A stretch of DNA of 64,000 nucleotides, taken from NCBI GenBank assembly GCA_016201405.1, contig JACQCZ010000014.1, positions 106,631 to 170,630 of the forward strand, in the 5' to 3' direction. Under the pieces are notes generated by a model, which was given only the letters and a program-made list of their open reading frames with translations, ran no database searches and was not told the origin of the DNA. Made by a program: the position numbers and the translations under genes. Of the stretch, positions 1 through 64,000 are shown one piece after another. Numbering within the stretch: the stretch's first letter is position 1; each line of letters begins with the position of its first letter. Origin of the DNA: Candidatus Acetothermia bacterium (GTDB taxonomy: Bacteria; Bipolaricaulota; Bipolaricaulia; RBG-16-55-9).

Positions 1-64
1 TTGCGATGAAGCTAGCCCGCCACTCTAGCCATTCGTAAGTCTGCTCCAAATCGATAAATGAAGA

Positions 65-101
65 GATGCCCGCTTTATCGGCGGGCATCTTCACTTTATT
101 C
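65..101. terminator. GC-rich hairpin (gatgcccgc / 7-nt loop / gcgggcatc) with T-rich flank; possible bidirectional intrinsic terminator downstream of the M32 peptidase gene
   Basis: Perfect 9-bp inverted repeat at 65-73 and 81-89, followed by ttcactttattc on the + strand and a U-rich tract on the - strand. Confidence 0.5.
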
Positions 102-119
102 AGCCGATCAACTCTAATC

Positions 120-1694
120 TTAGTCTAGCTCTCCATAAATGTCTGAGAATTTTGTCTTTATATAGTTGAGATAGCTCCTCGACTGCAACGGCTCACCCGT
201 CACACGCTCAAGAAGCTCATTGGCGGTGAACTTTCGTCCGTGCACATGAATCTTCTTGCGCAGCCAGCTGAGCAAGCCGTCGAACTTGCCGGACTCGATC
301 TGCTTTCCAAGACCTGAAATATCTTTTTGAGCCCGTTCATAGAGCTGAGCAGACATCAAGTTGCCAAGCGCATAAGTCGAGAAGTAGCCAATCCCTCCCA
401 TGGACCAGTGGATGTCTTGCAGAACTCCCTCCGTGTCATTGGAGGGCTTGATTCCGAGATATTCTTCTACTTTTGCATTCCAAAGCTTTGGCAGATCCTT
501 GACGGCAATCTTGCCCGATACCATCTGCGTCTCTAGCTCAAAGCGCAGCATGATGTGAAGGTTGTAGGTCACTTCATCAGCCTCAACCCGAATCAGAGAA
601 GGCTTGACTCTGTTGATGGCCCGATAGAATGTCTCCATAGGCAAACTCTTCAGCTGAGCCGGAAAGGCCTTCTGAATTTTGGGGTAACAAAACTTCCAGA
701 AGCCCCGGCTGCGTCCTACAATATTCTCCCACATCCGAGACTGCGACTCATGGACACCCAGTGATGTGCCATCTGCTAGTAAAGTCCTTGCGAGGTTCTC
801 TCGGACCCCTTGCTCATAGAGACCATGACCACATTCGTGGAAGAGCCCAAAGAGACAGGGCGACAGAAAGTCTCTTTCGACACGAGTCGTTAGCCGCACA
901 TCATCTGAGGTGAAGCCGCTGCAAAATGGATGATGCGAGAGATCTTGCCTTCCCCGCTTGAAATCAAAGCCAAACTCAGCAATCGTCTCATTCCCAAATT
1001 TGAGCTGCGCTTGCTCGTCAAAATCGAGATGAATGCAGGAGTCATCAGATGGAGCGCGCTCTGAAATCTGCTCCACCAATGAGACAAGATGCGGCTTCAG
1101 ATCTGAGAAGATTTTGCTGACATGAGCCGTCTTCATTCCAGGCTCATACTCATCTAGCAATGGGTCGTAGATATGATCCTTGTAGCCATAGGCTTCCGCC
1201 TTCTTGATTGTCAAGGCCAGCACCTTCTCAAGGTGAGGCTGAAAAGTTGAGAACTTTGAGGTGTGATAAGCCTCTTTCCAAGCCTCTTTGGCAGCGGTCG
1301 TGACCTGGGCAAATTCTGCTACAAGACTGCTGGGTAACTTGCGAGCAAGCTCATAATCCCGCTTTACAATGCGGATCAGACTGGCATCATCAGAATCATA
1401 GTCAAGCCCTTTGACCTCTTTGGCAGCAGCATCCAGCAAGGTTCCAGTCTCATCCGCTGTAAAAAGCTCGTGAGAGAGTCGTCCAAGGGTAGCGAGCTGA
1501 TAACCGCGGAATTTTGCCGCACCTGGCGGCATATATGTTTCCTGATCCCAGCTAATCATGGCTAGCGATGAATTGATGTCACTGATTGTTCCCAATCTCT
1601 CTTTTAGAGCGGCAAGCTTTTGTCCCATGCGAAGATTCCTCCCGAGGTTCTCGATGTGTTTGATACGATACTGACTCAAAATATCTTGAGTCAA
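120..1694 (-). CDS. M32 family metallocarboxypeptidase (carboxypeptidase Taq-like)
   Basis: 524 aa; HECGH zinc motif (HEXXH) plus HPF, HESQS and DIHWS motifs typical of M32. Confidence 0.85.
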   Translation of the reverse strand: MTQDILSQYRIKHIENLGRNLRMGQKLAALKERLGTISDINSSLAMISWDQETYMPPGAAKFRGYQLATLGRLSHELFTADETGTLLDAAAKEVKGLDYDSDDASLIRIVKRDYELARKLPSSLVAEFAQVTTAAKEAWKEAYHTSKFSTFQPHLEKVLALTIKKAEAYGYKDHIYDPLLDEYEPGMKTAHVSKIFSDLKPHLVSLVEQISERAPSDDSCIHLDFDEQAQLKFGNETIAEFGFDFKRGRQDLSHHPFCSGFTSDDVRLTTRVERDFLSPCLFGLFHECGHGLYEQGVRENLARTLLADGTSLGVHESQSRMWENIVGRSRGFWKFCYPKIQKAFPAQLKSLPMETFYRAINRVKPSLIRVEADEVTYNLHIMLRFELETQMVSGKIAVKDLPKLWNAKVEEYLGIKPSNDTEGVLQDIHWSMGGIGYFSTYALGNLMSAQLYERAQKDISGLGKQIESGKFDGLLSWLRKKIHVHGRKFTANELLERVTGEPLQSRSYLNYIKTKFSDIYGELD

Positions 1695-1786
1695 GGAGCC
1701 ACCGGAACATCTTGCATTGATTTTGAGGCTTTAGTACATTTGGCATAATGAGGGCAACAACACTGCCGATCAGAAAGGAATAGAGA

Positions 1787-2209
1787 ATGGCCAAGGCGCG
1801 AGTCATCTGGAATCAAGATATGCAATTTGTGGGGATCACCGAGAGCGGACATGCCGTTGTAGTCGATGCAACGCCGGATCACGGCGGCTATGGCTCTGCG
1901 CCCAGCAACACAGAGATGATCGCGGTTGCCCAGGGCGGCTGCACTGGGATGGACATCGTTTCGATCCTGCAAAAGAAGCGTGTTGCGTTTGACCGCTTTG
2001 AGATGGAAGTTGATTTGCAGCCCACAAAAGAGCATCCACGGTATATTCAGAGAGTCGAGATCACTTACAAAATCTGGGGTGAAGACCTCTCGAAAGACGC
2101 CATCCACCGCGCCGTTGAGTTATCGCTTGAGAAATATTGCATTGTGGCGCACACCTTGCGCGGACGCGCGGAGTTAAGCTACAAGATTCTGATCAATCCA
2201 TCAGAATAG
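1787..2209 (+). CDS. OsmC/Ohr family protein
   Basis: 140 aa; size and conserved Cys/Gly pattern (AQGGCTGMD) consistent with OsmC-like peroxiredoxin fold. Confidence 0.75.
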   Translation: MAKARVIWNQDMQFVGITESGHAVVVDATPDHGGYGSAPSNTEMIAVAQGGCTGMDIVSILQKKRVAFDRFEMEVDLQPTKEHPRYIQRVEITYKIWGEDLSKDAIHRAVELSLEKYCIVAHTLRGRAELSYKILINPSE

Positions 2210-3454
2210 ATCGGGGAAATCTCCGCTCACATCCATAACGTCCAACTCGATGATCTTGGCTGTAAAACCAAGTAGCTCTGCCAGATTTGGATCTGTGCGC
2301 CCGCCATCTCCGGAGATCAGTTCTTTCACATAAAGCCCGCCATCACAGCGAAGCTCTATCATAGCCTCTGTAGGGCTTAACAACTCTCCTTGGATAGAAA
2401 ATAGATAGCGCCATCGCGTCAGGTTGGCGCGGCGATGAAGCACTCGCTCTGGCGTCTGCTGCGAGATCTTTCCAGTCAACTTTGCGAGTGTACCATTAAG
2501 AACGACAGAATTTATCGGCTTCTCGAAAGTCACTTTTGCCCGATACGACTTTTGAGCCTTCCCTTCTTTGATCTCTTCAACGACTTTTCTTGAAACAAAA
2601 TGGAGATCTCCGGCTTCGACTTTTCCGCTGGCAGTGGCGTTGATTTCACTCTTTAATCCAGCAAGTTTCAACGTACGTACTTTGGGGCTCTTAATCTCCA
2701 GCACAAAAGGCCGCCCAGTGCCGAGCATTCGCGCGTCAATATCCTCGCGACCAGCGCCATGAAAGGCATGCTCTTTGCTTTTTGCCGCCTCTAGCACGGG
2801 AGCGGCAATCAGCTCTCCCACGCTCTCTGGGTACTGCTTCCCCGTCCCCTTGCAATGAGCACAGCCCTTGCCTTTGCATTTTCGGCAGGGCCAGATAGTT
2901 TGCGGAATATTTCGTACAAATTTTTGGTACCGCCCATAGATGTAGAGCGAATGAATTTCAATTTCCAGTTTCTTTCGTTCCAAATCGATTAAAAAGACGA
3001 CTTCAGGTTGGTTAAAATCGACGGCAATCTCCCGTCCTGTTACGTTTTGAGCCTGGCCGAATCTCTTGCCCACCAACCGATTGAACTCCTGTTTGAAAGG
3101 CTCCACTTGTTCTTGAGGAATCGCATAGCGACTCCAGAAGCTCTGCTCAGCCCGGACCACATTCTCAGGAGGGCGCGTTCCCACCAGGTATTTTGCAAAT
3201 TCGACTCCTTCAATACGATCGGCAGAGAGCCTGCTCCATTCTGCTACCTGCTCGAATAGATTATTGCAGATTGAGCAGATAGCAGGGCTATCGGGCTTCT
3301 TTCCTGATTCCATCGCATAGAGGACGCGAAGCGCCCTTCCCCGCTCTTCAACGCTAAGAGCCGTACCTAGTTTGGCAAAACAGCGACCTAAGCAGTGATC
3401 GCAAATGACTTCGTTTGCCAAGATCTCTCTTGCCATCTCAATGAGTGGTTTCAT
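2201..3454 (-). CDS. pus10: tRNA pseudouridine synthase Pus10 (archaeal/eukaryotic type)
   Basis: 417 aa; N-terminal CxxC...CxxC zinc motif, a second Cys cluster (CRKCKGKGCAHCKG) and catalytic-looking GREDIDARMLGTGRPF motif. Confidence 0.7.
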   Translation of the reverse strand: MKPLIEMAREILANEVICDHCLGRCFAKLGTALSVEERGRALRVLYAMESGKKPDSPAICSICNNLFEQVAEWSRLSADRIEGVEFAKYLVGTRPPENVVRAEQSFWSRYAIPQEQVEPFKQEFNRLVGKRFGQAQNVTGREIAVDFNQPEVVFLIDLERKKLEIEIHSLYIYGRYQKFVRNIPQTIWPCRKCKGKGCAHCKGTGKQYPESVGELIAAPVLEAAKSKEHAFHGAGREDIDARMLGTGRPFVLEIKSPKVRTLKLAGLKSEINATASGKVEAGDLHFVSRKVVEEIKEGKAQKSYRAKVTFEKPINSVVLNGTLAKLTGKISQQTPERVLHRRANLTRWRYLFSIQGELLSPTEAMIELRCDGGLYVKELISGDGGRTDPNLAELLGFTAKIIELDVMDVSGDFPDLF

Positions 3455-3528
3455 TCAGTATGACTCACTCTCTCAATTACTGGAATAACCATTATAGCGT
3501 TTGATCTGGTTCAATCCTTCCGGTATCT

Positions 3529-4467
3529 TTGCACATTGTGAGTAAGCCGATGGAGTGGTGGAAGTATCTCATTTTGGCGATCTTTGGCATTGGCATTGTC
3601 GAAGGGATTAGGCATTTGGAGACAGAGGCACTTCTAGCGCTCTTCTTAGGATCTTCGTTCGTGGCCGCAACATGGCTCATCACTCGATCTTCAATCGGAG
3701 AGGCGATTGCAGACCGCATTCGCAGCAGCCCAAAAACTCCTTCCATTAGCGATGCGGTTGCAGAGCACATCCGAGGTAAGACTCTGGCGCAGTTGGACAA
3801 GATAGACAGACCCGACCTGATCTCTCAGCCTGACAAACTCTTCTCAAAGGGTGACAAGAAGAAGATTGAGTCAGATTTTCCAGAAGGAATCATCGCCATC
3901 ATGTTTACCGACATGGAGAATTTTACAGGTCTCATCGAGCGTGGCGATGAAGAGGCTTATCGATTGTTGAAGAAACACAACCAAGTCATCCATGAATCGG
4001 CCAAGCAGTGGAAGGGATATGTTGTCAAGAGCTATGGCGATGGCTTCATGGTCGCCTTTCCGAGCGCGCGCCGCGCTGTCTATGCCGCCATCAGCATCCA
4101 ACAGCTTCTGGAGAACCAGAATTGCAATTTGATGGCCGATGAACAGATTCATGTGCGCATCGGCATTGATGCGGGAGAGCCGATCAAAGAGGGCGATGAT
4201 TACATTGGCAGGGCGGTCAACCGGGCAGCCCGCATCTCAGCACTTGCCAGCGGCAAGCAGATCTATGTATCCGACACGGTGAGGCAGCTCGTCGGCCCTA
4301 TCCAAAATCTGCAATACATTGATCTCGGAGACCAGTCGCTAAAAGGATTCAAAGACCAGCACCAGATCTTTGAGATCAGCCGCGTCGAGGCCCTGGCCCA
4401 CCCGCTAGATTCTGAGATTGACCGCGGCATTGCAGAGCTGGAGAAGCGCGTCAACACCGGAAAATGA
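3529..4467 (+). CDS. membrane-anchored class III adenylate/guanylate cyclase
   Basis: 312 aa; N-terminal TM helices, then cyclase core (FTDMENFT...YGDGFMVAF...RIGIDAGEPI). Stop overlaps ruvX start (ATGA). Confidence 0.8.
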   Translation: MHIVSKPMEWWKYLILAIFGIGIVEGIRHLETEALLALFLGSSFVAATWLITRSSIGEAIADRIRSSPKTPSISDAVAEHIRGKTLAQLDKIDRPDLISQPDKLFSKGDKKKIESDFPEGIIAIMFTDMENFTGLIERGDEEAYRLLKKHNQVIHESAKQWKGYVVKSYGDGFMVAFPSARRAVYAAISIQQLLENQNCNLMADEQIHVRIGIDAGEPIKEGDDYIGRAVNRAARISALASGKQIYVSDTVRQLVGPIQNLQYIDLGDQSLKGFKDQHQIFEISRVEALAHPLDSEIDRGIAELEKRVNTGK

Positions 4468-4922
4468 GAATCTTGGGGATTGATCTTGGCTCAAAGCGCA
4501 TCGGCCTCGCCCTCAGCGACGAGACAGGAGCACTCGCGTCAGGCTTTGGAACCTATCAGCGCAGAACACAGCCTCAGGACCTTGAATATTTTCGCACTCT
4601 TGTAGAGGACCAGAATATCTCAACCATTGTGCTGGGCATGCCTTTCAACATGAACGGCTCGTTAGGGCCCAAAGCCGATGAGTCGCTGCTCTTCAAAGCA
4701 GAGCTTGAGAGATTGGTGAAGATTCCAGTCGAGCTATTTGATGAGCGCCTCACCTCTGTCGAAGCCGAGCGCGTGCTCATTGAAGCCAATCTGAGCCGCA
4801 AGAGACGCAAAGAGATTCTGGATCAGCAGGCGGCTATTCTTATCCTGCAAGGCTTTCTGGATCAAAGGCGCTTTCAGAACTCAAACAACCAACCAGGCAT
4901 TCCACTGGATAATGCACTCTAG
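4464..4922 (+). CDS. ruvX: Holliday junction resolvase-like protein RuvX/YqgF
   Basis: 152 aa; N-terminus MRILGIDLGSKRIGLALSD is the YqgF/RuvX signature. Confidence 0.9.
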   Translation: MRILGIDLGSKRIGLALSDETGALASGFGTYQRRTQPQDLEYFRTLVEDQNISTIVLGMPFNMNGSLGPKADESLLFKAELERLVKIPVELFDERLTSVEAERVLIEANLSRKRRKEILDQQAAILILQGFLDQRRFQNSNNQPGIPLDNAL

Positions 4923-5016
4923 ATGGCTCCTCAATATTGACTGCCTGCTTCAAATCCTGTACAAACTTTTTCAATGATTGTGCTGAAAATCCAGCATCAT
5001 TCATCAGGAGGTCGCT

Positions 5017-6363
5017 GTGACCACACGGGATAGCAGAGGGCATTGGAGCCGGAGAGAATTTTTGAAAACGGCCGGAGTCGGGTTAGGTGCGCTCTCACTC
5101 GCTTCGTTTGTAGGCTTCTCTCAAGCCACCCCAGCCATTCGCATCGGGCTCATCGATCCACTGCTCTTGCCCGTTGGAACGGCTGCTACGCGCGGCGCAT
5201 CGATTGCTGTCGATGAGATCAACGCCGCCGGGGGCGTCTTGGGCCGGCCCTTCAAAGTTGACTCGTACATCAAAGATGATGGCCTCGACACAAGCGTTGG
5301 GCCACAAAACTTTGAGACGCTTGTCGTTGAGGATAAAGTCTTGGCTGTCGTCGGAGGCTTTCTCGATGAAGTGACTCTGGCCATTGTAGACACAGTTCTG
5401 CCGCGTCTTCGCACCCCATTTTTAAATACAGGAACTGCCACTCCAGAGACAACAGATCGTGTGCGAACTGACTATGCCAATTTCAAATATTATTTCCGGC
5501 TGATGCTGGACACCGACATCCTGACGGCGGACACCGTCAGTGCCGCAGCAGGGGTCCTCGGCAAAGAGGTCCATGTCACATCTGCCGGGATTCTCGTCGA
5601 AGATGGTGTCTTTGGCCGCGATTTCCAAAGCTTCATGGAGACCAAGCTCCCAGGCGTCGGAATCAGCGTCCCAAGCGGTGCTTCCTTCCGCTTTCCAGAG
5701 AGCGGAAGTTTTGATTTCAGCAGCATCCTAAATCAATCGAAAGAGGCTGGTGTGGAGGCATTTATCATTGCCTTTGCCCGAAACGATGGCGTTGGCTTTG
5801 TGACACAGTGGTTCAATCAGGGTCCGCGTGTCCCTGTGCTTGGCATCAATGTCTCTGGCCAGGCCTTTGAATATTATGCAAGCACGCTAGGCAAAGTCGT
5901 CTCACACGTCTATGCGGACGCCGCAACCGGTGCGACGGCCATCACCGAGAAGACTCTCCCATTTTTCAATAGCTATGTGAGCCGTTATACAACGCCTCCA
6001 GTGCAGCCCCTCTTTACGGGATATACGACCTATGATTCTATCTACATCTTAAAGCAGGCGATCGAGCGCATCGGAGAGACGCCGCCACTCACAGGCGATG
6101 AAGCTGGCTATAGCGCTTATAAAGACGAGCTTGTCGCGGCCATCGAGCAGACCGACATCATCTCAACAGTTGGACACGTCCGCTTCCAAGGAAAGAGTGA
6201 CCCTAAGCCTCATGATCCCTTTACTTTAGATGCCCAGGGCAATGTCTTCGTCGTTCCCAAGTGGGTCCAGTGGCAAGTGGAGAATGGCAAAGCGGATCGA
6301 AAGGTCGTCTGGCCAACGGAGTATAAGAACTCGCAATTTGTTCCTCCGCCGCCACAGTCGTGA
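5017..6363 (+). CDS. ABC transporter substrate-binding protein (type 1 periplasmic binding fold, branched-chain amino acid/amide family) with Tat signal
   Basis: 448 aa; twin-arginine motif SRREFLK and hydrophobic region; followed by two permease genes. Confidence 0.75.
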   Translation: MTTRDSRGHWSRREFLKTAGVGLGALSLASFVGFSQATPAIRIGLIDPLLLPVGTAATRGASIAVDEINAAGGVLGRPFKVDSYIKDDGLDTSVGPQNFETLVVEDKVLAVVGGFLDEVTLAIVDTVLPRLRTPFLNTGTATPETTDRVRTDYANFKYYFRLMLDTDILTADTVSAAAGVLGKEVHVTSAGILVEDGVFGRDFQSFMETKLPGVGISVPSGASFRFPESGSFDFSSILNQSKEAGVEAFIIAFARNDGVGFVTQWFNQGPRVPVLGINVSGQAFEYYASTLGKVVSHVYADAATGATAITEKTLPFFNSYVSRYTTPPVQPLFTGYTTYDSIYILKQAIERIGETPPLTGDEAGYSAYKDELVAAIEQTDIISTVGHVRFQGKSDPKPHDPFTLDAQGNVFVVPKWVQWQVENGKADRKVVWPTEYKNSQFVPPPPQS

Positions 6364-6411
6364 TTTTATCTTCGAGTGAGACTGCACTCTGACATGATCG
6401 CGTAAAACTCT

Positions 6412-7281
6412 ATGGAGCAAATTCTGCTCTTTGCCCTATTGAAAAGCTCGCTCTATGCGCTGGTTGCGCTGGGTTTTACGCTCATCTTTAGCGTAGGCGG
6501 GATTCTCAATCTGGCGCACGGAGCGATGCTGATGGCTGGTGGATATTTTGCGCTGATCGCATTTCAATTTCTGGGCGTTCCATTAGAGCTGGCTATAATG
6601 CTGGCCATTGCCGCATCCGCTCTCTTAGCCGCGGCTCTCTATTGGTGCATTGTGCGGCATATTCAATATTCTGGTGTCTTGACGCTGGTAGTAACCCTAT
6701 CATTTGCTCTCGCTCTCCAGATCGGTGCAGTGATTGCCTTTGGAGTCAATGCACGCAGCCTTGAGCCTGTCATTGGCGGGATCTCTCTCATCGCCAATGT
6801 GAGTGTCGAGAATGTGCGAATCGCGGCCTTTGCCAGCTCATGGCTGGCGCTTCTCCTCTTCTGGCTCCTTGTGGAGCGAACAAAGCTTGGCAAAGCGATT
6901 CGCGCCATCTCTATGAGCCAGAAGGGCGCCGCTCTCGCCGGCATTCGCATCGAAAGGACCTATCTCTGGACATGGGCCATCTCGGGCGCACTGGCGGGTC
7001 TGGCAGGAATCTTCTTTGCCTACCCTGGTGGCATCTCACCCACAATGTGGATTGATCCGCTCATCATCTCATTCGCGATTGTAATTTTAGGTGGAATAGG
7101 AAGTCTTTCTGGCTCCATCATCGCGGCCTATCTGATCGGCTTTGTCGAGACTTTTACGTTCTATGCGCCGCAGTTGAAGGTTCCTCTCGGAGCGGCATGG
7201 GTTGGAGTGCCATCTCTATTAATTACCATTCTGATCTTGATCTTCCGCCCGCGCGGGCTCTTGGGGAAGCCCGTCGAATGA
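6412..7281 (+). CDS. branched-chain amino acid ABC transporter permease (LivH-like)
   Basis: 289 aa polytopic membrane protein with typical LivH N-terminus (ALLKSSLYALVALGFTLIF). Confidence 0.8.
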   Translation: MEQILLFALLKSSLYALVALGFTLIFSVGGILNLAHGAMLMAGGYFALIAFQFLGVPLELAIMLAIAASALLAAALYWCIVRHIQYSGVLTLVVTLSFALALQIGAVIAFGVNARSLEPVIGGISLIANVSVENVRIAAFASSWLALLLFWLLVERTKLGKAIRAISMSQKGAALAGIRIERTYLWTWAISGALAGLAGIFFAYPGGISPTMWIDPLIISFAIVILGGIGSLSGSIIAAYLIGFVETFTFYAPQLKVPLGAAWVGVPSLLITILILIFRPRGLLGKPVE

Positions 7282-8342
7282 TCACGCGCAAACGTACGTC
7301 TGCTCACGCTTATCTCATTCTGGTCGGAGTGCTTGCAATCCTTGCCATCTTGCCATGGCTAGGCATCCTCTCCCCGGCGTGGTATCGCACACTGATCGCT
7401 GCTCAATTTTTAGCGATCTTTGCGATGAGCTGGGACTTGCTCGGCGGATGCACAGGGCAAGTCAATTTAGGACAAGCCCTTTTCATTGGAGGAGCTGCCT
7501 ATGCCAGCGGCTTGATTGGCCTCTATCTGCACTGGCCTCCGCTGTTTGCCATTCTGGCTGGAGCGCTGGCTGCTATGCTGATCGGGCTGCTTGTGGTAGT
7601 TCCGGCCATTCGCCTGCGGGGTCCATATTTGGCGCTCGTCACGCTGATCGCGCTGATCGCGGCTCTCAAACTGGTGCTCATCTATTCAGATGTGACAGGC
7701 GGGCTGGCTGGCTTCTCCTTCAAGCCGAATGATTTCTTCCCCCCGCTCGGCTACAGCGTGCCGCTAAAGCAAGCTCTGTCCATTTCGTATTATTATGCGC
7801 TCGGGCTGCTTGCACTCCTTGGGTTCGCAATCCTCTGGATCACCCGATCGCGCTGGGGCGCGATCTTTGAGGGGATACGTGAAGATGAGATGGCCCTTGC
7901 TGCCGTCGGGGTCAATCCTGCAAAATTTAAGATTCTGGCTTTTCTAATCAGCTCGGGCGCAGCAGGGCTTGCGGGTGCTGCATATGTCCACTTGCCCATA
8001 CTTCCCGTAGTTCAACCCGCAGGAGCGGGCGGCGTGCTCAGTCTGGATCTCTCTCTTCTGGTAATTGTGGCCAGCGTGGTTGGCGGACTGGGCACGATCG
8101 TAGGCCCTCTCATTGGAGCCTTTGTTCTGAAATTGGGGGAGTTTGGACTCAATCAGCTGCCAAGCCAGTTTGATGACTTAAAAAACATTGAAGGAACAGG
8201 CTGGATCACACTGGTCTTTCTGCTCTTGTTGATATTTTGGGTGCGTTTTATGCCGCGAGGTCTGGTGCCCACTCTCTTTGGGAATGCGATTCGCGGGGCG
8301 AATCTGACTCTTTTAGGATCGGAAAAGAATCGACCCAACTAG
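7278..8342 (+). CDS. branched-chain amino acid ABC transporter permease (LivM-like)
   Basis: Polytopic membrane protein; in-frame ATG at 7278 overlaps the upstream stop (ATGA), so the 7197 ORF start is probably an artefact. Confidence 0.75.
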   Translation: MITRKRTSAHAYLILVGVLAILAILPWLGILSPAWYRTLIAAQFLAIFAMSWDLLGGCTGQVNLGQALFIGGAAYASGLIGLYLHWPPLFAILAGALAAMLIGLLVVVPAIRLRGPYLALVTLIALIAALKLVLIYSDVTGGLAGFSFKPNDFFPPLGYSVPLKQALSISYYYALGLLALLGFAILWITRSRWGAIFEGIREDEMALAAVGVNPAKFKILAFLISSGAAGLAGAAYVHLPILPVVQPAGAGGVLSLDLSLLVIVASVVGGLGTIVGPLIGAFVLKLGEFGLNQLPSQFDDLKNIEGTGWITLVFLLLLIFWVRFMPRGLVPTLFGNAIRGANLTLLGSEKNRPN

Positions 8343-8902
8343 CCATTAAAGCGGTTCATGGCCGTATCAACGTCATTCTTCAGAAAGCAATCGATCGCTT
8401 CAGCAGCCTGATCTAAGAAGTCATCTAGCTCTTTCTCTTGTTCTTTTGAGAAGGGCTGCAATACATAATCTGCGAGCTCGCTTCGTGCTGTGCCATCACC
8501 AATGCCTAGGCGCAGTCTGGGGAACTCTTCGGTCCCCAAGATGTCGATGATCGACCTCATGCCATTATGGCCACCGGCACCTCCCAGCTTGCGAACCCGA
8601 AGGGTTCCAAAGGGGAGCGCATAATCATCATAGATAACAAGAATATCTTGAGGCTGGATGTTGTAGGTCACGCAAAGCTCGGCGACGGCAACTCCGCTGC
8701 GATTCATAAAGGTCTCAGGTTTGGCTGATAAGAAGCTGCCCACTTTAGATGTGCGAGAAAATTTTGTAGAGATGAGCTTGCTGCCCTTTCCGAAATTGGC
8801 CAGATAATGATCGATGACCAGAAAACCCAAATTGTGGCGAGTCCAGTGATATTGCAGACCGGGGTTTCCTAAGCCAAAGACTGCCTTACGATAGGCAGGC
8901 AT
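8339..8902 (-). CDS. pth: peptidyl-tRNA hydrolase
   Basis: 187 aa; GLGNPG and HNLGF motifs of bacterial Pth. Confidence 0.9.
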   Translation of the reverse strand: MPAYRKAVFGLGNPGLQYHWTRHNLGFLVIDHYLANFGKGSKLISTKFSRTSKVGSFLSAKPETFMNRSGVAVAELCVTYNIQPQDILVIYDDYALPFGTLRVRKLGGAGGHNGMRSIIDILGTEEFPRLRLGIGDGTARSELADYVLQPFSKEQEKELDDFLDQAAEAIDCFLKNDVDTAMNRFNG

Positions 8903-8935
8903 AATCTATGGGAATTGCCAGGCAATAGAGAGAGG

Positions 8936-9670
8936 CTACTTGCCCTTCTTCTCTTCCTTGGGTGCCTCTTTGCCGCCCTTGGCCCCTTCCTTGGAAGGCC
9001 CACCCTTACCCGCTTCCTTTGGCGCAGCTCCCTTGGCTCCCTCTGCAGCCGGAGCAGCACCAGGCTCTCCAGTTGCAGCCGCGCCTTCGGCAGCGGCCTC
9101 GCCTTCGGCAGGTGCAGCCACAGCCTCCTCAATCTTGCGCGGGATCATCACTTGAACCAGCAAGATCTCTTTAGGTGTCAGAAGCTGGATGGCGGATGGC
9201 ACTTTTACCTCTCCGGCCCGGACAGAGTCACCAACATCCAGATGTGAGATATCGACTTCAAGGAGCTCCGGGATTGAGTCGCTCGCTCCCGCCACTTGGA
9301 TTGCATCGCGCAGGCGGTTTGTGGCACCGCCCTTCTTCTTGCCCACGGGCTCACCCACGAACTTTACGGGCACCTGAATCTTTATGGGCTTCCCTTCTGC
9401 GGGGCGGAAGAGATCGATGTGCAGCACTCGATCCGAGAGGGGGTGATAATGAATCTCTTTTATAAAAGTGGGAAAGACTTGTCCATCCAGCTTGAGCGAG
9501 ATGCGCGAGCTTCGGGTGATCTTGGACAAAAGCTTTTCGAGATCATGCTGTGGGATCGTGATCTCTTTGTGAAATTCGCGCCCATAGACGACACCTGGAA
9601 CGAGCCCAGAGCGTCTTAGCTCTTTTGGATTCTTAACCTCGCGAACTGCTGCCGTCAATGTATAGGCCAT
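8936..9670 (-). CDS. ctc: 50S ribosomal protein L25 / general stress protein Ctc with Ala/Glu/Lys/Gly-rich C-terminal tail
   Basis: 244 aa; L25 N-domain (LRRSGLVPGVVYG) plus low-complexity tail; sits in the conserved prs-ctc-pth order. Confidence 0.85.
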   Translation of the reverse strand: MAYTLTAAVREVKNPKELRRSGLVPGVVYGREFHKEITIPQHDLEKLLSKITRSSRISLKLDGQVFPTFIKEIHYHPLSDRVLHIDLFRPAEGKPIKIQVPVKFVGEPVGKKKGGATNRLRDAIQVAGASDSIPELLEVDISHLDVGDSVRAGEVKVPSAIQLLTPKEILLVQVMIPRKIEEAVAAPAEGEAAAEGAAATGEPGAAPAAEGAKGAAPKEAGKGGPSKEGAKGGKEAPKEEKKGK

Positions 9671-9731
9671 ATCGTTTCCCCTCTGGATGAATGGTTATCA
9701 TAACAAACCCAGTAAATCCTTGCCAGTGCCG

Positions 9732-10676
9732 CTAATAGTGCGGGAAGAGCTGGCTGACAGATTCACCACTATAGATGAGCTGAATAATCTCTGCAAAGAC
9801 CTTGCCAACGGAGATCGGGAGGATCTTGGAACTCTTGGGCGGAAGGATGGTATTGGTCACACGCACCGACTTGATCTCAGAGCGCTCGATTCTAGCCACA
9901 GCCTCACCGGCAAAGACGCCGTGCGAGAATGCCGCATGGACTTCGCTCGCTCCTCGCTCTAATAACAACTCAGCAGCAGCCACCACAGTGCCACCCGTGG
10001 CGATAATGTCATCGACGATGATGGCTCGCTTCCCTCCGACGCTGCCGATAAGCGTACGCGCCTCGACCTCGCCTGTCTTCTCGCTGATGCGCGATTTCTC
10101 CACGATGGCATAAGGAAGATTGAGCCGCTCTGCTACAGCGCTGGCACGCTTTGCCGCTCCAACGTCTGGCGCAACAATTACTGCGTTTTCAGCCAATTTT
10201 GCCTGCTGAAGGTGATCGGCCAGAATCGGATCGATGCGCAGATTATCGACGGGAATATTAAAAAAGCCCTGAATCTGTCCGGCGGGAAGATCGAGCGTCA
10301 GCATTCGGTCTGCTCCGGCCGTCTCGATGAAGTTAGCAATCAGCCTGGCGCTGATCGGCACTCTTCCGATGTGCTTGCGGTCCTGGCGTGCATAGCCATA
10401 GTAGGGCACTACAGCCGTGATCTGCCGAGCCGATGCCCGTTTCAGGGCATCGATCATCAGCAGCAATTCCATCGTATGGTCGTTGACAGGCTGAGATGTT
10501 GATTGGATGACGAAGACGTCTTCACCGCGCACGGTCTCGCGGATATGGACGTTGATCTCGCCATCTGGAAAACGGCCTACCGTCACTTCGCAAAGTGCAA
10601 TGTTTAAGGAAGAGCTGATCTCTTGCGCCAATTGCGGATTGGAATTCCCTGCGATCAGTTTCAGTTGGCCAGCCAT
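9732..10676 (-). CDS. prs: ribose-phosphate pyrophosphokinase
   Basis: PRPP synthetase motifs (KLIAGNSNP, DRKHIGRVPISA, IVDDIIATGGT). Start chosen at MAGQLK; the ORF extends to 10694. Confidence 0.9.
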   Translation of the reverse strand: MAGQLKLIAGNSNPQLAQEISSSLNIALCEVTVGRFPDGEINVHIRETVRGEDVFVIQSTSQPVNDHTMELLLMIDALKRASARQITAVVPYYGYARQDRKHIGRVPISARLIANFIETAGADRMLTLDLPAGQIQGFFNIPVDNLRIDPILADHLQQAKLAENAVIVAPDVGAAKRASAVAERLNLPYAIVEKSRISEKTGEVEARTLIGSVGGKRAIIVDDIIATGGTVVAAAELLLERGASEVHAAFSHGVFAGEAVARIERSEIKSVRVTNTILPPKSSKILPISVGKVFAEIIQLIYSGESVSQLFPHY

Positions 10677-10740
10677 CGTCCCCCCTCGACTCAAATTTTA
10701 GCTTATCGAATTTGACAAAAGCCTTCAAATGAAGTGAGGT

Positions 10741-11919
10741 TCATTCATAGCGCAGCGCCTCTACCGGGCGGAGCCCAGCGGCCCGCCGTGCAGGAAGCGC
10801 TCCAGCGATGACGCCAAGCACCACGGCAAGCAGAAGTGCGATGAGCATCAATTCAAAATTGAAGTCTGGCCGAAGCGCAGACAATCCCAGTGCAGGAGCA
10901 AGAAGGAGAGTGAGACTGGCCGAGAGTGAAGCGCCTAAAATGAGCCCCAAGATTCCACCCACCAGCCCCAATGTGGCTGCCTCAACCATGAATAGATTTA
11001 TTATCTGGCTCCGTTTTGCGCCAAGTGCCACAAAGACCCCGATCTCGCGAGTGCGCTCCAGCACAGCCATAAACATGGTATTGGTCAACCCCAATACACC
11101 GACAAAAATTGCAATGCCAGCCATCGAGCCCAGAGCGACGCGAATGAGCGAAAAGATTCCCTCAACAGCATCTTTGAGGCGCCCGGGGGTCTGTATGTTG
11201 ATGGACGTGCCTGAGCTGGCAAATGCGCTGCGCAAAGCCGATTCCAGATCATCCATCGCTGCATCGGGGGCTGCGCGCACCCACGCAAATGAGATCTGGT
11301 CTGTGACAGCCTTGAGCTGCCAAAGCCTTTCAATCTCAATTAAAAAAGAGTTCTCCAGATTCTGATCCCCAGTTGGCGCAAGCAGACCTACGACTTGAAA
11401 CTGCCGTCCCTGAATCTGCAAAGAATCTCCCAGGCTAAGTTGAAGTGAACTGGCCGCCCCATGGGTCAGTAAGACTTCATCGGCATTTGAATTGGGAAGC
11501 CTTCCCTCTGCGATCTGAAAGCTCTGAAAGAAGCGGTCTGCCAAAGAGAATGTGCTCTCGGTGAGCCCCAATCCTGTCAAAAAGCCTTTCGCTTTGTTTG
11601 ATGAGACGGCCAGAGTTGTGCGGAGCACCCATCCCGATTGTAAGACTCCAGGGATCTTCTCGATCTTCTGCGGATCGACCTCAATAGACTCGTCGGATGA
11701 GGGGCTATGAGGCGTTGGTTCAGGCAGAATCAGAATCATGTCAGGTCCAAGCCGCTCAAGTTGCGATGACAACGCCCTCTGTACTCCACCACTGATCGAG
11801 AAGAGGGCCACTACGGCGGTCATTCCTGCTGCTATCCCCAAGATCGTCAGAAAAGATCGAATAGGCCGTCGTCTTATATTCTTAAGGGCGAGTCGTGTGA
11901 GATCAAGAGTCTGCCGCAA
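10741..11919 (-). CDS. ABC transporter permease, FtsX/MacB-like
   Basis: 392 aa; N-terminal TM, large periplasmic domain, C-terminal FtsX-type 3-TM bundle. No ATPase gene adjacent. Confidence 0.75.
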   Translation of the reverse strand: MRQTLDLTRLALKNIRRRPIRSFLTILGIAAGMTAVVALFSISGGVQRALSSQLERLGPDMILILPEPTPHSPSSDESIEVDPQKIEKIPGVLQSGWVLRTTLAVSSNKAKGFLTGLGLTESTFSLADRFFQSFQIAEGRLPNSNADEVLLTHGAASSLQLSLGDSLQIQGRQFQVVGLLAPTGDQNLENSFLIEIERLWQLKAVTDQISFAWVRAAPDAAMDDLESALRSAFASSGTSINIQTPGRLKDAVEGIFSLIRVALGSMAGIAIFVGVLGLTNTMFMAVLERTREIGVFVALGAKRSQIINLFMVEAATLGLVGGILGLILGASLSASLTLLLAPALGLSALRPDFNFELMLIALLLAVVLGVIAGALPARRAAGLRPVEALRYE

Positions 11920-11928
11920 CGGGACTCG

Positions 11929-12585
11929 TCACTCCCGCCGCTCAAAAGCTGTGAGTCTTAGCTGAAAGGTCGTTGTAAATTTCTGAGAGGTGTTTTGCAG
12001 AACGGATAGAACGGAAGTGCAGAAGGGAAGATCGTTTGAGCCCGTCCCCTTGATGTTCTCTCCGGTCTTTTGAAGTTGAATAAACGGCGGAAAGGGAAGC
12101 GTGGGATCCGCCGTGATAGCCAATATCGTTCTTTCGGCAGGTTTTGCATCGGTTGTCAAAACTCCACAGAGTGCTGAGACGCCTTCAATCGTCTCTTGAG
12201 CCCCAGTGACAAAATGCGCTCCGCCTGGCACGATAAATGTGGTGCTGGGGGTCAAGCTGGAGTGGTTTTGCAAAAGCGTCCTGACCGCCTCATCCTGGAT
12301 GATCAGCTGAGTCTGCGCGATGCCATTGACGACGCCATTCTCCATCTCATTGCGTGTCGCCAGCACCTGATTGGTGGTGGTCACCATGAGCTGATGATCA
12401 GCCGTCTCTTCGACTTTCCAGCCCAATTCGAGGGGATTCTGCAAGTCTGCCGTTAGAACTTCATAGGCAGTCTGGGTAAAGCCACCTGGATATTGCGAAA
12501 AATAGTCGCTCGTCTGTGCAAACAAAACCGAGCCGCAAACAACAACCAGAACTCCTGCGAGCACCCAACGATATTCACGTCTCAT
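11929..12585 (-). CDS. hypothetical secreted protein
   Basis: 218 aa; N-terminal signal peptide (VLAGVLVVVCGSVLFA); no recognised motif. Confidence 0.45.
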   Translation of the reverse strand: MRREYRWVLAGVLVVVCGSVLFAQTSDYFSQYPGGFTQTAYEVLTADLQNPLELGWKVEETADHQLMVTTTNQVLATRNEMENGVVNGIAQTQLIIQDEAVRTLLQNHSSLTPSTTFIVPGGAHFVTGAQETIEGVSALCGVLTTDAKPAERTILAITADPTLPFPPFIQLQKTGENIKGTGSNDLPFCTSVLSVLQNTSQKFTTTFQLRLTAFERRE

Positions 12586-12756
12586 AGCGCATCACCTGAC
12601 ACGATCATAGCTTGAAGCCGATAGAGTGGCAATATCGTCCCAAAATGATCGGAATCTCGGAATGTAACCCATATTACACTTGCAAATTTCAATTTTCTGT
12701 ATAATGACAAGTGTCCCTCTACTCTAATTTCCTCTCACCACCGCAAGTGGAGGACA

Positions 12757-12788
12757 AAGCCCTCGCCCCCACCATACGGCGAGGGCTT
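12757..12788. terminator. GC-rich hairpin (aagccctcgcc / 10-nt loop / ggcgagggctt) downstream of the DUF1028 gene
   Basis: Perfect 11-bp inverted repeat; the U tract is only on the + strand side, so assignment is uncertain. Confidence 0.35.
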
Positions 12789-12818
12789 CTATATTTACAT
12801 AGCTTTTGAAGGAAAGTT

Positions 12819-13691
12819 TCACTTCTGTTCGGTGCGGTGTTTCTCTCTCATAAAGTGGAGAACTTTGATATCAATCTGACCTGGCTCGCCCTGCCAGCGC
12901 ATCTCCAGGTTCTCGATATTGTGAAAATTCTGCAGGGCGTCTCGGGTGGGCTGGTCGAGCTCGCCGCTGATCGCTCCGGAGTAGAGCTTGAAATCCAGAA
13001 GCATGGCTTGAATCTCTTTAATATCACCCATTTTGAGCTGGATCGTCTCTCGGGTCTCGCCAAAGTAAAGCTGCTGCAAATGAAAGATACGCTCTAACTC
13101 TTCAATGGGTCTTGTGTGGTCATCCACTCTCAGATCAACGAAGCGATCGGTGTAGCCGCCATAGCCACCTTGGACTTTCACGACATGGAGGGATGCCGAC
13201 TGCTGGCCGCGGCGATCTCCACCAGCGGCCTGACCTGCATGCAAAGAAGCAAGGGGGCGCTCCGCGAGCGCCCCCTTCGTGCTTTCAAATGCTTTAGACA
13301 TGCCGCGCACGACTTCCCCACCGGCTAAGATATTCCCCTGGCAGGCATACTGCTGCCCAACGTGATGCCCTGCCCACGGGAAGCACTCTTCGCCAGTAAA
13401 GGCGGCCGCACGCCCATTTGAATCTACAATCCCAACTTGCCGTTTCTCTCGGTCCTTATCGGCTTCAATCAGTCTCCTTAAGACCTCTTGCGCACTCAGC
13501 CCAGAGCGGAGCAGTCGCAGACCCTGTGCGCCGAAGCTCGTATTGGCATGCGATTGCGTCGCAATCACGCCCACTTCTGCCTCTGCCCACGGAACAACGG
13601 GTCCTACCGCCAGAAACTTCGACTGGACGGCCACACCCCACTCACGAGCCTCCAAATCGCAAGCGACGATCGAGAAGGTCGAGAGTCTCAT
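12819..13691 (-). CDS. DUF1028 family protein (Ntn-hydrolase-like) with C-terminal extension
   Basis: 290 aa; characteristic N-terminus MRLSTFSIVACD...GVAVQSKFLAVGPVVPWAEA...ATQSHAN. Confidence 0.65.
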   Translation of the reverse strand: MRLSTFSIVACDLEAREWGVAVQSKFLAVGPVVPWAEAEVGVIATQSHANTSFGAQGLRLLRSGLSAQEVLRRLIEADKDREKRQVGIVDSNGRAAAFTGEECFPWAGHHVGQQYACQGNILAGGEVVRGMSKAFESTKGALAERPLASLHAGQAAGGDRRGQQSASLHVVKVQGGYGGYTDRFVDLRVDDHTRPIEELERIFHLQQLYFGETRETIQLKMGDIKEIQAMLLDFKLYSGAISGELDQPTRDALQNFHNIENLEMRWQGEPGQIDIKVLHFMREKHRTEQK

Positions 13692-13707
13692 TCTTCTAAG
13701 CTTGCAA

Positions 13708-14736
13708 CTACATCCCTTTTGCCATTGTTATCTCAGCATTCAAGGCATCTTGCTCTGGCTTCGAGAGACCACCGATAAAGGCCGGGCTAAGATCCGAATA
13801 TGAGCCCACGACAATGATCCCGACCTGTCCCATGGCAAAGTGGAGAGCGCAAAAATACGGATAGCTTCCAGCAGGAGCATCGGCTGGGATTTTCCAGTCA
13901 TAGGTTCCACCTGGCATCAGCGTTCCCGTGTCGAATGAGTTCGCCGTACCGGCTGGAATCCCCTGGGTCTTGCCATTCTGGGCGGAGTAGGCAGTAGCGG
14001 TGTGAGGCATGCTTGCGTCTGTGTTGACGAAGTGAATGGTGTCCCCTGGGCTGGCCTTGACGACCTTGGGATCAAAGACGGCCTTGCCGTCGGCAGTCAT
14101 CAACAAGTCGACCTCAATGGTCTGACCCGTCGGCTTGGGTGTGGTGACCGTGATGGCCGTGGCCTTGGAGGCGTTTGTTCCCTTGTCGTTGTCGGTGACT
14201 GTAAGCGTCACATTGTAGGTGCCTGCTGCTGCGTATGGGTGATGAACTTTTGCACCAGAGCCCTTTGTGTTGTCGCCAAAGTCCCACTGATAGTCCGTGA
14301 TCGTTCCATCTGTGTCCTTAGATGAGCTGCCATCAAAGCTGACGTCGAGTGGAGCATCTCCGCTCGTCTTGTCCGCGGTGAAGGCTGCAGTTGGGTTGGC
14401 GTTCTTGACCGTGATGTTGATCGTAACCACTTTGCCCGCTGCGCCTTTGGCTGAATTTGCGGTCACTTTAACAGGGTATGAACCAGGCTTGTCGTAGGTG
14501 TGGCTAGTGGTGGCCGTGGCAACCTTGTCCGCCTTCTTGCCATCTCCAAAGTCCCAGGAGTAGGTCACGCCCGTTTCTTTGCTGTCCGATGAGGCCGTGA
14601 AGCTCACCACTTTGCTGTCCGTCGTGGCTTTGTCTTTTGGAGCAGTGATTGTTGCAGTTGGAGCTGCTGCGCCACAACCTGTGATGATCAACCCGACTAC
14701 GAACAGACACAAAACGAACGACAGTACTTTACTCAT
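13708..14736 (-). CDS. lipoprotein with two PKD domains and a C-terminal amicyanin/plastocyanin-like cupredoxin domain
   Basis: 342 aa; lipobox LIITGC; two PKD repeats (WDFGDG, YQWDFGDN); type-1 copper ligand pattern H...C-x2-H-x2-M (FCALHFAMG). Confidence 0.7.
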   Translation of the reverse strand: MSKVLSFVLCLFVVGLIITGCGAAAPTATITAPKDKATTDSKVVSFTASSDSKETGVTYSWDFGDGKKADKVATATTSHTYDKPGSYPVKVTANSAKGAAGKVVTINITVKNANPTAAFTADKTSGDAPLDVSFDGSSSKDTDGTITDYQWDFGDNTKGSGAKVHHPYAAAGTYNVTLTVTDNDKGTNASKATAITVTTPKPTGQTIEVDLLMTADGKAVFDPKVVKASPGDTIHFVNTDASMPHTATAYSAQNGKTQGIPAGTANSFDTGTLMPGGTYDWKIPADAPAGSYPYFCALHFAMGQVGIIVVGSYSDLSPAFIGGLSKPEQDALNAEITMAKGM

Positions 14737-14868
14737 TCTATATCTTCCCCCTTTAGGTGAAATGCTTTAGCAATCTCTTGATCGATCTCGTTCCGACTGG
14801 ACTCTGCAATGTCATGGCCCGACAGAATCTAACCATCAATGATTCAATCCTGTCAAGGCGGGAGACTC

Positions 14869-15501
14869 TTAACCATGGAGTGTTCTCTCTCTTTCTGGCC
14901 AACCTTCTTTCCCTAAAAGAGGCAAAAAGCTGCAGTCGCAGATCTCGCATTTGATGATCTCTCCTGCAGTCTTCTTCACGAGCAAAAGCTTCTGGATTTG
15001 GCGATTCCCCACAGGGATCACCAGGCGGCCTCCTTCACGAAGCTGCTCTACCAAAGAGGCGGGGATTTCGGGTGCAGCGGCTGTCGAGATTATGGCATCA
15101 AAAGGAGCCTTCTCCGCCCAGCCCTGCGTCCCATCTCCGATCTTGTACTGAATATTCCGATAGCCGATTCTGCTGAGGCGTCCCATCGCCTGACGGGAGA
15201 GAGCTGCCAAACGCTCCACCGTAAAGACTGCGGATGCCAGCTCAGCCAAAATGGCCGTTTGATACCCAGAGCCAGTCCCGATCTCCAAGACCCCATCCGA
15301 TGGCTGAAGCGCCAGACTCTCCGTCATTTTAGCCACAATATAGGGCTGCGAGATCGTCTGACCCTCGTCAATCGGCAATGGATAGTTGGCATACGCCTCT
15401 TCCCATCTCTCGGGTGCAATAAACTGGTGCCTTGGGATCATGCCCATCACATTCAATATCCGTTCATCTTGAATGCCCTGAGCTACCAGATGTCCAATCA
15501 T
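14869..15501 (-). CDS. pcm: protein-L-isoaspartate O-methyltransferase
   Basis: SAM-binding motif VLEIGTGSGYQTAILAEL and Pcm-like N-terminus. Start chosen at MIGHL; the ORF extends to 15567. Confidence 0.85.
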   Translation of the reverse strand: MIGHLVAQGIQDERILNVMGMIPRHQFIAPERWEEAYANYPLPIDEGQTISQPYIVAKMTESLALQPSDGVLEIGTGSGYQTAILAELASAVFTVERLAALSRQAMGRLSRIGYRNIQYKIGDGTQGWAEKAPFDAIISTAAAPEIPASLVEQLREGGRLVIPVGNRQIQKLLLVKKTAGEIIKCEICDCSFLPLLGKEGWPERERTLHG

Positions 15502-15604
15502 CAATTTGCGATCCTTCTGAGGCGAACCGCAAAACCCCTCTGCTCCCCTTTGACCATAATTCCTCACCCTTAAATTCTATGGAAGAAGTGGCCACTCTTC
15601 AACC

Positions 15605-15982
15605 TCAGGAAGGTGAACCGGCCGGAGAAGGTCTGGAATTGACGAAATAATGGCGCGTAGACTTGGGAGGATAGAGTTCGCCACTCAACCCCCTCCGAAT
15701 GACCTCGGTCTTTGAAACATGAATTTCGGGGCGGCGCGATTCCAGCTCGACCTCCACCTCATAGTCGACCAATAAACATGGAACCAGGGCGATCCCCAGC
15801 GCTTTACAGGCGGCATGGCGGTGATGGCCATCTAAGATCACATACGTCTCTTCGTCTACCAGTATCGGGTAATCCTGCAAAAGCTCTCCATTTTTGATCT
15901 CTTGAATTGTCCGCGCCAAATTCGTGGGATCCACCTCTTCATGGGGGCGAAGCGTATCGACTGGCAAAGTGGCCCGGGTCAT
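15605..15982 (-). CDS. ParB/Srx-fold (ParB N-terminal nuclease-like) domain protein
   Basis: 125 aa; DGHHR motif in a ParB-N-like context. Stop/start overlap with the upstream thioesterase gene. Confidence 0.45.
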   Translation of the reverse strand: MTRATLPVDTLRPHEEVDPTNLARTIQEIKNGELLQDYPILVDEETYVILDGHHRHAACKALGIALVPCLLVDYEVEVELESRRPEIHVSKTEVIRRGLSGELYPPKSTRHYFVNSRPSPAGSPS

Positions 15983-16452
15983 CTCAGCTCTTCCCGCAGT
16001 TTTAGCTTGTACTCCCGGTGCTTCTTGGCCTCTTCATACTGCATCTTTTCTTCGGCCGTCTCTGGGATGACTGGAGGAATGGCAGTGGGTCGCCCATCAC
16101 TCCCGAGTGCCACGAATGTGAGATATCCCGAAGTCGTCTTTTTGCGCTCGCCCGTCATGGGGTTTTCAGACTCAATAGAGACTCCGACTTCCATGGATGT
16201 CGTGCCGACATAGTGGACTGCAGCCTTAATGACGACGAATTCCCCAATCTGGATCGGGTGCAGGAAGCTGAGGCTGTCAATCGAAGCGGTGACGACGGGC
16301 ATTCGGGCATGTCGCATCGCGGCCACCGCGGCGGCGCTGTCGATCCATGCGACTACAGCGCCTCCGAAGGCGATTCCAAGCGGATTTGCATCATCGGGGC
16401 GCACAATCTGGATCATTTCGACTATCGATTCTCGGACCGGCTTGCCTTTCAT
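15979..16452 (-). CDS. acyl-CoA thioesterase (hotdog fold)
   Basis: Hotdog-fold thioesterase pattern (IVRPDDANPLGIAFGGAVVAWID). Start chosen at MKGKP to avoid overlap with trmY. Confidence 0.7.
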   Translation of the reverse strand: MKGKPVRESIVEMIQIVRPDDANPLGIAFGGAVVAWIDSAAAVAAMRHARMPVVTASIDSLSFLHPIQIGEFVVIKAAVHYVGTTSMEVGVSIESENPMTGERKKTTSGYLTFVALGSDGRPTAIPPVIPETAEEKMQYEEAKKHREYKLKLREELR

Positions 16453-16462
16453 ACTCTTTATA

Positions 16463-17074
16463 TTAGCTGTGGAGAGAGCGGCGATCCAATTCGTTGTGGA
16501 CAACCGAAATGCAGTGATCTGCGTGGAGCACAACGGGGCCTAGGCTCACTTTTGTGCACTCTTTAAGCAGAAGCTCTTCATCGGGCGAAAAATTCTGGTG
16601 ATCGCTGAGCACAAATGCTACTGGCTGCTGAACTGGAGCAGACCGAATGTCAGTGCCGTGCTCATCTAAAACGTGACACAAGATATTGGTCTTTGCAAAG
16701 AATTCTAAAAGCACTCGCAATCCGCGTCTGGCCACATAGACACCAGGGGTGCTCTCTATCTCTTCGGCTTGGTCTGCAATATTCAATCTCTGAGCGCTTT
16801 CGATTGCATGTTTGATGAGCGCGCCCGTGCTTCGCTCATCGGGATTGAGGCGTTTTACTGTTGCGCCATCAAAACGCAGCGTGAGCTGATCCCGCAGAAT
16901 CAAATAGACTGCCACATCCTTGCGAATGCCATGGGAGAGACAGAACGAAGTGGTAATACAGCGCGCCAAGATGTCCATACGCCCGGCACTGCCCGGAAGA
17001 TCATTCAGAGTAAAATCAGGTGTGATGGAAGCTGCATGTCCCAAAATGACAAAGGTTCTCTGGTGATCAATCAT
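16463..17074 (-). CDS. trmY: tRNA (pseudouridine54-N1)-methyltransferase TrmY-like (SPOUT family)
   Basis: 203 aa; motifs LNDLPGSAGRMDILARCI...LSHGIRKDV and C-terminal LHADHCISVVHNELD match the archaeal TrmY pattern. Confidence 0.7.
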   Translation of the reverse strand: MIDHQRTFVILGHAASITPDFTLNDLPGSAGRMDILARCITTSFCLSHGIRKDVAVYLILRDQLTLRFDGATVKRLNPDERSTGALIKHAIESAQRLNIADQAEEIESTPGVYVARRGLRVLLEFFAKTNILCHVLDEHGTDIRSAPVQQPVAFVLSDHQNFSPDEELLLKECTKVSLGPVVLHADHCISVVHNELDRRSLHS

Positions 17075-17172
17075 GAGTTGTTCTTGAGGCTATTCTAGGC
17101 TCTTTTCATGCAGTTTCAACGGGAGAGCGAGTTGCTGCAGATGACGACATCGCGCTAAAATGGAGTCTCGAA

Positions 17173-18018
17173 ATGGAATTCTTAGAGAAGACTCTCTTAA
17201 TGGCCGGGAAAAATTCGAGCTTGCTTTGTGTGGGGCTTGATCCAGAGATAACACAAATTCCTTCTTCTCTTACCCGACAATATGGCGAGAACGCCGTTGT
17301 TGAATTCAATCGAAGAATTATAGAAAACACAAAAGACCTCGTCTGCGCTTATAAACCAAACAGCGCTTTCTACGAGGCGCTCGGTCCGCATGGCCTGGAG
17401 ATTCTGAGAGAGACGCGCAAGCTCATTCCCAAAGGGATCCCCATGATCTTGGACATCAAGCGCGGCGATATTGATAACACCAATCGAAAGTACGCCGAAG
17501 CGGCATTTGATGTTTACAACGCGGATGCCGTGACCCTCAACCCCTATCTTGGACTAGATTCAATTGAGCCTTTTCTTAGCTATAAAGAACGAGGGCTTTT
17601 ATTGCTCTGTCGCACGTCAAATCCTGGCGCAAAAGATATTCAAGACCTGATCTGCAATGGAAAGCCACTCTACCACGTCATGGCTGAGCGAATTCGTGAA
17701 TGGAGCTCGATCAAAAAAACTTTGCAGATTGGGGCAGTGGTTGGTGCAACTTACCCAGCGGAGCTGGTCAGCGTGCGTCAGATTTTGGGCGATGAGCTGA
17801 TCATTCTCGTTCCTGGCGTCGGCAAACAGGCGGGTGAGCTGGAGAAATCCGCAAAGGCCGCAATCAATTCTCAGGGCGAGCGAGCCGTGATCAATGCCTC
17901 ACGCAGCGTCCTCTATGCTTCACCGAATGAGGATTTTGCCGATGCCGCCCGCAGGGAAGCGATGCGCCTGCGAGAGATCATCCATCAGACGATTGAGCGG
18001 GTGACTCAGTCATCTTAA
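17173..18018 (+). CDS. pyrF: orotidine 5'-phosphate decarboxylase (long type)
   Basis: 281 aa; LCVGLDPE, KPNSAFYEALG and MILDIKRGDI motifs. Confidence 0.9.
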   Translation: MEFLEKTLLMAGKNSSLLCVGLDPEITQIPSSLTRQYGENAVVEFNRRIIENTKDLVCAYKPNSAFYEALGPHGLEILRETRKLIPKGIPMILDIKRGDIDNTNRKYAEAAFDVYNADAVTLNPYLGLDSIEPFLSYKERGLLLLCRTSNPGAKDIQDLICNGKPLYHVMAERIREWSSIKKTLQIGAVVGATYPAELVSVRQILGDELIILVPGVGKQAGELEKSAKAAINSQGERAVINASRSVLYASPNEDFADAARREAMRLREIIHQTIERVTQSS

Positions 18019-18064
18019 CGTTTGGTCAAACCGATCCACATGGCTACAATGTCAGTCAACAAGC

Positions 18065-18316
18065 ATGGCCCAGTTGATCATTGAATACTGCCATGAGTGC
18101 ATGTTTTTGGGACGAGCCATCGAGGTCGCTCAAAAGGCACTTCATCATTACCCTGATGCTTTGGAGTCGGTGACTCTTATCCCTGGCTCAAATGGAGTCT
18201 TTACGGTGATGCTTGATCATCTGCCCATTTACACAATCAATGAAGAAGGATTATTGCCATCTTCAGACCAAGTCCAAAATCTGCTCGCAAAGAAGCTAGG
18301 AGCGAAGCTCGCATGA
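18065..18316 (+). CDS. SelW/Rdx family thioredoxin-like protein (Cys-containing homologue)
   Basis: 83 aa; IEYCHEC (CxxC) at the N-terminus and LIPGSNGVF pattern of the Rdx family. Confidence 0.7.
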   Translation: MAQLIIEYCHECMFLGRAIEVAQKALHHYPDALESVTLIPGSNGVFTVMLDHLPIYTINEEGLLPSSDQVQNLLAKKLGAKLA

Positions 18317-18885
18317 AGAAGAGCACCCGAGCCTTATTTCTTGGGAGATTTCAGCCCTATCACAATGGCCATGATGCGGTCATCCGCAAAATCACGGCAG
18401 AAGTAAACGAGCTGATCATCGCGGTTGGCTCAGCTCAATACAGCCACACTCTGCGCGATCCTTTTACCGCCGGTGAGCGCATTATGATGATCACCCGAGC
18501 TCTGGCTGGCCTGAAGAGCACAAAATATGTCTTGCCCATCGAAGATATTGAGCAAAACGCGCTTTACGTTGCGCATATTCGGCGCCTCACACCCGCGTTT
18601 GATCTTGTCTATTCCAATAATTCACTTGTGATCCGGCTCTTTGAAGAGGCTGGCATTGCCGTAAAACAGCTTCCTCTCATTGATCGTGGCCATCTCTGGG
18701 GAACGAAGATTCGTGACCTAATGACCCAGGGCGGCCTATGGCAAACGTACGTGCCCCCTGCCGTATGCACAATCATTGAAGAGATCGGCGGAATCGAGAG
18801 GCTGCAGCAGATCCAGCAGAGCGATCTGCTCAGTACCGGCCCTTCGAGCAGTGCCTCCAGTCCGAGAAGAGGGGAGTCCGATTGA
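18313..18885 (+). CDS. nadM: nicotinamide-nucleotide adenylyltransferase, archaeal NadM type
   Basis: 190 aa; hallmark GRFQPYHNGH plus IAVGSAQYSHTLRDPFTAGER. Start overlaps upstream stop. Confidence 0.85.
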   Translation: MKKSTRALFLGRFQPYHNGHDAVIRKITAEVNELIIAVGSAQYSHTLRDPFTAGERIMMITRALAGLKSTKYVLPIEDIEQNALYVAHIRRLTPAFDLVYSNNSLVIRLFEEAGIAVKQLPLIDRGHLWGTKIRDLMTQGGLWQTYVPPAVCTIIEEIGGIERLQQIQQSDLLSTGPSSSASSPRRGESD

Positions 18886-19652
18886 ATCTCAGTCTGCCGC
18901 TTCAAGATAACGCAAAGCTCAAGATTGTCGTTGGACGAATCGAGCAGCACATTGCTCTCGAGACTTTTTGGCAATGTTCCAATATTAACGCGGTAGATCG
19001 GCTCGGCTATAACGATCATGGGCCCATCCATATCAAGATTGTGGCCAATCTGGCTCTGAAACTTTTGCGAATGCTCGTAAAGTCGGGAATCAAGACAAGC
19101 ATAGAGCTCAATTACAAAATGACCAGAGAGGATGCCGAGATTGTGGTCATTCTGGCAGCCTGCCTTCATGACATCGGCCACATTGTCCACCGAGCCAACC
19201 ACGAAGAGTTTTCAGTGGCGCTCGCTCCTCCGCTGATCGATGAGCTCTTGGCGGGTGTCTATGAGGGGGCACAAAAAGCGATTATGCTCTCCGAGACATT
19301 GCACGCAATCTACTCGCACCGCGCTGAGATCAGGCCGCTTACTCTGGAAGCGGGGGTCGTCAAGATCGCGGATGCGCTTGATATGGAGCACGGGAGGGCA
19401 CGCATCCCCTTCTCCAAAGGCACGCCATCCATTCATGCTGTCTCAGCCATGGCCATTGAAAAAGTGAGCATTCGCGAGGGTGAGAAGAAGCCGATCTGCA
19501 TTGACATCCGCATGTCAAACTCTGCCGGAATATATCAGCTCGACAATCTTCTCAAAGACAAAGTCGAGAGCTCGGGCATCAAAGAGTATTTTGAGGTCCA
19601 GGCTGAGATCACCGGTGAAGAGAAAAAAATTGTGAGCCGGTACGAGATTTAG
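18882..19652 (+). CDS. HD domain phosphohydrolase
   Basis: 256 aa; HD motif region CLHDIGHIVHR; translationally coupled to nadM. Confidence 0.8.
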   Translation: MNLSLPLQDNAKLKIVVGRIEQHIALETFWQCSNINAVDRLGYNDHGPIHIKIVANLALKLLRMLVKSGIKTSIELNYKMTREDAEIVVILAACLHDIGHIVHRANHEEFSVALAPPLIDELLAGVYEGAQKAIMLSETLHAIYSHRAEIRPLTLEAGVVKIADALDMEHGRARIPFSKGTPSIHAVSAMAIEKVSIREGEKKPICIDIRMSNSAGIYQLDNLLKDKVESSGIKEYFEVQAEITGEEKKIVSRYEI

Positions 19653-19966
19653 CCAGGGGTTGGCGTAATGGCGCTTCGTTGACCTTGTATTGGTTGACTT
19701 TTTACAGACCCCCGTCCTATTTTCCACGTGGGAAATTCTTGGGTGTGGGATTAGCGACCGAGTTGCACAGTACCCCTAATTGACATGTTGCACCCCAGAA
19801 GTATCTCTCGTCCCTAAAGCCGGGCTGATTCCTAGGGATTGGCCCGGCCCCCTAGGGCTCTCTCAAACTCACATCACAAATGTTGATCAAGCTCCAATTG
19901 GCCTGTCAGCACAGGCGTAGAGAATAAGATAATCAATGGGACAATGCATTCATCGAGCATGCCGCC

Positions 19967-19993
19967 TTGACAGCATGCAGATGCAGGCATAAT
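19967..19993 (+). promoter_or_regulatory. putative sigma70-type promoter for the seven-gene operon
   Basis: TTGACA at 19967-19972, 15-nt spacer, CATAAT at 19988-19993; GGAGG RBS at 20021-20025 before ATG 20031. Confidence 0.45.
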
Positions 19994-20030
19994 CTTTCAA
20001 CCAACATCGCGGGCGCGAGCGGAGGCATTG

Positions 20031-21905
20031 ATGAGGGGGGCATTATTTCGCTGGATTCTGAGAGTTCTATTCTCTCTTCTTCTGGTCCTCTCCTTCGCTT
20101 ACCAAACTGGGCTTGCAGATGTCAGTCTAGATGTCGAAGTGGGCTTTGGAGGCCAATTCATGTCCGGCCAGTACACTCTCGTCCAGGTCGTCTTGCAATA
20201 TCAGGGCCCGCCTCTCACGGGAGAGCTGGCACTTCACCAAGAGTACAAATCTCCGCTCGAGAGCGAGAAGTCCTTTTCTGAGCGGCGCACGGTGCGCCTG
20301 GGCTCAAATGTCAACCAGCTCTATCAATTCTATTTCCCCGTCTCCCGCTCTCCCTGGCCCAATGAGGATCAGCCCGCTCTCTCCATCACGCTCTCATCCA
20401 ATGGGAGCGTGGTATTTTCGAAGCGCGTTCCCCTCGCCGGCGACGTTGAGCCACAGCCGCTCGTGCTCGGAGTGAGTGAGACCAACTTTCCCCGCATGCT
20501 CACGACAGGAGAGCGGATAGAGAGCGTGGGACTCAATCAGCTGCCGGAGGACTGGCGAGGATATGACGGAGTGAGAAGAATCTATCTGGGCCGCGCGAGA
20601 ACCGACCAGCTCACCAAGCGCCAACAAGACGCGATCCAGCAGTGGATCACACGGGGCGGAGAATTCGTGGTGCTCGGCGGTGAGAATTTCTACTTGCAGG
20701 ATTCTTCGTGGCTGCGCCAGATCATTCCGTTTGATGTCTCAGGAATCGAAGCGGCACAGGCCTCGTCCGATCTGCCCACGTATGTTGCAGGCAAGCCTCT
20801 CGGGGAAGTCCTCATTCAGCGGGCTGCGATCCCACTTCTGGTAGAGCAGCGGGTCGTCAATGGCATCATCTTCTTTTCCGTGCTCGACTTATCACAGCAG
20901 ACGGAATTGTCTCAAGCCATCTGGAACGACTTGCGGCAGACCTCTTCTCTGCTCGACAATCAGCCTCCTGATCTGGGCTCAAAGATTTTGGGAAACACCC
21001 AGCTCGCTTATCCATCAAAGCCGCTCCTTGGCGCTCTGTTGATTCTTTATCTAATAGGCTTTGCCTATATCAGCCTTTGGATGCTGCGGCAGCCCCTCAA
21101 CACCTTGCTCTCCTCTCCCGAGGGCGGTGAGATGCGCAGAAAGAGGCAGGGCTGGAAGGTGCTCGCCTTTGTTGTCGGCTGGATGCTCATCTTTGCAGTC
21201 CCGAGCCTTGCCTATCTGGGCCAGCCCAGATTTCACAGTTATTTTCAGTCTCTTGAGGTCGGGTTGATCAGAGCCCAGGAGGGATCGTCCTGGGGCTGGA
21301 GCCAGAGCTGGTACAGTGTCATCTCCAAGAAGGAGCGCAGCCTCTCGCTGGCAGCCAGCGACAACTCTCTCATCCTGCCCCTGGGGCAGACGCAGCTGGA
21401 ACTGCTGCAAGAACGCCCCGATGCGTGGGATTTGGACTTTTCACCCAACCCTATGAAAAGCTGGTCCACAGAGAACCTCTATACCGAAGAGATGGTGCCG
21501 CTTGACATCGGCGTACGCGCGGACAAAGAGGGTGGAGATGTCAGAGGCTCTCGGATTCAGGTCTATAATGGCAGCCAATGGAACCTGCGGGATGCCGTGC
21601 TCTTTCGCAACGGAGTCTATTATCCCATCGGAGAGGTCCCAGCCGGAAAGTCGCTCACCGCTGAGCTTAGCGGTCTGGGACTCAATGAGTGGTCACCATG
21701 GAGTGGCTTCAAAGACCTCTGGAGCATCGAGGAGCGGGTGAAGAATGTCATCATGAATCAGCTCGGGATTACGGATGAATTGAAGAGGGATCGCAGCCAA
21801 TGGGTCTTGCTCGGCTGGGCCGAAGTTCGCGCGCTGACTCAGGCTTACCGCGAAAATCGTCAGGGACTTTCACTCATTCTCATTCGCTCCAAGGAGCAAG
21901 AGTAG
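20031..21905 (+). CDS. hypothetical exported/membrane protein, first gene of the MoxR-VWA operon
   Basis: About 624 aa; N-terminal signal peptide, two central TM helices, no recognised catalytic motif. The ORF formally starts at TTG 20028. Confidence 0.5.
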   Translation: MRGALFRWILRVLFSLLLVLSFAYQTGLADVSLDVEVGFGGQFMSGQYTLVQVVLQYQGPPLTGELALHQEYKSPLESEKSFSERRTVRLGSNVNQLYQFYFPVSRSPWPNEDQPALSITLSSNGSVVFSKRVPLAGDVEPQPLVLGVSETNFPRMLTTGERIESVGLNQLPEDWRGYDGVRRIYLGRARTDQLTKRQQDAIQQWITRGGEFVVLGGENFYLQDSSWLRQIIPFDVSGIEAAQASSDLPTYVAGKPLGEVLIQRAAIPLLVEQRVVNGIIFFSVLDLSQQTELSQAIWNDLRQTSSLLDNQPPDLGSKILGNTQLAYPSKPLLGALLILYLIGFAYISLWMLRQPLNTLLSSPEGGEMRRKRQGWKVLAFVVGWMLIFAVPSLAYLGQPRFHSYFQSLEVGLIRAQEGSSWGWSQSWYSVISKKERSLSLAASDNSLILPLGQTQLELLQERPDAWDLDFSPNPMKSWSTENLYTEEMVPLDIGVRADKEGGDVRGSRIQVYNGSQWNLRDAVLFRNGVYYPIGEVPAGKSLTAELSGLGLNEWSPWSGFKDLWSIEERVKNVIMNQLGITDELKRDRSQWVLLGWAEVRALTQAYRENRQGLSLILIRSKEQE

Positions 21906-21907
21906 CG

Positions 21908-22666
21908 GTGTCCGCGCAAGAGCGCGCATCAGTAGCCAATCCCAAGAGCACTGCCCCGAAAATCCCTTGGCTGGGAACCGATTGGGACTACTGGTTCGAC
22001 CGCGAGACGTGGTCATCCCTGATGGCGTTTCTTCTGCTGTCGGGAGGCATCTTGCTCGTTGCCTTGCCGAACACAACCGAAGTCGGCAGGCTCACTCCCA
22101 AATCCATGGAAGCGACTGATCTCTTCTCGGCCCTCTATTCAATCTTATTTGGGATTCTGGCGATCACGCTTGGACAGGCCGAGTTGTCTTGGGGACATCG
22201 GCTCAGCAGCCAGGAGCATTTTGTTCATCTATTTAGCCGTCTGGTGGTGCCGCTGGTGCTCAGTCTGCCCTACTGGATTCTTTATATCTTCGCCAATATC
22301 ATGAGCCCACTTTTAATTATTGTACTCCTTGTGCATTTTATTTTATATGGTTATGTGCTCGGGCTTTGCGGCTGGCGGCTATCGCTGATGGGGCAGTCCG
22401 AGATCTTCCAATTCAACATCAAATATCTGAGCTACTTTGGGCTGGTCGCGATTACCTTCTTTGCTGCGCCGCTCCAGTTCATCAATCCCATCTTGGCGAT
22501 CACGGAGATTTTGGGGGAGAATGGCATGGCTCCCGCACTCAATCTGTTGGGCTTCTATACCGCATGGCTGGCGCTGGGTGCGGTCATAGCGTACTTGATC
22601 TTGCACAAACTGAATACGGAGAATCGAGAAATGGAGGAGTATGAAAACGAACTATCTCGTCGTTGA
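21908..22666 (+). CDS. hypothetical polytopic membrane protein
   Basis: About 253 aa with about 6 predicted TM helices; GTG start immediately after the upstream stop (the ORF track begins at 21800, overlapping the previous gene). Confidence 0.45.
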   Translation: MSAQERASVANPKSTAPKIPWLGTDWDYWFDRETWSSLMAFLLLSGGILLVALPNTTEVGRLTPKSMEATDLFSALYSILFGILAITLGQAELSWGHRLSSQEHFVHLFSRLVVPLVLSLPYWILYIFANIMSPLLIIVLLVHFILYGYVLGLCGWRLSLMGQSEIFQFNIKYLSYFGLVAITFFAAPLQFINPILAITEILGENGMAPALNLLGFYTAWLALGAVIAYLILHKLNTENREMEEYENELSRR

Positions 22667-24380
22667 GCAAGAGGTGATTGAGGCGCGGCGGCGGTTGAAT
22701 CGCCTTCAGGGTGTGCGGCTGGGGTTGACTCTCTCAGCCTCGCTGACGCTCGTCTATCTCATTCTCTTCTTCTTTGGCTGGGTACAGTTGATTCAGCCCT
22801 GGCCGATTCTCATTCTCTTTAACGCCATCTGCGGCGGACTCGGCATGATGTGGGGAGATCGGCGTCCAACGCGCCTCCAGCACGACCTGCTCCGTGTCGA
22901 CCGCGCGCTAGGGCTTGGCGAGAAGCTCACGACGATCTTTGAGCTTCGCCGGGGTGAGCGCTCATCCGACATCTTGGAAGCCCTCTATCGCCGGATTGAC
23001 CAGAGCCACGTCGATCCCAAAGAAGTCTTCAAGCTCCCCCGCACGGAGCAGAATGGCTGGTATGCGCTCGGCGGGATCACTGCCGGCATCTTGCTGATGA
23101 TCGGGCTTTGGGGGAATGGCCTCAGTCTCCTCCATATTGAGCAATGGCTCCAAGGTCTGCCGATAAATGAGCTTTCCAGTCAACAGACTCTCCTGGGTAA
23201 AGATGCACTGGATGGCTCACAAAGCGTTTTAGGGAAGGGCCAGAATCAATCGAATGCCAAAGATAAGAAGAGTGATGACGCAGCCTGTGAAAAGCAAGAC
23301 TCTTCTTCAACAGCCCTGAGCAGCGATGCAAATTGCGTCAATGGCAGAGATCAGAATTCACCTACAGATTCGCAAAATCAGACGGCGAAGAATCAAAATG
23401 GCCAGAATATGCCGCCAAACTTTCCACAGAGTCTGTCCGATTTGCTGCAACAGCTCCAGCAGGGGAATATCTCACAAGATGAAGTGCAAAAAGATCTGAG
23501 CAGCCTCGCCAATCAGCTTCCGCCAGGCCTGTTGCAAGATATGCTAAAAGACGCAGCAAAGAGCATGGATCCTGCTGACCTTGCGAAGCGGCTGGCCGAT
23601 GCCCTCAAGGAAGCACAACGTCAGGATGAGAACCAGAAGAAGCGGGCTCAATCCAATGACAAAAATGACAACCAGCCCTCTCCTCAAGGGGGCCCAGGCT
23701 CCAAAGGCCAGGGGATCCCGGGTATGGCCTCTGGAGACCAATTGGCAAATCAGAATCAAAACAACTCGAATAAATCAGGCACAGAAGCCCCGAACAGCGG
23801 GAGCTCTTCCTCACAATCCGGTGAGAACCCAGATCAGCCCAAAGGTGGGGATCAGTCAAACCAGTCTGGGCAGGCCGGGGGCAAGCAGGGCAGCAGTGAC
23901 TCCCTCTCCCAGAATGGCAAGAGCAAAAATGACTCACCCGACAAGAAAGATGAAAACGGGAAGAGCTCTGATGGCTCCGGCACGAACGACGGATCCAATA
24001 ACAGCGGAAGTAGTAGCGGCTCCCCTGAAAGCTCATCGGATGACGAGGGCTCTGGTGGCAAAGACTCATCGGGTGGCAATGGAGCCGGTGACACCGCTGG
24101 AAATGGCAAGGATGGGAAGAAGGATCAGTCTTTGACCATGGATAAGAGCCTGCTCATCCACGGCGCCAGTCTTCCGCAGGATGCTGAGCAGCTCAAGCGG
24201 TTAATTACGCTTGGATTGCCCGTGGATTTGCAAGGCACTCAAGCCGATGGGACACCCACGCTCAAGCTCAATATCGAGCGTGTCGAGTCGCTGCTCCAGC
24301 TCCGCGAGCTTCCCCCCAATCTGAGAGCGCTGGTCCGGGCCTATTTCTTGGCTATCGCCGGAGAAAAATCGTCCAAATAA
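22641..24380 (+). CDS. hypothetical membrane protein with a roughly 300-aa Q/N/S/D/G/K-rich disordered region
   Basis: 579 aa; N-terminal TM helices, third TM near residue 150, long low-complexity polar segment, conserved-looking C-terminal 80 aa. Start overlaps upstream stop by 26 nt. Confidence 0.5.
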   Translation: MKTNYLVVEQEVIEARRRLNRLQGVRLGLTLSASLTLVYLILFFFGWVQLIQPWPILILFNAICGGLGMMWGDRRPTRLQHDLLRVDRALGLGEKLTTIFELRRGERSSDILEALYRRIDQSHVDPKEVFKLPRTEQNGWYALGGITAGILLMIGLWGNGLSLLHIEQWLQGLPINELSSQQTLLGKDALDGSQSVLGKGQNQSNAKDKKSDDAACEKQDSSSTALSSDANCVNGRDQNSPTDSQNQTAKNQNGQNMPPNFPQSLSDLLQQLQQGNISQDEVQKDLSSLANQLPPGLLQDMLKDAAKSMDPADLAKRLADALKEAQRQDENQKKRAQSNDKNDNQPSPQGGPGSKGQGIPGMASGDQLANQNQNNSNKSGTEAPNSGSSSSQSGENPDQPKGGDQSNQSGQAGGKQGSSDSLSQNGKSKNDSPDKKDENGKSSDGSGTNDGSNNSGSSSGSPESSSDDEGSGGKDSSGGNGAGDTAGNGKDGKKDQSLTMDKSLLIHGASLPQDAEQLKRLITLGLPVDLQGTQADGTPTLKLNIERVESLLQLRELPPNLRALVRAYFLAIAGEKSSK

Positions 24381-24402
24381 ATCTCATTCAACGAGGGATA
24401 TC

Positions 24403-25389
24403 ATGACCATCGAGATGCAACTGGCAAAAACAGAAGAGGTCTTCCAGAAGCTGACGCGTGACATTCAGAAAGTTATTGTCGGCCACCAGGAGACTATCCG
24501 GGGGACGCTGATCTGCCTGCTCTGTGGCGGGCATGCTCTTCTCGAAGGCGTACCCGGGCTCGGCAAGACCCTCACCGTAAAGACGCTGGGTAAATTATTG
24601 GGGCTCTCTTTCTCCAGAATTCAGTTTACGCCCGATCTCATGCCCGCAGACATTTTGGGAACCAATATCATTGTGGAAGAGGGAGGCCGGAGGGCCTTTG
24701 AGTTTTCAAAGGGCCCCATCTTTGCCCATATTGTGCTGGCGGACGAGATAAACCGCGCCACCCCCAAGACGCAATCTGCGCTCCTCGAAGCGATGCAGGA
24801 GCGCGGGGTCACCATCTCCGGCAAAACTTATGTACTGGACGAGCCATTTATCGTTCTGGCCACGCAGAACCCCATCGAGATGGAAGGCACATATCCTCTG
24901 CCTGAGGCACAAGTAGACCGCTTCTTCTTCAAGATTGTCCTCGATCAGCCGACGCAAGAAGAGCTGGACGAGATTCTCAAGCGCCACATGACATCACCGG
25001 AAGTGAAGCACATCGCCGGAAGCGCCATCTCGCGCGAGACTCTAGTCGACGCAAAGAAGCTGATGGCTCAGATCCCTATTGCGGAGCCGTTGCGCCATTA
25101 CATCGTGCGGCTGGTCAATGCCACGCATCCCAAGCGGGATGAGGCAGCTCCGCTGGTCAAAGAATACGTCGAATATGGAGCGAGCCCGCGCGCTGGCATC
25201 GCCCTTCTCTGGGGCGCAAAGGCCAATGCATTCTTAGATGGCCAATTGAACGTTCGCATCGAAGATATTCAGCGCGTCTTTGTGCCTGCATTCCGGCACC
25301 GAATCATCCGCAACTTCCGGGGCGAGGCGGAGGGCATCGCCGTCGATGAGATCTTAAAACAAGTGATCGAGAAGACTCCCGAGGTATAG
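24403..25389 (+). CDS. MoxR family AAA+ ATPase
   Basis: 328 aa; Walker A GVPGLGKT, Walker B VLADEINR, and the MoxR sensor region. Confidence 0.9.
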   Translation: MTIEMQLAKTEEVFQKLTRDIQKVIVGHQETIRGTLICLLCGGHALLEGVPGLGKTLTVKTLGKLLGLSFSRIQFTPDLMPADILGTNIIVEEGGRRAFEFSKGPIFAHIVLADEINRATPKTQSALLEAMQERGVTISGKTYVLDEPFIVLATQNPIEMEGTYPLPEAQVDRFFFKIVLDQPTQEELDEILKRHMTSPEVKHIAGSAISRETLVDAKKLMAQIPIAEPLRHYIVRLVNATHPKRDEAAPLVKEYVEYGASPRAGIALLWGAKANAFLDGQLNVRIEDIQRVFVPAFRHRIIRNFRGEAEGIAVDEILKQVIEKTPEV

Positions 25390-25395
25390 CGGCAC

Positions 25396-26268
25396 ATGCC
25401 CCTTCTGCTCGATTCAGCCTATCTCAAAAAGCTCGAAAACCTGGGTCTGGTCATTCGGGGGCGCTTTCATGGCTATATGACCGGAAAGCGGCTCACTTCC
25501 CGCTCCGGGATGAGCCTGGAATTTGCTGAATACAAAGAATATTCGCCGGGGGATGATTTTCGCTATGTAGACTGGAATCTCTATGGACGCCTTGGGAAGC
25601 TCTTTGTCAAACGCTTTAACCGCGAAGAGGACGTTCCGATCTATCTCTTTTTGGACATTAGCCATTCGATGGCCATCGGAGAAAAGCTCAATTACGCCGT
25701 TCTGCTGGCGGGCACGCTGGCCTATTTAGGACTGAAAGAATTCAATCGCGTCGGGATCTTTCCGTTTGCCAGCGATCTGGCTCTCGGCGTGCCTCCCAAA
25801 GGGAGCTACAAACAGCTCTTCCAGATCTTCCATTTCTTAGAGAAAGTCGTGCCAGCGGGAGAGACCTCCATCAATGAGTCCCTGACGCGCTTTACGCGCA
25901 TCCGCCGTGAGAGCGGGCTGGCCGTCATTATCAGCGACATGCTCAGCGAGGATGGCTTTGAAGAGGGACTGGCACAGCTCCTCTATCATGGCTATGAGGT
26001 GATCGTCCTTCATCTGTTGGCTCCCGATGATTTGAATCCAGCGTGGAATGGCGAGATTCGCCTCAAAAATATTGAAGACCAGAAGGAGATTACAGTCCAT
26101 GTGGATCGCGCTGCGCTGAACGAGTACCAGACGGCCTTGGATAATTATCGTTCAAGACTGGAAGCATTCTGTCGTGAGCGCGGCATCCGCTATGCCCTGG
26201 TCTCTACGGACAGCCCTCTTGAGAAGACAGTCTTCGAGACCTTGCGGGAAGGGGCGCTGGTTCAATGA
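25396..26268 (+). CDS. DUF58 domain protein (MoxR partner)
   Basis: 290 aa; DUF58 signature YVDWNLYGRLGKLFVKRF and LFLDISHSM; directly downstream of MoxR. Confidence 0.85.
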   Translation: MPLLLDSAYLKKLENLGLVIRGRFHGYMTGKRLTSRSGMSLEFAEYKEYSPGDDFRYVDWNLYGRLGKLFVKRFNREEDVPIYLFLDISHSMAIGEKLNYAVLLAGTLAYLGLKEFNRVGIFPFASDLALGVPPKGSYKQLFQIFHFLEKVVPAGETSINESLTRFTRIRRESGLAVIISDMLSEDGFEEGLAQLLYHGYEVIVLHLLAPDDLNPAWNGEIRLKNIEDQKEITVHVDRAALNEYQTALDNYRSRLEAFCRERGIRYALVSTDSPLEKTVFETLREGALVQ

Positions 26269-28154
26269 CCTTTCTATCGGGCATTGCGCTCTGGCTTCTA
26301 GGCCTTGGTGCGATCATCACATTTATTTATTTCTTAAAGCGCCAGGCGCGGGTGCAGCCCGTCTCGACGCTCTTTCTCTGGCAAAGGATTGAGCAGAGGC
26401 CCCAGAGCGCGCTCCGTTTTCAGTGGACCCAGCTCCTCGGGCTCATCTTGCAGTTACTGGCTCTCACAGCCATTGTGGTGGGGATTGCCCAGCCGGTGAT
26501 CTACTCTGCCAGCGGCGGTGTGGGACGAATGGCCATTCTGCTCGATGGAAGCGCCAGCATGCGAGCGCTCATGCCTTCTGAAAAGATCACACGCTTTGAG
26601 CGGGCCGTACAGCGGGCTCAAGGGTTGCTCGATGAGAATCCGGCTGCCGAGGTGACCTTGGTCGAGGCACAGACGCACAGCGCAATCCTTGTACCGCCTA
26701 CCCATGATCATTCCTTCATTCGCAAGGCTCTGAGCGACGCCAGGCCGACGTATCAGGGGAATGCTGACTCGGGCGAGCTGCTCAGCCTTCTTCAAAGTCA
26801 GAGCAGCACAGGCTATGACCAAGTTGTCCTGATCAGCGATCAAGCTGCCAAGCCGCAGCAGCAGCAATTGGGGATTGATGTTGAGTCCGTCTTGGGAGAT
26901 GAATCTTCTGAAAATATTGCCCTTACGGACTTTTCTGTGCGTGAGCAGCCCAATGGCAAGGGGTATGACTTCTATCTCCAAGCCTGGAACTCATCGAGTG
27001 ATGCAGTAAACGTTCCGCTGGATATAGAAGCCGATGGGAAATCCGTCCAGTCGGATGTGATCACCATCCCCGCGCATGGCTCTCTCTCACGAACTTTCTC
27101 ATCGTCGCTTCGCTATGCGGATGAGTTTCGAGCCAAGATCGATACCACGGCTCTTCCCGACGACTGGAGCGATGATGACGTACGCTATGCGACATCTCCA
27201 CAGCCACCCCCCTGGAAGATTTTATGGGTAGGCAAGATCAATTTTTATCTAGAGAGCTTTTTGCAGAATTCAGGAGAGGTTGACCTGACCGAGAAGGCGA
27301 CCCTGGATGAAGCGGGAGATCTCAACCGCTATGACGTGGTCCTGCTCAATCAAGTCGATCTTTCGGATGCTCAGGCTGGCGCGGGTCATTATCTGGCATT
27401 TGGCGGCTCTTTTGGAAGCTATATCCTCTCCAAAAGCATTCATGATCTGACGAGTGGCGCGGTGGATGTCCAGAAAGATGACCCACTCTTGCAAGGGATG
27501 GACCCGACCGCTTGGCGACTGCTCCACATTCCGGACGCGGCCGTCGATCCCAAGGGAGAGGTCTTATTATCTTCCGAGAGTCTTCCGTTTCTTTATATTT
27601 ATGAGAAGCCGGGTCTGCGGCTTTCGTATATCGGAGCCGATTTGGAGGCTTCCAATCTTGTATTGTCGATTGATTTTCCAATACTGATCTATCGTCTGCT
27701 CTCTTGGCTTTCTCCCCGCTCTGGGGAGAGCACAACGCTGACGGCTGGAGACGAGCTTCCGCTATCATCATTAGAAAATATAAAGAGCATTGTCGATCCG
27801 CAAGGCAAGACCTGTCAATACAATTCTTCCGCAAGCCAGTGCGGCAGCTTGGGCGAGATCGGTTTCTATCAGGCCACGCGAGCCGATGGAGAGGCCGTGA
27901 CTTTCGCCGCCAATGCGGATCCAACAGAGTCTATTTGGGAGGATGCTTCGGATGCGGCTGCAACTGCAGTGACTCCGACGAGCTCACAGCAGGCAGGGTC
28001 ACTGGGCGACACGCCGCAAGCGTTAAAAGCGGCGATCCCTGTATGGCCCTATTTGCTGGCGATTGGATTGATCTTATTACTGGCTGAGCTCTTCACATTT
28101 CACCGTCCAACGGCAATTCCATGGCTGCCCTCCCTGGGGAGGAAGAGGGCATGA
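26265..28154 (+). CDS. BatA-like membrane protein with VWA domain
   Basis: 629 aa; N-terminal BatA-type TM region, MIDAS-like DGSAS motif, C-terminal TM helix. Start overlaps upstream stop. Confidence 0.7.
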   Translation: MTFLSGIALWLLGLGAIITFIYFLKRQARVQPVSTLFLWQRIEQRPQSALRFQWTQLLGLILQLLALTAIVVGIAQPVIYSASGGVGRMAILLDGSASMRALMPSEKITRFERAVQRAQGLLDENPAAEVTLVEAQTHSAILVPPTHDHSFIRKALSDARPTYQGNADSGELLSLLQSQSSTGYDQVVLISDQAAKPQQQQLGIDVESVLGDESSENIALTDFSVREQPNGKGYDFYLQAWNSSSDAVNVPLDIEADGKSVQSDVITIPAHGSLSRTFSSSLRYADEFRAKIDTTALPDDWSDDDVRYATSPQPPPWKILWVGKINFYLESFLQNSGEVDLTEKATLDEAGDLNRYDVVLLNQVDLSDAQAGAGHYLAFGGSFGSYILSKSIHDLTSGAVDVQKDDPLLQGMDPTAWRLLHIPDAAVDPKGEVLLSSESLPFLYIYEKPGLRLSYIGADLEASNLVLSIDFPILIYRLLSWLSPRSGESTTLTAGDELPLSSLENIKSIVDPQGKTCQYNSSASQCGSLGEIGFYQATRADGEAVTFAANADPTESIWEDASDAAATAVTPTSSQQAGSLGDTPQALKAAIPVWPYLLAIGLILLLAELFTFHRPTAIPWLPSLGRKRA

Positions 28155-30721
28155 TTCGGTTCAGCCAGCTCTGGCCGCTTCTCTTACTGCTTATCCCTAT
28201 CGGACTGCTCCTCTGGCAGTGGGAGGCGCTGAAGCGCTTTACCCTCGGCGACCGCATTTCGTTTGGGGCGCGGCTCGGAGTTGTGGCGCTTGGCATCCTC
28301 GCACTCTCAGGACCGCAATTGTTGAGCTGGACGGAATCGCACTACGTCTATTTTCTGGCAGATCTTTCCAAAAGCGTGAGCCCTCAAGACCGGGGTCAGC
28401 TGCTCTCGGAGCTTCGCGCACTCGCCAAGCCGCAAGAGTACACTCAATACGGCCTGATCGTCTTTGGGGTCAAGCCGTATGTCGAAGCTCCATTCAGCCC
28501 AATGTTAAATTTGAACGAGGTCTTGACGAATGTCGATAGTGAAGGAACAGATTTGCAGGCCGCACTGGAGCTGGCCATGTCAACCTTCCCCCGTGATGGC
28601 AAGAAGACGATTGTGCTTCTTTCCGATGGCCAGCCAAGCCAGGGAGAGACGACAGAGGCGCTGGCCCGCGCCAAACGGGAAGGGGTAGAGATCTTCACTT
28701 TGCCGATGGACCCGCCAGCCTCTGAGTTTTCAATCCAGACGATCCAGGCTCCACAAGAGGTCGCAGTCCAGCTCCCCTTCTCATTCCAGAGCGTCGTCTA
28801 TGCCTCACGATCCAGCACCGGAAAGCTGCTCACATACCGCAATGAGACACTGATTGACACAAAAGATGTCGCTCTGCGTCCTGGGCTCAATTACTTTTCG
28901 TATAGCGACAAAGTGAATGACCCCGGCAGCTATGAGTACCGAGCCGAGCTTGTTGTCGCTGGCGATGCGCTCCCTCAGAACAATCATTATCGCGCATTGG
29001 TCGATGCGATCGGCGATCCGCGCATTCTTCTGGTAGAGAACAATTCTTCAGAGCAAGAATCGGTGATGGGAAAGCTGTTAAAAAACTCTGGCTATGCCTT
29101 CTCCAAAGTGAGCCTGAATGAGCTGGCGCCGACAGCCAGCTCCCTGCTCTCATACCGAGCTGTGATTATGAACGAAGTGCCGCTCAAAGATCTCACGGCA
29201 CGGCAGACCGAATTTCTAGAAAATTATGTGCGCGATCTCGGCGGAGGGCTCTTCCTCGTCCAGGGCAGGCAGTCCGTCGAAGAGTTTTATGACCGCCAGT
29301 TTGAGCAGATGCTGCCCATCACCTATGAAGGTCCGCAAGAGATCCAGCGCCCCGCGCTCGCTTTGGTGATGCTGCTCGACCGCTCCGGCAGCATGGGCGA
29401 GATCGCCGGCGGTGATACCAAGGGCAGCTATATGAAGATCGATCTCTTAAAACAGGCAGCACGAGAGGCCGTCTCCAAGCTCGATGACAACAGCCTTGTC
29501 GGCATCATCGGCTTTGACTCGACCTACGACTGGCTGGTAGACATTGGCCCCGTGAAAGGTCGGAAAGATGAGATTTTAGCTGCAGTTGATAAGCTCTATG
29601 CCAATGGCGGGACAGACATCTATCAGCCTCTCAAAGATGCCGTCGCCCAGTTGCAGAAGCTGACCGCGCGCGTCAAGCACATTCTGGTCTTCTCCGATGG
29701 AAAAGTATCCCAGCAGGGGCGCGATTTCGATCAAATCTTCCAGGAGATTGCCGGCAGCACGATCAGCGCCTCATCCATTGCCATCGGAGCACAAGCCGAT
29801 TTTGACTTCATGTGGAAGCTGGCGGATGCGGGGAGCGGCGCCAAATATCCAGTGGCCGATGCGCGGGATCTGCCACGAATCACGCTGGAAGAGATGGTGC
29901 GGCTGGAACGCGCCCGCTGGGTCAAAGGGCCATTGGGTGTCGAGGCCGGACCCTTTGCAAATCAGCTGACTGGAATTGACCCCAGCACCATCCCCAATGT
30001 CGATGGCTATGTTCTGACGTTTGAGAAGCCAACGGCGCAGACGCAGCTTCAGGTCCGTGCTGACAAAGATCATGCAGACCCTCTGGTGAGTCAGTGGCAC
30101 TATGGTCTGGGCAAGGTCTTTGTGCTCAACACCAGCTTTGAAGGCGAAGGCCTGGAGCGCTGGAAGTCCTGGAGCGGACTGGGCGAGCTGAGCTCTGAGA
30201 TTCTGAGCCAGGTCTACAGCGAGAGCACCATCAAGCCCAAAGAGCTAGCCGTCTGGACAGATTCTTCTAACTCAACGCTGAGCGTCCATGTTGAAGCGGA
30301 CCGCGACGGCAAATGGCTGGATCAATTGGTAATGAATGGGCAACTCAACACACCGGATGGCAAGTCAATTCCTCTCGACTTGGAACAGACGGGACCAGGG
30401 ACCTATCAGGCCACCGTAAAAGATCTGAGCGAAGGCGTCTATCTGCTCAATTTGGGTGAAGATTCACTCGGTCAAGTCCAAGAGGCTGTCCAGATTCCCT
30501 ATGCAGCGGAGTACAAAAAGATTGGGCTGAATGAGCCACTTTTGCAACAGATCGCAGAAGTGACTGGAGGAGAATATCTTGAGAATCCAGATCGCTTGCA
30601 AGGCCTGTTGCAGGGCCGGACACTGATCTACCGGGATATCTGGCAGGAGATTTTATTGGCAGCCCTCTTCTTCTTTCTGGCCGATCTGGCTCTGAGAAAA
30701 GTGCCTTTTCTGCACGCTTAA
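28151..30721 (+). CDS. BatB-like membrane protein with two VWA domains
   Basis: About 856 aa from ATG 28151 (ATGA overlap); N-terminal TM, two MIDAS-like motifs (DLSKS and DRSGS), C-terminal TM anchor. Confidence 0.7.
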   Translation: MIRFSQLWPLLLLLIPIGLLLWQWEALKRFTLGDRISFGARLGVVALGILALSGPQLLSWTESHYVYFLADLSKSVSPQDRGQLLSELRALAKPQEYTQYGLIVFGVKPYVEAPFSPMLNLNEVLTNVDSEGTDLQAALELAMSTFPRDGKKTIVLLSDGQPSQGETTEALARAKREGVEIFTLPMDPPASEFSIQTIQAPQEVAVQLPFSFQSVVYASRSSTGKLLTYRNETLIDTKDVALRPGLNYFSYSDKVNDPGSYEYRAELVVAGDALPQNNHYRALVDAIGDPRILLVENNSSEQESVMGKLLKNSGYAFSKVSLNELAPTASSLLSYRAVIMNEVPLKDLTARQTEFLENYVRDLGGGLFLVQGRQSVEEFYDRQFEQMLPITYEGPQEIQRPALALVMLLDRSGSMGEIAGGDTKGSYMKIDLLKQAAREAVSKLDDNSLVGIIGFDSTYDWLVDIGPVKGRKDEILAAVDKLYANGGTDIYQPLKDAVAQLQKLTARVKHILVFSDGKVSQQGRDFDQIFQEIAGSTISASSIAIGAQADFDFMWKLADAGSGAKYPVADARDLPRITLEEMVRLERARWVKGPLGVEAGPFANQLTGIDPSTIPNVDGYVLTFEKPTAQTQLQVRADKDHADPLVSQWHYGLGKVFVLNTSFEGEGLERWKSWSGLGELSSEILSQVYSESTIKPKELAVWTDSSNSTLSVHVEADRDGKWLDQLVMNGQLNTPDGKSIPLDLEQTGPGTYQATVKDLSEGVYLLNLGEDSLGQVQEAVQIPYAAEYKKIGLNEPLLQQIAEVTGGEYLENPDRLQGLLQGRTLIYRDIWQEILLAALFFFLADLALRKVPFLHA

Positions 30722-31299
30722 TCAGGCTCAATGATCTTCGCGCTGGGCCGCTCTCTCCCCAATTCGCGCCGCAGCTCGGGGCCAATCTTCTGACCAAAGA
30801 CAACGACCATCTTTTCACTATGAAGGGGCTTCTCGAGCTGGTGCAGCTGATGAAGCAACTGACTTGTCCTTTCGGCAGTCGAAGGGATTTCCGCTAATAT
30901 AATGTTGTATTCATCTCCAACGACGAAGGCAACGGCATTATCCAGGGGGACTTCGGCTAGCTCGATATCGGGCAACTCGCCTGCAACTCTGTGATGGAAT
31001 GCATTGCCCCAGTCTATAAACGGCGTGCGCCAAGGCTCTCCGGAAAGATCGCTCATCAGGAGCTCCCTGATTGTCTTATCGGGCTGTAAAGCATAGCGCA
31101 GTGCGCTGGCCGGGCTCTTCAATCTGGAAAAGAGCATATAGAGCGCAAGAGCTCCGACGACAATCGCTATTCCCCCTACCAAAGAGCCCTCACTCAACGG
31201 CTCCGAAGTAAGCAGCAGATAGATGCCAAAGAGCGGCGTAATCAAGTACGTCACCATGCGGATGAGAAAGCGCTTGCGCGATCCAAATTCAGGTCGCAT
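30718..31299 (-). CDS. hypothetical membrane protein
   Basis: Two N-terminal TM helices and a cytoplasmic domain; start uncertain (the ORF extends to 31338 and overlaps the rhomboid gene). Confidence 0.4.
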   Translation of the reverse strand: MRPEFGSRKRFLIRMVTYLITPLFGIYLLLTSEPLSEGSLVGGIAIVVGALALYMLFSRLKSPASALRYALQPDKTIRELLMSDLSGEPWRTPFIDWGNAFHHRVAGELPDIELAEVPLDNAVAFVVGDEYNIILAEIPSTAERTSQLLHQLHQLEKPLHSEKMVVVFGQKIGPELRRELGRERPSAKIIEPD

Positions 31300-31303
31300 A
31301 GAG

Positions 31304-32047
31304 TCAAACAGGGCTGGGTGGGCTTGGCCTTTTTGCAAAGAAGCGCACGAAGAGCAAGCCTGTTATGAAGCCGCCAATGTGAGCCATATAGGCAATACCA
31401 CCCCCCTGAATTGCACCACCTCCAAGCAGAGAGCTAATCACTTGCAGCAAGAACCAGAAGCCCAAGACAATCATCGCTGGCATCTCGATCAACTGCACGA
31501 TGACAAAGAGGAAGAGAATTGTGAGAACGCGGGCAAAGGGATACAGGAGCAGGTATGCACCCAAGACCCCGGCAATCGCTCCGCTTGCCCCCACCATCGG
31601 GCTCACACTATGGGTGTTCGTCAGAATCTGCGCAATCGCTGCCACTAAGCCAGCCATGAAGTAGAAGAGTGCAAAGCGCACTTTGCCCATGGCATCTTCT
31701 ACATTGTCGCCAAAGATCCATAGAAACCACATATTACTCGCAATGTGCAGAATGTCTCCGTGCAAAAACATGGATGAAAAAAGCTTCATCCAGACTGGAA
31801 AATCTGTGACAGAAAAGAGGGGACAGTTGGACAGAATCTCACAGGGCGTCAGTCCGTATTTGTAGATAAAGTAGTCGTAGTGTGAGATCACGCCGACTTC
31901 GCCGCCAATTTGCACGCGAACTTTGGAGGGATTCTGCCCCATAACCAGCGCCTGATAGAGAAAGACAATCACGTTGATGGCAATAATGAGTACCGTGACC
32001 CAGGGAAAGGACTGGCTACGTCTATAATCCCGCAATGGGAAGAGCAA
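31304..32047 (-). CDS. rhomboid family intramembrane serine protease
   Basis: 247 aa; catalytic Ser in GASGAIAGVLGAY and His in AHIGGF; 6-7 TM helices. Confidence 0.85.
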   Translation of the reverse strand: MLFPLRDYRRSQSFPWVTVLIIAINVIVFLYQALVMGQNPSKVRVQIGGEVGVISHYDYFIYKYGLTPCEILSNCPLFSVTDFPVWMKLFSSMFLHGDILHIASNMWFLWIFGDNVEDAMGKVRFALFYFMAGLVAAIAQILTNTHSVSPMVGASGAIAGVLGAYLLLYPFARVLTILFLFVIVQLIEMPAMIVLGFWFLLQVISSLLGGGAIQGGGIAYMAHIGGFITGLLFVRFFAKRPSPPSPV

Positions 32048-32141
32048 AAGTCCACCTCCTGGTCATTCGTAACTTAGCTCAATGTACAGATCGAATTCAT
32101 TGGCTTCAAGTTGTACAATGCGGCACATAAGGAGACCCATG

Positions 32142-32537
32142 AAGCAAGGAGCCGTCATCAAATTTATTGCGCGCTGGGTAGTGGCCACAATCTCCATCTA
32201 CGCCATCGCTTGGCTCTTTCCGGGCATCATCCAGATTGATGACTTCTCAACAGCGATTTGGGCGGGATTGGCTCTTGGTTTTCTCAACGCAATTGTGAGA
32301 CCCATTCTCATTGTTTTTACGCTGCCAGCCACAATTCTAACCCTTGGGCTTTTTATTCTCGTGATCAATGCTCTAATGCTCTATCTTGTAGGCGCGCTGG
32401 TGGCTGGAGTTCATGTGACTAGCTTTGGCTCAGCATTTTTGGGAGCACTGCTCATCAGCATTCTCTCCTCTGTTATTCACTTCGTATTGTTCCCTGAGGA
32501 GCGCCGCCTGCACGTACAGATCAAGCGAAACTTGTAA
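32142..32537 (+). CDS. DUF360 / phage-holin-family 4-TM membrane protein
   Basis: Four TM helices with conserved NAIVRPILIVFTLP pattern. Start chosen at MKQGAV; the ORF starts at 32082. Confidence 0.55.
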   Translation, partial: KQGAVIKFIARWVVATISIYAIAWLFPGIIQIDDFSTAIWAGLALGFLNAIVRPILIVFTLPATILTLGLFILVINALMLYLVGALVAGVHVTSFGSAFLGALLISILSSVIHFVLFPEERRLHVQIKRNL

Positions 32538-32558
32538 CATTTCTGGCTAAGATTCTCA

Positions 32559-33239
32559 CTAGGACGCCAAGCGACTAGCCAAAAGCACAGTATAGATCAG
32601 ATAAATCGCGCTTCCCCACATAATGAGAGCTGAGACTTTATTAAGAGCTCTTCTGATTTGTGGAAACGATCCCACCCACCGCCCTGCGATAGCCAGAATG
32701 AAGAACCAGAGCCACGAGACAAAGATGCAGGCCAGCACAAAGCCAATCTTTTCACTCGGCTGATATTGAATAGAGCTCGTTCCAATCACGCCAATGGTGT
32801 CAAGAATCGCATGAGGATTGAGGAGCGACACAGACATCGAAAATAATATCAGCCGAGTGATGGGCCATGGGTTTTGAGTCAAGCCACTCTGCGTGTCGTT
32901 TAAGACATTTTGGACGTCGCATTGGTCATCTGTTGAGGCGACCGATGGGGCGGGCGTGTCACTCTTCCAAGTCATCCAGCCGATGTATCCCAGGAATAAG
33001 ACCCCAACACCCACAAGCAGAAGTTTGACCCACGAAAATGTCAAGACGACAGCCGAGATTCCCAGCACCGCAATCAAGATCAAAAATGTATCGCAGAGTG
33101 AGGCGGTGATGATGACCGGAATGACGCGGACAAATTTGGGCTGAATCGCGCCCTGGGTAAGCACAAATAAATTTTGGGCTCCCAGTGGCAAAATGAGCCC
33201 AAGCGCGAGAAGAAAGCCATGGACTGCGGCTGTAATCAT
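32559..33239 (-). CDS. LysE/ArgO family amino acid exporter
   Basis: 226 aa; LysE-type N-terminus (LGLILPLGAQNLFVLTQG) and 6-TM topology. Confidence 0.75.
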   Translation of the reverse strand: MITAAVHGFLLALGLILPLGAQNLFVLTQGAIQPKFVRVIPVIITASLCDTFLILIAVLGISAVVLTFSWVKLLLVGVGVLFLGYIGWMTWKSDTPAPSVASTDDQCDVQNVLNDTQSGLTQNPWPITRLILFSMSVSLLNPHAILDTIGVIGTSSIQYQPSEKIGFVLACIFVSWLWFFILAIAGRWVGSFPQIRRALNKVSALIMWGSAIYLIYTVLLASRLAS

Positions 33240-33297
33240 GCTCTATAGTAGTGAGTTTGGGAGATTCTTCAATCTCGAGGGAGTAAAATAAAAGCCT

Positions 33298-33774
33298 ATG
33301 AAGATCTGGAATTTTGCATTCGGCTCGCATCTGGATCTGGGGCGCTATGCAGAGATCATTGAAGGAAAGCCTGCACAGCGCATGAAGGCAATACTACGAG
33401 ATCATCGGCTCACGGCGTCGGCACTGACTCGATTCCCCAAAGAGCATGAGGATCTGGCAGGAACTGGCGGCGGGCCGCGATTTATTCCACAACAGGAAAG
33501 TCAAGTCTATGGCGTGCTCTATGAGATTGACTCCAAACAATGGGCGCTCCTGGATCAGTACGAGCGGGCCTGGGCTTATGAGAGTCTTCCAGTCGAAGCG
33601 CAAACCGAGAATGGCAGAATAGTAAAAGCCCTTGCTCACAATCTGGTGGAGTTCGGAAGATTCTCTCCCCCTTCGGATCAATTTCTGAAATATATGGCGC
33701 ACGGGTTACGCGATCTGGGATACTCAGAGAAAATTATTGAAGAAGTGCGAAATTCAGTTTTGCTGCCGATATGA
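33298..33774 (+). CDS. gamma-glutamylcyclotransferase (AIG2/GGCT-like) family protein
   Basis: 158 aa; N-terminal FAFGSHL (YGS/T-x-L type motif) and conserved Glu in GVLYEID. Confidence 0.6.
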   Translation: MKIWNFAFGSHLDLGRYAEIIEGKPAQRMKAILRDHRLTASALTRFPKEHEDLAGTGGGPRFIPQQESQVYGVLYEIDSKQWALLDQYERAWAYESLPVEAQTENGRIVKALAHNLVEFGRFSPPSDQFLKYMAHGLRDLGYSEKIIEEVRNSVLLPI

Positions 33775-33815
33775 AATTTGCCGTACCACTGCATGACACT
33801 GTACGTTGTTAATCA

Positions 33816-34052
33816 ATGCCGACTGTGCTCAAAGTGGGGCCGTATCGATTCTTCTTTTACGCAGGAGATCGAGGTGAGCCTCCGCATGTTCATGTCGAAC
33901 ACGACGATAAGATCGCGAAGTTTTGGCTTGATCCAATCCGAATGCACAGAAGTGGAGGATTTTCTAGGGCCGAGGTGAGCAGAATTCAGAAACTGGCAGG
34001 CACGCATCAAAAGAGATTGCTGGAGGCATGGAATGAGTACTTCTCCAATTGA
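33816..34052 (+). CDS. DUF4160 family protein
   Basis: 78 aa; PPHVHVEHDDKIAKFWLDP pattern; overlaps the next gene by 20 nt. Confidence 0.6.
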   Translation: MPTVLKVGPYRFFFYAGDRGEPPHVHVEHDDKIAKFWLDPIRMHRSGGFSRAEVSRIQKLAGTHQKRLLEAWNEYFSN

Positions 34053-34356
34053 GATCACAATTCCATTCGCACAGAATGTGACGATTTCAGCCGACACATT
34101 GAGTGTCGAGCTGAGCGATGGGCGCACAATTTCAGTACCACTCACTTGGTTTCCCAGACTTGTCCAGGCAACAGCTAAAGAGCGCAAGAACTGGAGATGG
34201 ATTGGCCAGGGAGAAGGTATCCACTGGGAAGAACTCGACGAAGATATCAGTGTCGAGAATCTGTTGACTGGAAAACCTTCAGGCGAGAGTCAGGCTTCCT
34301 TTAAGAAGTGGCTCGCCAAACGCGCACCCCGACAGATTGAACGCGGTAATAAATAG
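34033..34356 (+). CDS. DUF2442 family protein
   Basis: 107 aa; typical partner of DUF4160 (LSVELSDGRTISVPLTWFPRL). Confidence 0.6.
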   Translation: MSTSPIEITIPFAQNVTISADTLSVELSDGRTISVPLTWFPRLVQATAKERKNWRWIGQGEGIHWEELDEDISVENLLTGKPSGESQASFKKWLAKRAPRQIERGNK

Positions 34357-34401
34357 CCCACTAGGGCTGCAGGCAAAGCCCACAGCCCCAGTGGCACATG
34401 C

Positions 34402-34617
34402 TTAGCTACTACAACAGCCGTCGGAGCAGCAGCCGGGTGGACAACAGTCCACGCAGCACTTTTCATCCTTACCCGATGCAGGCTGCTGGGCTGCCGTCGC
34501 CCTGCTGCTCGCTGCCGCGACTCCTAGCGCGCCCAAGGCCAGCACAGAAGCAGTCTGACCCAGTTTGTGCAGGAAGGAGCGGCGGTCTGCTCTCTCGTCC
34601 AGCGAAGCGGCATTCAT
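34402..34617 (-). CDS. small Tat-signal secreted protein with C-terminal four vicinal-Cys pairs
   Basis: 71 aa; RRSFLHKLG twin-arginine motif, hydrophobic region, then CCVDCCPPGCCSDGCC; 16 nt downstream of the ArsR gene on the same strand. Confidence 0.5.
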   Translation of the reverse strand: MNAASLDERADRRSFLHKLGQTASVLALGALGVAAASSRATAAQQPASGKDEKCCVDCCPPGCCSDGCCSS

Positions 34618-34633
34618 AAGAAATTCCCCCTTT

Positions 34634-35053
34634 CTATGATTGAGATTGCCGAGAACAGCAGCAGCACGCTGGCTGCTCCGGCTTTGAACTGAGATTATGG
34701 GAAAGCTCTTCCCATTGTCTTGAGAACTTCGATGAGATCTCGAAATAACTCCATCTCCCTTCTCGCTGATTCTCTAATATGCCAGCCTGTACGAGCTGAT
34801 TGAGATGATGAATCACCGTAGAGTGCGAAAGCTCAAAGGCAGACTCAATCTCACAGCCGCAGAGCCGGCCATACTGCCGGACCAATTTGAAGATGGCCAG
34901 CCGATTTTTATCAGCCAAAGCGACCATGGTTCCCAAATCCACGGCAAAGCAGGAGTCATGGGTCAGCCCTTTTACGGCTTGCCGAAAGTCTGCGCTGCAA
35001 CAGCGCGCATCTTCATGAAGCTTCGAGAGTCTCTCTTTTAGCTCATTTTTCAT
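34634..35053 (-). CDS. ArsR/SmtB family metalloregulatory transcription factor
   Basis: ArsR HTH with LCGCEIE metal-site-like motif and C-terminal CCCC cluster. Start chosen at MKNELK (GAGGAG RBS upstream); the ORF extends to 35203. Confidence 0.7.
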   Translation of the reverse strand: MKNELKERLSKLHEDARCCSADFRQAVKGLTHDSCFAVDLGTMVALADKNRLAIFKLVRQYGRLCGCEIESAFELSHSTVIHHLNQLVQAGILENQREGRWSYFEISSKFSRQWEELSHNLSSKPEQPACCCCSRQSQS

Positions 35054-35065
35054 TGTGGCTCTCCT

Positions 35066-35087
35066 CATGTCGATATAAATAGACATG
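35066..35087. promoter_or_regulatory. perfect palindrome CATGTC-N10-GACATG upstream of the ArsR-family gene; candidate autoregulatory operator
   Basis: 6-bp arms, AT-rich 10-nt spacer (gatataaata), directly upstream of the RBS. Confidence 0.45.
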
Positions 35088-35180
35088 GAAGAATAGCACC
35101 AAGAGCTCCATGTTGTCAAGCCAGGGTGTTTGTGCGGGTCGATTTCTAGATAACATGTCCAGTGGTACAATGTCATCGAA

Positions 35181-35774
35181 ATGAACGAGATCCCAAAAGC
35201 CAAATTCTTCCGATCTCAAGCTCAATTGCATGCGTGGTTTGTCAAAAACCACACCGATACAACAGAAGTCTGGATTGGATTTTACAAGAAGGGCTCTGAC
35301 AAAAAGGGAGTCAGCTATTCAGAAGCCGTCGATGAAGCTCTCTCTTTCGGCTGGATCGATGGCATCATGAAGAGCATAGACGAGATCAGCTATGCCAATC
35401 GCTTCACGCCGCGAAGAGCGCGCAGCAACTGGAGCGAAGCCAATATCAAGCGTGTGGCCGAGCTTAGAAAACTGGGACGCATGCAACCATCCGGTCTTAA
35501 AGCTTTTCAAATGCGCGATGCGAAGAAGCCCGCCCAATATTCATACGAAAAGAGCTTCACGCTGGATTCAAAGTACTTAAAAGAGTTTAAGAAGAACAAG
35601 AGTGCCTGGGCATCCATTCAAGCTCAATCTGCTACCTATCAGCGCTCAGCAAGCTGGTGGGTGATGAGTGCAAAGCGAGAGGAGACACGCCTCAGGCGTC
35701 TAGCAATACTGATTGCTGACTCAGAGAATGGACGCAGAATCAGAGAGTTGACGCGTCCTGTCAAACCGAAGTAA
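35181..35774 (+). CDS. YdeI/OmpD-associated family protein
   Basis: 197 aa; WFVKNH...EVWIGFYKK...EALSFGWIDG and C-terminal RLRRLAILI pattern. Confidence 0.6.
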   Translation: MNEIPKAKFFRSQAQLHAWFVKNHTDTTEVWIGFYKKGSDKKGVSYSEAVDEALSFGWIDGIMKSIDEISYANRFTPRRARSNWSEANIKRVAELRKLGRMQPSGLKAFQMRDAKKPAQYSYEKSFTLDSKYLKEFKKNKSAWASIQAQSATYQRSASWWVMSAKREETRLRRLAILIADSENGRRIRELTRPVKPK

Positions 35775-35821
35775 ATAAGTATACTAGTTCGGAACAATCC
35801 ACAAGAAAGGGGAGAAGTATT

Positions 35822-36613
35822 GTGCCAAGGAAGCTCGTTCTATTGGCTCTGCTAAGCTTGGTATTTGGATTAGCAGGTATTCCAATTCTATCCGCACAAT
35901 CATCACAGCCATCCGCAGAAATCACCGTTGCCGCCGCCTCCAATTTGACGAACGCCTTTATGGCCATCGCGGACCAGTTCCAGAGTGCTACCGGAATCAA
36001 AGTGACTCTTAGCTTTGGCTCTACCGGAAGCCTCTCACAGCAGATCAGGAATGGAGCGCCCTTTGATCTCTTTGCCGCAGCCGATGTGGCCACGGTCGAT
36101 TCGCTAGTTCAAGGGGATTTTATTCTTCCAGAGAGTGAGAAATTGTACGCACGCGGAAAGCTCATCATCTGGTGGACTGCAGACAGCACAGTTCAAGTGA
36201 CAAAACTGGATGATCTGCTCGACCCGAAAATTGGTCGAATCGCCATCGCCAATCCTGATGTTGCTCCATACGGCGCCGCTGCCAAAGATACATTGATCGC
36301 AGCGGGTCTCTGGGATGTCTTGCAGCCAAAGATCGTCATAGCCGACAACGTCACGGCTACCAAACAAGTGGTAGCCACGGGTAATGCCGAAGTCGCCTTT
36401 ATTCCGATCTCTCTTGTAACACCTGGGAGAGACGGCTTCTTCGCTATTAGCGGCCAACTGCACAAGCCGCTCGATCAGGCTCTTGGTATTCTAAAGACAT
36501 CAACCCATCAAGATGCCGCACAACAGTTCATCACATTTTTGACAACGGGCGTGGGACGCGTAATTCTAGAAGACTACTGGTACAGCGCTCCCTGTGCTGA
36601 TCCATCTCTATGA
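35822..36613 (+). CDS. modA: molybdate ABC transporter substrate-binding protein
   Basis: 263 aa; signal peptide and ModA motifs (AAASNLTNAF, SFGSTGSL, FAAAD). Confidence 0.9.
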   Translation: MPRKLVLLALLSLVFGLAGIPILSAQSSQPSAEITVAAASNLTNAFMAIADQFQSATGIKVTLSFGSTGSLSQQIRNGAPFDLFAAADVATVDSLVQGDFILPESEKLYARGKLIIWWTADSTVQVTKLDDLLDPKIGRIAIANPDVAPYGAAAKDTLIAAGLWDVLQPKIVIADNVTATKQVVATGNAEVAFIPISLVTPGRDGFFAISGQLHKPLDQALGILKTSTHQDAAQQFITFLTTGVGRVILEDYWYSAPCADPSL

Positions 36614-37293
36614 GTCTCCCTTTCTGGAATGATATAGACTGGTTTCCGATCCAGCTCTCGTTTCGTGTCGCTGCGATCGCGACGTTTATTGCGCTTGTCG
36701 TCGGTCTGTCGTGTGGCTGGCTGCTGGCACGCAAGCGCTTCTGGGGCAAGGAATTTTTGGATTCGCTCATCACACTTCCTCTCGTTCTGCCACCGACTGT
36801 GCTGGGTTATTATCTGCTGGTGATGCTGGGGAACCGCAGCCCCATTGGGCAATTTATTCAAAATACGTTCGGGACACGCCTCACATTTACAGTGACAGCC
36901 GCTGTGATTGCCGCCTCGATTCATGCATTGCCTCTGTTTGTCAAAGCTGTGCGTGCTGCATTTGAACAGGTCTCACCGCAACTTGAACAAGCAGCGAGGC
37001 TGATGGGGGCTTCCGAGTGGCGCGTCTTTCGCACCGTAACTCTTCCACTCGGAGCACGAACTGTGCTGGCAGCGACGACGCTGGCCTTTGCCAGAGCGCT
37101 TGGCGATTTTGGCGTCACGATTATGATTGCAGGGAACATTCCCGGCAAGACCCAAACCGCCGCCGTCGCCATCTATGATGCTGTACAAGCCGGCAAGGAT
37201 GCACAGGCCGGGGCGCTGGTGTTAATCGTTTCCATACTGGCCATTCTGCTTCTCTATATCACCAACCGCATCAGTGCCAAGGCTCTCTGGTAG
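36610..37293 (+). CDS. modB: molybdate ABC transporter permease
   Basis: 227 aa; ABC permease EAA-type loop (AARLMGASEWRVFRTVTLPL). Confidence 0.9.
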   Translation: MSLPFWNDIDWFPIQLSFRVAAIATFIALVVGLSCGWLLARKRFWGKEFLDSLITLPLVLPPTVLGYYLLVMLGNRSPIGQFIQNTFGTRLTFTVTAAVIAASIHALPLFVKAVRAAFEQVSPQLEQAARLMGASEWRVFRTVTLPLGARTVLAATTLAFARALGDFGVTIMIAGNIPGKTQTAAVAIYDAVQAGKDAQAGALVLIVSILAILLLYITNRISAKALW

Positions 37294-37296
37294 GCT

Positions 37297-38403
37297 ATGC
37301 TCACTGCGCAAATCTCGATCAAGCGCACAACTCGCGATTCAGAGCCATTTCAGATAGAGGTCTCAATCCAAGCCAGGCAGGGAATCACAACTCTCTTTGG
37401 CCCTTCGGGCTCTGGCAAAAGCTCAATCTTGCAGGCCATTGCTGGATTGTTAAAACCCGATGCCGGACACATTGAAGTGGATAATCAAATCTTCTTTGAT
37501 TCCACAAAGCAGATTGATCTGCCTCTGAGAGATCGCTGCGTTGGGTATCTCTTTCAAGATCTGGCTCTCTTCCCACACCTCAGTATTGAAGCCAATGTTG
37601 CGTACGGCCTGCACTCGTTGAATAAAAAAGAGAAGCATGAGAAGGCACTCCAGATTCTTGAGAGCTTTGGACTTCAGGCTATGGCATCGCGCAAGCCCAA
37701 GCAGCTTTCGGGAGGGCAACAGCAGCGAGTCGCATTAGCACGAGCTTTGGTCATCAATCCCAGAATCTTGTTATTAGATGAGCCTTTGTCGGCACTCGAT
37801 TCGGCCACCAAGCGCGATCTGATGGCTGAGATCAAGAGAGTGGCTCAAAATTTGTCTATTCCCATTCTCTATGTGACGCACAGCCGCGATGAAGTCTTGG
37901 CACTGGCGCATCATGTCATTGCCCTTGATCGGGGACGAGTCATTGCAGAGGGCGAGCCGCTTCAGGTCCTTGAGAACGCAAGCAACCCGACCATTGCACG
38001 GCTGACGGGTGTCGAGAATCTATTTGTTGGGAAAATAATGGACAAGCATCTAGAGCGCGGCACGATGACCTTTCAGATTGATAAGACTCTCTTAGAGATT
38101 CCGCTTACTGATCAGGCCGTTGGAGAGGTCATTCAGGTTGCGATTCGGGCTGGTGATATCTTGCTCTCGCTGGCAGAGCCGAAGGGACTGAGCGCACGAA
38201 ATCGCATCGTTGGAAAGGTACTAGAAGTCAATCCGCATGAGCACAATCAGCTAGTGCGAGTGGAGTCCAGTCCTGGGGTCGTCTTTTCGGTCTTGATTAC
38301 GAGCAGCGCTCAACACGAGCTGAATGTGCATCCAGGGAAAAATATTTGGCTGCTCATCAAGACTCATGCCTGTCATATTTTGGCTGGCAGAGATTCATAT
38401 TAA
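37297..38403 (+). CDS. modC: molybdate ABC transporter ATP-binding protein with C-terminal MOP/TOBE domain
   Basis: 368 aa; Walker A GPSGSGKS, signature LSGGQQQR, Walker B LLLDEP. Confidence 0.9.
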   Translation: MLTAQISIKRTTRDSEPFQIEVSIQARQGITTLFGPSGSGKSSILQAIAGLLKPDAGHIEVDNQIFFDSTKQIDLPLRDRCVGYLFQDLALFPHLSIEANVAYGLHSLNKKEKHEKALQILESFGLQAMASRKPKQLSGGQQQRVALARALVINPRILLLDEPLSALDSATKRDLMAEIKRVAQNLSIPILYVTHSRDEVLALAHHVIALDRGRVIAEGEPLQVLENASNPTIARLTGVENLFVGKIMDKHLERGTMTFQIDKTLLEIPLTDQAVGEVIQVAIRAGDILLSLAEPKGLSARNRIVGKVLEVNPHEHNQLVRVESSPGVVFSVLITSSAQHELNVHPGKNIWLLIKTHACHILAGRDSY

Positions 38404-38650
38404 CAGTAAATTTCTGGATTCCGGCTCGCGCTTCGCGTGGCCGGAATGACGGGCAAGAAAGCACCCGTCATTCTTGCTTAATTTCGTATGTCATTCCTGC
38501 GAAAGCAGGAATCCAGCGGCTTTCTGTTTTTGGCAAGATTCGTAGATTCCTGGCTTCCGGGTCTACACTTCGCTTGGCTGGAATGACAATCTTATTGATG
38601 CCTGTCATATTTTGGCTGATAGAAATGAATTTCAGTAAAGGCCCAGAAAT
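38366..38650. repeat. composite palindromic repeat insertion at the 3' end of modC: 21-bp perfect direct repeats flanking nested GGAATGAC/GTCATTCC hairpin units
   Basis: atgcctgtcatattttggctg at 38366-38386 and 38598-38618; hairpin units between them. See finding. Confidence 0.6.
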
Positions 38651-38766
38651 GCCAGAACCAGATTGACGATCCACGAGACCCATTTGATGCGGGGCTTTGA
38701 TTTTGCGGCCTTCTCCGACTCCTGCTGTTGGCCACTCTCTTTTATAACTCGCATATCTAGACCCTA

Positions 38767-39201
38767 TCACCTCTTAGCACACTCTTGACAGACTGATGAT
38801 CCTTTGTCAACCACACGTCCGCATTCGCGGCAATTGGACTTCAAATCTTCGTAACAGTTGGGGCAGATGGCATGCTCACGGCCAACCGGCTTTCCGCAGT
38901 GAGGGCATTTGGAGGTAAATGAAAGGTTAAACTTTGAGGCCTTCTCTGCCAAAGGCTCAGGATAGGCGCGCAGCCAGATGGCGATCTGTCTGCTGGCGCG
39001 GAACGAGAATGGAACCCAGAAAAAGGCAAAGATGACCCAACTGATCCATTCTAAGATGGGGGTCAGCTCGCGGGCAAAGAGAATTCCAACCCAGATCAGC
39101 AGCCAAAAGGGGAGCCAGCGAAGCCAGCCACCTCCAAACCACGAGATCGAGCAGATTCTCCGCTCAGATCTTCTCTCGCGTCTCCACGTGCGATAGCTCA
39201 T
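38767..39201 (-). CDS. membrane protein with C-terminal zinc-ribbon
   Basis: Tryptophan-rich TM helices followed by four CxxC pairs (CPHCGK, CPNCYE, CRECGR, CQEC). Start uncertain; the ORF extends to 39255. Confidence 0.5.
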   Translation of the reverse strand: MSYRTWRRERRSERRICSISWFGGGWLRWLPFWLLIWVGILFARELTPILEWISWVIFAFFWVPFSFRASRQIAIWLRAYPEPLAEKASKFNLSFTSKCPHCGKPVGREHAICPNCYEDLKSNCRECGRVVDKGSSVCQECAKR

Positions 39202-40066
39202 TGACTTCCAGTGACTCCTCGTATTCGACTCGCTCAATCTCGCAGCCCAGGCCAATGATCACATTTTTGCCGCGGACAATCTTGGCTTTGGTCGATTCCA
39301 AGTGAATCTCATCGCCTTCAATCGTTTCGGCTTCGAGCACACCATTGCCAATAAAGCCGCTCACGTGGATGCCAAAGTTACCCAAGCTCTCTTTGAGCTG
39401 CCCCATCATGTCGGCTATCTTCTCCAGATCAACATCAATGTTGACCCCGAAGTCATTGAACTTCCAGCGCTTTCCTCGTGCTTTCTCTTCCATGCGTCTC
39501 TTGAATTTATCTTGGTCAAAGCCGCCAAATTTCTGCAAGACTTCGATCTTTTCGCCGCCAATCTCACGGGCATGAGAATCCCCACCTAGCCGAATTGAGA
39601 TCTCGTCGGCGCTGAGCAGACCGCCAATCTCAAAAGAGCCTTCCGAGTTGAATTTGTCGGCCTCGACGTCACCGCCGACTGCGCATGTGCCGCTGATCTT
39701 GATATAGCTGGTAGTTAGCTTACCGCCGATCTTCTGCGTGCCAGAGCACTTAAAGACATCTGCTGAGACATCGCCATTGACCACCGCTGAGCCTGTGGTG
39801 CGCAGGTCTTCGGCTTTCACGTTGCCATCGACGCGGCATGAGCCTGCTGAGTGAAACTCTTCCGCTTCGGCATCCCCTTCGATCGCGCATGACCCTGCAA
39901 TGCTGATCGACTCGGCTTTGACATCACCGGCAATTGTCCCTGAGCCGGCCACTTTGATGCTCTGGTAGGTGCCGCCGCTGATCCGGCCCGAGCCGGCAAT
40001 CGTGACGCGCTCTGCGCCCTCTTCTTCTTTGGCCTCTGATCTCATGACCATAATCGCTCCTTTCAC
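39164..40066 (-). CDS. bactofilin-like (polymer-forming, beta-helical repeat) protein with two repeat domains
   Basis: 300 aa; repeated G-x-G beta-strand pattern (GSGRISGG, VAGSGTIAGDV, IAGSCAIEGD, ISGTCAVGGDV) typical of bactofilin/YhbE-YhbF-type proteins. Confidence 0.6.
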   Translation of the reverse strand: MKGAIMVMRSEAKEEEGAERVTIAGSGRISGGTYQSIKVAGSGTIAGDVKAESISIAGSCAIEGDAEAEEFHSAGSCRVDGNVKAEDLRTTGSAVVNGDVSADVFKCSGTQKIGGKLTTSYIKISGTCAVGGDVEADKFNSEGSFEIGGLLSADEISIRLGGDSHAREIGGEKIEVLQKFGGFDQDKFKRRMEEKARGKRWKFNDFGVNIDVDLEKIADMMGQLKESLGNFGIHVSGFIGNGVLEAETIEGDEIHLESTKAKIVRGKNVIIGLGCEIERVEYEESLEVNELSHVETREKI

Positions 40067-40260
40067 CGCCCGTATTTCTTATGCTGCAGCCAGCGGAAGA
40101 GCAAGTAGATTCCTCCGCCAATCAGAACCCACGGCAAGACCGCAGCCACCAATTCGACGGCTGCCGTCAGAATCTTGAACAGAATCAATATTCCAATGAG
40201 CAGAAGAACCCCTGCGCCGATGAGAAAGAGCAGATTCTTGAATGGATTGTCATTGTTCAT
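40063..40260 (-). CDS. small two-TM membrane protein
   Basis: 65 aa, two hydrophobic helices; ATGA-type overlap with the downstream bactofilin-like gene. Confidence 0.4.
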   Translation of the reverse strand: MNNDNPFKNLLFLIGAGVLLLIGILILFKILTAAVELVAAVLPWVLIGGGIYLLFRWLQHKKYGR

Positions 40261-40277
40261 GACTAGTCTTCACTCCT

Positions 40278-40931
40278 TCAGATACCCCGTAAGCTCAGTT
40301 TCGTCTCTTCGACAAGCTGACTCAGATCCAGTTGTGCGACAATCTGCGTCTCGGGGTCAAATCGCACCTTCGATTTGGGAGCGATGCAGCAGAGGCTGCT
40401 CCCCTTCTCTTTGCGCAGCACCCATAGAGTCCAGTCGGCTTCGGATTCGCTTGCCGGCAATACATCGGCGTTGAGCGTGGAGAGAACAAGCCTTAACTCT
40501 TCCTGAGCCAGCTCTTTCGTCCCCAGCTCTTCGAGCGCCGCAATCTGAATGACATCTCGAAATGGGAATGGACTCTCATGCCCAGTGATCGTCTGAAAGC
40601 GCTTTAAGGTCTCAGTCGAGATAAATTTATTGACCAGCTCTTTAAGATCAAACCTGGCTTCCGTAGATTCAGGCGAGAGCATCTCTGTGATCTCTTCCAG
40701 GCTGTAATCTTCCTTGAGCTTCATGATCCGCTCGATGCGCTCAATGATCTTATCGCTCGGCAAAAAAGTCTCTTGGCCAGTAAAGGTGCTCTTGCGGATA
40801 AACCAGGACTCGGGGATGAGCCCCTTCCGCTTCCAGCGGTAAAACTGGCCATACGAGATGCCAAATTTATCTAGAATCCCTTTCTTGGAGATCAGTTCCG
40901 GCTCTCGCTGTGTAACCTCTTTGTCAGCCAT
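40278..40931 (-). CDS. DUF4004 (YhbD-like) MerR-type HTH protein
   Basis: N-terminal motif ISKKGILDKFGISYGQFYRWKRKGLIPESWFIRKSTFTGQETF. Start chosen at MADKEV so the pspA promoter lies in intergenic DNA; the ORF extends to 41012. Confidence 0.55.
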   Translation of the reverse strand: MADKEVTQREPELISKKGILDKFGISYGQFYRWKRKGLIPESWFIRKSTFTGQETFLPSDKIIERIERIMKLKEDYSLEEITEMLSPESTEARFDLKELVNKFISTETLKRFQTITGHESPFPFRDVIQIAALEELGTKELAQEELRLVLSTLNADVLPASESEADWTLWVLRKEKGSSLCCIAPKSKVRFDPETQIVAQLDLSQLVEETKLSLRGI

Positions 40932-40980
40932 AACGATTGCATTGTAACATAACACTGTTACGATTACAAGAGGGAAGAGT

Positions 40981-41009
40981 TTTGCAGGACCGGCTCGCTC
41001 TCTTATAAT
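40981..41009 (+). promoter_or_regulatory. putative sigma70-type promoter of pspA-like gene
   Basis: TTTGCA at 40981-40986, 17-nt spacer, TATAAT at 41004-41009; about 65 nt upstream of ATG 41075. Confidence 0.45.
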
Positions 41010-41074
41010 CAATGGGCTAGGCGAGCTTATGAGGATTCAACCCACATGAGACTCGGAGCGAAAGGGGCATCTGA

Positions 41075-42175
41075 ATGAGCATATTTAGCCGTTTTCGAGA
41101 CATCATCAAATCCAATCTCCACGCTGCAGCCGACAAGATTGAGAACCCGGAATATATTCTGGATTCCAAATATGACGACTTGCTCCATGAGCGGAAGCGT
41201 ATCGAGCAAGGCGTGCGGGATTCCATCGCCCACCGCATCATGATCCAGAATGAGATGGAAGATCTGCGCAAAAAGATCGGCAAGGTCTTTGAGCAAGCCA
41301 AGCTTCACCGCCTGAAAGCCCTTTCATTGGAAGAGAAGGCCAAAGAGGACCCCAAGTCACAGGTTCAGCTGGAGAAGCACAATAGCGAAGCCCTAAAGCG
41401 CCTGCAAGACAAGATGCGCATGGAAGAGAAGCTGGGCGAGTTTCAAGAGAAGTTCCAGAAGGCCGAGCTGCGCATCAATGCCATGAAAGAGAAGCAGATC
41501 GCTCTCCAAGCCAAGCTGGAAGATCTGAGATTGCGCAAAGAGGAGATCAAGAGCGAGCTGCGCATGGCTGAGGCGGAGCGCAAGATTTCGTCCGCCCTTT
41601 CCGGTCTGGATGGCGACTTTGGCGATGTTGACCTCACCATTCAGCGCATCGAAGACAAAGTGAAGCGGACCAAAGCCCTGGCTGAAGCCACAACCGAGAT
41701 GGCCCTGGAGATGGGGCGCGCACGGGGTGATGTGATCGAGATTGAAGGGGTCACAGAGCTTCGCGCCGAATCGGCATTGAAGAAACTGGATATTGAGCTG
41801 CTTGGCGAAGGACAGATCGAGAGACTCGCTCCAGGTGAGATCGAATTCTTCACTATTGAGGTCTCGGGCGGCGGAACGTGGGCCTTCCCCGCCAGCGATA
41901 AGAAGGAGATCTTGGCATCGCTCAACCAGATTGACAAAGAGATGACCCGACTCAAAGAGAAGAATGAGCTCGACCATGACGGCTTTGAAGAGAATTACAA
42001 AAAGATCTTTCAGATCATCCGCAAGCGCGGCAAACTTGTAGGCCGGGACATCAAGATGAGCGCCGTGGCACGAGACAAAGCCACAACTGAGCCGGCAATT
42101 CGCATCCCACCTGAAGATTTGGAGTACAGCGAGGCGATCAAGCTGCTCGAAGGTGAAGGGCTGATCGCGGATTAA
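41075..42175 (+). CDS. pspA: PspA/IM30 family protein with roughly 130-aa C-terminal extension
   Basis: 366 aa; N-terminus MSIFSRFRDIIKSNLHAAADKIENPE and coiled-coil PspA core to about residue 230; unrecognised C-terminal domain. Confidence 0.8.
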   Translation: MSIFSRFRDIIKSNLHAAADKIENPEYILDSKYDDLLHERKRIEQGVRDSIAHRIMIQNEMEDLRKKIGKVFEQAKLHRLKALSLEEKAKEDPKSQVQLEKHNSEALKRLQDKMRMEEKLGEFQEKFQKAELRINAMKEKQIALQAKLEDLRLRKEEIKSELRMAEAERKISSALSGLDGDFGDVDLTIQRIEDKVKRTKALAEATTEMALEMGRARGDVIEIEGVTELRAESALKKLDIELLGEGQIERLAPGEIEFFTIEVSGGGTWAFPASDKKEILASLNQIDKEMTRLKEKNELDHDGFEENYKKIFQIIRKRGKLVGRDIKMSAVARDKATTEPAIRIPPEDLEYSEAIKLLEGEGLIAD

Positions 42176-43011
42176 TGCTCGATCTCGCGTTTGAGTTTGG
42201 CTTCGAGCTCCATCAATCTCTGCTCTAGCTCGTGCTTTTCTGGTGATTCTAGCGCCTCGATCTTGACCACTTCACAGAGGTGCTGCGGCTCTGTGAATCC
42301 TTGCAAGCGCTGTGTGCCACGCTCCACAAACTGAAAATCCCGTGAGGGCCCGACCAAGTTTCGAATAATATCAGAGACCCAGATCTCTCCACCCCGAGCA
42401 CAATCCGCGATGCGGGCGGCCAGATTGACTGTGCGCCCGATATAATCGCCATGCTCTTGGATCGGCTCACCTGAGTTGATGCCAATACGCACACGAATCG
42501 GCTCCATGTGCTTGAAATTATAAGTCTTAAAGATCTCCTGGATATCGAGCGAGCACTGGACGGCCTTACGCGCCGATGAGAACGAGACCATAAAGCCGTC
42601 GCCGTAATTCTTCACTTCCAGCCCGTCGTGGCTCTTGATCTGATCCCTCATAATGCGATTATGGATCTGCAGAATCTCATGTCCAAGCTCATCCCCTCGG
42701 TCGACAAAACGGGAAAAGTTCTCGATATCACTGAAGAGAATCGTCACAGTCCCTTGTGATGGGCCCATCTCACGCCGGATGCGCTCGGTCTCTTCTTTGC
42801 CGACCCGCTGGGCGAGCTGATCCGCCCTGTCTTTGCGGGAGAGCTTCTTTTCCAGCATCTCGATGCGATCGGCCAGAGCTGGGTCAGAGCCTGACTTTCC
42901 CGCGATGCGGGTCGCCCAAGCCTTGGCCGGCGGTGAGTTCAAGATGATCTTCAAGATCGACCCGGAGAAGATAAAGACGACTGCAATTAGAGCGATTAAG
43001 TCCCAACCCAT
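42172..43011 (-). CDS. membrane-anchored class III adenylate/guanylate cyclase (paralogue of 3529-4467)
   Basis: 279 aa; N-terminal TM helix and cyclase core (FSDIENFS...YGDGFMVSF...RIGINSGEPI). Confidence 0.8.
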   Translation of the reverse strand: MGWDLIALIAVVFIFSGSILKIILNSPPAKAWATRIAGKSGSDPALADRIEMLEKKLSRKDRADQLAQRVGKEETERIRREMGPSQGTVTILFSDIENFSRFVDRGDELGHEILQIHNRIMRDQIKSHDGLEVKNYGDGFMVSFSSARKAVQCSLDIQEIFKTYNFKHMEPIRVRIGINSGEPIQEHGDYIGRTVNLAARIADCARGGEIWVSDIIRNLVGPSRDFQFVERGTQRLQGFTEPQHLCEVVKIEALESPEKHELEQRLMELEAKLKREIEH

Positions 43012-43073
43012 TCGATCCGCCTCATTTATTCAAGTTTGCTTGCTACAATTATGGAGGATAGGAGTTTGAAAGG

Positions 43074-44921
43074 TCAATCTTCGCCCACTTCGACTGGAGC
43101 GCGCTCCGCTTGATCTCTAGTGCTGATGCCCGTCTCGCCAAATTGCAAGGTGTACAAGGCATGATAGAGACCTCTGCGCGCGAAGAGCTCCTCGTGATTG
43201 CCCTGCTCGATGATTCGCCCCTTTTGCAACACAATGATCTGATTTGAATCGCGAATTGTCGAGAGCCGGTGGGCGATCACAATCGAAGTCCTCCCCTTCA
43301 AGATTCGCTCAATCGACTCTTGAATCAGACTTTCGGTTTTTGAGTCAATGTTGGCTGTCGCCTCGTCGAGGACGAGCACCTTGGGATCAAAAGCAATGGC
43401 CCTGGCAAAGGCGAGCAGCTGACGCTGGCCCACGGAGAGCGTGGCGCCACGCTCCTTTACTTCGGTGCTGTACTCATTTGGCAGCTCTTGAATGAAGGGG
43501 TCGGCCTGGACGAATCGCGCTGCGCTCATGGCTTTCTCGGAAGAGATCGAATCAGCCTGCAGCCGAATATTTCCCATGATGTCTCCTGAGAACAAAAAGA
43601 CATCTTGCAAAACCACGGCCATCTTCGAGCGCAGAGATTGCAAATCCATCTCTTTGATATCGACCCCGTCAAAGAGAATCTGCCCCTTCTGAATCTCATA
43701 GAGTCTCAGCAGCAAGCTGATGATTGTCGTTTTGCCTGAGCCAGTCGGCCCGACAATGGCCACCCGCTCTCCAGGCTCAGCCAGAAACGAGACGCCGCGC
43801 AGCACCCAGTCTGAATCTTTTTTCTGCTCGGCCTGATATGAGAACCAGACATTGCGAAACTCGATTCTTCCCAGCCCCGTTTGAAGAGTCTTTCCGTCAT
43901 AGCGCTCTTCTGACTCGTCTAGCAACATGAAAATTCGCTCAGAAGAGGCCATAGCGCCCTGCAAGATGTTATATTTTTCTGCAATGTCTCGAATGGGCTG
44001 GAAGAGCATGTCAACGTAGTTCAAAAACTGAACCAGCATTCCGAGCGTAAAGATGCCAGACAAAATGTTGAGTCCGCCGTACCAGAGAATGACCGCTGTG
44101 GCGATGGCGCTCATCTGGTGGATGAGCGGCTGAAAGACAGCAAAGATATTGATCTGGCGCATGTTGGCTTCATACTCTTCGCGGTTGATCTCGGAAAATC
44201 TGTAAAAACTGGGCTTCTCTTGCACAAAGAGGTGTGTAATCCGCATTCCCGAGATGTTCTCTGCCAGATAGGCGTTGAGCTTGGCCAGCTTACGGCGTAC
44301 TTCGCGATAGGCGTCCCGCACCCGCCTGCGAAATTCAAAGGTGATCCAGAAGAGCAGCGGAAAGAGGATTAGTACAAAGAGCGCGAGCCGCCAGTTGATC
44401 AAGAACATCACAATCAAGACACCCGCAATCAAAAATACATCTTTAAATAGATTGACCAGAACCGCGCTGTACATCTCGTTGATGGCACCCACGTCATTTG
44501 TAGCGCGCGTCACCAGGCGGCCTACCGGATTGCGGTCAAAGAATTTGGCAGGCAGTCTCATCAGGCGGGCAAAGATCTCGGTGCGCATGTCATACATGAT
44601 CTTTTGGCCCGTGTATTGCAAGACATAGACCTGAACGAACGAAAATAAGAGACGAAAGACCAGCAGAATCATAAAAAATAGCGCCAGCTGCGTGATTCCC
44701 TGAACGGCTTCGTCCTTGGGAATGGAAGCTTTTAGATAATTATCAATCATCACGGCAGTCAAGTAGGGCAGCGCCAGCTCGACAACTGTGATCAGCGCGG
44801 ACAGAACGACAGTGATGACAAAGAGCCATTTATAAGGACGAATATATTGTAGAAGTCGGCCCATCAGACCGGCATCAAAGGCTTTGCCCAATTTTTCTTC
44901 TTCCCAAAAAAAATCATCCAT
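43074..44921 (-). CDS. ABC exporter, fused permease/ATP-binding subunit
   Basis: 615 aa; 6-TM domain plus NBD (GPTGSGKTT, LSVGQRQ, LVLDEATA). Confidence 0.85.
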   Translation of the reverse strand: MDDFFWEEEKLGKAFDAGLMGRLLQYIRPYKWLFVITVVLSALITVVELALPYLTAVMIDNYLKASIPKDEAVQGITQLALFFMILLVFRLLFSFVQVYVLQYTGQKIMYDMRTEIFARLMRLPAKFFDRNPVGRLVTRATNDVGAINEMYSAVLVNLFKDVFLIAGVLIVMFLINWRLALFVLILFPLLFWITFEFRRRVRDAYREVRRKLAKLNAYLAENISGMRITHLFVQEKPSFYRFSEINREEYEANMRQINIFAVFQPLIHQMSAIATAVILWYGGLNILSGIFTLGMLVQFLNYVDMLFQPIRDIAEKYNILQGAMASSERIFMLLDESEERYDGKTLQTGLGRIEFRNVWFSYQAEQKKDSDWVLRGVSFLAEPGERVAIVGPTGSGKTTIISLLLRLYEIQKGQILFDGVDIKEMDLQSLRSKMAVVLQDVFLFSGDIMGNIRLQADSISSEKAMSAARFVQADPFIQELPNEYSTEVKERGATLSVGQRQLLAFARAIAFDPKVLVLDEATANIDSKTESLIQESIERILKGRTSIVIAHRLSTIRDSNQIIVLQKGRIIEQGNHEELFARRGLYHALYTLQFGETGISTRDQAERAPVEVGED

Positions 44922-46642
44922 CAGAGCGTCACCCCCTCTTCCGCTTTCTGCAATTCGTAGAGGTGGGCGTAGATGCCATTGGCGTGAATCAGCTCTTCGT
45001 GTGTCCCCTGTTCAATCAGCTTGGAGTGATCGAGCACGATGATGTGGTCCAAGTCTTTTACAGCGGAGATGCGATGCGCGATCACAATGGCCGTCCGCTC
45101 CTGGAAGATCTGGCGCAGGTTGCCCAAAATCTCTTCCTCTTTTTCCGCGTCTACAGCTGAGAGCGCGTCATCCAAAATCAAAATCTTTGGGTCTGTGAGA
45201 AGCGCTCGGGCAATCGCGACGCGCTGCTTCTGCCCACCGGAGAGCGAGACGCCGCGCTCTCCCAATAATGTATTAAATTGCTGTGGCATATCGAGAATCT
45301 CTTCGTAAATCCCGGCCAGCTTTGCGACACGCTCGATCTCTTCTTGTGTCGCCTCCGGTTTCCCGTAGGCCAGGTTGTCCCGAATGGTTGTAGAGAAGAG
45401 AAAGCCATCTTGAGGGACAAGCGCAATCTGACGGCGCAGGTCATAGAGTTGATATTCATGGACTGGGAGCCCATCAATCAGAAGCTGGTCTCGCTGCGGC
45501 TCAAAGAGACGCACCATCAAATGAACGAGCGTGCTCTTGCCAGAGCCTGTCAGGCCGATCACACCCAGCGTCTCTCCAGGCTCGATAGAAATATTTATAT
45601 GCTCAAGCACGTTGGTGCCTTGGAGATAGGCAAAGGTCAGGTCTTTATATTCAATTCGCCCTGGGCCATCGAAGGGCTTGGCGCCAGGAACATCTTTGAT
45701 CTCCGGAATGCTGGCCAAAATCGTCTCGATGCGCTTCATCGAGGCGCTGCCACGCTGCATCATGTTGACCATCATCCCCACCGCCATCATCGGCCAGGTG
45801 AGAAGTCCCAGATAGAGCATGAAGGCGACAAAATCGCCAATATTGATCTCTTGATGAACAACTGCCAATCCACCAAAGAAGAGGACCATCAGAAACGACA
45901 ACTCGCTGAGCGTTGAGATCATCGGGTCGAGCAGACCAGAGATCTTGACGAGGCTCATGTTCTGGTCAATGAAGAGCTGATTCGTCTTGGCGAAGTCGCG
46001 GCTCATCCCCTCTTCCTGCGTAAAGCTCTTGATGACTCGAATCCCGGCGAGCGATTCGCGAACTTTCTCCATCAGCAATGAGAAGGTCTCTTGGACGGCC
46101 TCGAAGCGGTTATGAATAATCCGGCCAAAGAAGATGACGATAAAGGTCAGTATGGGAAGCGGCAAAAAGGCATAGAGCGTCAGCATGGGGTGAATCGAGA
46201 TCATCGCGGCGATGCAGAAGGTCATCATGATGCAGAAGTCGGCGCAAGCGAGCACGCCAAAGCCGCAGGCCATCATCACCGCATCGGCGTCGTTGGTGAA
46301 ATGGGCCATCAAGTCTCCAGTGGTGTTGTTATAAAAAAATTTGGCAGAGAGCTTGACAATATGCTGATAGATCTGATTGCGGACGTCGCGGCGGATGCGG
46401 CGCGACGCACCTAACAGAAAGAAGCGCCAGAAGAAGCGGCCAATCCCGACGAGAATGGCCATAGCCACAATGAGCAGCGCATTTCGCACCAGCGCCTCTG
46501 AGCTCCCAGCCGTCAGTTGGTTGACCGCGTTTCGGATGAAGAGGGGCACGAAGAGCTGTCCCGCGTCCACCAGCAGCAACGCGAAGAGCCCGATCAGCAC
46601 TCGGCCTCGATAGCGTCTGAGATGCTTGAAGATGCCACGCAT
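44921..46642 (-). CDS. ABC exporter, fused permease/ATP-binding subunit (heterodimer partner)
   Basis: TMD plus NBD (GLTGSGKST, LSGGQKQR, LILDDALS). Start chosen at MRGIFK; the ORF extends to 46696; 1-nt overlap with the downstream partner. Confidence 0.85.
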   Translation of the reverse strand: MRGIFKHLRRYRGRVLIGLFALLLVDAGQLFVPLFIRNAVNQLTAGSSEALVRNALLIVAMAILVGIGRFFWRFFLLGASRRIRRDVRNQIYQHIVKLSAKFFYNNTTGDLMAHFTNDADAVMMACGFGVLACADFCIMMTFCIAAMISIHPMLTLYAFLPLPILTFIVIFFGRIIHNRFEAVQETFSLLMEKVRESLAGIRVIKSFTQEEGMSRDFAKTNQLFIDQNMSLVKISGLLDPMISTLSELSFLMVLFFGGLAVVHQEINIGDFVAFMLYLGLLTWPMMAVGMMVNMMQRGSASMKRIETILASIPEIKDVPGAKPFDGPGRIEYKDLTFAYLQGTNVLEHINISIEPGETLGVIGLTGSGKSTLVHLMVRLFEPQRDQLLIDGLPVHEYQLYDLRRQIALVPQDGFLFSTTIRDNLAYGKPEATQEEIERVAKLAGIYEEILDMPQQFNTLLGERGVSLSGGQKQRVAIARALLTDPKILILDDALSAVDAEKEEEILGNLRQIFQERTAIVIAHRISAVKDLDHIIVLDHSKLIEQGTHEELIHANGIYAHLYELQKAEEGVTL

Positions 46643-46756
46643 GTGAGTACGTCCCCCCAAAAACTCTCCCGGATCAGGGGAGAAAGAAGAATTCAATTCT
46701 AAGTGTCAATTTTAGGATTGTCAAAAATCTCGTGATTTGTGGACAGGATGATATTT

Positions 46757-49450
46757 TTATGAGCCAAGCTTTGTTTGTAGCGTCTTTCTCACTTCTTGCA
46801 AGGCTCTCTCAAGATGCTTAGGCTGGTCGCCGCCGCCCTGGGCGAAGCGCGGATTCCCGCCGCCCTTGCCGCCCACAATCTGGGCTGCATCCCGAACGAG
46901 ATCGCCAGCGCGAATCTTCTTGGTGAGTGATTCGCTCACTTTTGCGATGAGCAGGGCACGTCCATTCTGCTCGCTGCCAAATAAAACTACACCGTGCTCC
47001 AATTGCCCTTCGACGAGATCCGCCAGCTCTTTGAGGGCATCCACATCAAGATCAATTTTTTTGAAAAGAATCTGACAATCAGAGACCCGCTCAGCACTTT
47101 GAACCAGCTCATCGCGCATCGTTATGAGACTGGCTGTCGTAAGTTTCTTGAGTTGTTGCTCTAGTTGTGATTTCTCGTTGATTAATAATTCAAGCTTGGA
47201 TGGAATCTCACTCTCAGACGTCTTCAATTGAGTTGAGAGTGTGCTGAGAATCTGCTCTTTCTCATGAAGATAACGCAACAGATTTTCGCCAGTGGCCACA
47301 TAGACACGCCGCACCCCCGCAGCCACTCCCTCTTCTCGAACAATCTTGAAGAGCCCAATCTCGCCTGTGCGGCTGACATGAGTTCCGCCGCAGAGCTCAA
47401 TGCTAAAGGGCGAGCCAATTCCAGTCTCGCTCACAATCGAGACGACACGGACCTTCTCTTTGCCTTGATAATCTTCGGGGAAGAGCGCCATTGCGCCTTT
47501 TGCCTTGGCATCTTCCAATCTCTCTTCTGCAATACGCACCGGCAGATCGCGCAAGATTATTTCGTTTGACATCTCGTCGATCTTGCGAATCTCATCCTCA
47601 GTAAGCGCGGAAAAGTGTGTGAAGTCAAAGCGCAGCTCATCGGGAGCCACTAGCGATCCCGCTTGAATTCCCGTTTTGTGATTCAAGACTTTGCGAAGCG
47701 CCGCATGCAAAATATGCGTGGCGGTATGGTTTCGCTGCGTTGCTTTGCGAGATGGAAGGTCAATTTCAAGTTTGCAATTCTCTCCTTTTTCAAAATAGCC
47801 ATCAATCACCTCTACCTGATGGAAGAAAATTCTATGTTGCCGTTTTTCTACATTAATTACCTTCGCTTTACTTGTCTGGTCAATATTTTGGATAATTCCA
47901 GTGTCAGACACTTGACCTCCACCGTCAGGGTAGAAAGGGCTAGCGTTAAACACAATGTATCCTTGCATCCCTGGTGTCAATCTTGTAGTCACACCTATTT
48001 GTTTATCTAGTTGTTTATCGAAAATACCGAGAATTTCTGAGGTTTGTTGAGCTGATTCATACCCAACAAACTGAGTAGGAGGCAAAGCTTCAACCTTATA
48101 TTCAAGCCTCAATGATCCACTTACAGTTACCTTTGACCTCTTTCGCTGCATATCCATCTCTGCTTCAAATCCTACTCGGTCTACTGAAAAACCTTGTTCC
48201 TTGGCAATGTCTTCAATGATTTGAATGTGCAGGCCCTCTCTGTCATGTAGAGGGAAGACCTCTGCACCTGTGAGAACTTTTTCGGCTTTCTTCGATTTGA
48301 TCTCGAACAACTGCTCTAAATATCTCATGCTCGAGTTATAAGTCTTGTCAAAGCGCTCCTCTTCCACAGAGATAGCCTTGAGAATAAAATCATGCCGCCC
48401 GCGTAATTCTGGATATACATCACCCATGTGGTCAATGACAGATTTCGAAACAGAACTCAGAAATGGCCCATTCAGCCCAAGCTTCATGCCAAAGCGGATG
48501 GCGCGGCGGATGAGCATTCGCAGCACATAGCTGCGGTCTTCGTTTCCAGGCAAGACGCCATCTGCAATGAGGAAGGTCATCGCCCGCCCGTGATCAGCAA
48601 TGACGCGATAGGGCACAATCTGCTCTCTCATCTGAGCTACTGAATGACCCGTCAGCTTGCGAATCGCTGCAAAGATTGGCTCAAATAGATCGGTGTCATA
48701 GTTGGCCTCTTTATTCTGGAGGACTGCGGTTATGCGCTCAAGACCCATGCCAGTGTCTACGCTGGGGGTGGCCAAAGGCGTCGTCTTGCCACTGGAGTCG
48801 ATGTTATACTGCATAAAGACCAGATTCCAGATCTCCCAGAAGCGCTCGCACTTTTCCACTTCAGATGAGGTCTTTGGCGTGCACTTTCCTTTGAGCGAGC
48901 AGATGCAGCGCTCAATGCCTCGATCATAATAGATCTCGGAATTGGGGCCATTGGGACCCGTATCCCCCATCGACCACCAGTTGTCTGCTTTGCCTAAGCG
49001 CTCGATACGGGATTCAGGAAGCTTTGCGATCTCGCGCCACAGACTGGCGGCTTCATCATCGTCTTGATAGACCGTGACTGAGATGAGCATGGGGTCTATT
49101 TTCAATGTTTTGGTGACAAACTCCCAAGCGTAAAAAATGGCCTCCCGCTTGAAATAGTCGCCAAAGCTGAAGTTACCCAGCATCTCGAAAAAGGTCTGAT
49201 GGCGCGGGCTAGGCCCGACCTCTTCGAGGTCATTGTGCTTTCCTGAGAGGCGGGCGCATTTCTGAGCCGTCGTTGCCCGCGTGTATGGGCGCTTTTCGCG
49301 CCCCAGAAATAGATCCTTGAACTGCACCATGCCCGAATTGACCAGCAACAGTGTTGGGTCGTCAGGCACAAGCGACGAGCTCGGGACAATGGTATGCCCC
49401 TGAGCCTCAAAATACTTCAAAAATGCCTTGCGAATCTCAAATGATTTCAT
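46757..49450 (-). CDS. alaS: alanine--tRNA ligase
   Basis: 897 aa; class II core, editing domain zinc motif (HTATH...CGGTH) and C-terminal DHHA1-like domain. Confidence 0.95.
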   Translation of the reverse strand: MKSFEIRKAFLKYFEAQGHTIVPSSSLVPDDPTLLLVNSGMVQFKDLFLGREKRPYTRATTAQKCARLSGKHNDLEEVGPSPRHQTFFEMLGNFSFGDYFKREAIFYAWEFVTKTLKIDPMLISVTVYQDDDEAASLWREIAKLPESRIERLGKADNWWSMGDTGPNGPNSEIYYDRGIERCICSLKGKCTPKTSSEVEKCERFWEIWNLVFMQYNIDSSGKTTPLATPSVDTGMGLERITAVLQNKEANYDTDLFEPIFAAIRKLTGHSVAQMREQIVPYRVIADHGRAMTFLIADGVLPGNEDRSYVLRMLIRRAIRFGMKLGLNGPFLSSVSKSVIDHMGDVYPELRGRHDFILKAISVEEERFDKTYNSSMRYLEQLFEIKSKKAEKVLTGAEVFPLHDREGLHIQIIEDIAKEQGFSVDRVGFEAEMDMQRKRSKVTVSGSLRLEYKVEALPPTQFVGYESAQQTSEILGIFDKQLDKQIGVTTRLTPGMQGYIVFNASPFYPDGGGQVSDTGIIQNIDQTSKAKVINVEKRQHRIFFHQVEVIDGYFEKGENCKLEIDLPSRKATQRNHTATHILHAALRKVLNHKTGIQAGSLVAPDELRFDFTHFSALTEDEIRKIDEMSNEIILRDLPVRIAEERLEDAKAKGAMALFPEDYQGKEKVRVVSIVSETGIGSPFSIELCGGTHVSRTGEIGLFKIVREEGVAAGVRRVYVATGENLLRYLHEKEQILSTLSTQLKTSESEIPSKLELLINEKSQLEQQLKKLTTASLITMRDELVQSAERVSDCQILFKKIDLDVDALKELADLVEGQLEHGVVLFGSEQNGRALLIAKVSESLTKKIRAGDLVRDAAQIVGGKGGGNPRFAQGGGDQPKHLERALQEVRKTLQTKLGS

Positions 49451-49678
49451 TTGTTTTTGCCTTCATTTGGAACGTCCGATTCTAGGCATGATGCTCTAGA
49501 ATTGCAACATTCAGAGTGCGAGCGTGAATCACAGAAGCCACTCGGTTCCGGCTGGAATTTACCCTGGACATGATCCGGGGCAGGAACGACAGGCACTTTA
49601 ATTTGCATGTGTTGTCTGATTACTTGCCGATCAATAGAATGGCTGCATCAAACAAAAAATCACTGTAACGGAGGAATG

Positions 49679-50749
49679 ATGAAGAAGAATTCACTGGCAT
49701 TCTTGAAGAGATTGATGGAGACAATCAGCCCATCTGGCTTTGAGCAGGAGGCCGCCAAAGTCTGGATGGCCGAAGCAAAGACATTTGCCGATAAAGTCTG
49801 GAGCGACCAGCACGGCAATTGCTATGCCCTAATCAATGGCGGTGGTGGCCCCCGCGTGATGCTGGCAGGCCACATCGATGAGATCGGCCTGATGATCACG
49901 CACATTGATGAGAAGGGCTTCTTGTACTTCACCAACATCGGCGGCTGGGATGCGCAAGTGCTCGTTGGACAGCGCGTCTGGGTCAATGCCAAGCGCGGGC
50001 GGGTGCTGGGCGTCATCGGGAAGAAGCCGATTCACCTGATGCAGGCCAAAGAGCGCGAAAATGCCGTCAAGATTGATGATCTTTGGATCGATATCGGCTC
50101 CAAAGATAAGAAGGACGCCGAGAAGCGCGTGGGCGTTGGCGATCCAACGGTATTGGCCTATGGAATGGAAGAGCTTCCCAATGACCTGCTAGTCTCTCGG
50201 GGTTTTGATGATAAAGCGGGCGCATTTGTCGTTCTAGAGGCCGCTCGCTTGCTCTCCCAGATGAATCCCAAAGCGGAAGTCTATGCAGTGGCGACTGTGC
50301 AAGAAGAGATTGGGCTGCGCGGCGCAACGACCAGTTCCTTCCACATCGATCCGCAAGTCGGAATCGCCGTAGACGTCGAATTTGCGACAGACTTCCCATC
50401 AATGGACAGCGAGAAGAAGAAGCTGGGCGAGATTTTGATCGGTAAAGGACCAGGAGTCATGCGTGGGGCAAATATCAACCACGTTCTCTTTGATCTGATG
50501 GTCGAGGCTGGCGACAAAGAGAAGATCCCCTACCAGGTGACGGGCTATCCAGGCGGGACTGGGACCGATGCCAATGCGATGCAGCTTGCGCGTGCAGGGG
50601 TTGCAACAGGTTTGATCGGCGTACCCAACCGCTACATGCACAGCCCATGCGAGATTGTTCATATGGATGATCTGGAGAACTCAGCCAAGATCATTGCTCA
50701 TGCTGTCAGGAGAATTGACAAGAAGAGTGATTTCACCTGGGCAAAGTAG
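49679..50749 (+). CDS. M42 family peptidase (aminopeptidase/FrvX-like)
   Basis: M42 motifs (GHIDEIGLMITHID, RGFDDKAG, VQEEIGLRGA). Start chosen at MKKNSL; the ORF starts at 49607. Confidence 0.85.
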   Translation: MKKNSLAFLKRLMETISPSGFEQEAAKVWMAEAKTFADKVWSDQHGNCYALINGGGGPRVMLAGHIDEIGLMITHIDEKGFLYFTNIGGWDAQVLVGQRVWVNAKRGRVLGVIGKKPIHLMQAKERENAVKIDDLWIDIGSKDKKDAEKRVGVGDPTVLAYGMEELPNDLLVSRGFDDKAGAFVVLEAARLLSQMNPKAEVYAVATVQEEIGLRGATTSSFHIDPQVGIAVDVEFATDFPSMDSEKKKLGEILIGKGPGVMRGANINHVLFDLMVEAGDKEKIPYQVTGYPGGTGTDANAMQLARAGVATGLIGVPNRYMHSPCEIVHMDDLENSAKIIAHAVRRIDKKSDFTWAK

Positions 50750-50758
50750 AGTATTGAT

Positions 50759-51550
50759 TTAACGCGGCGCAGCCTTGCGCATCATTTTGGCAAAGCGGTT
50801 GGGGAAGAATCTCTTGATGTAAATGAGCTTTATATCCCGTCCCGCGATGAAGATCTCATTCTCGTCTTGCTCGATTCCTTGCAGAATCTTCTCTGCACAG
50901 ACCGCAGGGGGCTGGCCATTCGCCACAGCCTGGTCCATTTTGTTAAAAACTGCCCCGTCGCCTTTAAGCGCATTGAGCGAGATATTCGTGTGAATGTAGC
51001 CAGGACAGACAATCATGACTTTGATCCCATCTTGCCACGTCTCAGCGCGGAGCGATTCGAAGAAGCCGTGCAGAGCGTGCTTTGAGGCCGAATAAGCCGA
51101 GCGCAGCGGCGTCCCGAACTTTCCGGCCAAGCTGCTGATGGCCACAATGTGACCCGATTTCTGTTTCAACATGATGGGCAGAACGGCCTTTGTCAGTGCC
51201 ACTGTGCCAAAGTAATTGACGGCCATGATCTTCTTGTCGACTTCAAGTCTCGTATCTTTGGTGAGTGCACGCTGGCTGATTCCGCCATTGTTGACGAGAA
51301 CATCAATTCTTCCGAATTTTGCGAGCGCCGTCTCAGTTTTCTTGGTAAGAGAGTCGTGATCAGCCAGATCAAGGGGCAAAACAAGTATATCCTCTGGTTT
51401 AGCTCCCAAACTGGCTTGAGCCCGGTTGAGCTCGTCCTCGCGGCGCGCTGACAGAATCACTTTCGCGCCCTTCTGATAAAACAAACGAGCCAGAGCCTCC
51501 CCAATTCCTGAAGATGCACCCGTGATCCATACGACTTTTTCTTGAAAGCT
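50759..51550 (-). CDS. SDR family oxidoreductase
   Basis: Rossmann motif TGASSGIGEA, NNGG and catalytic YSASK. Start chosen at MSFQEK; the ORF extends to 51592. Confidence 0.85.
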   Translation of the reverse strand, partial: SFQEKVVWITGASSGIGEALARLFYQKGAKVILSARREDELNRAQASLGAKPEDILVLPLDLADHDSLTKKTETALAKFGRIDVLVNNGGISQRALTKDTRLEVDKKIMAVNYFGTVALTKAVLPIMLKQKSGHIVAISSLAGKFGTPLRSAYSASKHALHGFFESLRAETWQDGIKVMIVCPGYIHTNISLNALKGDGAVFNKMDQAVANGQPPAVCAEKILQGIEQDENEIFIAGRDIKLIYIKRFFPNRFAKMMRKAAPR

Positions 51551-52245
51551 CATGCTTGCACCCCACGCTTGAGATAGTTGCACCAGCCGCACTCCGGATC
51601 AGCCTCTGGCGCTTCGACTCTCTCCAGTACATCCAGAACATTGTCTAGCAGCCTCAAGAAGACTTGTGGGTCTTGCCTCACTTCAATCCAGGAGAGAGAA
51701 CCAGCCATCGTCGCGCTGCCGCCTCCATTATGCACAAAGAGCTCTGGCTCAAAGATGAGCAGCCCCAATCGGGTGACTGGGCTTAGCGAAAGCTTTCCAA
51801 GGGCTGCATTTTGCAAGGAGTAAGCATATGCATTGAGCTGCTTAAAATAGACATCGGCGTGGGCTGCCGATGGCCTTGAGGTCTTGAAGTCAATCACCCC
51901 ATAGGAGCCATCATCAAAGGCCACAACCGCATCGAGCTTGCCTCGAATATAGCAGCTTGTTGAATGATTTTTAAGCGAAATGGGCTTCGATTCGATCCAC
52001 TTCTCTCCAAATTTGACGATGCCACTGGGAAGCTGGCTGCTGATGCGCTCTGTGCGCTCATTGATGAGACAATCTTTCATCTTGGAGTCAATCACCGTAA
52101 AGATCTTGGGCATGGCCATTCGCGGGCGGTCAAAATGATCAACAAGCTTGAGGTAAAAGCAGCGTTTGCACTCTTCCCAAAGAAAGACCAGATCACTCGG
52201 CGTCAGTTTCCAGCAGGCCTCTTCTGGAAAGAGGGACTTGATCAT
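51550..52245 (-). CDS. PD-(D/E)XK nuclease superfamily protein, Cas4/RecB-like with Cys clusters
   Basis: 231 aa; N-terminal CKRC, nuclease motifs VIDFKTS and YFKQLNAYAYSL (QxxxY), C-terminal CGWC. Confidence 0.6.
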   Translation of the reverse strand: MIKSLFPEEACWKLTPSDLVFLWEECKRCFYLKLVDHFDRPRMAMPKIFTVIDSKMKDCLINERTERISSQLPSGIVKFGEKWIESKPISLKNHSTSCYIRGKLDAVVAFDDGSYGVIDFKTSRPSAAHADVYFKQLNAYAYSLQNAALGKLSLSPVTRLGLLIFEPELFVHNGGGSATMAGSLSWIEVRQDPQVFLRLLDNVLDVLERVEAPEADPECGWCNYLKRGVQA

Positions 52246-52440
52246 TGAGATGTTCGCTCGCCTCCTCAGTTTTCACGATTGTCAAGCCGCGTAATGTAAT
52301 CTTTAGAACCGCCTGCCCTATAGCCTACCAGTAAGATGAGCGAGGAGCCAAATAGTAGATGAGCGATCTACTGATTTATTATGCATGGGTAGCGACCCAT
52401 GCTATAGCGTTACCGAATGAGGTAAGCAATAGGAGGGCAC

Positions 52441-54954
52441 ATGTTTAAGGGAACCTTAGCAAAGCCATACAAACTATTATTTTGTCTGCTCGCCTTGGCA
52501 GGGCTGTTGGCATTCTTTAGCAATGCATCTGTCTTAGCCCAGCGGCAGCCCGCCACTTCGAACCCGGCGCCGACGACGCTCCCTAAAGGGGACATCGTCT
52601 TTGTGATGGATGAATCTGGCAGCATCTTCAATGATGCGATGGCCGTAGACGCCAATTTGAACCAGATTGTCCAGCTCCTTGAGGGCGTCCTTGATTATCA
52701 AGTCGGCATCGTCGGCTTTGGCTCATATGTGGGGCACATGGGCACTCAATATGAAGGCCAGCCCTACATCAACCTAAAGCTGACGTCTGACATGAAGGCT
52801 TTTTCAAAAGCCCTCAAGACGCTAGTGACAGATGGCAATTTTGAGTATGGATTCGATGCCGTCAAGCTGGCCACTCAGGACGAGCTGGGCTTCCGCCCAG
52901 GCGCGGGCGTCTGCGTCGTGCTCATCACCGATGAAGATGCCGATCTCTCCAGTGAGCAGCCAGTCAGCCGCGAGGATGCTATTGCGGCCTTACAGAAGAT
53001 CCACGCCGATTTTCTCGGAATTGTGGACCCGTCGTATGGAACGACCATGCAAGATTACGGGCCATTGGCTGGAAGTCTGGCGCAGGCGACCGGTGGAAAA
53101 ATCTTTGATATCGCGAAGTTCCGCAAAGATGCAGGCCCGGTCCTGCGTGAGCTGATCTCATCGTGCGTCAGCACGGTTCAGAATAATAATCAAAACAATA
53201 ACCAAAACAACGGAAACACGGGCACCCCAAGCACACAGCCTCAACAACCCCAGCCTAGCTATGCAACCAGCGAAGAGCTCGATCAGCTCAAGATCGCCTT
53301 CACGGCGCTCTCCAACCAGAACACGGACTTTTTGGCTCGCCTGAGCCAGATTGTGAGCCGCATCGAGGCACTGGAAGCGAAGGGCAATGGGCTGCCAGCC
53401 GATCTTGAAGCGCGGCTCACGACCTATGAGCGCAACTTCCAGCGCATTGACATCACTTTCCAGAACTTTACTGCCAACTTCAATCAGTACAATTTGCGCC
53501 TTAATGACGCCGAGCAGAATATTGCCTCGCTACGGACTACAATTGCCGCTCTGCAAGAATCCAACCAGAATATGGCGATCCGAATGCAGAGCTTGGAGGA
53601 CCGCATCAAAGCCCTGGAAGGCTCTGACATTGGCGACCGCGTCAAGGCACTCGAAGCCGTCTTTGTCGAATTTGACAGCTTCAAGACCGACTTTGGCGCT
53701 CTGCTCAACTGGCGTGACGACGCCAAGCAGAGACTGGATGCGCTGGAGAAGGCATTTGCCGATGCGAATAACCAATTCAATGCTATCCACGCAACCCTGA
53801 CAGACTTACAAAACTCAGACAGCGGCATAAACTCGCGCGTCGACGACCTGACGGGACGTCTGAAGAGCTTGGAGGATCAGACCGCACAGCTCTCTTCGGG
53901 TCTTGGAGCACGGATCGATGCATTAGAGAAGCAGCTCGCCGGATTTGCTGGATATGAGGCCCGCTTCCAGGAGATCGAATCGAAACTCAATGGCATTGAT
54001 CTGAGTGTATATGATGCCAAATTCCAAACATTTGCTGGCGAGATTGATGCACTGCAAAAAGCCGTCACAGAGAACTCTCAAGATATCGCTTCGTTCAAAG
54101 ACCGGGCTTCCGCTTGGGATTTGGATCTTTCTAACTTGAAAGGAGCGGTTGGCTCCCTGGTCGATAAAGTGAGCGCCCTGGGCGGCCTGGTCCAGCAGGT
54201 CGCAGACTTGCAATCCGCCGTTCAGGGACTTCAGACAAAGCTCCAGGATACGCAAGACTCATTCTCAGCCCGATTTCAGACGAACGAAGCAAATTTGGAT
54301 GCCCTTAAGAAAGAGATCGATGGCGTCAATAGCGATCTTCAAGATTTGATCAAGCGCCTCAGCGACAAACCGTTCGCGCTTCAATCCGACTTGGATTCGC
54401 TCGCCTCAAGCTTGGGCAGCCGCATCCAGTCTCTCTTGCACCGCATCCAAAACTTGGAGGCGGCAGGACAGGGACCTGATCCCGAGACGAAGAGCCAGCT
54501 TGAGAACCTGGCCAACTTGATCTCGCAGCTCCAGGTGAGCCTGGCACAGCAGGCATCGAAACAGAATGCCGATTACGAAGAAGTGAAGAATCTGATCGCG
54601 GGTCATGAGGAATGGCTCCAAAAGATCGAGGCTTGGAAGTCGATGGATGACGAGCGGGTGGCTGGCCTCGATCAACGACTGACGACTGTGGAGGGTAGTC
54701 TCAATGACCTCTCTGCACAGCTGAAAGATAGCCAGAACAAGCTGACTGCGAATCAGAAGACGATGGGAGATCTCCAGCACTCTCTCACCGACTTGAAGAC
54801 CAAGCTGGATGACCTTGCCAATCGAATGGATGGACAGAGCAATGCGCTCGATCCCGCCAAGCTGCGCTCGGCTCAGCGTCTGGCAGAGATTGCCTTCCTG
54901 ACCGCAGTGGCAGCCATCGGAATCTCGCTGCTCTTCTTTCTATCCAAATCGTAA
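52441..54954 (+). CDS. secreted VWA-domain protein with long coiled-coil region and C-terminal TM anchor
   Basis: 837 aa; signal peptide, VWA with MIDAS DESGS, N/Q-rich linker, about 550 aa of heptad-like repeats (RIEALEA, RIKALEG, RVKALEA, RIDALEK), C-terminal TM helix. Confidence 0.7.
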   Translation: MFKGTLAKPYKLLFCLLALAGLLAFFSNASVLAQRQPATSNPAPTTLPKGDIVFVMDESGSIFNDAMAVDANLNQIVQLLEGVLDYQVGIVGFGSYVGHMGTQYEGQPYINLKLTSDMKAFSKALKTLVTDGNFEYGFDAVKLATQDELGFRPGAGVCVVLITDEDADLSSEQPVSREDAIAALQKIHADFLGIVDPSYGTTMQDYGPLAGSLAQATGGKIFDIAKFRKDAGPVLRELISSCVSTVQNNNQNNNQNNGNTGTPSTQPQQPQPSYATSEELDQLKIAFTALSNQNTDFLARLSQIVSRIEALEAKGNGLPADLEARLTTYERNFQRIDITFQNFTANFNQYNLRLNDAEQNIASLRTTIAALQESNQNMAIRMQSLEDRIKALEGSDIGDRVKALEAVFVEFDSFKTDFGALLNWRDDAKQRLDALEKAFADANNQFNAIHATLTDLQNSDSGINSRVDDLTGRLKSLEDQTAQLSSGLGARIDALEKQLAGFAGYEARFQEIESKLNGIDLSVYDAKFQTFAGEIDALQKAVTENSQDIASFKDRASAWDLDLSNLKGAVGSLVDKVSALGGLVQQVADLQSAVQGLQTKLQDTQDSFSARFQTNEANLDALKKEIDGVNSDLQDLIKRLSDKPFALQSDLDSLASSLGSRIQSLLHRIQNLEAAGQGPDPETKSQLENLANLISQLQVSLAQQASKQNADYEEVKNLIAGHEEWLQKIEAWKSMDDERVAGLDQRLTTVEGSLNDLSAQLKDSQNKLTANQKTMGDLQHSLTDLKTKLDDLANRMDGQSNALDPAKLRSAQRLAEIAFLTAVAAIGISLLFFLSKS

Positions 54955-54990
54955 CGCTAAGGTTCCCATACCGGAGACGCGTGCGCTGGG

Positions 54991-55797
54991 TCACATATAG
55001 CCCAGCGCGCGGAGTCTCTCCATCAATTCTTCTTTATCCTGCTCACGGCCTGCGCGCTCATTGACGCCCAGCTCTTGCTCCCAGGCCGGGCGGTCGTCGA
55101 GCGGCTCGGCACCAATCGAATCAAGAGAGCGAAAGCCCTTTGCATAGAGCGGATGGATGGGGAGCTTCTCCTGCATCATCACAGTCCAAATATCCCGCTC
55201 AGTCAATGGCAGAATTGGGTGGACGCGGAAGTGATCGGGAGCCGTTCGTTTTGAAAAGAAAGTCTCCGTGGCGCGGGCAGGATGCTCATCCCAGCGGATT
55301 CCTACAAATGCATAATCAAAGCCATGCTCCCGGAACGCCTGATTCATAGCGACTGTTTTTAATAGATGATTCCCCACATCGGAATCTAGGCTGAAAGGGA
55401 ATGTGGCATTGTGATAGCTCAATCGATCTGTCACTTCATGCTGGTTCTCAGCACTTAGACTTGAGACTGAGATTGGCTCACCCATTCGCCTAGCTTCTTT
55501 CAGCACATCGGCGTTGCGGGCAATCACAAGCTTGAAGTTGTATCTCTTCTGCATTTCTCCAATGAACTTCCACGTCTCGGGAAAGTGCAGGCCGTGATCC
55601 AAGATCAACGCCGGGATCTTTTCAAGCGAGCCAACGGTCTGGTGAATCATCCATAAGAGAATAGTCGAATCTTTGCCACCGGTATAGAGCAGCACGGGAT
55701 GTCTGGCTTTTTGCAGTGTTTCTCGCACAATCTGTTGCCCGTGATCTGTTCTTTCTTTCAAAGTTCTAAACAAATGCTGATGTGAGTCGGTCGTCAT
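54991..55797 (-). CDS. PAPS reductase / sulfate adenylyltransferase subunit 2 (CysD)-like PP-loop protein
   Basis: 268 aa; PP-loop LYTGGKDS and CysD-like blocks including C-terminal LRALGYM. Confidence 0.6.
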   Translation of the reverse strand: MTTDSHQHLFRTLKERTDHGQQIVRETLQKARHPVLLYTGGKDSTILLWMIHQTVGSLEKIPALILDHGLHFPETWKFIGEMQKRYNFKLVIARNADVLKEARRMGEPISVSSLSAENQHEVTDRLSYHNATFPFSLDSDVGNHLLKTVAMNQAFREHGFDYAFVGIRWDEHPARATETFFSKRTAPDHFRVHPILPLTERDIWTVMMQEKLPIHPLYAKGFRSLDSIGAEPLDDRPAWEQELGVNERAGREQDKEELMERLRALGYM

Positions 55798-55890
55798 CTA
55801 ATATTTCCTCCCAGTGGCACCCTTCTCGAGAATTAGGCGCATCCAGAACGATACTAGGAGAGAGAGAAGCGTGCAATCGCCACCCAAAAC

Positions 55891-56850
55891 CTAGGCCCGA
55901 ATGGAAACTCGATCTCTCTCCAGCGCGTTGAGCGCTCGCTTCAGCAGCCCAGCCAAGGCCGCCATTCCGTTCAAGCCATTGCGTTCCTCGACGGCTGGTG
56001 AGTAGTTGGTCGTGCCATTGACATCATAAGTGACCTTGCGCCCATTGCGGTCTTCAATAAACTCAATTCCAGCCAAGTCAAGTCCATTGGCCTCCATAAA
56101 TTGGATGTATTGAGCCACAATTGGGTCATCAAAATCTTCACGGAGTGAAAAGAGACTCTGAGGATCGATCTGCAGCGACTCTTCCGGTGCGCAGCCATCT
56201 GCCGGACAGAGCAGAAATCCCCGGCTGGTCTCTGAGCGAATGGCATAAAGAAATTGGCCAGCTACGATCTCGACCCGTGTGATATAGGGTTCTGGCGCTT
56301 CGATGTACTCTTGCAAGAGAGTGATATTGTCGATCGGGTATTCAAATTCCGGTGAGTCTGCATATTCCTCAAATTCATGGTGAGAGCGGAAGAGCCGCAC
56401 ACCAAGCCCTTTGCCGCCCCGATTGTGTTTGGTAATAAATGGCGTCTCAATCTTCTTCGCGGCATCTTTGAGCGACTTTCCAGTGCCCGACGCGACAATT
56501 GTGTGAGGAGTTTGAATCTCGAATCTTCTTAAGCACTCATATTGGCGCACTTTGCTGATCTCAAGGCTGAAAGCACGGCTGCCATTGATGACGCGCCGCC
56601 CGTGGCTCTCCAGCCAGACGAGCAGCTCTCTTGTGAAATCGACGCTCTCGCGGTGGTCGCGGGTATGGGATGAGGGGCTCATCCTGTTCAGAAAGATGCC
56701 GATCGGAGGCACTTCGCTGAGATCGAAGCTGCCGGTGTGAATCAGCCACTTTTCGTAGGGCAGTCTTGCACGCTCGAGCTCCCGAATGAGGGGCGGCAGC
56801 CAAGCATCATTCTCATAGAGAATATAAATTTTCGGCTCTTTAAAATTCAT
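55891..56850 (-). CDS. ATP-grasp domain protein
   Basis: 319 aa; ATP-grasp-like region PFITKHNRGGKGLGVRLF with acidic residues downstream; specific family not recognised. Confidence 0.55.
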   Translation of the reverse strand: MNFKEPKIYILYENDAWLPPLIRELERARLPYEKWLIHTGSFDLSEVPPIGIFLNRMSPSSHTRDHRESVDFTRELLVWLESHGRRVINGSRAFSLEISKVRQYECLRRFEIQTPHTIVASGTGKSLKDAAKKIETPFITKHNRGGKGLGVRLFRSHHEFEEYADSPEFEYPIDNITLLQEYIEAPEPYITRVEIVAGQFLYAIRSETSRGFLLCPADGCAPEESLQIDPQSLFSLREDFDDPIVAQYIQFMEANGLDLAGIEFIEDRNGRKVTYDVNGTTNYSPAVEERNGLNGMAALAGLLKRALNALERDRVSIRA

Positions 56851-57097
56851 GAGTCCTCCCTATTGAAAGATTTGAATTCAGTTCTAAACGGGATATTCGC
56901 TCTGTGAGAAACGCCAATCGGGTCAAATTCCGAAGTGATGCTGATCTGTCTCTGCAGAGTTAAATTTGGTGGAGCATGATTTGAATCAAAAGCCAGGTGG
57001 GAAGACTCAACAAATGCAGTTGCTGATGCTAAACAATTCTACAAAGGCGCTCGCGTGACATCGCTTCCTCCCTTCAAAAGCTAATAACTCAACTCAT

Positions 57098-58204
57098 CTA
57101 TCGTCTTCCTCTCGGATCGAGTGCGTCGCGCAATCCGTCGCCAAGGAAGTTAAAGCAGAGCACCGTGAGAAAAATGCAGATGCCTGGGAAGAGGGCCACA
57201 AAGATACCATTCGGCTGAAAGATTAGATCTTGGGCCATCGCCAGCATGTTGCCCCAGGAGACTGTCGGCTCTTTGATCCCGAATCCGAGAAATGAGAGAC
57301 CCGATTCGGTCAGAATTGCATCTCCCACCCAGAGTGTTGCCTGAACAATGATGAGATGCATCGTGTTAGGCAGTAGATGGCGCACAATAATCCGGAGTTT
57401 TGAGAAGCCCATCGAATGGGCGGCCTGAATGAAGTCACGCTCACGCAGGCTGAGGATCTCTCCTCGCACCAGGCGCGCCGTGCTCATCCAAGAGAGTAAG
57501 ACAATGACCAAGATAATAATCACAATACTTTCGGAATCTCCCAGCGCCGCCCGCATATTTTTGATGAATGCTGCGTCGCTTGTAGCCAGCAGACCTGACG
57601 TAATGAGAAGCAGGGGCAAAGTGGGAATTGAAAGCATAATATCAATGAAGCGGCTGATCAGAACATCAATACGCCCTCCGAAGAAGGCGGCGAACCCACC
57701 CAGCATCGCTCCCAGCAGAGTCGCTGCAAGCGCCGCCACAAATCCTACGATCAGCGAAACACGCCCCCCATACATGACCCGCGTCAAAATGTCACGACCC
57801 AGCTGATCTGTCCCCAAAGGATGTAAGCCACACTCCCAGATGAGAACTTCCGGTCTGATGCAGTGGCCCACGAGACGTGAGTCCGACGGGACTTCGGTGA
57901 TTGGGCCGCATGGATGCGCGGCTCCAAATTGCCCTGGCGGCAGACCTCCACATTCCCGGAGAAGAAGCTGACGATTCTGTTCAGTCGGCTCGTAGGGGCT
58001 TAAAATGGGTGCCAAAATGGCGACCAGCACGAAGAAGGTGATGAACGAGATGCCAACGATCGCTCCTTTATGCCGGCGAAAGCGCCTCCAGGCGAGTTGT
58101 CCCGCAGAGGGCCCATAATCAATCTTTTGATTACGATTTCGCGACCCGGGAGCCTTACCTTGCTTACCCGCTAAGCTCTTATTCTTTTCGTGAACTCGGA
58201 TCAT
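57098..58204 (-). CDS. ABC transporter permease (peptide/nickel, DppC/OppC-like)
   Basis: 368 aa; N-terminal extension, 6 TM helices, EAA-type loop. Confidence 0.85.
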   Translation of the reverse strand: MIRVHEKNKSLAGKQGKAPGSRNRNQKIDYGPSAGQLAWRRFRRHKGAIVGISFITFFVLVAILAPILSPYEPTEQNRQLLLRECGGLPPGQFGAAHPCGPITEVPSDSRLVGHCIRPEVLIWECGLHPLGTDQLGRDILTRVMYGGRVSLIVGFVAALAATLLGAMLGGFAAFFGGRIDVLISRFIDIMLSIPTLPLLLITSGLLATSDAAFIKNMRAALGDSESIVIIILVIVLLSWMSTARLVRGEILSLRERDFIQAAHSMGFSKLRIIVRHLLPNTMHLIIVQATLWVGDAILTESGLSFLGFGIKEPTVSWGNMLAMAQDLIFQPNGIFVALFPGICIFLTVLCFNFLGDGLRDALDPRGRR

Positions 58205-58219
58205 AGTCTCAGCTTTGCC

Positions 58220-59257
58220 TTATTCGTACCGAATTCGCGGATCGACCAGTGCGTAGACAATGTCCGCCATCAGATTGAAGAAGAGAATTAAGATGGAAAT
58301 GAACAAGAGAGAGACCATCGCCACATTAAAATCGTTGTTCAGAACTGCCTCAAAGATAGCCCTTCCCATCCCCGGCCAATTGAATACTGTCTCGGTAAGC
58401 ACAGCGCCCGACATCAGGAGTGGCACAGCCAGAGCGACCAGTGTAATGATGGGTAGAATCGCATTGCGTATCTCGTGCTTGAGCACGATCGATCGCTCTG
58501 AAAGCCCTTTGGCACGTGCTGTTCTCACATAATCAAGATTCAGCACTTCCAGCATAGAGCTTCGCATAAAGCGGGTCCATGAGGCCATCTGCAGGGAGGA
58601 GAGGGCTGCTACTGGCAAGATCAGGTGCGCGATGCGATCTAAAATGACGGGCCAGAGCCCCTGAATATACATGCCGATCCCGCTTAGGCCTCCGCCAGTC
58701 TGAGCCACAACGTCATTCCACGAGGCAGCTTGCAGGCCTGCGGTCTGGACGCTGCCCGCAGGCAAAATATTCCATTTGACAGAGAAGAGATACATGAGCA
58801 TGATTCCAAGCCAAAAAATGGGAATGGAGACCCCAATAAAGTTGATGAAGGTCACACTATAGTCAAAGATGCTATGTTGCTTTAACGAGCTAAGAACACC
58901 CGTCGGTATGGCAATACAAAACGCAATTAAGAGCGACAATCCAGAAAGAATAAGCGTCAGTGGAAGTCGTTCATAAAATACATACTGTGCCGCAGGGATG
59001 CCGTGCTGTCTCGAGGGGCCAAAATCTCCTTGGGCGGCCCGCGCCAACCAGTACCAGTAGCGCACGTACCAAGGCTGATTGAGGCCATAGAGCTGAGCTA
59101 AGCGCTCATAATCAGCCGAAGTGAAGCCGGGGTTGCCGCGTCGCAATTCATCCAGCGGGTCTCCGGGCTTCAGGGCAAGGAGGCCATAGACAATGACCGA
59201 AATAATAAAAATCGTCGGAATGATCTGTAAGAGCCTTCGTAAAATATAGGTCAGCAT
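58220..59257 (-). CDS. ABC transporter permease (peptide/nickel, DppB/OppB-like)
   Basis: DppB-like N-terminus YILRRLLQIIPTIFIISVIVYGL. Start chosen at MLTYIL; the ORF extends to 59275. Confidence 0.85.
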   Translation of the reverse strand: MLTYILRRLLQIIPTIFIISVIVYGLLALKPGDPLDELRRGNPGFTSADYERLAQLYGLNQPWYVRYWYWLARAAQGDFGPSRQHGIPAAQYVFYERLPLTLILSGLSLLIAFCIAIPTGVLSSLKQHSIFDYSVTFINFIGVSIPIFWLGIMLMYLFSVKWNILPAGSVQTAGLQAASWNDVVAQTGGGLSGIGMYIQGLWPVILDRIAHLILPVAALSSLQMASWTRFMRSSMLEVLNLDYVRTARAKGLSERSIVLKHEIRNAILPIITLVALAVPLLMSGAVLTETVFNWPGMGRAIFEAVLNNDFNVAMVSLLFISILILFFNLMADIVYALVDPRIRYE

Positions 59258-59350
59258 CTTGCCCCTTGTCACCAACGCCGGGGAAGGTTGGCAGCCCCTT
59301 CCCCGGTGTCGTGATTATAGCTGATTGTATCATGAACTCTGACGAACAGA

Positions 59351-61237
59351 CTAGCGGACGGATTGAGCTCCGTTCGCGGTCCAGCCCCACTCCCATGCGT
59401 TCCAGAAGGGGGTCCTCGTCAATGGATTGCCCTTTACATAGTTGGCCAATCCAGTCTTAGCACTGATGATATCCGTTCTCTCATAGAGCGGAATGAAGGG
59501 GAGCTCGGCGCTGAAGATATCTTGCATTTTGCTGATAACGGCAGCTCTTGCGTCCAGATCGAACGTCGCAAGTGCCTGGACTCGCAATTTATCGAAATCG
59601 GAGTTGATCCAACCGATGACGTTGCCACCTGAGAAGTTGTTCGAGGCTCGGGCCAGGTTGTCATAAGCAGCCGGAGTGCTTGGATCATCAGCCCACAGCC
59701 CACCTGAGAGCTCATCGGCAGGGGCCTCGCCGATGCCACCGGCGCTCGCGAACTCAATGATTCCTTGCCAGTTGCAGTTCGATCCATTGACATAGTTGGT
59801 GCTGAAGAGAATCGCCGCTGGCTCATTGGTCGGCTCAAGAGCGATGCCCACACCCTTGAGGTCTTGCTGCAAGAAGGCTTGGGTGTTCTTACGGAAGCCG
59901 GCTGTGGTCGTCACATGAGGCAGGCGGAACTCAACTCGGCGCCCGTCTGTAGTCAATCGATCCAGAATGCCATTGCCATCGGAGTCAGCCCAGCCCAGTT
60001 GAGCCAAAATCGTCTTGGCCGCATCTTGGTTGAACTCGTAAGTATTTAAATTGGGGTTGTACCCGGTGTCACCCTTGACCACGAATGAGTTGCTTGGCAC
60101 GCCGCCAGGGAAGACGACCGGTGCAAGTGTCGCCCGGTCAATGGCCTGGATGATGGCCTGCCGGGTTCGTGGATCGCCAAGCTGCAGGTCATCAGCAATT
60201 TGACACTCTGGAAGACCGAGACCTCGCTTGGTGTAGCTGTTGAAGTTGAGCTGCTCAATAAATCCAGATGGGCTCACTTCTACGGTACCCGCATTCCCCA
60301 ACGATGTCTGAAGCTGAGACGGGTTGACGCCGGCCAAGCCGATGTCATCGGTGGCATCAACAGCTCCATTGAGAACGTTGGCCTGTAGAGTCTCTTGCGC
60401 AACGAAGTACTGAACGACTACTTCTTGGACATATTTGCTGGCATCTCCACCTGGAGGAGCAATGAAGAAGTCGCCGCGGCGGGCGAGCCTCATAAACTGG
60501 CCGCGCTGCCACTCAACGAGCTTGAATGCACCGCTGCCTACTACAGAGGTCGCTTTAGCACCTGCTGGGTCAGCACCAAGGAACTGTGCTGAAATGATGG
60601 AGGCGGCATTCCCCTGGTCCGCTTGTGCGGCGGCAACGGCACTGTTGAAGACACTCTCCCAAACGTGCTTGGGAGCCACATCATAGAAACGGGCGAGACC
60701 CAATCGGCCCGTCGGGCTGGCGTAAAAGAGATTGGGCTGGTTGTACACAATCGTGAAGCTCTTTGGATCTTTGACTTTGATCTCTTTGACGGTGTCAGAG
60801 AATGTGCGGAATGAGGCAGGAATGAACTGGTTCTGCTGTACGGTATAGGTGAAGGTCACATCGTCCGTGGTGATATCGACCCCATCACTCCACTTGGCGT
60901 CCGTGCGGATTGTCCAATCCACTTCCTGGCTGACGAAGTTGCCGCTTGAGTCTTTGTTGATCCGGACGCGGCCATTGGCCTCCGTTGGAATCTCAGTTGC
61001 CAGCCCTGGCTGGATCTTTCCGTTAGAATCAAAATAGCTAAAGCCGATGTCCATGAGCGCCAGCGCGTTCTCTTTCGTGTCCGCTGAGCCTTCCCACGGA
61101 TTGAGATTGTCCGGCTCTTGGTTGGCGCCGATGACCAAGTTGTTATGATCTGCACTGTTTACGACGGGGCTAGCGCCCGCCCACCCGGTAGAGATAAGCA
61201 TGAGAACGGCTAATACAGCTAACGACAGTCTTTTCAT
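59351..61237 (-). CDS. ABC transporter substrate-binding protein, family 5 (peptide/nickel type)
   Basis: 628 aa; signal peptide and family-5 SBP architecture; no ATPase genes in the cluster. Confidence 0.8.
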   Translation of the reverse strand: MKRLSLAVLAVLMLISTGWAGASPVVNSADHNNLVIGANQEPDNLNPWEGSADTKENALALMDIGFSYFDSNGKIQPGLATEIPTEANGRVRINKDSSGNFVSQEVDWTIRTDAKWSDGVDITTDDVTFTYTVQQNQFIPASFRTFSDTVKEIKVKDPKSFTIVYNQPNLFYASPTGRLGLARFYDVAPKHVWESVFNSAVAAAQADQGNAASIISAQFLGADPAGAKATSVVGSGAFKLVEWQRGQFMRLARRGDFFIAPPGGDASKYVQEVVVQYFVAQETLQANVLNGAVDATDDIGLAGVNPSQLQTSLGNAGTVEVSPSGFIEQLNFNSYTKRGLGLPECQIADDLQLGDPRTRQAIIQAIDRATLAPVVFPGGVPSNSFVVKGDTGYNPNLNTYEFNQDAAKTILAQLGWADSDGNGILDRLTTDGRRVEFRLPHVTTTAGFRKNTQAFLQQDLKGVGIALEPTNEPAAILFSTNYVNGSNCNWQGIIEFASAGGIGEAPADELSGGLWADDPSTPAAYDNLARASNNFSGGNVIGWINSDFDKLRVQALATFDLDARAAVISKMQDIFSAELPFIPLYERTDIISAKTGLANYVKGNPLTRTPFWNAWEWGWTANGAQSVR

Positions 61238-61476
61238 AGATACCCTCCTCTGGGATTTGATGATCTTTTGTCTCTACAGCCGGAAGCCGATGATCGCGTC
61301 ACCTCCTGCGCACCACATCCAGCCAAGAGTTTGCCTCATCAGAACATTAGCACAACTGGCTGAAACGAATCAAGTCACGGCCATCCTACCTGTAATTTTC
61401 GCCCCGCTGACAACACGGGCCGGCTCACATCTTGTCCTCTCAGAAATTGTTTTGGGAAGAGATCACTGCCATGCCC

Positions 61477-61506
61477 TTGACATGGGTGCATCTTGAAGTT
61501 TATAAT
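61477..61506 (+). promoter_or_regulatory. sigma70-type promoter of hsp20
   Basis: TTGACA at 61477-61482, 18-nt spacer, TATAAT at 61501-61506. Confidence 0.6.
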
Positions 61507-61507
61507 A

Positions 61508-61538
61508 ACTTAGCAGTCGTTAGTATAGACTGCTAAGT
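61508..61538 (+). promoter_or_regulatory. CIRCE-like inverted repeat (TTAGCAGTC-N9-GACTGCTAA) between the -10 box and the hsp20 start
   Basis: Perfect 11-bp arms with 9-nt spacer; one compensatory change per arm relative to CIRCE (TTAGCACTC-N9-GAGTGCTAA). Confidence 0.55.
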
Positions 61539-61571
61539 GAATGCGAACCATTCAGAAGGAGTGATAAGAAT

Positions 61572-62006
61572 ATGATTAGATTGCCACGAGTGTGGGTGCA
61601 GCCAGCAGGTCTAAGCCGTCATATGGATGAGATGTTCAATGAGCTCTTCACGGACTGGCCAGAGGCAGCTTCGTTCGGTCGCACAGACATCTATGAGAAG
61701 GATGGAACTCTTCTCTTTGAGACGGAGATGCCTGGGGTAAAGCGCGAGGACATCAATATCAGAGTCGAGGAGGGCCACCTCATCATAAGCGGAGAGACGA
61801 AGCGTGAGGAGAAGATTGAAGAGCAGAACTTCTTCCGCATGGGACGCCGCTATGGAAAGTTCCAGCGCTCCTTCCCGCTCCCAGAGGAGGCTGGCGATCC
61901 CAGGAAGATCGAGGCCAAGTTCCAAGATGGAATCTTGAAGGTCTCCGTGCCTCTTAGCCATTCGCTGAGAGAGAAGGATAAGCCCGTCCAGATAGCAGTC
62001 GGATAA
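61572..62006 (+). CDS. Hsp20/alpha-crystallin family small heat shock protein
   Basis: 144 aa; alpha-crystallin domain (FETEMPGVKREDINIRVEEGHLIISGE...GILKVSVP). Confidence 0.9.
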   Translation: MIRLPRVWVQPAGLSRHMDEMFNELFTDWPEAASFGRTDIYEKDGTLLFETEMPGVKREDINIRVEEGHLIISGETKREEKIEEQNFFRMGRRYGKFQRSFPLPEEAGDPRKIEAKFQDGILKVSVPLSHSLREKDKPVQIAVG

Positions 62007-62036
62007 ACACGAATAAACGGGATTTCTTGCTAGACA

Positions 62037-62076
62037 GGGGCATGGTGCTGGCTGCCATGCCCCACTTCCTTTCTTG
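62037..62076 (+). terminator. intrinsic terminator downstream of hsp20
   Basis: 9-bp GC-rich stem (ggggcatgg / ccatgcccc), 9-nt loop, T-rich tail acttcctttcttg. Confidence 0.6.
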
Positions 62077-62103
62077 ATCTGGATACATCCTCTTTTTTAT
62101 AAT
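62074..62103 (+). promoter_or_regulatory. putative sigma70-type promoter of pyrBI
   Basis: TTGATC at 62074-62079, 18-nt spacer, TATAAT at 62098-62103; RBS GAGAGGGG before ATG 62126. Confidence 0.45.
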
Positions 62104-62107
62104 GTGA

Positions 62108-63500
<1,393 letters not shown>

Positions 63501-63501
<1 letters not shown>

Positions 63502-64000
63502 TGAGGGCCTTCTTCTGCCTCGAGCTTGATTCCACTCTTAGAGAAGCAATCTCAAAGATTTCATCAAGGCTTAAACGCTCAGATGCGCGGGTTAGCTGGG
63601 TAAGACCTGCCAGCCTGCACATCACACTCAAATTTCTTGGCGACATTTCAGAAGATCTGATCCCGAAACTTAAAGAGTCCGTGCATCATGCAATCCACTC
63701 GACAGAGACGACAAGTCCTGTTTCATGTCAATTCAATCAACTGGGAGCCTTCCCCAATATCAATCGCCCGCGTGTGGTCTGGGTCGGCTGCAAAGAAGAA
63801 CCCGCAAGGCTTCAGGCTTTGGCAAAGCGGCTCGAAGAATCGCTCGCTCAATTGGGCTTTGAACCAGAGCGCGGTGGAATTGTAACGCACGTCACACTCG
63901 GCCGGGTGAAGGAAGAGGGCGCTGGCGTTGCCCGACTGGTGCAATCTATGCAAAAGATTGAGCCCTTCTCATTTCCAACAAAACTCGATCACATCACGCT
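63501..64000 (+). CDS. thpR: RNA 2',3'-cyclic phosphodiesterase / 2'-5' RNA ligase (LigT/ThpR family), 3'-partial at window end
   Basis: Hand-translated from ATG 63501 (1-nt overlap with the pyrI stop): MRAFFCLELD...; two H-x-T-x motifs (HITLKF and HVTLGRV). Not in the ORF track because no stop lies within the window. Confidence 0.7.

Follow-up and report, generated by a model that had tools for sequence, protein, structure and literature searches.

Paralogous Bat-type VWA membrane proteins with GATase1-like domains in a MoxR-DUF58 operon of Candidatus Acetothermia

A629 and B856, two large VWA membrane proteins encoded side by side in a genome of Candidatus Acetothermia (Bipolaricaulota), are unexceptional representatives of a widespread protein family, and operons of this kind are common in bacteria. 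Segments of these proteins that had been left without domain names are filled by a beta-sandwich and a GATase1-like domain in both and by an Ig-like domain in B856, which is part of what is new here. The original prediction, made from the DNA letters, had described the inter-VWA segments as unassigned, a statement that no longer holds. Our best explanation, to which we give a probability of about 0.6, is that the two proteins serve outside the cytoplasm as a MIDAS scaffold of Bat/Cmd type, under the control of a cytoplasmic MoxR-DUF58 pair.

The window is a stretch of 64,000 nucleotides; positions are counted from its first letter and all genes and features given below lie on the + strand. The A629 gene (26265..28154, 629 aa) and the B856 gene (28151..30721, 856 aa) are in the ORF list, and their products are 100% identical to the NCBI proteins P0121, named ‘BatA domain-containing protein’, and P0001, also of 856 aa and named ‘VWA domain-containing protein’. 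The B856 reading frame ends at 30721 and has possible starts at 28121 and 28151. The ATG at 28151, which gives 856 aa, is preceded by GGAGG 8 nt upstream and overlaps the A629 stop codon as ATGA. Directly upstream of A629 lies a DUF58 gene (25396..26268, 290 aa; Pfam DUF58 112.4 bits, VWA_2 27.8 bits), whose product has a VWA-like core with DISHS at residue 87. No TM helix was found in this protein by a hydrophobicity scan, and it is predicted to be a cytoplasmic partner of MoxR. The gene before it encodes an MRP-type AAA+ ATPase of the MoxR family (24403..25389, 328 aa; Pfam AAA_3 208.8 bits, and AAA_lid_2), with the Walker A motif read as GVPGLGKT and Walker B as LADE. MoxR and DUF58 are separated by 6 nt, and the following two junctions are ATGA overlaps (26265-26268 and 28151), consistent with the predicted translational coupling of the VWA genes to DUF58 and to each other. 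Among the nine ORFs scanned with Pfam and NCBIfam (20028-32047), no match to TPR or BatD families was observed, and homologues of BatC, BatD and BatE are absent from this region.

Three uncharacterised membrane genes, X, Y and Z, precede MoxR-DUF58-A-B in Bipolaricaulota and Fraserbacteria. Gene X (20031..21905), the first of a conserved 7-gene cassette, encodes a hypothetical protein of 624 aa without a match in Pfam or NCBIfam; its N-terminus contains a hydrophobic segment, residues ~142-302 form a GATase1-like domain, and two TM helices lie mid-protein. The GATase1-like assignment comes from alignment to the B856 profile (hhalign 97.1%, E=7.5e-11) and makes this domain the third of its kind in the cassette, alongside those of A629 and B856. 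Gene X is conserved upstream of MoxR in 18/86 loci. Gene Y (21908..22666, ~252 aa; translation probably begins at the GTG of 21908, preceded by AAGGAG) encodes a polytopic membrane protein, and gene Z (22641..24380, 579 aa) a protein in which a TM region at the N-terminus is followed by ~300 aa of low-complexity sequence, enriched in Q, N, S, G, D and K, and then by a C-terminal segment that is conserved. Neither matches a known family.

A629 contains hydrophobic helices at residues 3-21, 57-75 and 589-607, in agreement with its AF2 model. The first two form a BatA_N helical hairpin (residues 1-77, 26265..26495; PF07584 42.1 bits against a cut-off of 25.9, E=1.2e-10), with TIGR02226 scoring 17.5, below its cut-off of 23.05. 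The loop of this hairpin is basic, with a mean net charge of +5.7 across the family and conserved V33, S34 and W39, and is predicted to be cytoplasmic. The hairpin is followed by a Bat-type VWA domain (residues ~86-208, 26520..26888), which is matched by VWA_2 at residues 89-192 (41.1 bits, cut-off 27) and whose family profile finds BatB 3ibs at 3.5e-12 and 4jdu at 9.4e-12. The DGSAS motif at residue 94 falls within this Pfam match, above the gathering score. An all-beta sandwich (residues ~218-292, 26916..27140; AF2 strands with pLDDT above 90) aligns to its B856 equivalent. It is followed by a divergent GATase1-like domain of the PF07090, STM3548 type (residues ~306-560, 27180..27944), for which the best Foldseek matches were 2gk3 and 3soz. 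This copy is strongly degenerate, with hhalign giving 93.9% against the B856 GATase1-like profile. The only two cysteines of A629 (517 and 526) are located in it and are co-conserved as a pair in 30/48 homologues. The protein ends with a TM helix and a basic tail (residues ~589-612, 28029..28100), as judged by hydrophobicity, AF2 and charge.

B856 begins with a two-helix hairpin and basic loop (residues 1-60, 28151..28330; hydrophobicity, AF2, charge), in which R41 is near-invariant; its hydrophobic helices (4-27, 36-60 and 830-852) again agree with the AF2 model. A BatA-type N-terminal region had been expected in both proteins. It was confirmed for A629, but Pfam BatA (PF07584) gave no match to the B856 N-terminus even at E<=10, and this hairpin is BatA-like only by topology and by paralogy to A629, not by Pfam HMM. 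The first VWA domain, VWA1 (residues ~62-190, 28334..28720), is of Bat type, its profile (residues 61-189) matching BatB 3ibs at 4.4e-15 and 4jdu at 3.8e-14. A beta-sandwich (AF2 strands 193-287, 28727..29011) follows and ends in an invariant D272...N277 motif. The GATase1-like domain is found in two halves. The N-terminal half (residues ~288-399, 29012..29347) carries a YVRDLGGGL motif without the nucleophile Cys. The C-terminal half (residues ~589-695, 29915..30235; profile matches to 3soz 172-246 and 2gk3 171-255) has the conserved features PPxxGY, WRYGLG and W671/W674. Between them lies VWA2, a classical VWA domain (residues ~400-588, 29348..29914; Pfam VWA 405-575, E=1.2e-24). Pfam VWA (87.9 bits) and VWA_2 (87.5 bits) both matched B856 above gathering, in two stretches of which 405-575 was the best. 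VWA2 sits nested within a GATase1-like loop, and the ‘inter-VWA segment’ of B856 is a host domain and not a linker. Downstream, an Ig-like (filamin/FixH-like) beta-sandwich (AF2 strands 699-782) and a small alpha/beta unit (together residues ~699-829, 30245..30637) precede the C-terminal TM helix and its R-K tail (residues ~830-852, 30638..30706; hydrophobicity, AF2, charge), so that a C-terminal helix is present in each protein, as had been proposed. The Ig-like domain gave weak Filamin/FixH matches (E~0.01-0.03), with Filamin at 8.2e-5 in the homologue P0112. A fourth DxSxS, DSSNS at residue 704, falls in the Ig-like sandwich, shows no conservation and was rejected as a chance occurrence.

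The original prediction of two large membrane VWA proteins with three MIDAS motifs is supported: DGSAS, DLSKS (B856 residue 71) and DRSGS (residue 410) each fall within a VWA fold recovered by HMM or profile search, and none lies outside one. Across 90 homologues the MIDAS residues of both B856 sites vary little or not at all, as does the D/S/S/D set of A629 across 48, which places these motifs beyond chance. Both B856 sites are complete, with D71, S73, S75, T133 and D159 in VWA1 (T or S at position 133 in 90/90) and D410, S412, S414, T488 and D516 in VWA2 (T488 in 89/90). The A629 site, in contrast, conserves D94, S96, S98 and D192 but has Ala167 in place of the MIDAS Thr, as do many relatives (Ala in 33/48, Thr in 5/48), and judged by these residues is incomplete or atypical.

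The BatA/BatB-like character that had been proposed is borne out by the family profiles, for which the closest solved structures to the N-terminal VWA of A629 and of B856 were 3ibs, the Bacteroides BatB, and 4jdu, an aerotolerance-related membrane protein of B. fragilis (E 1e-12 to 1e-15). As in Bacteroides, MoxR and DUF58 genes lie upstream of an adjacent paralogue pair, each protein opening with a TM hairpin (a Pfam BatA match in A629), continuing with a BatB-like MIDAS VWA and closing with a C-terminal TM helix. In their canonical form, BatA and BatB measure ~330 aa each and consist of hairpin, VWA and TM only. A629 and B856, in contrast, gain the beta-sandwich and GATase1-like domain, and B856 the nested second VWA and Ig-like domain. 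The operon also differs from the Bacteroides one in lacking BatC/BatE (TPR) and BatD genes and in having the unrelated membrane genes X, Y and Z before MoxR. Comparison of the A629 and B856 families (hhalign 99.9%, E=5e-32, over TM2-VWA-sandwich-GATase start) shows that the two are paralogues. The order MoxR-DUF58-A-B was found in 54-69 of 86 loci, spanning Bipolaricaulota, Chloroflexota, Myxococcota, Acidobacteriota, Verrucomicrobiota and others.

On which side of the membrane do the large domains stand? Across the family, hairpin loops and C-tails are rich in K/R (net charge +3.3 to +5.7) and the flanks of the large domains are neutral or acidic, a pattern that favours large domains outside the cytoplasm. 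BB0173 of Borrelia burgdorferi resembles our proteins in being a BatA-domain and VWA inner-membrane protein with three TM helices, adjoining MoxR; it differs in being much shorter with a single VWA, and no GATase1-like domain is described for it (PMC5700661). Its experimental topology is compatible with a periplasmic VWA (PMC5700661). Because of the charge distribution, the Cys content and these published data, we strongly infer that the large domains of A629 and B856 most likely lie outside the cytoplasm, which would contain no more of these proteins than the basic loops of the hairpins and the short C-tails. The solved PF07090 proteins bear the deposition names ‘cytoplasmic protein’ or ‘putative cytoplasmic protein’, which counts against outward domains. 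The opposite arrangement would make the VWA and GATase1-like domains cytoplasmic, held at the membrane by both termini, and MoxR would use them directly, as VWA cofactors or as substrates, in the manner of RavA-ViaA, CbbQ-CbbO and NorQ-NorD, with a cytoplasmic or membrane target recruited for remodelling or metal insertion. We find this arrangement unlikely: only a loop-in, tail-in arrangement satisfies the positive-inside rule family-wide, the ectodomains are free of Cys (B856) or hold one co-conserved pair (A629), an Ig-like domain is present, the BB0173 experiments put the VWA in the periplasm, and the TM-less DUF58 protein already fills the role of cytoplasmic VWA-like adaptor. RavA-ViaA, CbbQ-CbbO, NorQ-NorD and BchI-BchD share with our operon a MoxR AAA+ gene beside genes for MIDAS VWA proteins, and a model of VWA-mediated target recruitment. 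In those chaperone pairs, however, the VWA partner is cytoplasmic and touches the ATPase, a role that fits DUF58 here, whereas the predicted place of the A629 and B856 VWAs is across the membrane from the ATPase.

The folds of the segments around the VWAs came from AF2 modelling (pLDDT 89.6 and 84.3) with Foldseek and profile searches. As a single sequence, B856 gave no match to PF07090. However, the B856 family profile with VWA2 excised matched 3soz (1e-24), 2gk3 (1.3e-22) and 3rht (8.7e-19), B856 homologues match PF07090 directly, and PF07090 positions 150-245 match the equivalent of B856 residues ~589-695 in homologues. This domain is thus a PF07090 member by profile, with the same three-dimensional fold. 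Solved PF07090 proteins (STM3548, 2gk3; STM1381, 3soz; Planctomyces, 3rht) differ in being stand-alone, soluble, ~250 aa long and without VWA insertion. The strongest conservation outside MIDAS sites is located here (DLGGGL, E385, WRYGLG, W671, W674), and these residues could point to an unrecognised site for catalysis or glycan binding, in which case the domain would be more than a passive scaffold. Alternatively to our preferred reading, then, the GATase1-like domains might be the functional core, as an unrecognised enzyme or a module that binds glycans, working on a polymer of the envelope (peptidoglycan, exopolysaccharide or S-layer glycan), with the VWAs only positioning it. Consistently, the most invariant non-MIDAS residues (D362, G364-366, E385, P389, W649, G652, G654, W671, W674) belong to this domain, three cassette proteins carry it, and its fold is shared with ThuA, matched weakly (E=0.009) by B856 with VWA2 excised. 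Classical class I glutamine amidotransferase chemistry is excluded, since the B856 elbow is DLGGGL in a protein with zero Cys and the A629 cysteines 517/526 lie elsewhere. The A629 copy is degenerate, and no activity has been demonstrated for any PF07090 member (PMC13432705). We regard this alternative as unlikely.

In the scaffold that we favour, A629 and B856 are anchored in the cytoplasmic membrane by the N-terminal hairpin and C-terminal helix. Between these anchors each displays its Bat-type VWA, beta-sandwich and a non-catalytic GATase1-like domain, to which B856 adds the classical VWA inside the GATase1-like loop, then the Ig-like domain. The two proteins probably form one complex, possibly with the product of gene X, in which two complete and one incomplete Mg2+/MIDAS sites would grip partners in the envelope or periplasm by their acidic residues. 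MoxR, with DUF58 as VWA-like adaptor, would assemble or remodel this complex via the cytoplasmic loops and tails. If the VWAs are outside, cytoplasmic MoxR/DUF58 can have no direct contact with them, and the coupling step is speculative; in family conservation, no acidic residue of the cytoplasmic loops was conserved enough to be an obvious MIDAS ligand. The physiological output would most likely concern the integrity of the envelope or tolerance of stress, in line with the phenotypes of related operons described in PMC5700661 (discussion of R. leguminosarum cmd), PMC3893208 and PMC11834572. The Rhizobium leguminosarum cmdA-cmdD operon (RL3499-RL3502) is likewise an MRP-type MoxR operon. Its mutants show envelope-integrity and morphology defects according to the citing passages of PMC5700661, PMC3893208 and bioRxiv 10.1101/551135, and by analogy this phenotype is the most plausible functional counterpart for the A629/B856 operon. 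Deletion of batA or batABD in Leptospira, however, gave no phenotype (PMC3557215), and the literature on Bat aerotolerance and oxidative stress is inconsistent.

A bolder version of the scaffold, which we consider quite unlikely, would be an integrin-like ‘inside-out’ machine. MoxR/DUF58 would pull the conserved basic hairpin loops and the C-tails and so switch the conformation and ligand affinity of the outer nested VWA/MIDAS, the GATase1-like domains of X, A629 and B856 serving as a hetero-oligomeric platform. In integrins, the alpha-I domain is nested in a beta-propeller and beta-I in the hybrid domain. B856 is similar in having a MIDAS VWA nested in another domain of a membrane-anchored ectodomain, and integrin VWAs are among the structural matches, but the host domain differs (GATase1-like in B856) and the likeness is one of analogy only. 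If true, such a machine would represent a new mode of energy-dependent cell-envelope control and give a mechanism for the widespread Bat/Cmd operons.

The nearest solved relatives of VWA2 include the adhesin VWAs of Mfa5, PilB minor pilin, LapA, RrgA and PTMP1, and with the Ig-like domain C-terminal of VWA2 they would fit surface adhesins that bind cells, minerals or matrix through outward VWA/MIDAS and Ig-like domains, as pilus-tip and RTX-adhesin VWAs do, the MoxR link being incidental or limited to biogenesis. This is very unlikely, as the cytoplasmic membrane anchors both ends, stalk, sortase and secretion signals are lacking, and the MoxR-DUF58-A-B order is tightly conserved across phyla, including in diderms where the surface is out of reach. 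Least probable is a threat-sensing or conflict system akin to the MoxR-vWA-beta-propeller ternary systems, with sensing ectodomains and MoxR/DUF58 transduction: MoxR scores 34.2 bits on the bpMoxR model and MoxR-vWA modules transduce cell-surface signals in Actinobacteria (2026 preprint, 10.64898/2026.09.08.750141), but AAA_3 is by far the better match, beta-propeller, kinase, FHA and effector domains are absent from the cassette in Pfam and NCBIfam, no cassette protein matches PADLOC, and the operon, conserved as it is, looks more like a housekeeping locus than a variable island.

The two paralogues also occur as single polypeptides. We identified 27 A-B fusion proteins of ~1,420-1,476 aa, with Rokubacteria and NC10 among the carriers, and the four checked by BLASTP are colinear, A629 then B856. 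Fused genes also adjoin MoxR/DUF58 in Deinococcus and Ketogulonicigenium. In one Rokubacteria locus (L001), a TPR gene is located downstream of the fused homologue.

A629, a BatA-domain and VWA membrane protein of 629 aa (26265-28154, + strand), and B856, an 856-aa membrane protein with two VWA domains (28151-30721, +), are encoded by the last two of seven + strand genes in a row (~20031-30721), ordered X-Y-Z-MoxR-DUF58-A629-B856 and tightly packed apart from a 22-nt gap 5′ of MoxR. The original prediction of these ORFs, of three DxSxS motifs and of terminal membrane anchors was upheld as a reading as well as an observation, all being found where it had placed them: DGSAS at residue 94 of A629, DLSKS and DRSGS at residues 71 and 410 of B856, and, in each protein, a pair of hydrophobic helices at the N-terminus and a single helix at the C-terminus. 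The proposed translational coupling was also confirmed, by ATGA overlaps between DUF58 (25396-26268, +) and A629 and between A629 and B856. For B856, the ORF lister proposed an ATG at 28121. This start was dropped for that at 28151, since the latter overlaps the A629 stop as ATGA, lies 8 nt after a GGAGG and yields a protein as long as its 100%-identical NCBI entry and as nearly all homologues.

Database entries 100% identical to both proteins, from Candidatus Acetothermia (Bipolaricaulota), are named 'BatA domain-containing protein' (A629) and 'VWA domain-containing protein' (B856). Pfam places BatA at 1-77 and VWA_2 at 89-192 of A629, VWA, VWA_2 and VWA_3 on two stretches of B856, and AAA_3 (MoxR) and DUF58 on the two genes 5′ of A629. 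MoxR has both Walker A (GVPGLGKT) and Walker B intact. The DUF58 protein lacks TM helices and has a DISHS motif of its own. A scan for promoters and terminators did not exceed shuffle expectation and is thus silent on operon boundaries. No RNA features were found with the cassette; the whole 64-kb window (1-64000) contains no tRNA gene and no Rfam family at the gathering threshold.

Conservation of the VWA metal sites (MIDAS, DxSxS...T...D) was scored in alignments of 90 B856 and 48 A629 homologues. Both sites of B856 are complete and essentially invariant (D71-S73-S75...T133...D159 in VWA1 and D410-S412-S414...T488...D516 in VWA2). In A629, D94, S96, S98 and D192 are kept and the Thr is replaced (Ala167 in most members); this site is atypical. 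A possible fourth MIDAS in B856, DSSNS at residue 704, was rejected: it lies inside an Ig-like domain, is unconserved and was attributed to chance. Single-sequence PDB searches with A629 and B856 gave no matches, and family profiles were required. With these, the N-terminal VWA domains of both proteins were nearest to Bacteroides BatB (3ibs) and to an aerotolerance-related membrane protein of B. fragilis (4jdu), and B856 VWA2 resembled classical VWAs (ArnB, CLCA, ITIH, collagen VI).

The segments between the VWA domains, left unassigned in the original prediction, can now be assigned from models and profiles as a beta-sandwich and a GATase1-like domain (the PF07090 type), with an Ig-like domain in B856. 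AlphaFold2 models built on family alignments were confident (mean pLDDT 89.6 for B856 and 84.3 for A629), and the top Foldseek PDB matches of the A629 model were 2gk3 and 3soz, both PF07090 'GATase1-like' structures. PF07090 itself was undetected in either single sequence by Pfam scan (E<=10). Distant B856 homologues match PF07090 only via the C-terminal part of the model, directly after VWA2; in the segment before VWA2, homologues match DUF7408 and show a second PF07090 stretch, for which the search gave no coordinates. With the uncut B856 profile, residues 292-399 match 3rht residues 6-116 and residues 595-681 match 2gk3 residues 171-255. When residues 400-588 were removed from 33 family members and these were re-aligned, the excised profile matched 3soz (E=1e-24), 2gk3 (1.3e-22) and 3rht (8.7e-19) as one continuous domain spanning the excision junction. 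As a single sequence, B856 with VWA2 excised gave a weak ThuA match (E=0.009), and phmmer of this chimera against the PDB returned noise. That the two halves match separately in the uncut profile and as one domain after excision shows that VWA2 is inserted in a loop of the GATase1-like domain.

In B856, DLGGGL stands where an amidotransferase would have its nucleophile, and the protein has no Cys at all, so the domain is no glutamine amidotransferase. For no PF07090 member is a function known (PMC13432705). In both proteins the beta-sandwich sits between the N-terminal VWA and the GATase1-like domain, and in B856 an Ig-like (filamin/FixH-like) sandwich and a small alpha/beta unit precede the C-terminal helix. 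The beta-sandwich is closed by an acidic/Asn motif, D272...N277-N278 in B856 (residues 272-278, ~28964-28984) and D299...D304 in A629 (residues 299-304, ~27159-27176), invariant in both paralogues and the most conserved feature beyond the MIDAS and GATase1-like motifs; it could serve as a metal site or an interface.

Profile-profile alignment matched A629 52-365 with B856 29-343 at 99.9% probability, which identifies the two, by sequence, as paralogues with the common order hairpin, VWA, sandwich, GATase1-like. Among the B856 homologues listed, 27 have ~1,420-1,476 aa (Rokubacteria, NC10, Methylomirabilales), and all four long homologues checked by BLASTP were colinear, with the A629 part followed by the B856 part. 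Fused forms also adjoin MoxR and DUF58 on Deinococcus aetherius and Ketogulonicigenium robustum replicons. These gene fusions argue that A629 and B856 would work as one heteromeric complex. In the Rokubacteria locus L001 (4097-13319), where both are fused in a single 1,458-aa gene, MoxR and DUF58 are separated by an unassigned 491-aa ORF, and the fused gene is followed by one for a TPR protein (BatC/BatE-like).

Which side of the membrane the large domains face was judged from charge. In both families the TM1-TM2 loop and the tail after the last TM helix are Lys/Arg-rich (net charge +3.3 to +5.7), and the flanks of the large domains are neutral or acidic. From the positive-inside rule we infer, short of proof, that the hairpin loop and tail are cytoplasmic and that the VWA, GATase1-like and Ig-like domains lie outside. 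The rival reading, a reversed orientation of A629 and B856, is retained and would place the VWA and GATase1-like domains in the cytoplasm. The Cys-free state of B856 and the exactly two Cys of A629, co-conserved in 30/48 homologues, are consistent with outward-facing domains. So is the Borrelia homologue BB0173, for which experiments showed an inner-membrane location and a topology that fits a periplasmic VWA (PMC5700661). In a 36%-identical relative (L006, 447-1600), DsbA-like (Thioredoxin_4/DSBA) and VKOR genes lie directly 5′ of gene X, a single case compatible with disulfide formation in outward-facing domains.

MoxR ATPases are known to pair with a VWA cofactor, whose MIDAS recruits the target (PMC3893208). 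Here, the TM-less DUF58 protein would be the natural cytoplasmic cofactor of MoxR. A complex of A629 and B856, probably joined by X, would be anchored in the membrane, face outward and present partners in the envelope or periplasm with two complete MIDAS sites and one incomplete; MoxR-DUF58 may assemble or remodel this complex through conserved cytoplasmic loops and tails. A conserved acidic loop residue was considered as ligand of the DUF58 MIDAS and rejected, its conservation being too weak (E43, 32/48; D34/E, 47/90). Envelope-integrity, morphology or stress phenotypes are reported for the related operons R. leguminosarum cmd, Riemerella bat and that of Francisella (PMC5700661, PMC3893208, PMC11834572). 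Unlike these, Leptospira bat mutants showed no phenotype (PMC3557215). By analogy with the related operons, we propose with moderate confidence that A629 and B856 would be an extracytoplasmic MIDAS scaffold which MoxR controls and which helps to maintain the envelope.

When 1.84 billion 50%-identity clusters were searched with the C-terminal, non-VWA module of B856 (589-856), 3,160 representatives matched at E<=1e-3 and 1,183 at E<=1e-10; most are proteins 830-1,060 aa long that carry the module in the same place. A pattern scan in which each species was represented by one genome gave 309 confirmed loci, the best 80 of which belong to Bipolaricaulota, Fraserbacteria, Chloroflexota, Myxococcota, Acidobacteriota, Verrucomicrobiota, Planctomycetota and others. 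By tblastn of the window proteins against 86 loci, MoxR was found in 54, DUF58 in 61 and an A629-like gene in 69, and most long-enough loci keep the order MoxR, DUF58, A629-like, B856-like with constant spacing. X, Y and Z lie 5′ of MoxR in Bipolaricaulota and Fraserbacteria and in part elsewhere. The cassette has no BatC, BatD or BatE homologues, and PADLOC defence models gave no matches on it. In L005 (6663-11838, a MAG labelled Pleurocapsa minor), MoxR and DUF58 are not adjacent to the A-like and B-like genes, which flank a 128-aa ORF.

Of the bacterial gene clusters still without a mechanism, MoxR-DUF58-VWA (Bat/Cmd) operons are some of the most widespread. The locus brings no new kind of system, being an ordinary member of a widespread, domain-annotated family, and the gain for genome annotation is small because the names of A629 and B856 were already correct at the domain level. 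What the analysis adds is a map of the domains, a VWA nested in another domain, evidence from gene fusions and an argument on topology; the family's 'long' branch gains a cleaner anatomy, with a repeated VWA, beta-sandwich, GATase1-like module. The evidence consistently favours MIDAS sites pointing away from the ATPase. This sharpens the question of how a AAA+ ATPase in the cytoplasm communicates with VWA domains beyond the membrane, and makes it testable in cultured carriers of this operon such as Lujinxingia vulgaris, Deinococcus aetherius and Ketogulonicigenium robustum.

X, Y and Z have no Pfam or NCBIfam matches. Gene X (20031-21905, +; 624-aa 'hypothetical protein') is conserved in the first position of the cassette. 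A word-indexed search gave only 4 homologues and relatives were taken from synteny instead; X is detectable 5′ of MoxR in 18/86 loci, including Deltaproteobacteria, Verrucomicrobiia and Binatia. Its residues ~142-302 form a third GATase1-like domain (hhalign 97.1%) with the motif WITRGGEFVVLGGENF; two TM helices come next, and then a conserved C-terminal domain of unassigned fold. Gene Y (~21908-22666, +) encodes a ~252-aa polytopic membrane protein of no known family. A GTG start at 21908 is preferred to the 21800 of the ORF lister, on the evidence of homologues and of an AAGGAG at 21891-21896, and sequence conservation is limited to Bipolaricaulota, Fraserbacteria and L006. Gene Z (22641-24380, +; 579 aa, no family) encodes a TM region at the N-terminus, then some 300 aa of low complexity in which Q, N, S, G, D and K abound, and finally a conserved C-terminal segment of ~60 aa ending LPPNLRALVRAYFLAIAG; among its relatives only the two ends are conserved.

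Downstream, a convergent 206-aa ORF without Pfam match (30718-31338, - strand) overlaps the B856 stop with its own by 4 nt. A 34%-identical homologue occupies the same position in the related locus L002, so this ORF may be linked to the cassette. Directly 5′ of and overlapping it lies a gene for a rhomboid-family intramembrane serine protease (31304-32047, -; PF01694, E=1e-34).

Follow-up and report, generated by a model that had tools for sequence, protein, structure and literature searches.

SmtB is a repressor of the ArsR/SmtB family that controls a bacterial metallothionein, SmtA, with an inverted-repeat operator at the promoter, and As(III) is bound by vicinal cysteine pairs in ArsD as well as in AfArsR and CgArsR. 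CCPGCC has been described as a minimal hairpin motif that binds biarsenicals (PMC6273389), and Tat-exported, cysteine-rich metal stores exist, for example Csp1 (PMC12510493). The theme of an SmtB/SmtA-type sensor combined with a thiol peptide is already known; what is new at the Candidatus Acetothermia locus described here is that the Cys core of its small peptide recurs in Actinomycetota as unannotated tiny ORFs beside ArsR genes.

In the window, by which the whole 64-kb stretch of DNA analysed is meant, arsR and the gene of the small peptide form a compact unit on the minus strand, in which a promoter and a 22-bp near-palindrome are followed by arsR, a 16-nt gap, the 71-aa ORF and a hairpin terminator (Table 1). 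The terminator-like hairpin is located between convergent genes and is kept in the loci L001 and L002, and an analogous hairpin is found 3' of the gene in L003. The original prediction, which was made from the DNA letters, had placed the small ORF 16 nt downstream of an ArsR-family gene and described the two as co-transcribed. The gap was confirmed, and co-transcription is supported by the promoter, predicted operator and terminator that bracket both genes and by L003, which has no spacer, so that the stop codon of arsR and the start codon of the small gene overlap.

Table 1. Features of the arsR–peptide unit; positions are those of the window.
Feature	Position	Strand	Basis or remark
Small gene, 71-aa pre-peptide, NCBI hypothetical protein HY229_04215	34402..34617	-	ORF, orthologues, selection
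Predicted signal peptide, residues 1-42	34492..34617	-	Read from sequence; features conserved in P0002 and P0005
Predicted mature peptide AQQPASGKDEKCCVDCCPPGCCSDGCCSS, residues 43-71	34405..34491	-	Sequence and orthologues
Cys core, residues 54-69	34411..34458	-	Within predicted mature peptide
Intergenic spacer AAAGGGGGAATTTCTT, 16 nt, with ribosome-binding site of small gene	34618..34633	-	Sequence; 94% identity in L001
arsR, 139-aa ArsR/SmtB regulator	34634..35053	-	GAGGAG ribosome-binding site at 35061-35066
Putative ArsR operator CATGTCTATTTATATCGACATG, CATGTC-N10-GACATG	35066..35087	.	Perfect 6-N10-6 palindrome
Sigma-70-like promoter: TTGACA, 18-nt spacer, TG-extended -10 box TATTCT (TGcTATTCT)	35090..35119	-	10/12 matches
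Intrinsic-terminator-like hairpin, 17-bp stem, then T-rich tail	34348..34394	-	7 nt past small-gene stop

The small ORF is a real gene under purifying selection, because its dN/dS against L001 is 0.22 in frame as opposed to 1.28 and 0.84 in two other frames (substitutions by codon position 6/4/15), its orthologues are conserved, and it is preceded by a ribosome-binding site or, in L003, overlaps the stop codon of arsR. An antisense ORF of 73 aa at 34398-34619 was considered and rejected, dN/dS being about 1 in the other frames. The gene is kept in three related genomes, that of the window included, and the orthologues, which are 88% and about 55% identical, retain all eight Cys, the PPG, the RR motif and the AxA. 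The original prediction had made its reading dependent on conservation of the ORF in related genomes, and the ORF turned out to be conserved as well as selected. When 1.84 billion cluster representatives were scanned with HMMER, only two relatives emerged, each directly downstream of an orthologous arsR, and a third match, P0006, was rejected as a low-complexity repeat artefact. This whole-library profile search added one relative, P0005, beyond that of the word-indexed protein search, in which the peptide and, likewise, the ArsR each found only themselves and one close relative. Neither the full nor the mature peptide had a match in Pfam and NCBIfam at E ≤ 0.01 to 10, and tblastn of the mature peptide against plasmids gave no match. 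Among the ORFs of the whole window, only arsR and the small ORF carry at least three CC pairs.

The -35 and -10 boxes of the promoter are kept in L001 and L002, and the L003 version reads TTGACT ... TGtGCTAAATT. The palindrome that had been predicted over the promoter is present and lies just 3' of the -10 box; it begins 3 nt past this box, abuts the arsR ribosome-binding site, and is self-complementary at 18 of its 22 positions overall. By itself, the palindrome is statistically unremarkable: the window contains 23 perfect 6-N10-6 palindromes of any sequence, and for ATGTC-N10-GACAT with at most one mismatch 1.8 occurrences are expected. It gains its support from its position directly 3' of the promoter and from its retention in two orthologous promoters. 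In the L003 promoter CATGTC-N10-GACATG is exact despite a regulator that is only 50% identical, and in L001, where the region upstream of arsR shows only 68% identity overall, the half-sites are nevertheless retained and only the final base is altered (CATGTC-N10-GACATA). The palindrome is accordingly listed here as a putative ArsR operator. A search of 33.5-36 kb with Rfam yielded only a 15-bit chance match, and no riboswitch or leader RNA.

The assignment of the upstream gene to the ArsR/SmtB type holds, as its product matches both Pfam HTH_5 (2.7e-11, 43.6 bits against a cut-off of 22) and NCBIfam NF033788 HTH_metalloreg (68.4 bits against 55). It falls below the cut-offs of the equivalog and subfamily models for CmtR (19/150 bits), BigR (15.3/155) and TsoR (27.1/115), and also below those of the Rv2640c family (40.8/155) and of E. 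coli-type ArsR (PRK10141, 42.9/97). The regulator contains Cys at positions 18, 19, 35, 65, 67 and 130-133, of which the Acetothermia ArsR orthologues share Cys18/19, Cys65-x-Cys67 and the C-terminal CCCC. It had been described as ending in this CCCC cluster; the cluster exists, but six further residues follow it. In the alignment the CxC falls on Cys58/Cys60 of CadC (PDB 1u2w), a recognised alpha3/alpha3N thiolate site, and in the six ArsRs linked to such Cys peptides neither the N-terminal CC nor the alpha3 CxC varies. Judged by its sequence, the regulator is a thiolate-sensing type of ArsR/SmtB metalloregulator.

The Cys residues of the peptide occupy positions 54/55, 58/59, 63/64 and 68/69, so that all eight fall within 16 residues of the predicted mature peptide, and the CC-x2-CC-x3-CC-x3-CC spacing of four vicinal pairs is exactly the one described beforehand. 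All three orthologues keep the core KDE-x-CC-x-[DE]-CCPPGCCS, which reads CC-x-D-CCPPGCC in the window. Cys-pair peptides beside ArsR genes were sought in other genomes, as the original prediction had suggested, and the linkage recurs in Actinomycetota near arsenic genes. Genomes were scanned with a DNA pattern for CC-x2-CCPPGCC, ArsR adjacency not being part of the search criteria; of the 30 matches, most were discarded as Cys/Pro-rich frames of GC-rich genomes that were unrelated or read out of frame. The scan gave tiny ORFs adjoining ArsR genes, namely MDLRDEPCCPDCCPPGCC, MRCDPCCPDCCPPGCC and MRGDPCCPDCCPPGCC, each ending at a stop codon. Sec-signal peptides with CCPPGCC repeats from Planctomycetota are flanked by ECF sigma genes, not by ArsR, and were left out of the system.

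The actinobacterial tiny ORFs are unannotated, comprise 16-25 residues, lack a signal sequence, end in CC-stop, diverge from the ArsR genes and usually lie near ArsC-like reductases. When close ArsR relatives were looked up without bias, all five had a divergent tiny ORF that finishes in C-C-P-x-x-C-C-stop. A Shine-Dalgarno sequence precedes the listed ATG in four of the five, and L047 needs an internal GVG (GTG) start for one; the Cys-core codons of L010, L022 and L034 vary only at synonymous third positions. Among the neighbours are ArsC-like LMW phosphatases, whose best family matches are arsenate reductases at sub-threshold scores, and in L047 also a MIP channel and a methyltransferase next to the tiny ORF. 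The tiny ORF is absent from two more distant plasmid ars-operon ArsRs that were checked. Between the two phyla, the regulators share only 27-30% identity, a usual level within the ArsR family. It should be noted that the search pattern itself accounts for part of the likeness between the Acetothermia peptide and the actinobacterial ORFs, and that short Cys/Pro-rich motifs can converge.

We propose a grouping of ArsR-linked CC-hairpins, defined by the core (C)C-P/x-x-[DE]-(C)C-P-[PS]-[GD]-CC at or near the C-terminus and by a gene that adjoins an ArsR with N-terminal CC and alpha3 CxC; it contains the window gene, P0002, P0005 and eight distinct actinobacterial ORFs. The Acetothermia peptide and the actinobacterial tiny ORFs may be homologous. 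The shared features suggest a hitherto undescribed family of ArsR-linked micropeptides that would bind arsenic or soft metals, with the Acetothermia gene as its apparent exported form. No papers were found for 'CCPPGCC', the literature on ars operon, small peptide, Tat and metallothionein combined describes no such peptide, and the literature searched contained no CC-hairpin peptide that is both natural and free-standing, whether exported or not.

With about even confidence, we read the unit as an autoregulated module of two genes that would detoxify a thiophilic metalloid or soft metal. By analogy, the peptide would most likely be a thiophilic metal(loid)-binding hairpin with As(III) as its ligand; its eight Cys within 16 residues, its linkage to ArsR and its likeness to CCPGCC suggest that it may bind metal(loid)s through thiolates. 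The redox-active or cofactor-binding roles which the original prediction had offered as alternatives gained no support. An ArsR dimer on the 22-bp palindrome, which overlaps the transcription start, would repress arsR and the peptide gene, as the behaviour of the family leads one to expect. The ligand, As(III)/Sb(III) most likely and otherwise Cd, Hg or Cu(I), would bind to a thiolate site made up of Cys18/19 and the alpha3 Cys65-x-Cys67, to which the C-terminal CCCC tail may contribute, and ligand binding would release the repressor. The conserved motifs suggest that the pre-peptide crosses the membrane by means of a twin-arginine-type signal and is cut after ATA42. The 29-residue mature peptide would fold round a Pro-Pro-Gly turn, with its four vicinal Cys pairs chelating the ligand, and could either export the ligand as folded Tat cargo or trap it outside the cytoplasm. 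As a counterpoint to the export model, stoichiometric export, with one 71-aa product spent per few metal atoms, would be costly.

No ars, cad, mer or cop transporter or reductase adjoins the module in the window, L001 or L003, so that arsenic is proposed as the ligand only by analogy with another phylum. The same architecture may therefore serve a different ligand, such as Cd(II), Zn(II), Pb(II), Hg(II) or Cu(I), with the peptide acting as an exported mini-metallothionein under a CadC-like sensor. The absence of ars genes beside the Acetothermia module is in keeping with such a ligand, as are the CadC proteins as closest solved relatives of the regulator, whose CxC is aligned to the Cd/Pb site, and the SCO4226-like nickel-responsive protein encoded downstream of arsR at one actinobacterial locus. 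Vicinal Cys pairs are, moreover, typical also of Hg(II) relay proteins. We nevertheless consider a soft cation somewhat unlikely, since ArsC-like reductases, a MIP channel and a methyltransferase occur across most of the related actinobacterial loci, the CC-P(P)G-CC spacing is that of the arsenical-binding tetracysteine hairpin, and no P-type ATPase or CDF transporter is linked.

The signal region consists of DRRSFLHKLG at residues 11-20, a weakly hydrophobic, Gly/Ala/Ser-rich h-region (mean Kyte-Doolittle 1.2), a basic Arg39 in the c-region and the predicted cleavage site SSRATA/AQQ. Across the three orthologues the c-region has Arg39 or Lys and the cleavage site is ATA/A or AAA/N, and in all of them the elements of the Tat motif (S/T-R-R-x-F-L-K, moderate h-region, basic c-region, AxA) were found, the residue at -1 of the twin-arginine motif being Asp, not Ser/Thr. 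From these features we infer that the 71-aa pre-peptide bears a twin-arginine-type export signal. The Tat signal of the original prediction stands in part, with regard to the motif, whereas the Tat profile models remain under threshold: on TIGR01409, P0002 scores 10.2 and P0005 11.7 bits against a cut-off of 16.7, the window peptide has no match, and the Pfam model TAT_signal (PF10518) has none either. The positive control, a binding protein at 5017-6363, reaches 23.2 bits on TIGR01409 (cut-off 16.7), from which it follows that the genome uses Tat signals; no tatA or tatC was seen in the annotated part of the 64-kb window. The 'periplasmic' location proposed for the peptide presupposes a particular envelope type.

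The sub-threshold scores and the missing Pfam match would also suit an N-terminus that is a Sec signal or an uncleaved membrane anchor, with the Cys tail displayed on the outer side of the membrane or released unfolded as a thiol/redox buffer or as a polysulfide/persulfide carrier under a non-metal, thiol-based ArsR. Persulfide and redox sensors do occur in the ArsR family, and the regulator shows weak matches to TsoR (3e-06) and BigR (0.016), far under the cut-offs. However, the RR-x-F-L, the low-hydrophobicity Gly/Ala/Ser-rich h-region, the basic c-region and the AxA are conserved in three orthologues, the sole weak family matches are to signal regions of known Tat substrates, and the conserved Cys of the regulator correspond in position to the alpha3N metal site and not to the Cys pair of BigR/SqrR, which makes this explanation quite unlikely. 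The metal-binding hairpin can also be put in its widest form, according to which Cys-hairpin micropeptides with four to eight cysteines would occur under ArsR control in at least two phyla and bind As/Sb(III) or soft metals, and in Acetothermia would be loaded in the cytoplasm and expelled folded through Tat; in this form we regard it as speculative and unlikely.

A further explanation is that the Cys-rich ORFs work via their translation, either as Cys- or thiol-responsive leaders similar to polycysteine attenuators or as Pro-Pro-Gly/Asp stalling elements. PPG and PPD are EF-P-dependent ribosome-stalling motifs, and arsC immediately follows the tiny ORF in L022 and L047; mycobacterial polycysteine short ORFs are in fact known to regulate downstream operons (10.1101/834739). 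This is nonetheless very improbable here: the window ORF is the last gene before the terminator and has a conserved 42-residue signal, L010 and L043 are without a consistent co-directional gene 3' of the tiny ORF, and L047 has PSG, without Pro-Pro. Furthermore, the non-Cys residues (D, P-P-G) and the stop right after CC are conserved, and most of these ORFs have Shine-Dalgarno sites, unlike the mycobacterial cases. It is hardly credible that the small ORF encodes a RiPP precursor or bacteriocin-like secreted peptide and adjoins arsR by coincidence, a reading suggested by a small Cys-rich peptide of no known family with a leader-like N-terminal region, and rejected because a maturase is absent, like any protease-transporter or immunity gene, within 10 kb in three genomes, while the tight coupling to arsR is conserved and the independent ArsR linkage in Actinomycetota speaks against coincidence.

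The neighbours of the module in the window, L001 and L003 are modABC, OmdA, DUF2442/DUF4160, a GGACT-like gene and LysE. A functional tie to modABC was rejected, as its adjacency is limited to this genome, and for the GGACT-like neighbour there is conserved synteny only.

If the reading as a metal(loid)-binding hairpin is true, an ArsR-controlled thiol hairpin of 16-29 residues would be a new part of bacterial arsenic or soft-metal defence, a natural counterpart to the engineered CCPGCC arsenical-binding tag and a simple system to ask whether Tat can dispose of a toxic ligand on tiny cargo. Should expulsion through Tat be true as well, it would represent a sacrificial, transporter-independent efflux, and no smaller Tat cargo of defined function would be known. 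Annotation pipelines miss such peptides because most copies have fewer than 30 codons, and the tiny ORFs merit inclusion in the ars-locus annotation of Actinomycetota. The peptide and the regulator/operator pair would be ready-made parts for metal(loid) biosensors and biosorption.

Compared with the known systems, the unit resembles SmtB-SmtA and AzuR-NmtA of cyanobacteria in that an ArsR/SmtB sensor adjoins, and presumably controls, a small Cys-rich metal-binding product, and SmtB-SmtA also in the inverted-repeat operator at the promoter. SmtA differs in being a cytosolic protein of 56 aa with a zinc-finger-like fold and CxC and His ligands, which is encoded divergently from its regulator, whereas the Acetothermia peptide is predicted to be co-transcribed, has a 42-residue export signal and only vicinal CC pairs, and shows no metallothionein-family match. 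The regulator is most similar to the alpha3N-type CadC proteins (pI258; Listeria Lmo1102), its best solved-structure match, in which LCVCDI (Cys58/Cys60) aligns with its LCGCEI, and which likewise have further N-terminal Cys ligands. These are Cys7/Cys11 in CadC and a vicinal pair (18/19) here; in addition, the CCCC tail is extra, a cadA ATPase partner is lacking and the E-values are only about 1e-05. With ArsD, AfArsR/CgArsR and the synthetic CCPGCC tag, the peptide shares CC pairs or a CC-P-G-CC hairpin, which serve there as high-affinity ligands of trivalent arsenic (tag: PMC6273389), but ArsD is a cytosolic thioredoxin-fold protein with the partner ArsA, and the tag is engineered. Csp1/Csp2 (TAT_Cys_rich, DUF326) are similar as Cys-rich metal-binding proteins with a twin-arginine signal (PMC12510493). 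Csp1, however, is a four-helix bundle of about 120 aa with at least 13 Cys that stores Cu(I), while the mature Acetothermia peptide has 29 residues, no match to the Csp family and a linkage to ArsR. Finally, the polycysteine short ORFs of mycobacteria are also unannotated and tiny, with consecutive Cys codons, and belong to Actinomycetota (10.1101/834739). They are leaderless, located upstream of cysteine-metabolism operons and act by ribosome stalling, in contrast to the ArsR-linked ORFs, which mostly have a Shine-Dalgarno sequence and are distinguished by the P-P-G/D turn, the linkage to ArsR/ArsC and, in Acetothermia, the export signal.

Among the ORFs of the whole 64-kb window, which comes from a Candidatus Acetothermia bacterium, only arsR and the small ORF following it contain at least three CC pairs. 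The small ORF product (MNAASLDERADRRSFLHKLGQTASVLALGALGVAAASSRATAAQQPASGKDEKCCVDCCPPGCCSDGCCSS) carries its cysteines at positions 54/55, 58/59, 63/64 and 68/69, and both the four vicinal pairs and the 16-nt distance from the ArsR-family gene are as stated in the original prediction. The layout of the unit is listed in the table below, together with the other loci discussed.

Coordinates of the arsR-peptide unit, its surroundings and the tiny Cys-pair ORFs of other loci
Locus	Feature	Coordinates	Strand	Details
Window	promoter	35119-35090	-	TTGACA, 18-nt spacer, TG-extended TATTCT; 10/12 matches
Window	near-palindrome	35087-35066	-	CATGTCTATTTATATCGACATG; perfect 6-N10-6; self-complementary at 18/22 positions
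Window	arsR ribosome-binding site	35066-35061	-	GAGGAG
Window	arsR	35053-34634	-	139 aa
Window	spacer	34633-34618	-	16 nt, AAAGGGGGAATTTCTT
Window	small ORF	34617-34402	-	71 aa; NCBI: hypothetical protein HY229_04215
Window	terminator	34394-34358	-	17-bp hairpin + T-rich tail
Window	DUF4160/DUF2442 pair	33816-34356	+	78 and 107 aa, overlapping
Window	AIG2/GGACT-like gene	33298-33774	+	
L001	AIG2/GGACT-like gene	2034-2510		
L003	AIG2/GGACT-like gene	4137-4616		
Window	DUF4004-bactofilin-double-zinc-ribbon trio	38767-41012	-	
L003	DUF4004-bactofilin-double-zinc-ribbon trio	1152-3333		
Window	29-nt direct repeat	38366-38626	+	two copies 232 nt apart
Window	Bat/MoxR-VWA cluster	24403-30721	+	
Window	Peripla_BP_6 binding protein	5017-6363	+	SRREFLKTAG
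L010	tiny ORF	757-813	+	MDLRDEPCCPDCCPPGCC; pattern scan
L022	tiny ORF	428-478	+	MRCDPCCPDCCPPGCC; pattern scan
L034	tiny ORF	798-748	-	MRGDPCCPDCCPPGCC; pattern scan
L041	tiny ORF	3959-3900	-	ArsR-homologue look-up
L043	tiny ORF	3914-3855	-	ArsR-homologue look-up
L045	tiny ORF	2917-2867	-	ArsR-homologue look-up
L046	tiny ORF	2967-2908	-	ArsR-homologue look-up
L047	tiny ORF	2952-2875	-	ArsR-homologue look-up
L034	SCO4226-like gene	1310-1561	+	Pfam 1.3e-24
L008	Planctomycetota repeat peptide	~3020-3257	+	

The small ORF is a real gene under selection that is translationally linked to arsR, because its frame is conserved, its orthologues lie beside arsR and, in one of them, the two genes overlap. 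The syntenic metagenome contigs L001 and L002 contain the same gene pair with about 84% DNA identity to the window. Substitutions in the annotated frame fall 6/4/15 at codon positions 1/2/3, with a dN/dS of 0.22 as opposed to 1.28 and 0.84 in the other two frames; the value for arsR is 0.20. When 1.84 billion cluster representatives were scanned with a HMMER profile, the only relatives were sequences of the L001/L002 type and one farther peptide, P0005 (MMDATKLQEIADRRGFLRKLGAASALFLGAAGLAGVSSKAAANQPSSSKDEACCQECCPPGCCSDANCC; ~55% identity). On contig L003, the P0005 gene immediately follows an arsR orthologue with 50% identity to the window regulator, and the arsR stop codon overlaps the small-ORF start codon. 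The small ORF is thus conserved in related genomes, a point raised in the original prediction. Searches of Pfam and NCBIfam matched no family to the product, which constitutes a very small lineage-specific family.

The regulator matches Pfam HTH_5 (2.7e-11) and belongs to the ArsR/SmtB family, as it scores 68.4 bits against NCBIfam HTH_metalloreg (cut-off 55); none of the equivalog models for CmtR, BigR, TsoR, the Rv2640c family and E. coli ArsR reached its cut-off. Its best relatives of solved structure are CadC proteins, and its LCGCEI aligns with the LCVCDI of CadC, which contains Cys58/Cys60 of the thiolate alpha3N site. The regulator has cysteines at positions 18, 19, 35, 65, 67 and 130-133, and the three Acetothermia regulators share the N-terminal CC, the CxC and the C-terminal CCC(C), while Cys35 is not kept. 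Judging from the CadC alignment and the conserved positions, it is a thiolate-type sensor of the kind responsive to As(III)/Sb(III) or soft cations. The perfect palindrome reported over its promoter is present and starts 3 nt after the -10 box. Such a palindrome by itself is not rare, with 23 perfect 6-N10-6 palindromes of any sequence in the window and a chance expectation of ~1.8 for ATGTC-N10-GACAT with at most one mismatch. The case for an operator is therefore based on position and conservation rather than rarity: it reads CATGTC-N10-GACATA in L001 and exactly CATGTC-N10-GACATG in L003, within upstream DNA that is only 68% identical. This is the footprint expected of an autoregulatory ArsR/SmtB operator, to which the regulator presumably binds.

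One genome per species was searched with a DNA pattern for CC-x2-CCPPGCC, and metagenome contigs with a tighter version; ArsR adjacency was no part of the criterion. Matches were mostly irrelevant frames in GC-rich DNA, and three, all from Actinomycetota (L010, L022, L034), were tiny ORFs with a strong Shine-Dalgarno sequence and a stop immediately after CC, each divergent from an ArsR gene, with Cys-core codons differing at synonymous third positions only. In a second look-up, close homologues of these ArsRs were taken from the protein database and their contigs fetched regardless of peptide; all five loci with DNA proved to have a divergent ORF of this type that is unannotated (MTMFVDPCCPEESCPPGCC, MDLRSDPSCPPDCCPPGCC, MQDPISPPDCCPPDCC, MVLGNDPNCPPDCCPPDCC and, in L047, M..GVPSVEQRLDGCCPEDCCPSGCC). 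The eight ORFs comprise 16-25 codons, which gene callers overlook, are unannotated, end in CCP(P/S)(G/D)CC-stop and have a Shine-Dalgarno sequence before the listed ATG in seven cases, the exception being L047, where an internal GTG start is possible. They are always divergent from the ArsR gene, and the genes around them relate to arsenic: usually ArsC-like genes, for LMW-phosphatase-type proteins whose best family matches, below cut-offs, are arsenate reductases; in L047 a MIP channel and a methyltransferase; and in L022 phosphate pit/pst genes. At two farther plasmid ArsRs, both in annotated ars operons, the tiny ORF is absent. The N-terminal CC and the alpha3 CxC are common to every peptide-linked ArsR of either phylum. 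Of 15 positions, 12 agree between the Acetothermia core KDEKCCVDCCPPGCC and RDEPCCPDCCPPGCC, 9 of them imposed by the search pattern, and the resemblance may reflect homology or convergence. Downstream of the peptide-linked arsR of L034 lies a gene for an SCO4226-like nickel-responsive protein, which hints at non-arsenic ligands in some members. Planctomycetota loci (L008 = L037, L015, L018 = L038, L028 = L036) encode peptides of ~85-90 aa that combine a Sec-type signal (MNT..LPWFLC...) with several CCPPGCC/CPPGCC repeats and a GSCCG tail. Their genes sit between two for ECF sigma factors, no ArsR is close by, and neither Pfam nor NCBIfam has a match for the peptides.

As(III) binding by vicinal Cys pairs is known from ArsD and several ArsR sensors. 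CC-P-G-CC is the minimal hairpin binding biarsenicals (PMC6273389). By analogy with this chemistry and these precedents, and because the actinobacterial ORFs lie in an ars context, As(III)/Sb(III) is the most likely ligand. Cd, Hg or Cu(I) might be bound instead, since the regulator most resembles CadC and no ars genes lie beside the Acetothermia module in the window, L001 or L003 neighbourhoods; a ligand different from As(III)/Sb(III) is considered rather unlikely.

The predicted twin-arginine signal stood in its motifs and not in its model scores. D-R-R-(S/G)-F-L-x-(K/Q)-L-G, an h-region rich in Gly/Ala/Ser and low in hydrophobicity (mean Kyte-Doolittle 1.2) and a c-region whose basic residue (Arg39, or Lys) precedes an AxA site (ATA before A, or AAA before N) are kept in all three orthologues, and the sole family matches, all weak, are Tat-substrate signal regions (EfeB, the 66-aa 'formate dehydrogenase region TAT target', PhsA, DmsA). 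However, TIGR01409 gave 10.2 and 11.7 bits on the orthologues, below the cut-off of 16.7, and Pfam TAT_signal did not match the signal region. The organism uses Tat signals for binding proteins, as the Peripla_BP_6 substrate-binding protein of the window, whose gene adjoins one for a branched-chain amino-acid permease and which served as control, passes TIGR01409 with 23.2 bits. With conserved motifs yet sub-threshold scores, Tat targeting of the peptide is likely, not established; cleavage at the putative site would release 29 residues, loaded perhaps before, perhaps after export. That the region is instead a Sec signal or anchors the peptide in the membrane, and that the peptide acts in redox or sulfur chemistry, seems improbable. 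Action through translation, by Pro-Pro stalling or in the style of polycysteine attenuators, for which there is precedent (10.1101/834739), fits a terminal, signal-bearing ORF poorly and is very unlikely, and a RiPP or bacteriocin precursor is hardly credible with no maturase at the locus.

Each of the three Acetothermia loci has a gamma-glutamylcyclotransferase-like (AIG2/GGACT) gene that converges on the peptide gene, which may be plain synteny or a link to thiol metabolism. Between the two genes, the window and L001/L002 have the DUF4160/DUF2442 pair, which L003 lacks, so that the pair resembles a small cassette of two genes inserted there. The DUF4004-bactofilin-double-zinc-ribbon trio directly upstream of arsR in L003 is split from it in the window by modABC and an OmdA/YdeI-like gene, which points to an insertion of the mod genes into a neighbourhood that is otherwise conserved, or to their loss from it. 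Downstream of modC, the copies of a direct repeat (ATGCCTGTCATATTTTGGCTG...) bracket GTCATTCCTGCGAAAGCAGGAATCCAG-type palindromes resembling REP-like intergenic elements, the kind yielding spurious 'VIPAKAGIQ' ORFs. The Bat/MoxR-VWA cluster (MoxR-type AAA ATPase, DUF58, BatA and large VWA-domain genes; Pfam labels from the identical Logan contig L039) lies just upstream of a rhomboid gene.

All functional claims on the module are made in silico, and no paper, family model or annotation describing the small peptide was found in Pfam, NCBIfam and literature searches. The best-supported reading is a sensor-plus-thiol-peptide module that would function like SmtB/SmtA. The general concept, an ArsR/SmtB-controlled thiol-rich metal binder, is known; unexpected were the 29-residue form with its predicted export and the actinobacterial micropeptides hidden from annotation. 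Csp1 is a known Cys-rich metal store exported by Tat (PMC12510493), a route that is predicted for the module described here. Its peptide chemistry differs from that of SmtB/SmtA in that vicinal Cys pairs would flank a Pro-Pro-Gly turn, and the Acetothermia form has a putative export signal in addition.

Follow-up and report, generated by a model that had tools for sequence, protein, structure and literature searches.

A question raised by this locus is how modC, in an uncultured MAG labelled Candidatus Acetothermia, came to end between two copies of one 21-bp sequence that enclose a cluster of hairpins, and to what family those hairpins belong. The gene (37297..38403, plus strand) was taken from the ORF list and from Pfam matches to ABC_tran and TOBE; it encodes the molybdate ABC transporter ATPase ModC of 368 amino acids, named "molybdenum ABC transporter ATP-binding protein" by NCBI. 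In the window, by which we mean the whole 64-kb stretch of DNA analysed, the 21-mer ATGCCTGTCATATTTTGGCTG occurs exactly twice, at 38366..38386 and 38598..38618, with a period of 232 bp. Perfect 21-bp direct repeats at the modC 3' end, as proposed in the initial annotation, are thus present, and no further copy was found in the 64-kb window even when up to three mismatches were allowed. The chance expectation for the 21-mer is 0.01, and two matches were seen in 0 of 100 shuffles. Copy 1, on the plus strand, encodes (H)ACHILA(G), the conserved final strand of the TOBE domain. The DNA between the copies lies in the 3' intergenic space that modC has in common with a convergent gene for a double zinc-ribbon protein (38767..39255, minus strand; Pfam DZR/DZR_2).

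The clearest answer comes from a syntenic relative, locus L203, which is 86% identical at the nucleotide level (85.8% upstream and 85.6% downstream) and shares the order modB, modC, zinc ribbon, bactofilin, DUF4004, PspA, guanylate cyclase, two ABC exporters and AlaRS. A three-way alignment resolves L203 into the left flank of copy 1, a single 21-mer and the right flank of copy 2. The spacer from modC to the next gene measures 364 bp here and 131 bp in L203, and the difference of 233 bp is close to the repeat period. Because the site in L203 is empty and its spacer shorter, the structure is a lineage-specific insertion of 232 bp, which comprises a non-coding hairpin mosaic of 211 bp (38387..38597) with no counterpart in L203 and one 21-mer, copy 1 being the target duplication; this filled/empty comparison is that of a single pair of loci. 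Judged from the aligned sequences, hairpin-rich non-coding DNA of 211 bp entered modC at codon 364 after the split from L203 and duplicated 21 bp.

The insertion changed the end of the protein. ModC now terminates in ...ACHILA-GRDSY*, the last five codons and the stop (G-RDSY*, 38387-38403, plus strand) being read from the inserted DNA, whereas the L203 protein ends in ACHILADRNEV*. The ancestral end, ACHILADRNEFQ*, persists as a fossil at 38598-38638 (plus strand), where copy 2 is joined to the stranded 3' end of the old gene; translation from 38597 gives DACHILADRNEFQ*, which is no longer part of the ModC product, and the functional end of modC in L203 reads HACHILADRNEV*. The first 31 nucleotides of copy 2 are identical (31/31) to that functional end. 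Translation therefore runs five codons into the insert (GRDSY*), and the old end, DRNEFQ*, lies 232 bp downstream. It had been suggested earlier that an insertion rebuilt the ModC C-terminus, and that relatives free of the insert be compared; the comparison bears this out, since the end of L203 ModC corresponds to the displaced copy 2. A scan of genome contigs for ModC yielded only relatives of about 45% identity, from Acidobacteriota, which served for comparing C-termini and as controls free of NTS hairpins (described below). ModC relatives end in ...KTH(S/A)CH(L/I)(L/M) followed by 0-5 residues, and modC survived the insertion because the target duplication kept the essential last strand, ...HACHILA, on the gene. 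The 3' portion of modC that precedes the repeat was also considered as a foreign recombination tract and rejected, as its divergence from L203 shows no clear step.

Polarity is not given by a two-genome comparison alone, and deletion between the direct repeats of an ancestrally filled site would yield exactly the sequence of L203. That L203 lost an ancestral cluster by precise recombination between the 21-bp repeats is nevertheless very improbable: it requires a gain plus a loss, and copy 2, which would then have been non-coding since before the split, is identical at 31/31 positions against a background of about 86% (0.86^31 ~ 0.01). In addition, no such unit lies downstream of modC in the outgroup encoding ModC P0006 (L204 and L205; 59% identical), nor at any of the 80 other modC loci, from Acidobacteriota.

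Two independent Logan assemblies, built from other sequencing runs, contain the same structure. Short-read assemblies stop at unit B of the mosaic, as might be expected if the source MAG were misassembled or chimeric at this point: both Logan contigs break within that unit, the left one carrying copy 1 with units A and B, the right one units B and C with copy 2. The two contigs overlap by 26 nt and reproduce both halves of the locus base for base, and the identical ModC protein has been deposited under two NCBI accessions, which leaves an assembly artefact scarcely credible. The breaks at unit B hint at further copies of the unit or at strain variation.

At least three hairpin units had been counted between the repeats; we find three and a half palindromic units, alternating in orientation. 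Unit A (38414..38451, minus strand) is a hairpin of NTS/SRM type, CGTCATTCCGGC-(CACGCGAAGCGCGA)-GCCGGAATCCAG, with both flanks perfect (CGTC...CCAG) and the G-C variant of the stem. Its arms, ATTCCGGC-N14-GCCGGAAT, begin 14 nt past the modC stop codon, and the N14 loop itself folds into an additional stem. Head to head with the 5' end of unit A stands a 5' half-unit, and these two together make up the hairpin GAATGACGGG-N10-CCCGTCATTC at 38444..38473 (inverted repeat I6, 100% complementary). This solo half-unit, CGTCATTCTTGC (38466..38477, plus strand), was recognised by its sequence. Unit B, TGTCATTCCTGCGAAAGCAGGAATCCAG (38489..38516, plus strand), follows the NTS consensus except for one compensated change in the stem: the pair C-G is replaced by T-A and position -1 is T, so that 3 of 28 positions differ, two of them being the compensated pair, and its flanks are TGTC...CCAG. 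Unit C (38542..38588, minus strand) is degenerate and NTS-like, TGTCATTCCAGCC-N21-GCCAGGAATCTAC, as identified from its sequence, from repeats D2 and I2 and from its fold; it has two stem mismatches, an inner GTAGA/TCTAC stem and flanks (TGTC...CTAC) that match those of NTS in part. Folded as DNA, the 211-nt interior is far more stable than its shuffles (z = -4.0), and the RNA folding that had been recommended gives a similar picture for 38380-38660 (z = -3.6). No Rfam family reached its gathering score in the region. The lone suggestive match below threshold is FtrB, which contains one NTS hairpin and to whose two-hairpin consensus the half-unit and unit B co-align.

The hairpins known as dRS3, NTS (Neisseria Transformation Sequence; consensus CGTCATTCCCGCGMAVGCGGGAATCYRG) or SRM (Ssn-related motif) are single-stranded DNA sites of SsnA GIY-YIG nucleases; the Ssn nucleases (cd10448) bind and cut hairpins of this family as single-stranded DNA (Chenal et al. 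2025, PMC11893778). By their sequence, units A and B belong to this family. The likeness extends to the unit of 27-28 nt with asymmetric flanks, 5' YGTC and 3' CCAG, to the stem ATTCCxGC / GCxGGAAT with its GNNN loop, and to the clustering of units in both orientations beside genes; the flanks of units A and B are likewise oriented and non-palindromic, with (C)GTC on the 5' side and C-Y-R-G on the 3' side. Two features are atypical, namely the 14-nt loop of unit A and the degeneracy of unit C. If the genome encodes an Ssn nuclease, units A and B would be expected to be bound or cut on the YGTCATTCC strand when single-stranded. No GIY-YIG ORF or ssnA and no other cluster of the family were found in the 64-kb window, and for this reason we see no sign there of an expansion to hundreds of copies like that in Neisseria, Wolbachia or Rickettsia. 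We also considered whether the insert had been joined at the SsnA cut site, which, on our reading of PMC11893778, would lie about 5 nt 5' of GTC; this was discarded because the right junction lies 10 nt from unit C.

Published motifs do not detect these hairpins. The strict dRS3 palindrome of 20 nt, ATTCCC-N8-GGGAAT, is unmatched, unit B reading ATTCCT-N8-AGGAAT, and the published degenerate SRM search pattern finds 0 matches in the window, the expectation from shuffles being 0.4. Unit B escapes both because a T-A pair replaces the required C-G, and it departs from the SRM pattern only at the T of that pair. The family unit follows the pattern YGTCATTCC-N-GGAATCCAG with a Watson-Crick pair at a variable stem position; such a pair occupies this free position in 166 of 168 family units, and the G-C variant accounts for 31 of the 168 and for 99 IMG/VR stretches. 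The pattern has at least 120 matches in IMG/VR, against a chance expectation that we estimate at about 0.1. The T-A variant of unit B is present as an identical 27-28-mer in at least 120 JGI metagenome contigs, and at 8-10 of 120 metagenome loci it stands directly 5' of an ORF of about 97 aa with the GIY-YIG domain PF01541, in an NTS-ssnA-NTS arrangement. Locus L283, for example, encodes an Ssn enzyme beside the same T-A unit. This variant of the Ssn hairpin is thus frequent in metagenomes and linked to ssnA, and surveys that use the published pattern undercount the dRS3/NTS/SRM family because they miss it. As a separate observation, eight T-A units are found on a viral contig of 45 kb that comes from the L203 sample and is otherwise unrelated to the window.

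Family membership also accounts for the peptides and ORFs that had been suspected of being spurious. Reading frames across the mosaic give WIPARASRGRNDG, VIPAKAGIQ and WIPAFAGMT, as reported; the peptides that the initial annotation likened to spurious proteins elsewhere are simply what the commonest variants of this widespread hairpin family encode (VIPAKAGIQ is GTCATTCCCGCGAAGGCGGGAATCCAG, a common variant, translated), and we found the same peptides in spurious ORFs of unrelated contigs. The family behind these peptides (dRS3/NTS/SRM) had gone unrecognised there. Searching the literature for the peptides themselves gave no result. The ORFs 38346-38666 on the plus strand and 38468-38770 on the minus strand are artefactual, as supposed: neither has a Pfam match or appears in any public annotation, the region is missing from L203, and a protein search with the first (106 aa) found no homologue. 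Peptides of the VIPAKAGIQ, WIPAFAGMT and SRGRNDG type are a practical flag for annotation artefacts of this kind.

How the DNA entered can be addressed by comparison with known modes of insertion. The mode that we consider most likely is insertion with long target duplication (Nobusato 2000; Furuta et al. 2010, PMC2853133), in which, as here, the relative's site is empty, a unique target is duplicated over the stop region, the gene survives and the insert carries no mobility gene. The repeats of this class often span the stop codon (PMC2853133), and the alignment of both repeats to a single-copy target in L203 is the feature by which it is recognised. A foreign or ectopic piece of DNA would have been joined into a gapped or staggered modC target, and filling in of the target overhang would have produced the 21-bp direct duplication. 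Cargo and scale differ: published cases concern restriction-modification genes of several kilobases with repeats longer than 30 bp, as against 211 bp of hairpins and 21 bp here, and the duplication falls short of the threshold of more than 30 bp set by Furuta et al. (PMC2853133). Repeats of 21 bp lie in the range which those authors attribute to site-specific recombination or to IS1630 (PMC2853133), and both of these have to be weighed.

A remnant of a site-specific integrative element would have left a 21-bp att core and a surrogate gene end (GRDSY*), later deletions having spared the hairpin-rich ends of an integrase-carrying element once laid out as B-O-P' ... P-O-B' at the modC 3' end. The length is typical of att cores (PMC2853133), and the perfect core is followed by a diverged, alignable tail. 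Each copy had been described as followed by a degenerate tail of about 22 nt; a tail is indeed present, and its similarity is weak, with 15 of 21 bases matching across a 3-nt gap (P ~0.03-0.04, from the anchored alignment score against shuffles or AT-rich 30-mers of the window). The repeat is 21 bp when perfect and about 44 bp only if this weak tail (P ~0.03) is included. By codon the tails read GRDSY*Q* after copy 1 and DRNEF-Q* after copy 2; the coding length is that of L203 (five codons plus stop), and the AGA codon for Arg is held in common. Prophage-like contigs often carry NTS units, and locus L313 has the same layout in a xerC/D-like gene, where the tails differ in part by synonymous changes, as would two once-functional gene ends. 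Against this, the tail similarity is marginally significant, the interior is merely 211 bp with hairpin units throughout, and modC is no recurrent target, the 80 other modC loci being without a unit. The Pfam tables contain no integrase or transposase from about -10 kb to +20 kb of the site, nor does any recombinase lie between the repeats. We regard an att remnant as unlikely.

The initial annotation had suggested a possible miniature mobile element. On this reading the insert would be a true MITE, a transposon that is not autonomous and is moved in trans by a transposase producing long target duplications, as those of IS1630 or IS1634/IS1549 do. The insert is like MITEs and IS1630 in being small, non-coding and highly structured, and 21 bp is within the duplication range of IS1630, 19-26 bp (PMC2853133); duplications of IS1634 and IS1549 span 8-514 bp. 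The usual MITE duplication is short and fixed (2-10 bp), far below the present one. The termini, GCAGAGATTCATATTAACAGTAAATTT and GGAATGACAATCTTATTG, are weakly alike when gapped (left end GAGATT-CAT; right end, as its reverse complement, AAGATTGTCAT), whereas convincing terminal inverted repeats are missing and no listed inverted repeat joins both termini. Neither the spacers nor the ends have a second copy within the 64-kb window or among about 320 fetched loci that bear the repeat, and unlike for IS1630, IS1634 or IS1549 no cognate transposase appears nearby in the Pfam tables. A parallel is seen at locus L254, where an NTS-bearing insert of 178 bp has terminal inverted repeats of 15 bp, which are perfect, and direct repeats of 23 bp. 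The MITE proposal does not stand up well to these results, and we judge it quite unlikely.

NTS-bearing inserts bracketed by duplicated 3' ends of genes were found at three loci, L313, L308 and L254. Flanking direct repeats around NTS clusters are, in general, not enriched (9 of 397 clusters against 24 of 1,323 controls, p = 0.54), which also counts against a MITE; a 2.4-fold excess in a smaller first sample, taken as a possible footprint of NTS clusters at large, was gone at 397 clusters. The top flanking-repeat matches are mostly tandem arrays or other repeats. The duplication footprint is therefore not a property of the family, and since the enrichment vanished we treat the three loci as anecdotes. 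Clusters without ssnA might still be mobile themselves, single-stranded fragments processed by Ssn inserting with a copy of a long target stretch. We consider this quite unlikely. If it were true, the locus would be a fresh, datable footprint with its filled/empty pair, intact 21-bp duplication and fossil gene end, and with L313, L308 and L254 would offer a first handle on the spread of this very widespread repeat family, which Chenal et al. left open (PMC11893778).

Overall, we think it probable that a single insertion after the split from L203 brought in an Ssn-type hairpin mosaic with a long target duplication, and that the mosaic is now passive. Today it probably provides modC and the convergent zinc-ribbon gene, a gene that L203 also has, with a structured 3' untranslated end. 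The hairpin cluster may serve as a stabiliser of 3' ends or as a partial barrier. A role as modC terminator, which had been suggested, finds no backing in the sequence, as a search of 38200-38900 for intrinsic terminators (a G+C-rich hairpin followed by a T run) returned 0 sites; this also counts against any role at the RNA 3' end. The empty site in the relative shows that an Ssn-type hairpin cluster can arrive as a discrete insertion even where the region is without ssnA.

Several described repeat families resemble the mosaic in part. Like the Neisseria intergenic mosaic elements (NIMEs) and the REP/BIME sequences of E. coli, it consists of short alternating palindromes with variable spacers, placed between the 3' ends of convergent genes; unlike them, it is a tiny array of three and a half units and single-copy as far as seen. 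Unlike those of REP, its units begin with YGTCATTCC and have no GTAG head. A dated insertion footprint, visible here, has to our knowledge not been described for NIMEs or BIMEs.

CIMEs of streptococcal ICEs at the fda 3' end are att-flanked remnants of integrative elements. The present insert has no recombination genes and is roughly a tenth of the size of known CIMEs; in both, a housekeeping gene has a direct repeat of about 20-30 bp at its 3' end, and a surrogate gene end is supplied from the element side. Rickettsia palindromic elements (RPE), on which Ogata and colleagues are said to have reported in 2000, reportedly insert into protein-coding genes. The likeness lies in palindromic selfish DNA within an ORF, tolerated because the protein still functions; RPE are in-frame internal peptide insertions, whereas here five codons are read and the remainder is 3' untranslated. 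Set beside these systems, the locus cleanly exemplifies an event of a known kind and is not a new system.

The initial annotation reported perfect 21-bp direct repeats at the 3' end of modC (37297-38403, forward strand in the ORF list). The two copies of ATGCCTGTCATATTTTGGCTG, at 38366-38386 (copy 1) and 38598-38618 (copy 2), are exact, and a search of the 64-kb window allowing up to three mismatches found no third match (expected 0.01). Copy 1 codes for (H)ACHILA(G), residues 357-364 of the 368 in ModC, a protein deposited in NCBI from a 488-kb MAG contig. A protein search identified one close relative, P0003 (87% identity), on a 22-kb JGI contig (locus L203), where the gene order is that of the window on both sides of modC and nucleotide identity is 85.8% over modB-modC and 85.6% downstream. 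Between the stop codons of modC and the convergent zinc-ribbon gene there are 131 bp in L203 and 364 bp in the window; the spacers thus differ by 233 bp, close to the repeat period of 232 bp. In a three-way alignment, L203 runs from the left flank of copy 1 through a single 21-mer into the right flank of copy 2. L203 is a textbook empty site, and the alignment shows a single insertion with a perfect 21-bp target duplication, the inserted cargo being 211 bp of hairpins only. An assembly artefact was ruled out, as each half of the structure is reproduced exactly by two Logan contigs from other sequencing runs.

The proposal that a small insertion rebuilt the ModC C-terminus proved right: ModC of L203 terminates in HACHILADRNEV*, matching the end encoded by the displaced copy 2, which in the window reads DACHILADRNEFQ* and whose first 31 nt are exactly the L203 sequence. 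The present end of ModC, AGRDSY*, is read from inserted DNA. A tail does follow each 21-mer, with codon-aligned continuations GRDSY*Q* after copy 1 and DRNEF-Q* after copy 2, but the resemblance is weaker than had been implied (anchored similarity P ~0.03-0.04). Since the conserved last strand is retained and only a variable tail of 5-6 residues was exchanged, ModC is probably functional. A 43-nt block at the modC end (TCATCAAGACTC, the 21-mer and ATAGAAATGA; window 38350-38396) shows 100% identity with L203, the lineages being otherwise ~86% identical, and a block at 37570-37689 within modC is likewise essentially invariant between the two.

On comparative grounds, absence of the hairpin cluster is the ancestral state, because more distant ModC relatives carry only 0-5 residues beyond the conserved ...KTH(S/A)CH(L/I)(L/M), because no such hairpin unit was found at modC in any of 80 Acidobacteriota modC loci or in the examined outgroup loci L204 and L205, and because loss would be the costlier path. 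If the cluster were ancestral and L203 had lost its hairpins by recombination between the repeats, two events would be required, nor would copy 2, non-coding on this reading, be expected to keep 31/31 identity in surroundings of ~86%.

Hairpin units had been described between the repeats, and the sequence contains three together with a further hairpin. Unit A (38414-38451, minus strand) reads CGTCATTCCGGC-N14-GCCGGAATCCAG; its 5' end and a head-to-head half-unit (38466-38477) form a perfect 10-bp hairpin (38444-38473). Unit B (38489-38516) is TGTCATTCCTGCGAAAGCAGGAATCCAG, and unit C (38542-38588, minus strand) is degenerate. The 211-nt interior folds far better than its shuffles as DNA (z = -4.0), as does the slightly longer stretch 38380-38660 as RNA (z = -3.6). 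No further unit of this family was found elsewhere in the window. Both Logan short-read assemblies end inside unit B (38494-38519) and overlap by only 26 nt, which suggests either further occurrences of the unit's 27-mer in the genome or community, or variation at this position within the population. The peptides quoted earlier are actual translations of these frames, and the overlapping ORFs at 38346-38666 (forward) and 38468-38770 (reverse) are artefacts, as suspected, the region also being missing from L203.

As to its present role, the cluster would give both convergent genes a structured 3' untranslated end and may hinder exonucleases or read-through. The suggestion that it terminates modC is unsupported, as no terminator of the hairpin-plus-T-run type was found at the cluster. 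The stem of unit A begins 14 nt past the modC stop codon; in E. coli, REP elements equally near a stop codon reportedly interfere with the termination of translation.

A family pattern modelled on unit B but allowing any base at the middle stem pair, GTCATTCC-N-GC-N3-8-GC-N-GGAATCCAG (21 fixed bases), matches at least 120 IMG/VR contigs. Among the matches listed, the free position is Watson-Crick paired in 166 of 168 recovered units (C-G 126, G-C 31, T-A 5, A-T 4), and nearly all have a 4-nt GNNN loop. This covariation shows that selection acts on the hairpin itself. The commonest variants among these matches translate to VIPAQAGIQ and VIPAKAGIQ, which explains the resemblance, drawn in the initial annotation, to peptides from spurious hypothetical-protein annotations; the same peptides also occur in spurious ORFs of unrelated contigs.

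The 28-nt "NTS", CGTCATTCCCGCGMAVGCGGGAATCYRG, includes the Neisseria dRS3 repeat and has been generalised to "Ssn-related motifs" (SRM); it is the single-stranded DNA binding and cutting site of SsnA, a small single-domain GIY-YIG protein (cd10448), and usually flanks the gene as NTS-ssnA-NTS (Chenal et al. 2025, PMC11893778). Only two departures separate unit B from the NTS consensus: its first position is T, and one stem pair has changed, with compensation, from C-G to T-A. In unit A the flanks are perfect, the stem is the G-C variant and the loop is enlarged, whereas unit C is decayed. On a strict reading, the window's units fall outside the dRS3 and SRM patterns as published; the SRM pattern has 0 matches in the window, unit B being excluded by its T-A pair. 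No GIY-YIG ORF was found within the 64-kb window; an Ssn enzyme, if the genome encodes one, would recognise units A and B in single-stranded DNA. The Rfam consensus of FtrB, a Francisella small RNA (RF02748, aligned to 38467-38532), carries an NTS-type hairpin, GUCAUUCCCGCGUAGGCGGGAAUC, with another hairpin in front of it, and FtrB may, at least partly, be a transcribed copy of this repeat family.

At least 120 JGI metagenome contigs carry the T-A variant, TGTCATTCCTGC-GNNN-GCAGGAATCCAG, as do 15 IMG/VR stretches, although the published SRM pattern disallows T-A at the sixth stem position. In 8-10 of 120 fetched loci it immediately adjoins a ~97-aa GIY-YIG ORF (PF01541, E-values 1e-15 to 1e-18), lying directly 5' of ssnA-like genes in L283 (7160-7515), L280, L319, L258, L247, L213, L293 and L297; the order in L283 is forward T-A unit, GIY-YIG gene, reverse C-G unit. 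Judged by this placement, the variant, a putative Ssn-type site, works like a bona fide one, and the SRM pattern is too narrow; surveys using it probably undercount the family. Other hairpin variants were also seen. Tandem arrays with a 132-bp period (L102 1490-1710, L178 1620-1860) alternate canonical NTS units with a hairpin having ACTCC/GGAGT for ATTCC/GGAAT (CTGGACTCCCGC...GCGGGAGTGAC), and a third variant, GGATCCCCGC...GCGGGGATGAC, flanks ssnA in L119 and L202. A 45-kb virus-like contig (IMGVR_UViG_3300036760_001528; L125, L400, L403; GC 44-45%) carries eight T-A-variant units, with no other homology to the window; it comes from the same JGI sample as L203, so an organism or phage rich in the variant co-occurs with the relative's population.

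The label of miniature mobile element (MITE) is unsupported: the insert has no convincing terminal inverted repeats, no other copies of its spacers or termini were found in the window or in ~320 repeat-bearing loci, and the stretch from about -10 to +20 kb around the site holds neither an integrase nor a transposase. The flanking repeats are also no general footprint of the family, since they are not commoner at clusters than at random positions (9/397 versus 24/1323, p = 0.54). Three loci are nonetheless analogous to the window's insertion. In L313 (1-640), a 450-bp insert with NTS-like units sits between two copies, perfect over at least 100 nt, of the 3' end of a xerC/D-like recombinase gene. 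The C-terminal tails, HPRARRDREAVPEA* and HPRARRERGPAAEA*, have the same length, and part of their differences are synonymous, as might be expected had two alleles, each functional at one time, been joined. In L308 (874-1232), a 277-bp insert with two NTS units separates two copies of the last 41 nt, stop codon included, of a minus-strand gene of 655 aa (...HLFCIGSEKSASP*), the displaced copy being frameshifted on its gene-internal side. The 178-bp insert of L254 (899-1122), with one NTS unit, perfect 15-bp terminal inverted repeats (CCTGATTAGCCCTGA) and flanking 23-bp direct repeats with one mismatch, gives a minus-strand ORF its last codons (PD*); this relative of the window's insertion is much closer to a MITE.

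A 21-bp duplication far exceeds the ordinary product of transposition, and long duplications have three precedents. Insertion with long target duplication has been deduced for restriction-modification genes by comparing genomes, mostly in naturally competent species; its repeats often run across a stop codon, which preserves the adjacent gene (PMC2853133). We favour this mode because the site lacks a recombinase and the element lacks defined ends or copies. Site-specific integration, which duplicates a ~20-bp core and brings in a substitute gene end with the element, is a serious rival, since the new ModC tail has the relative's coding length and weakly resembles the old one, and L313 shares this layout, with its partly synonymous tail differences. 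Unusual insertion sequences make duplications of 19-26 bp (IS1630) or 8-514 bp (IS1634/IS1549). The locus adds modestly to this record, with a clean filled/empty pair for an ssnA-less hairpin cluster, a common hairpin variant missed by the published SRM search pattern, and an uncultured lineage as host; the hairpin repeat family is already known, and the mode of insertion has precedents.
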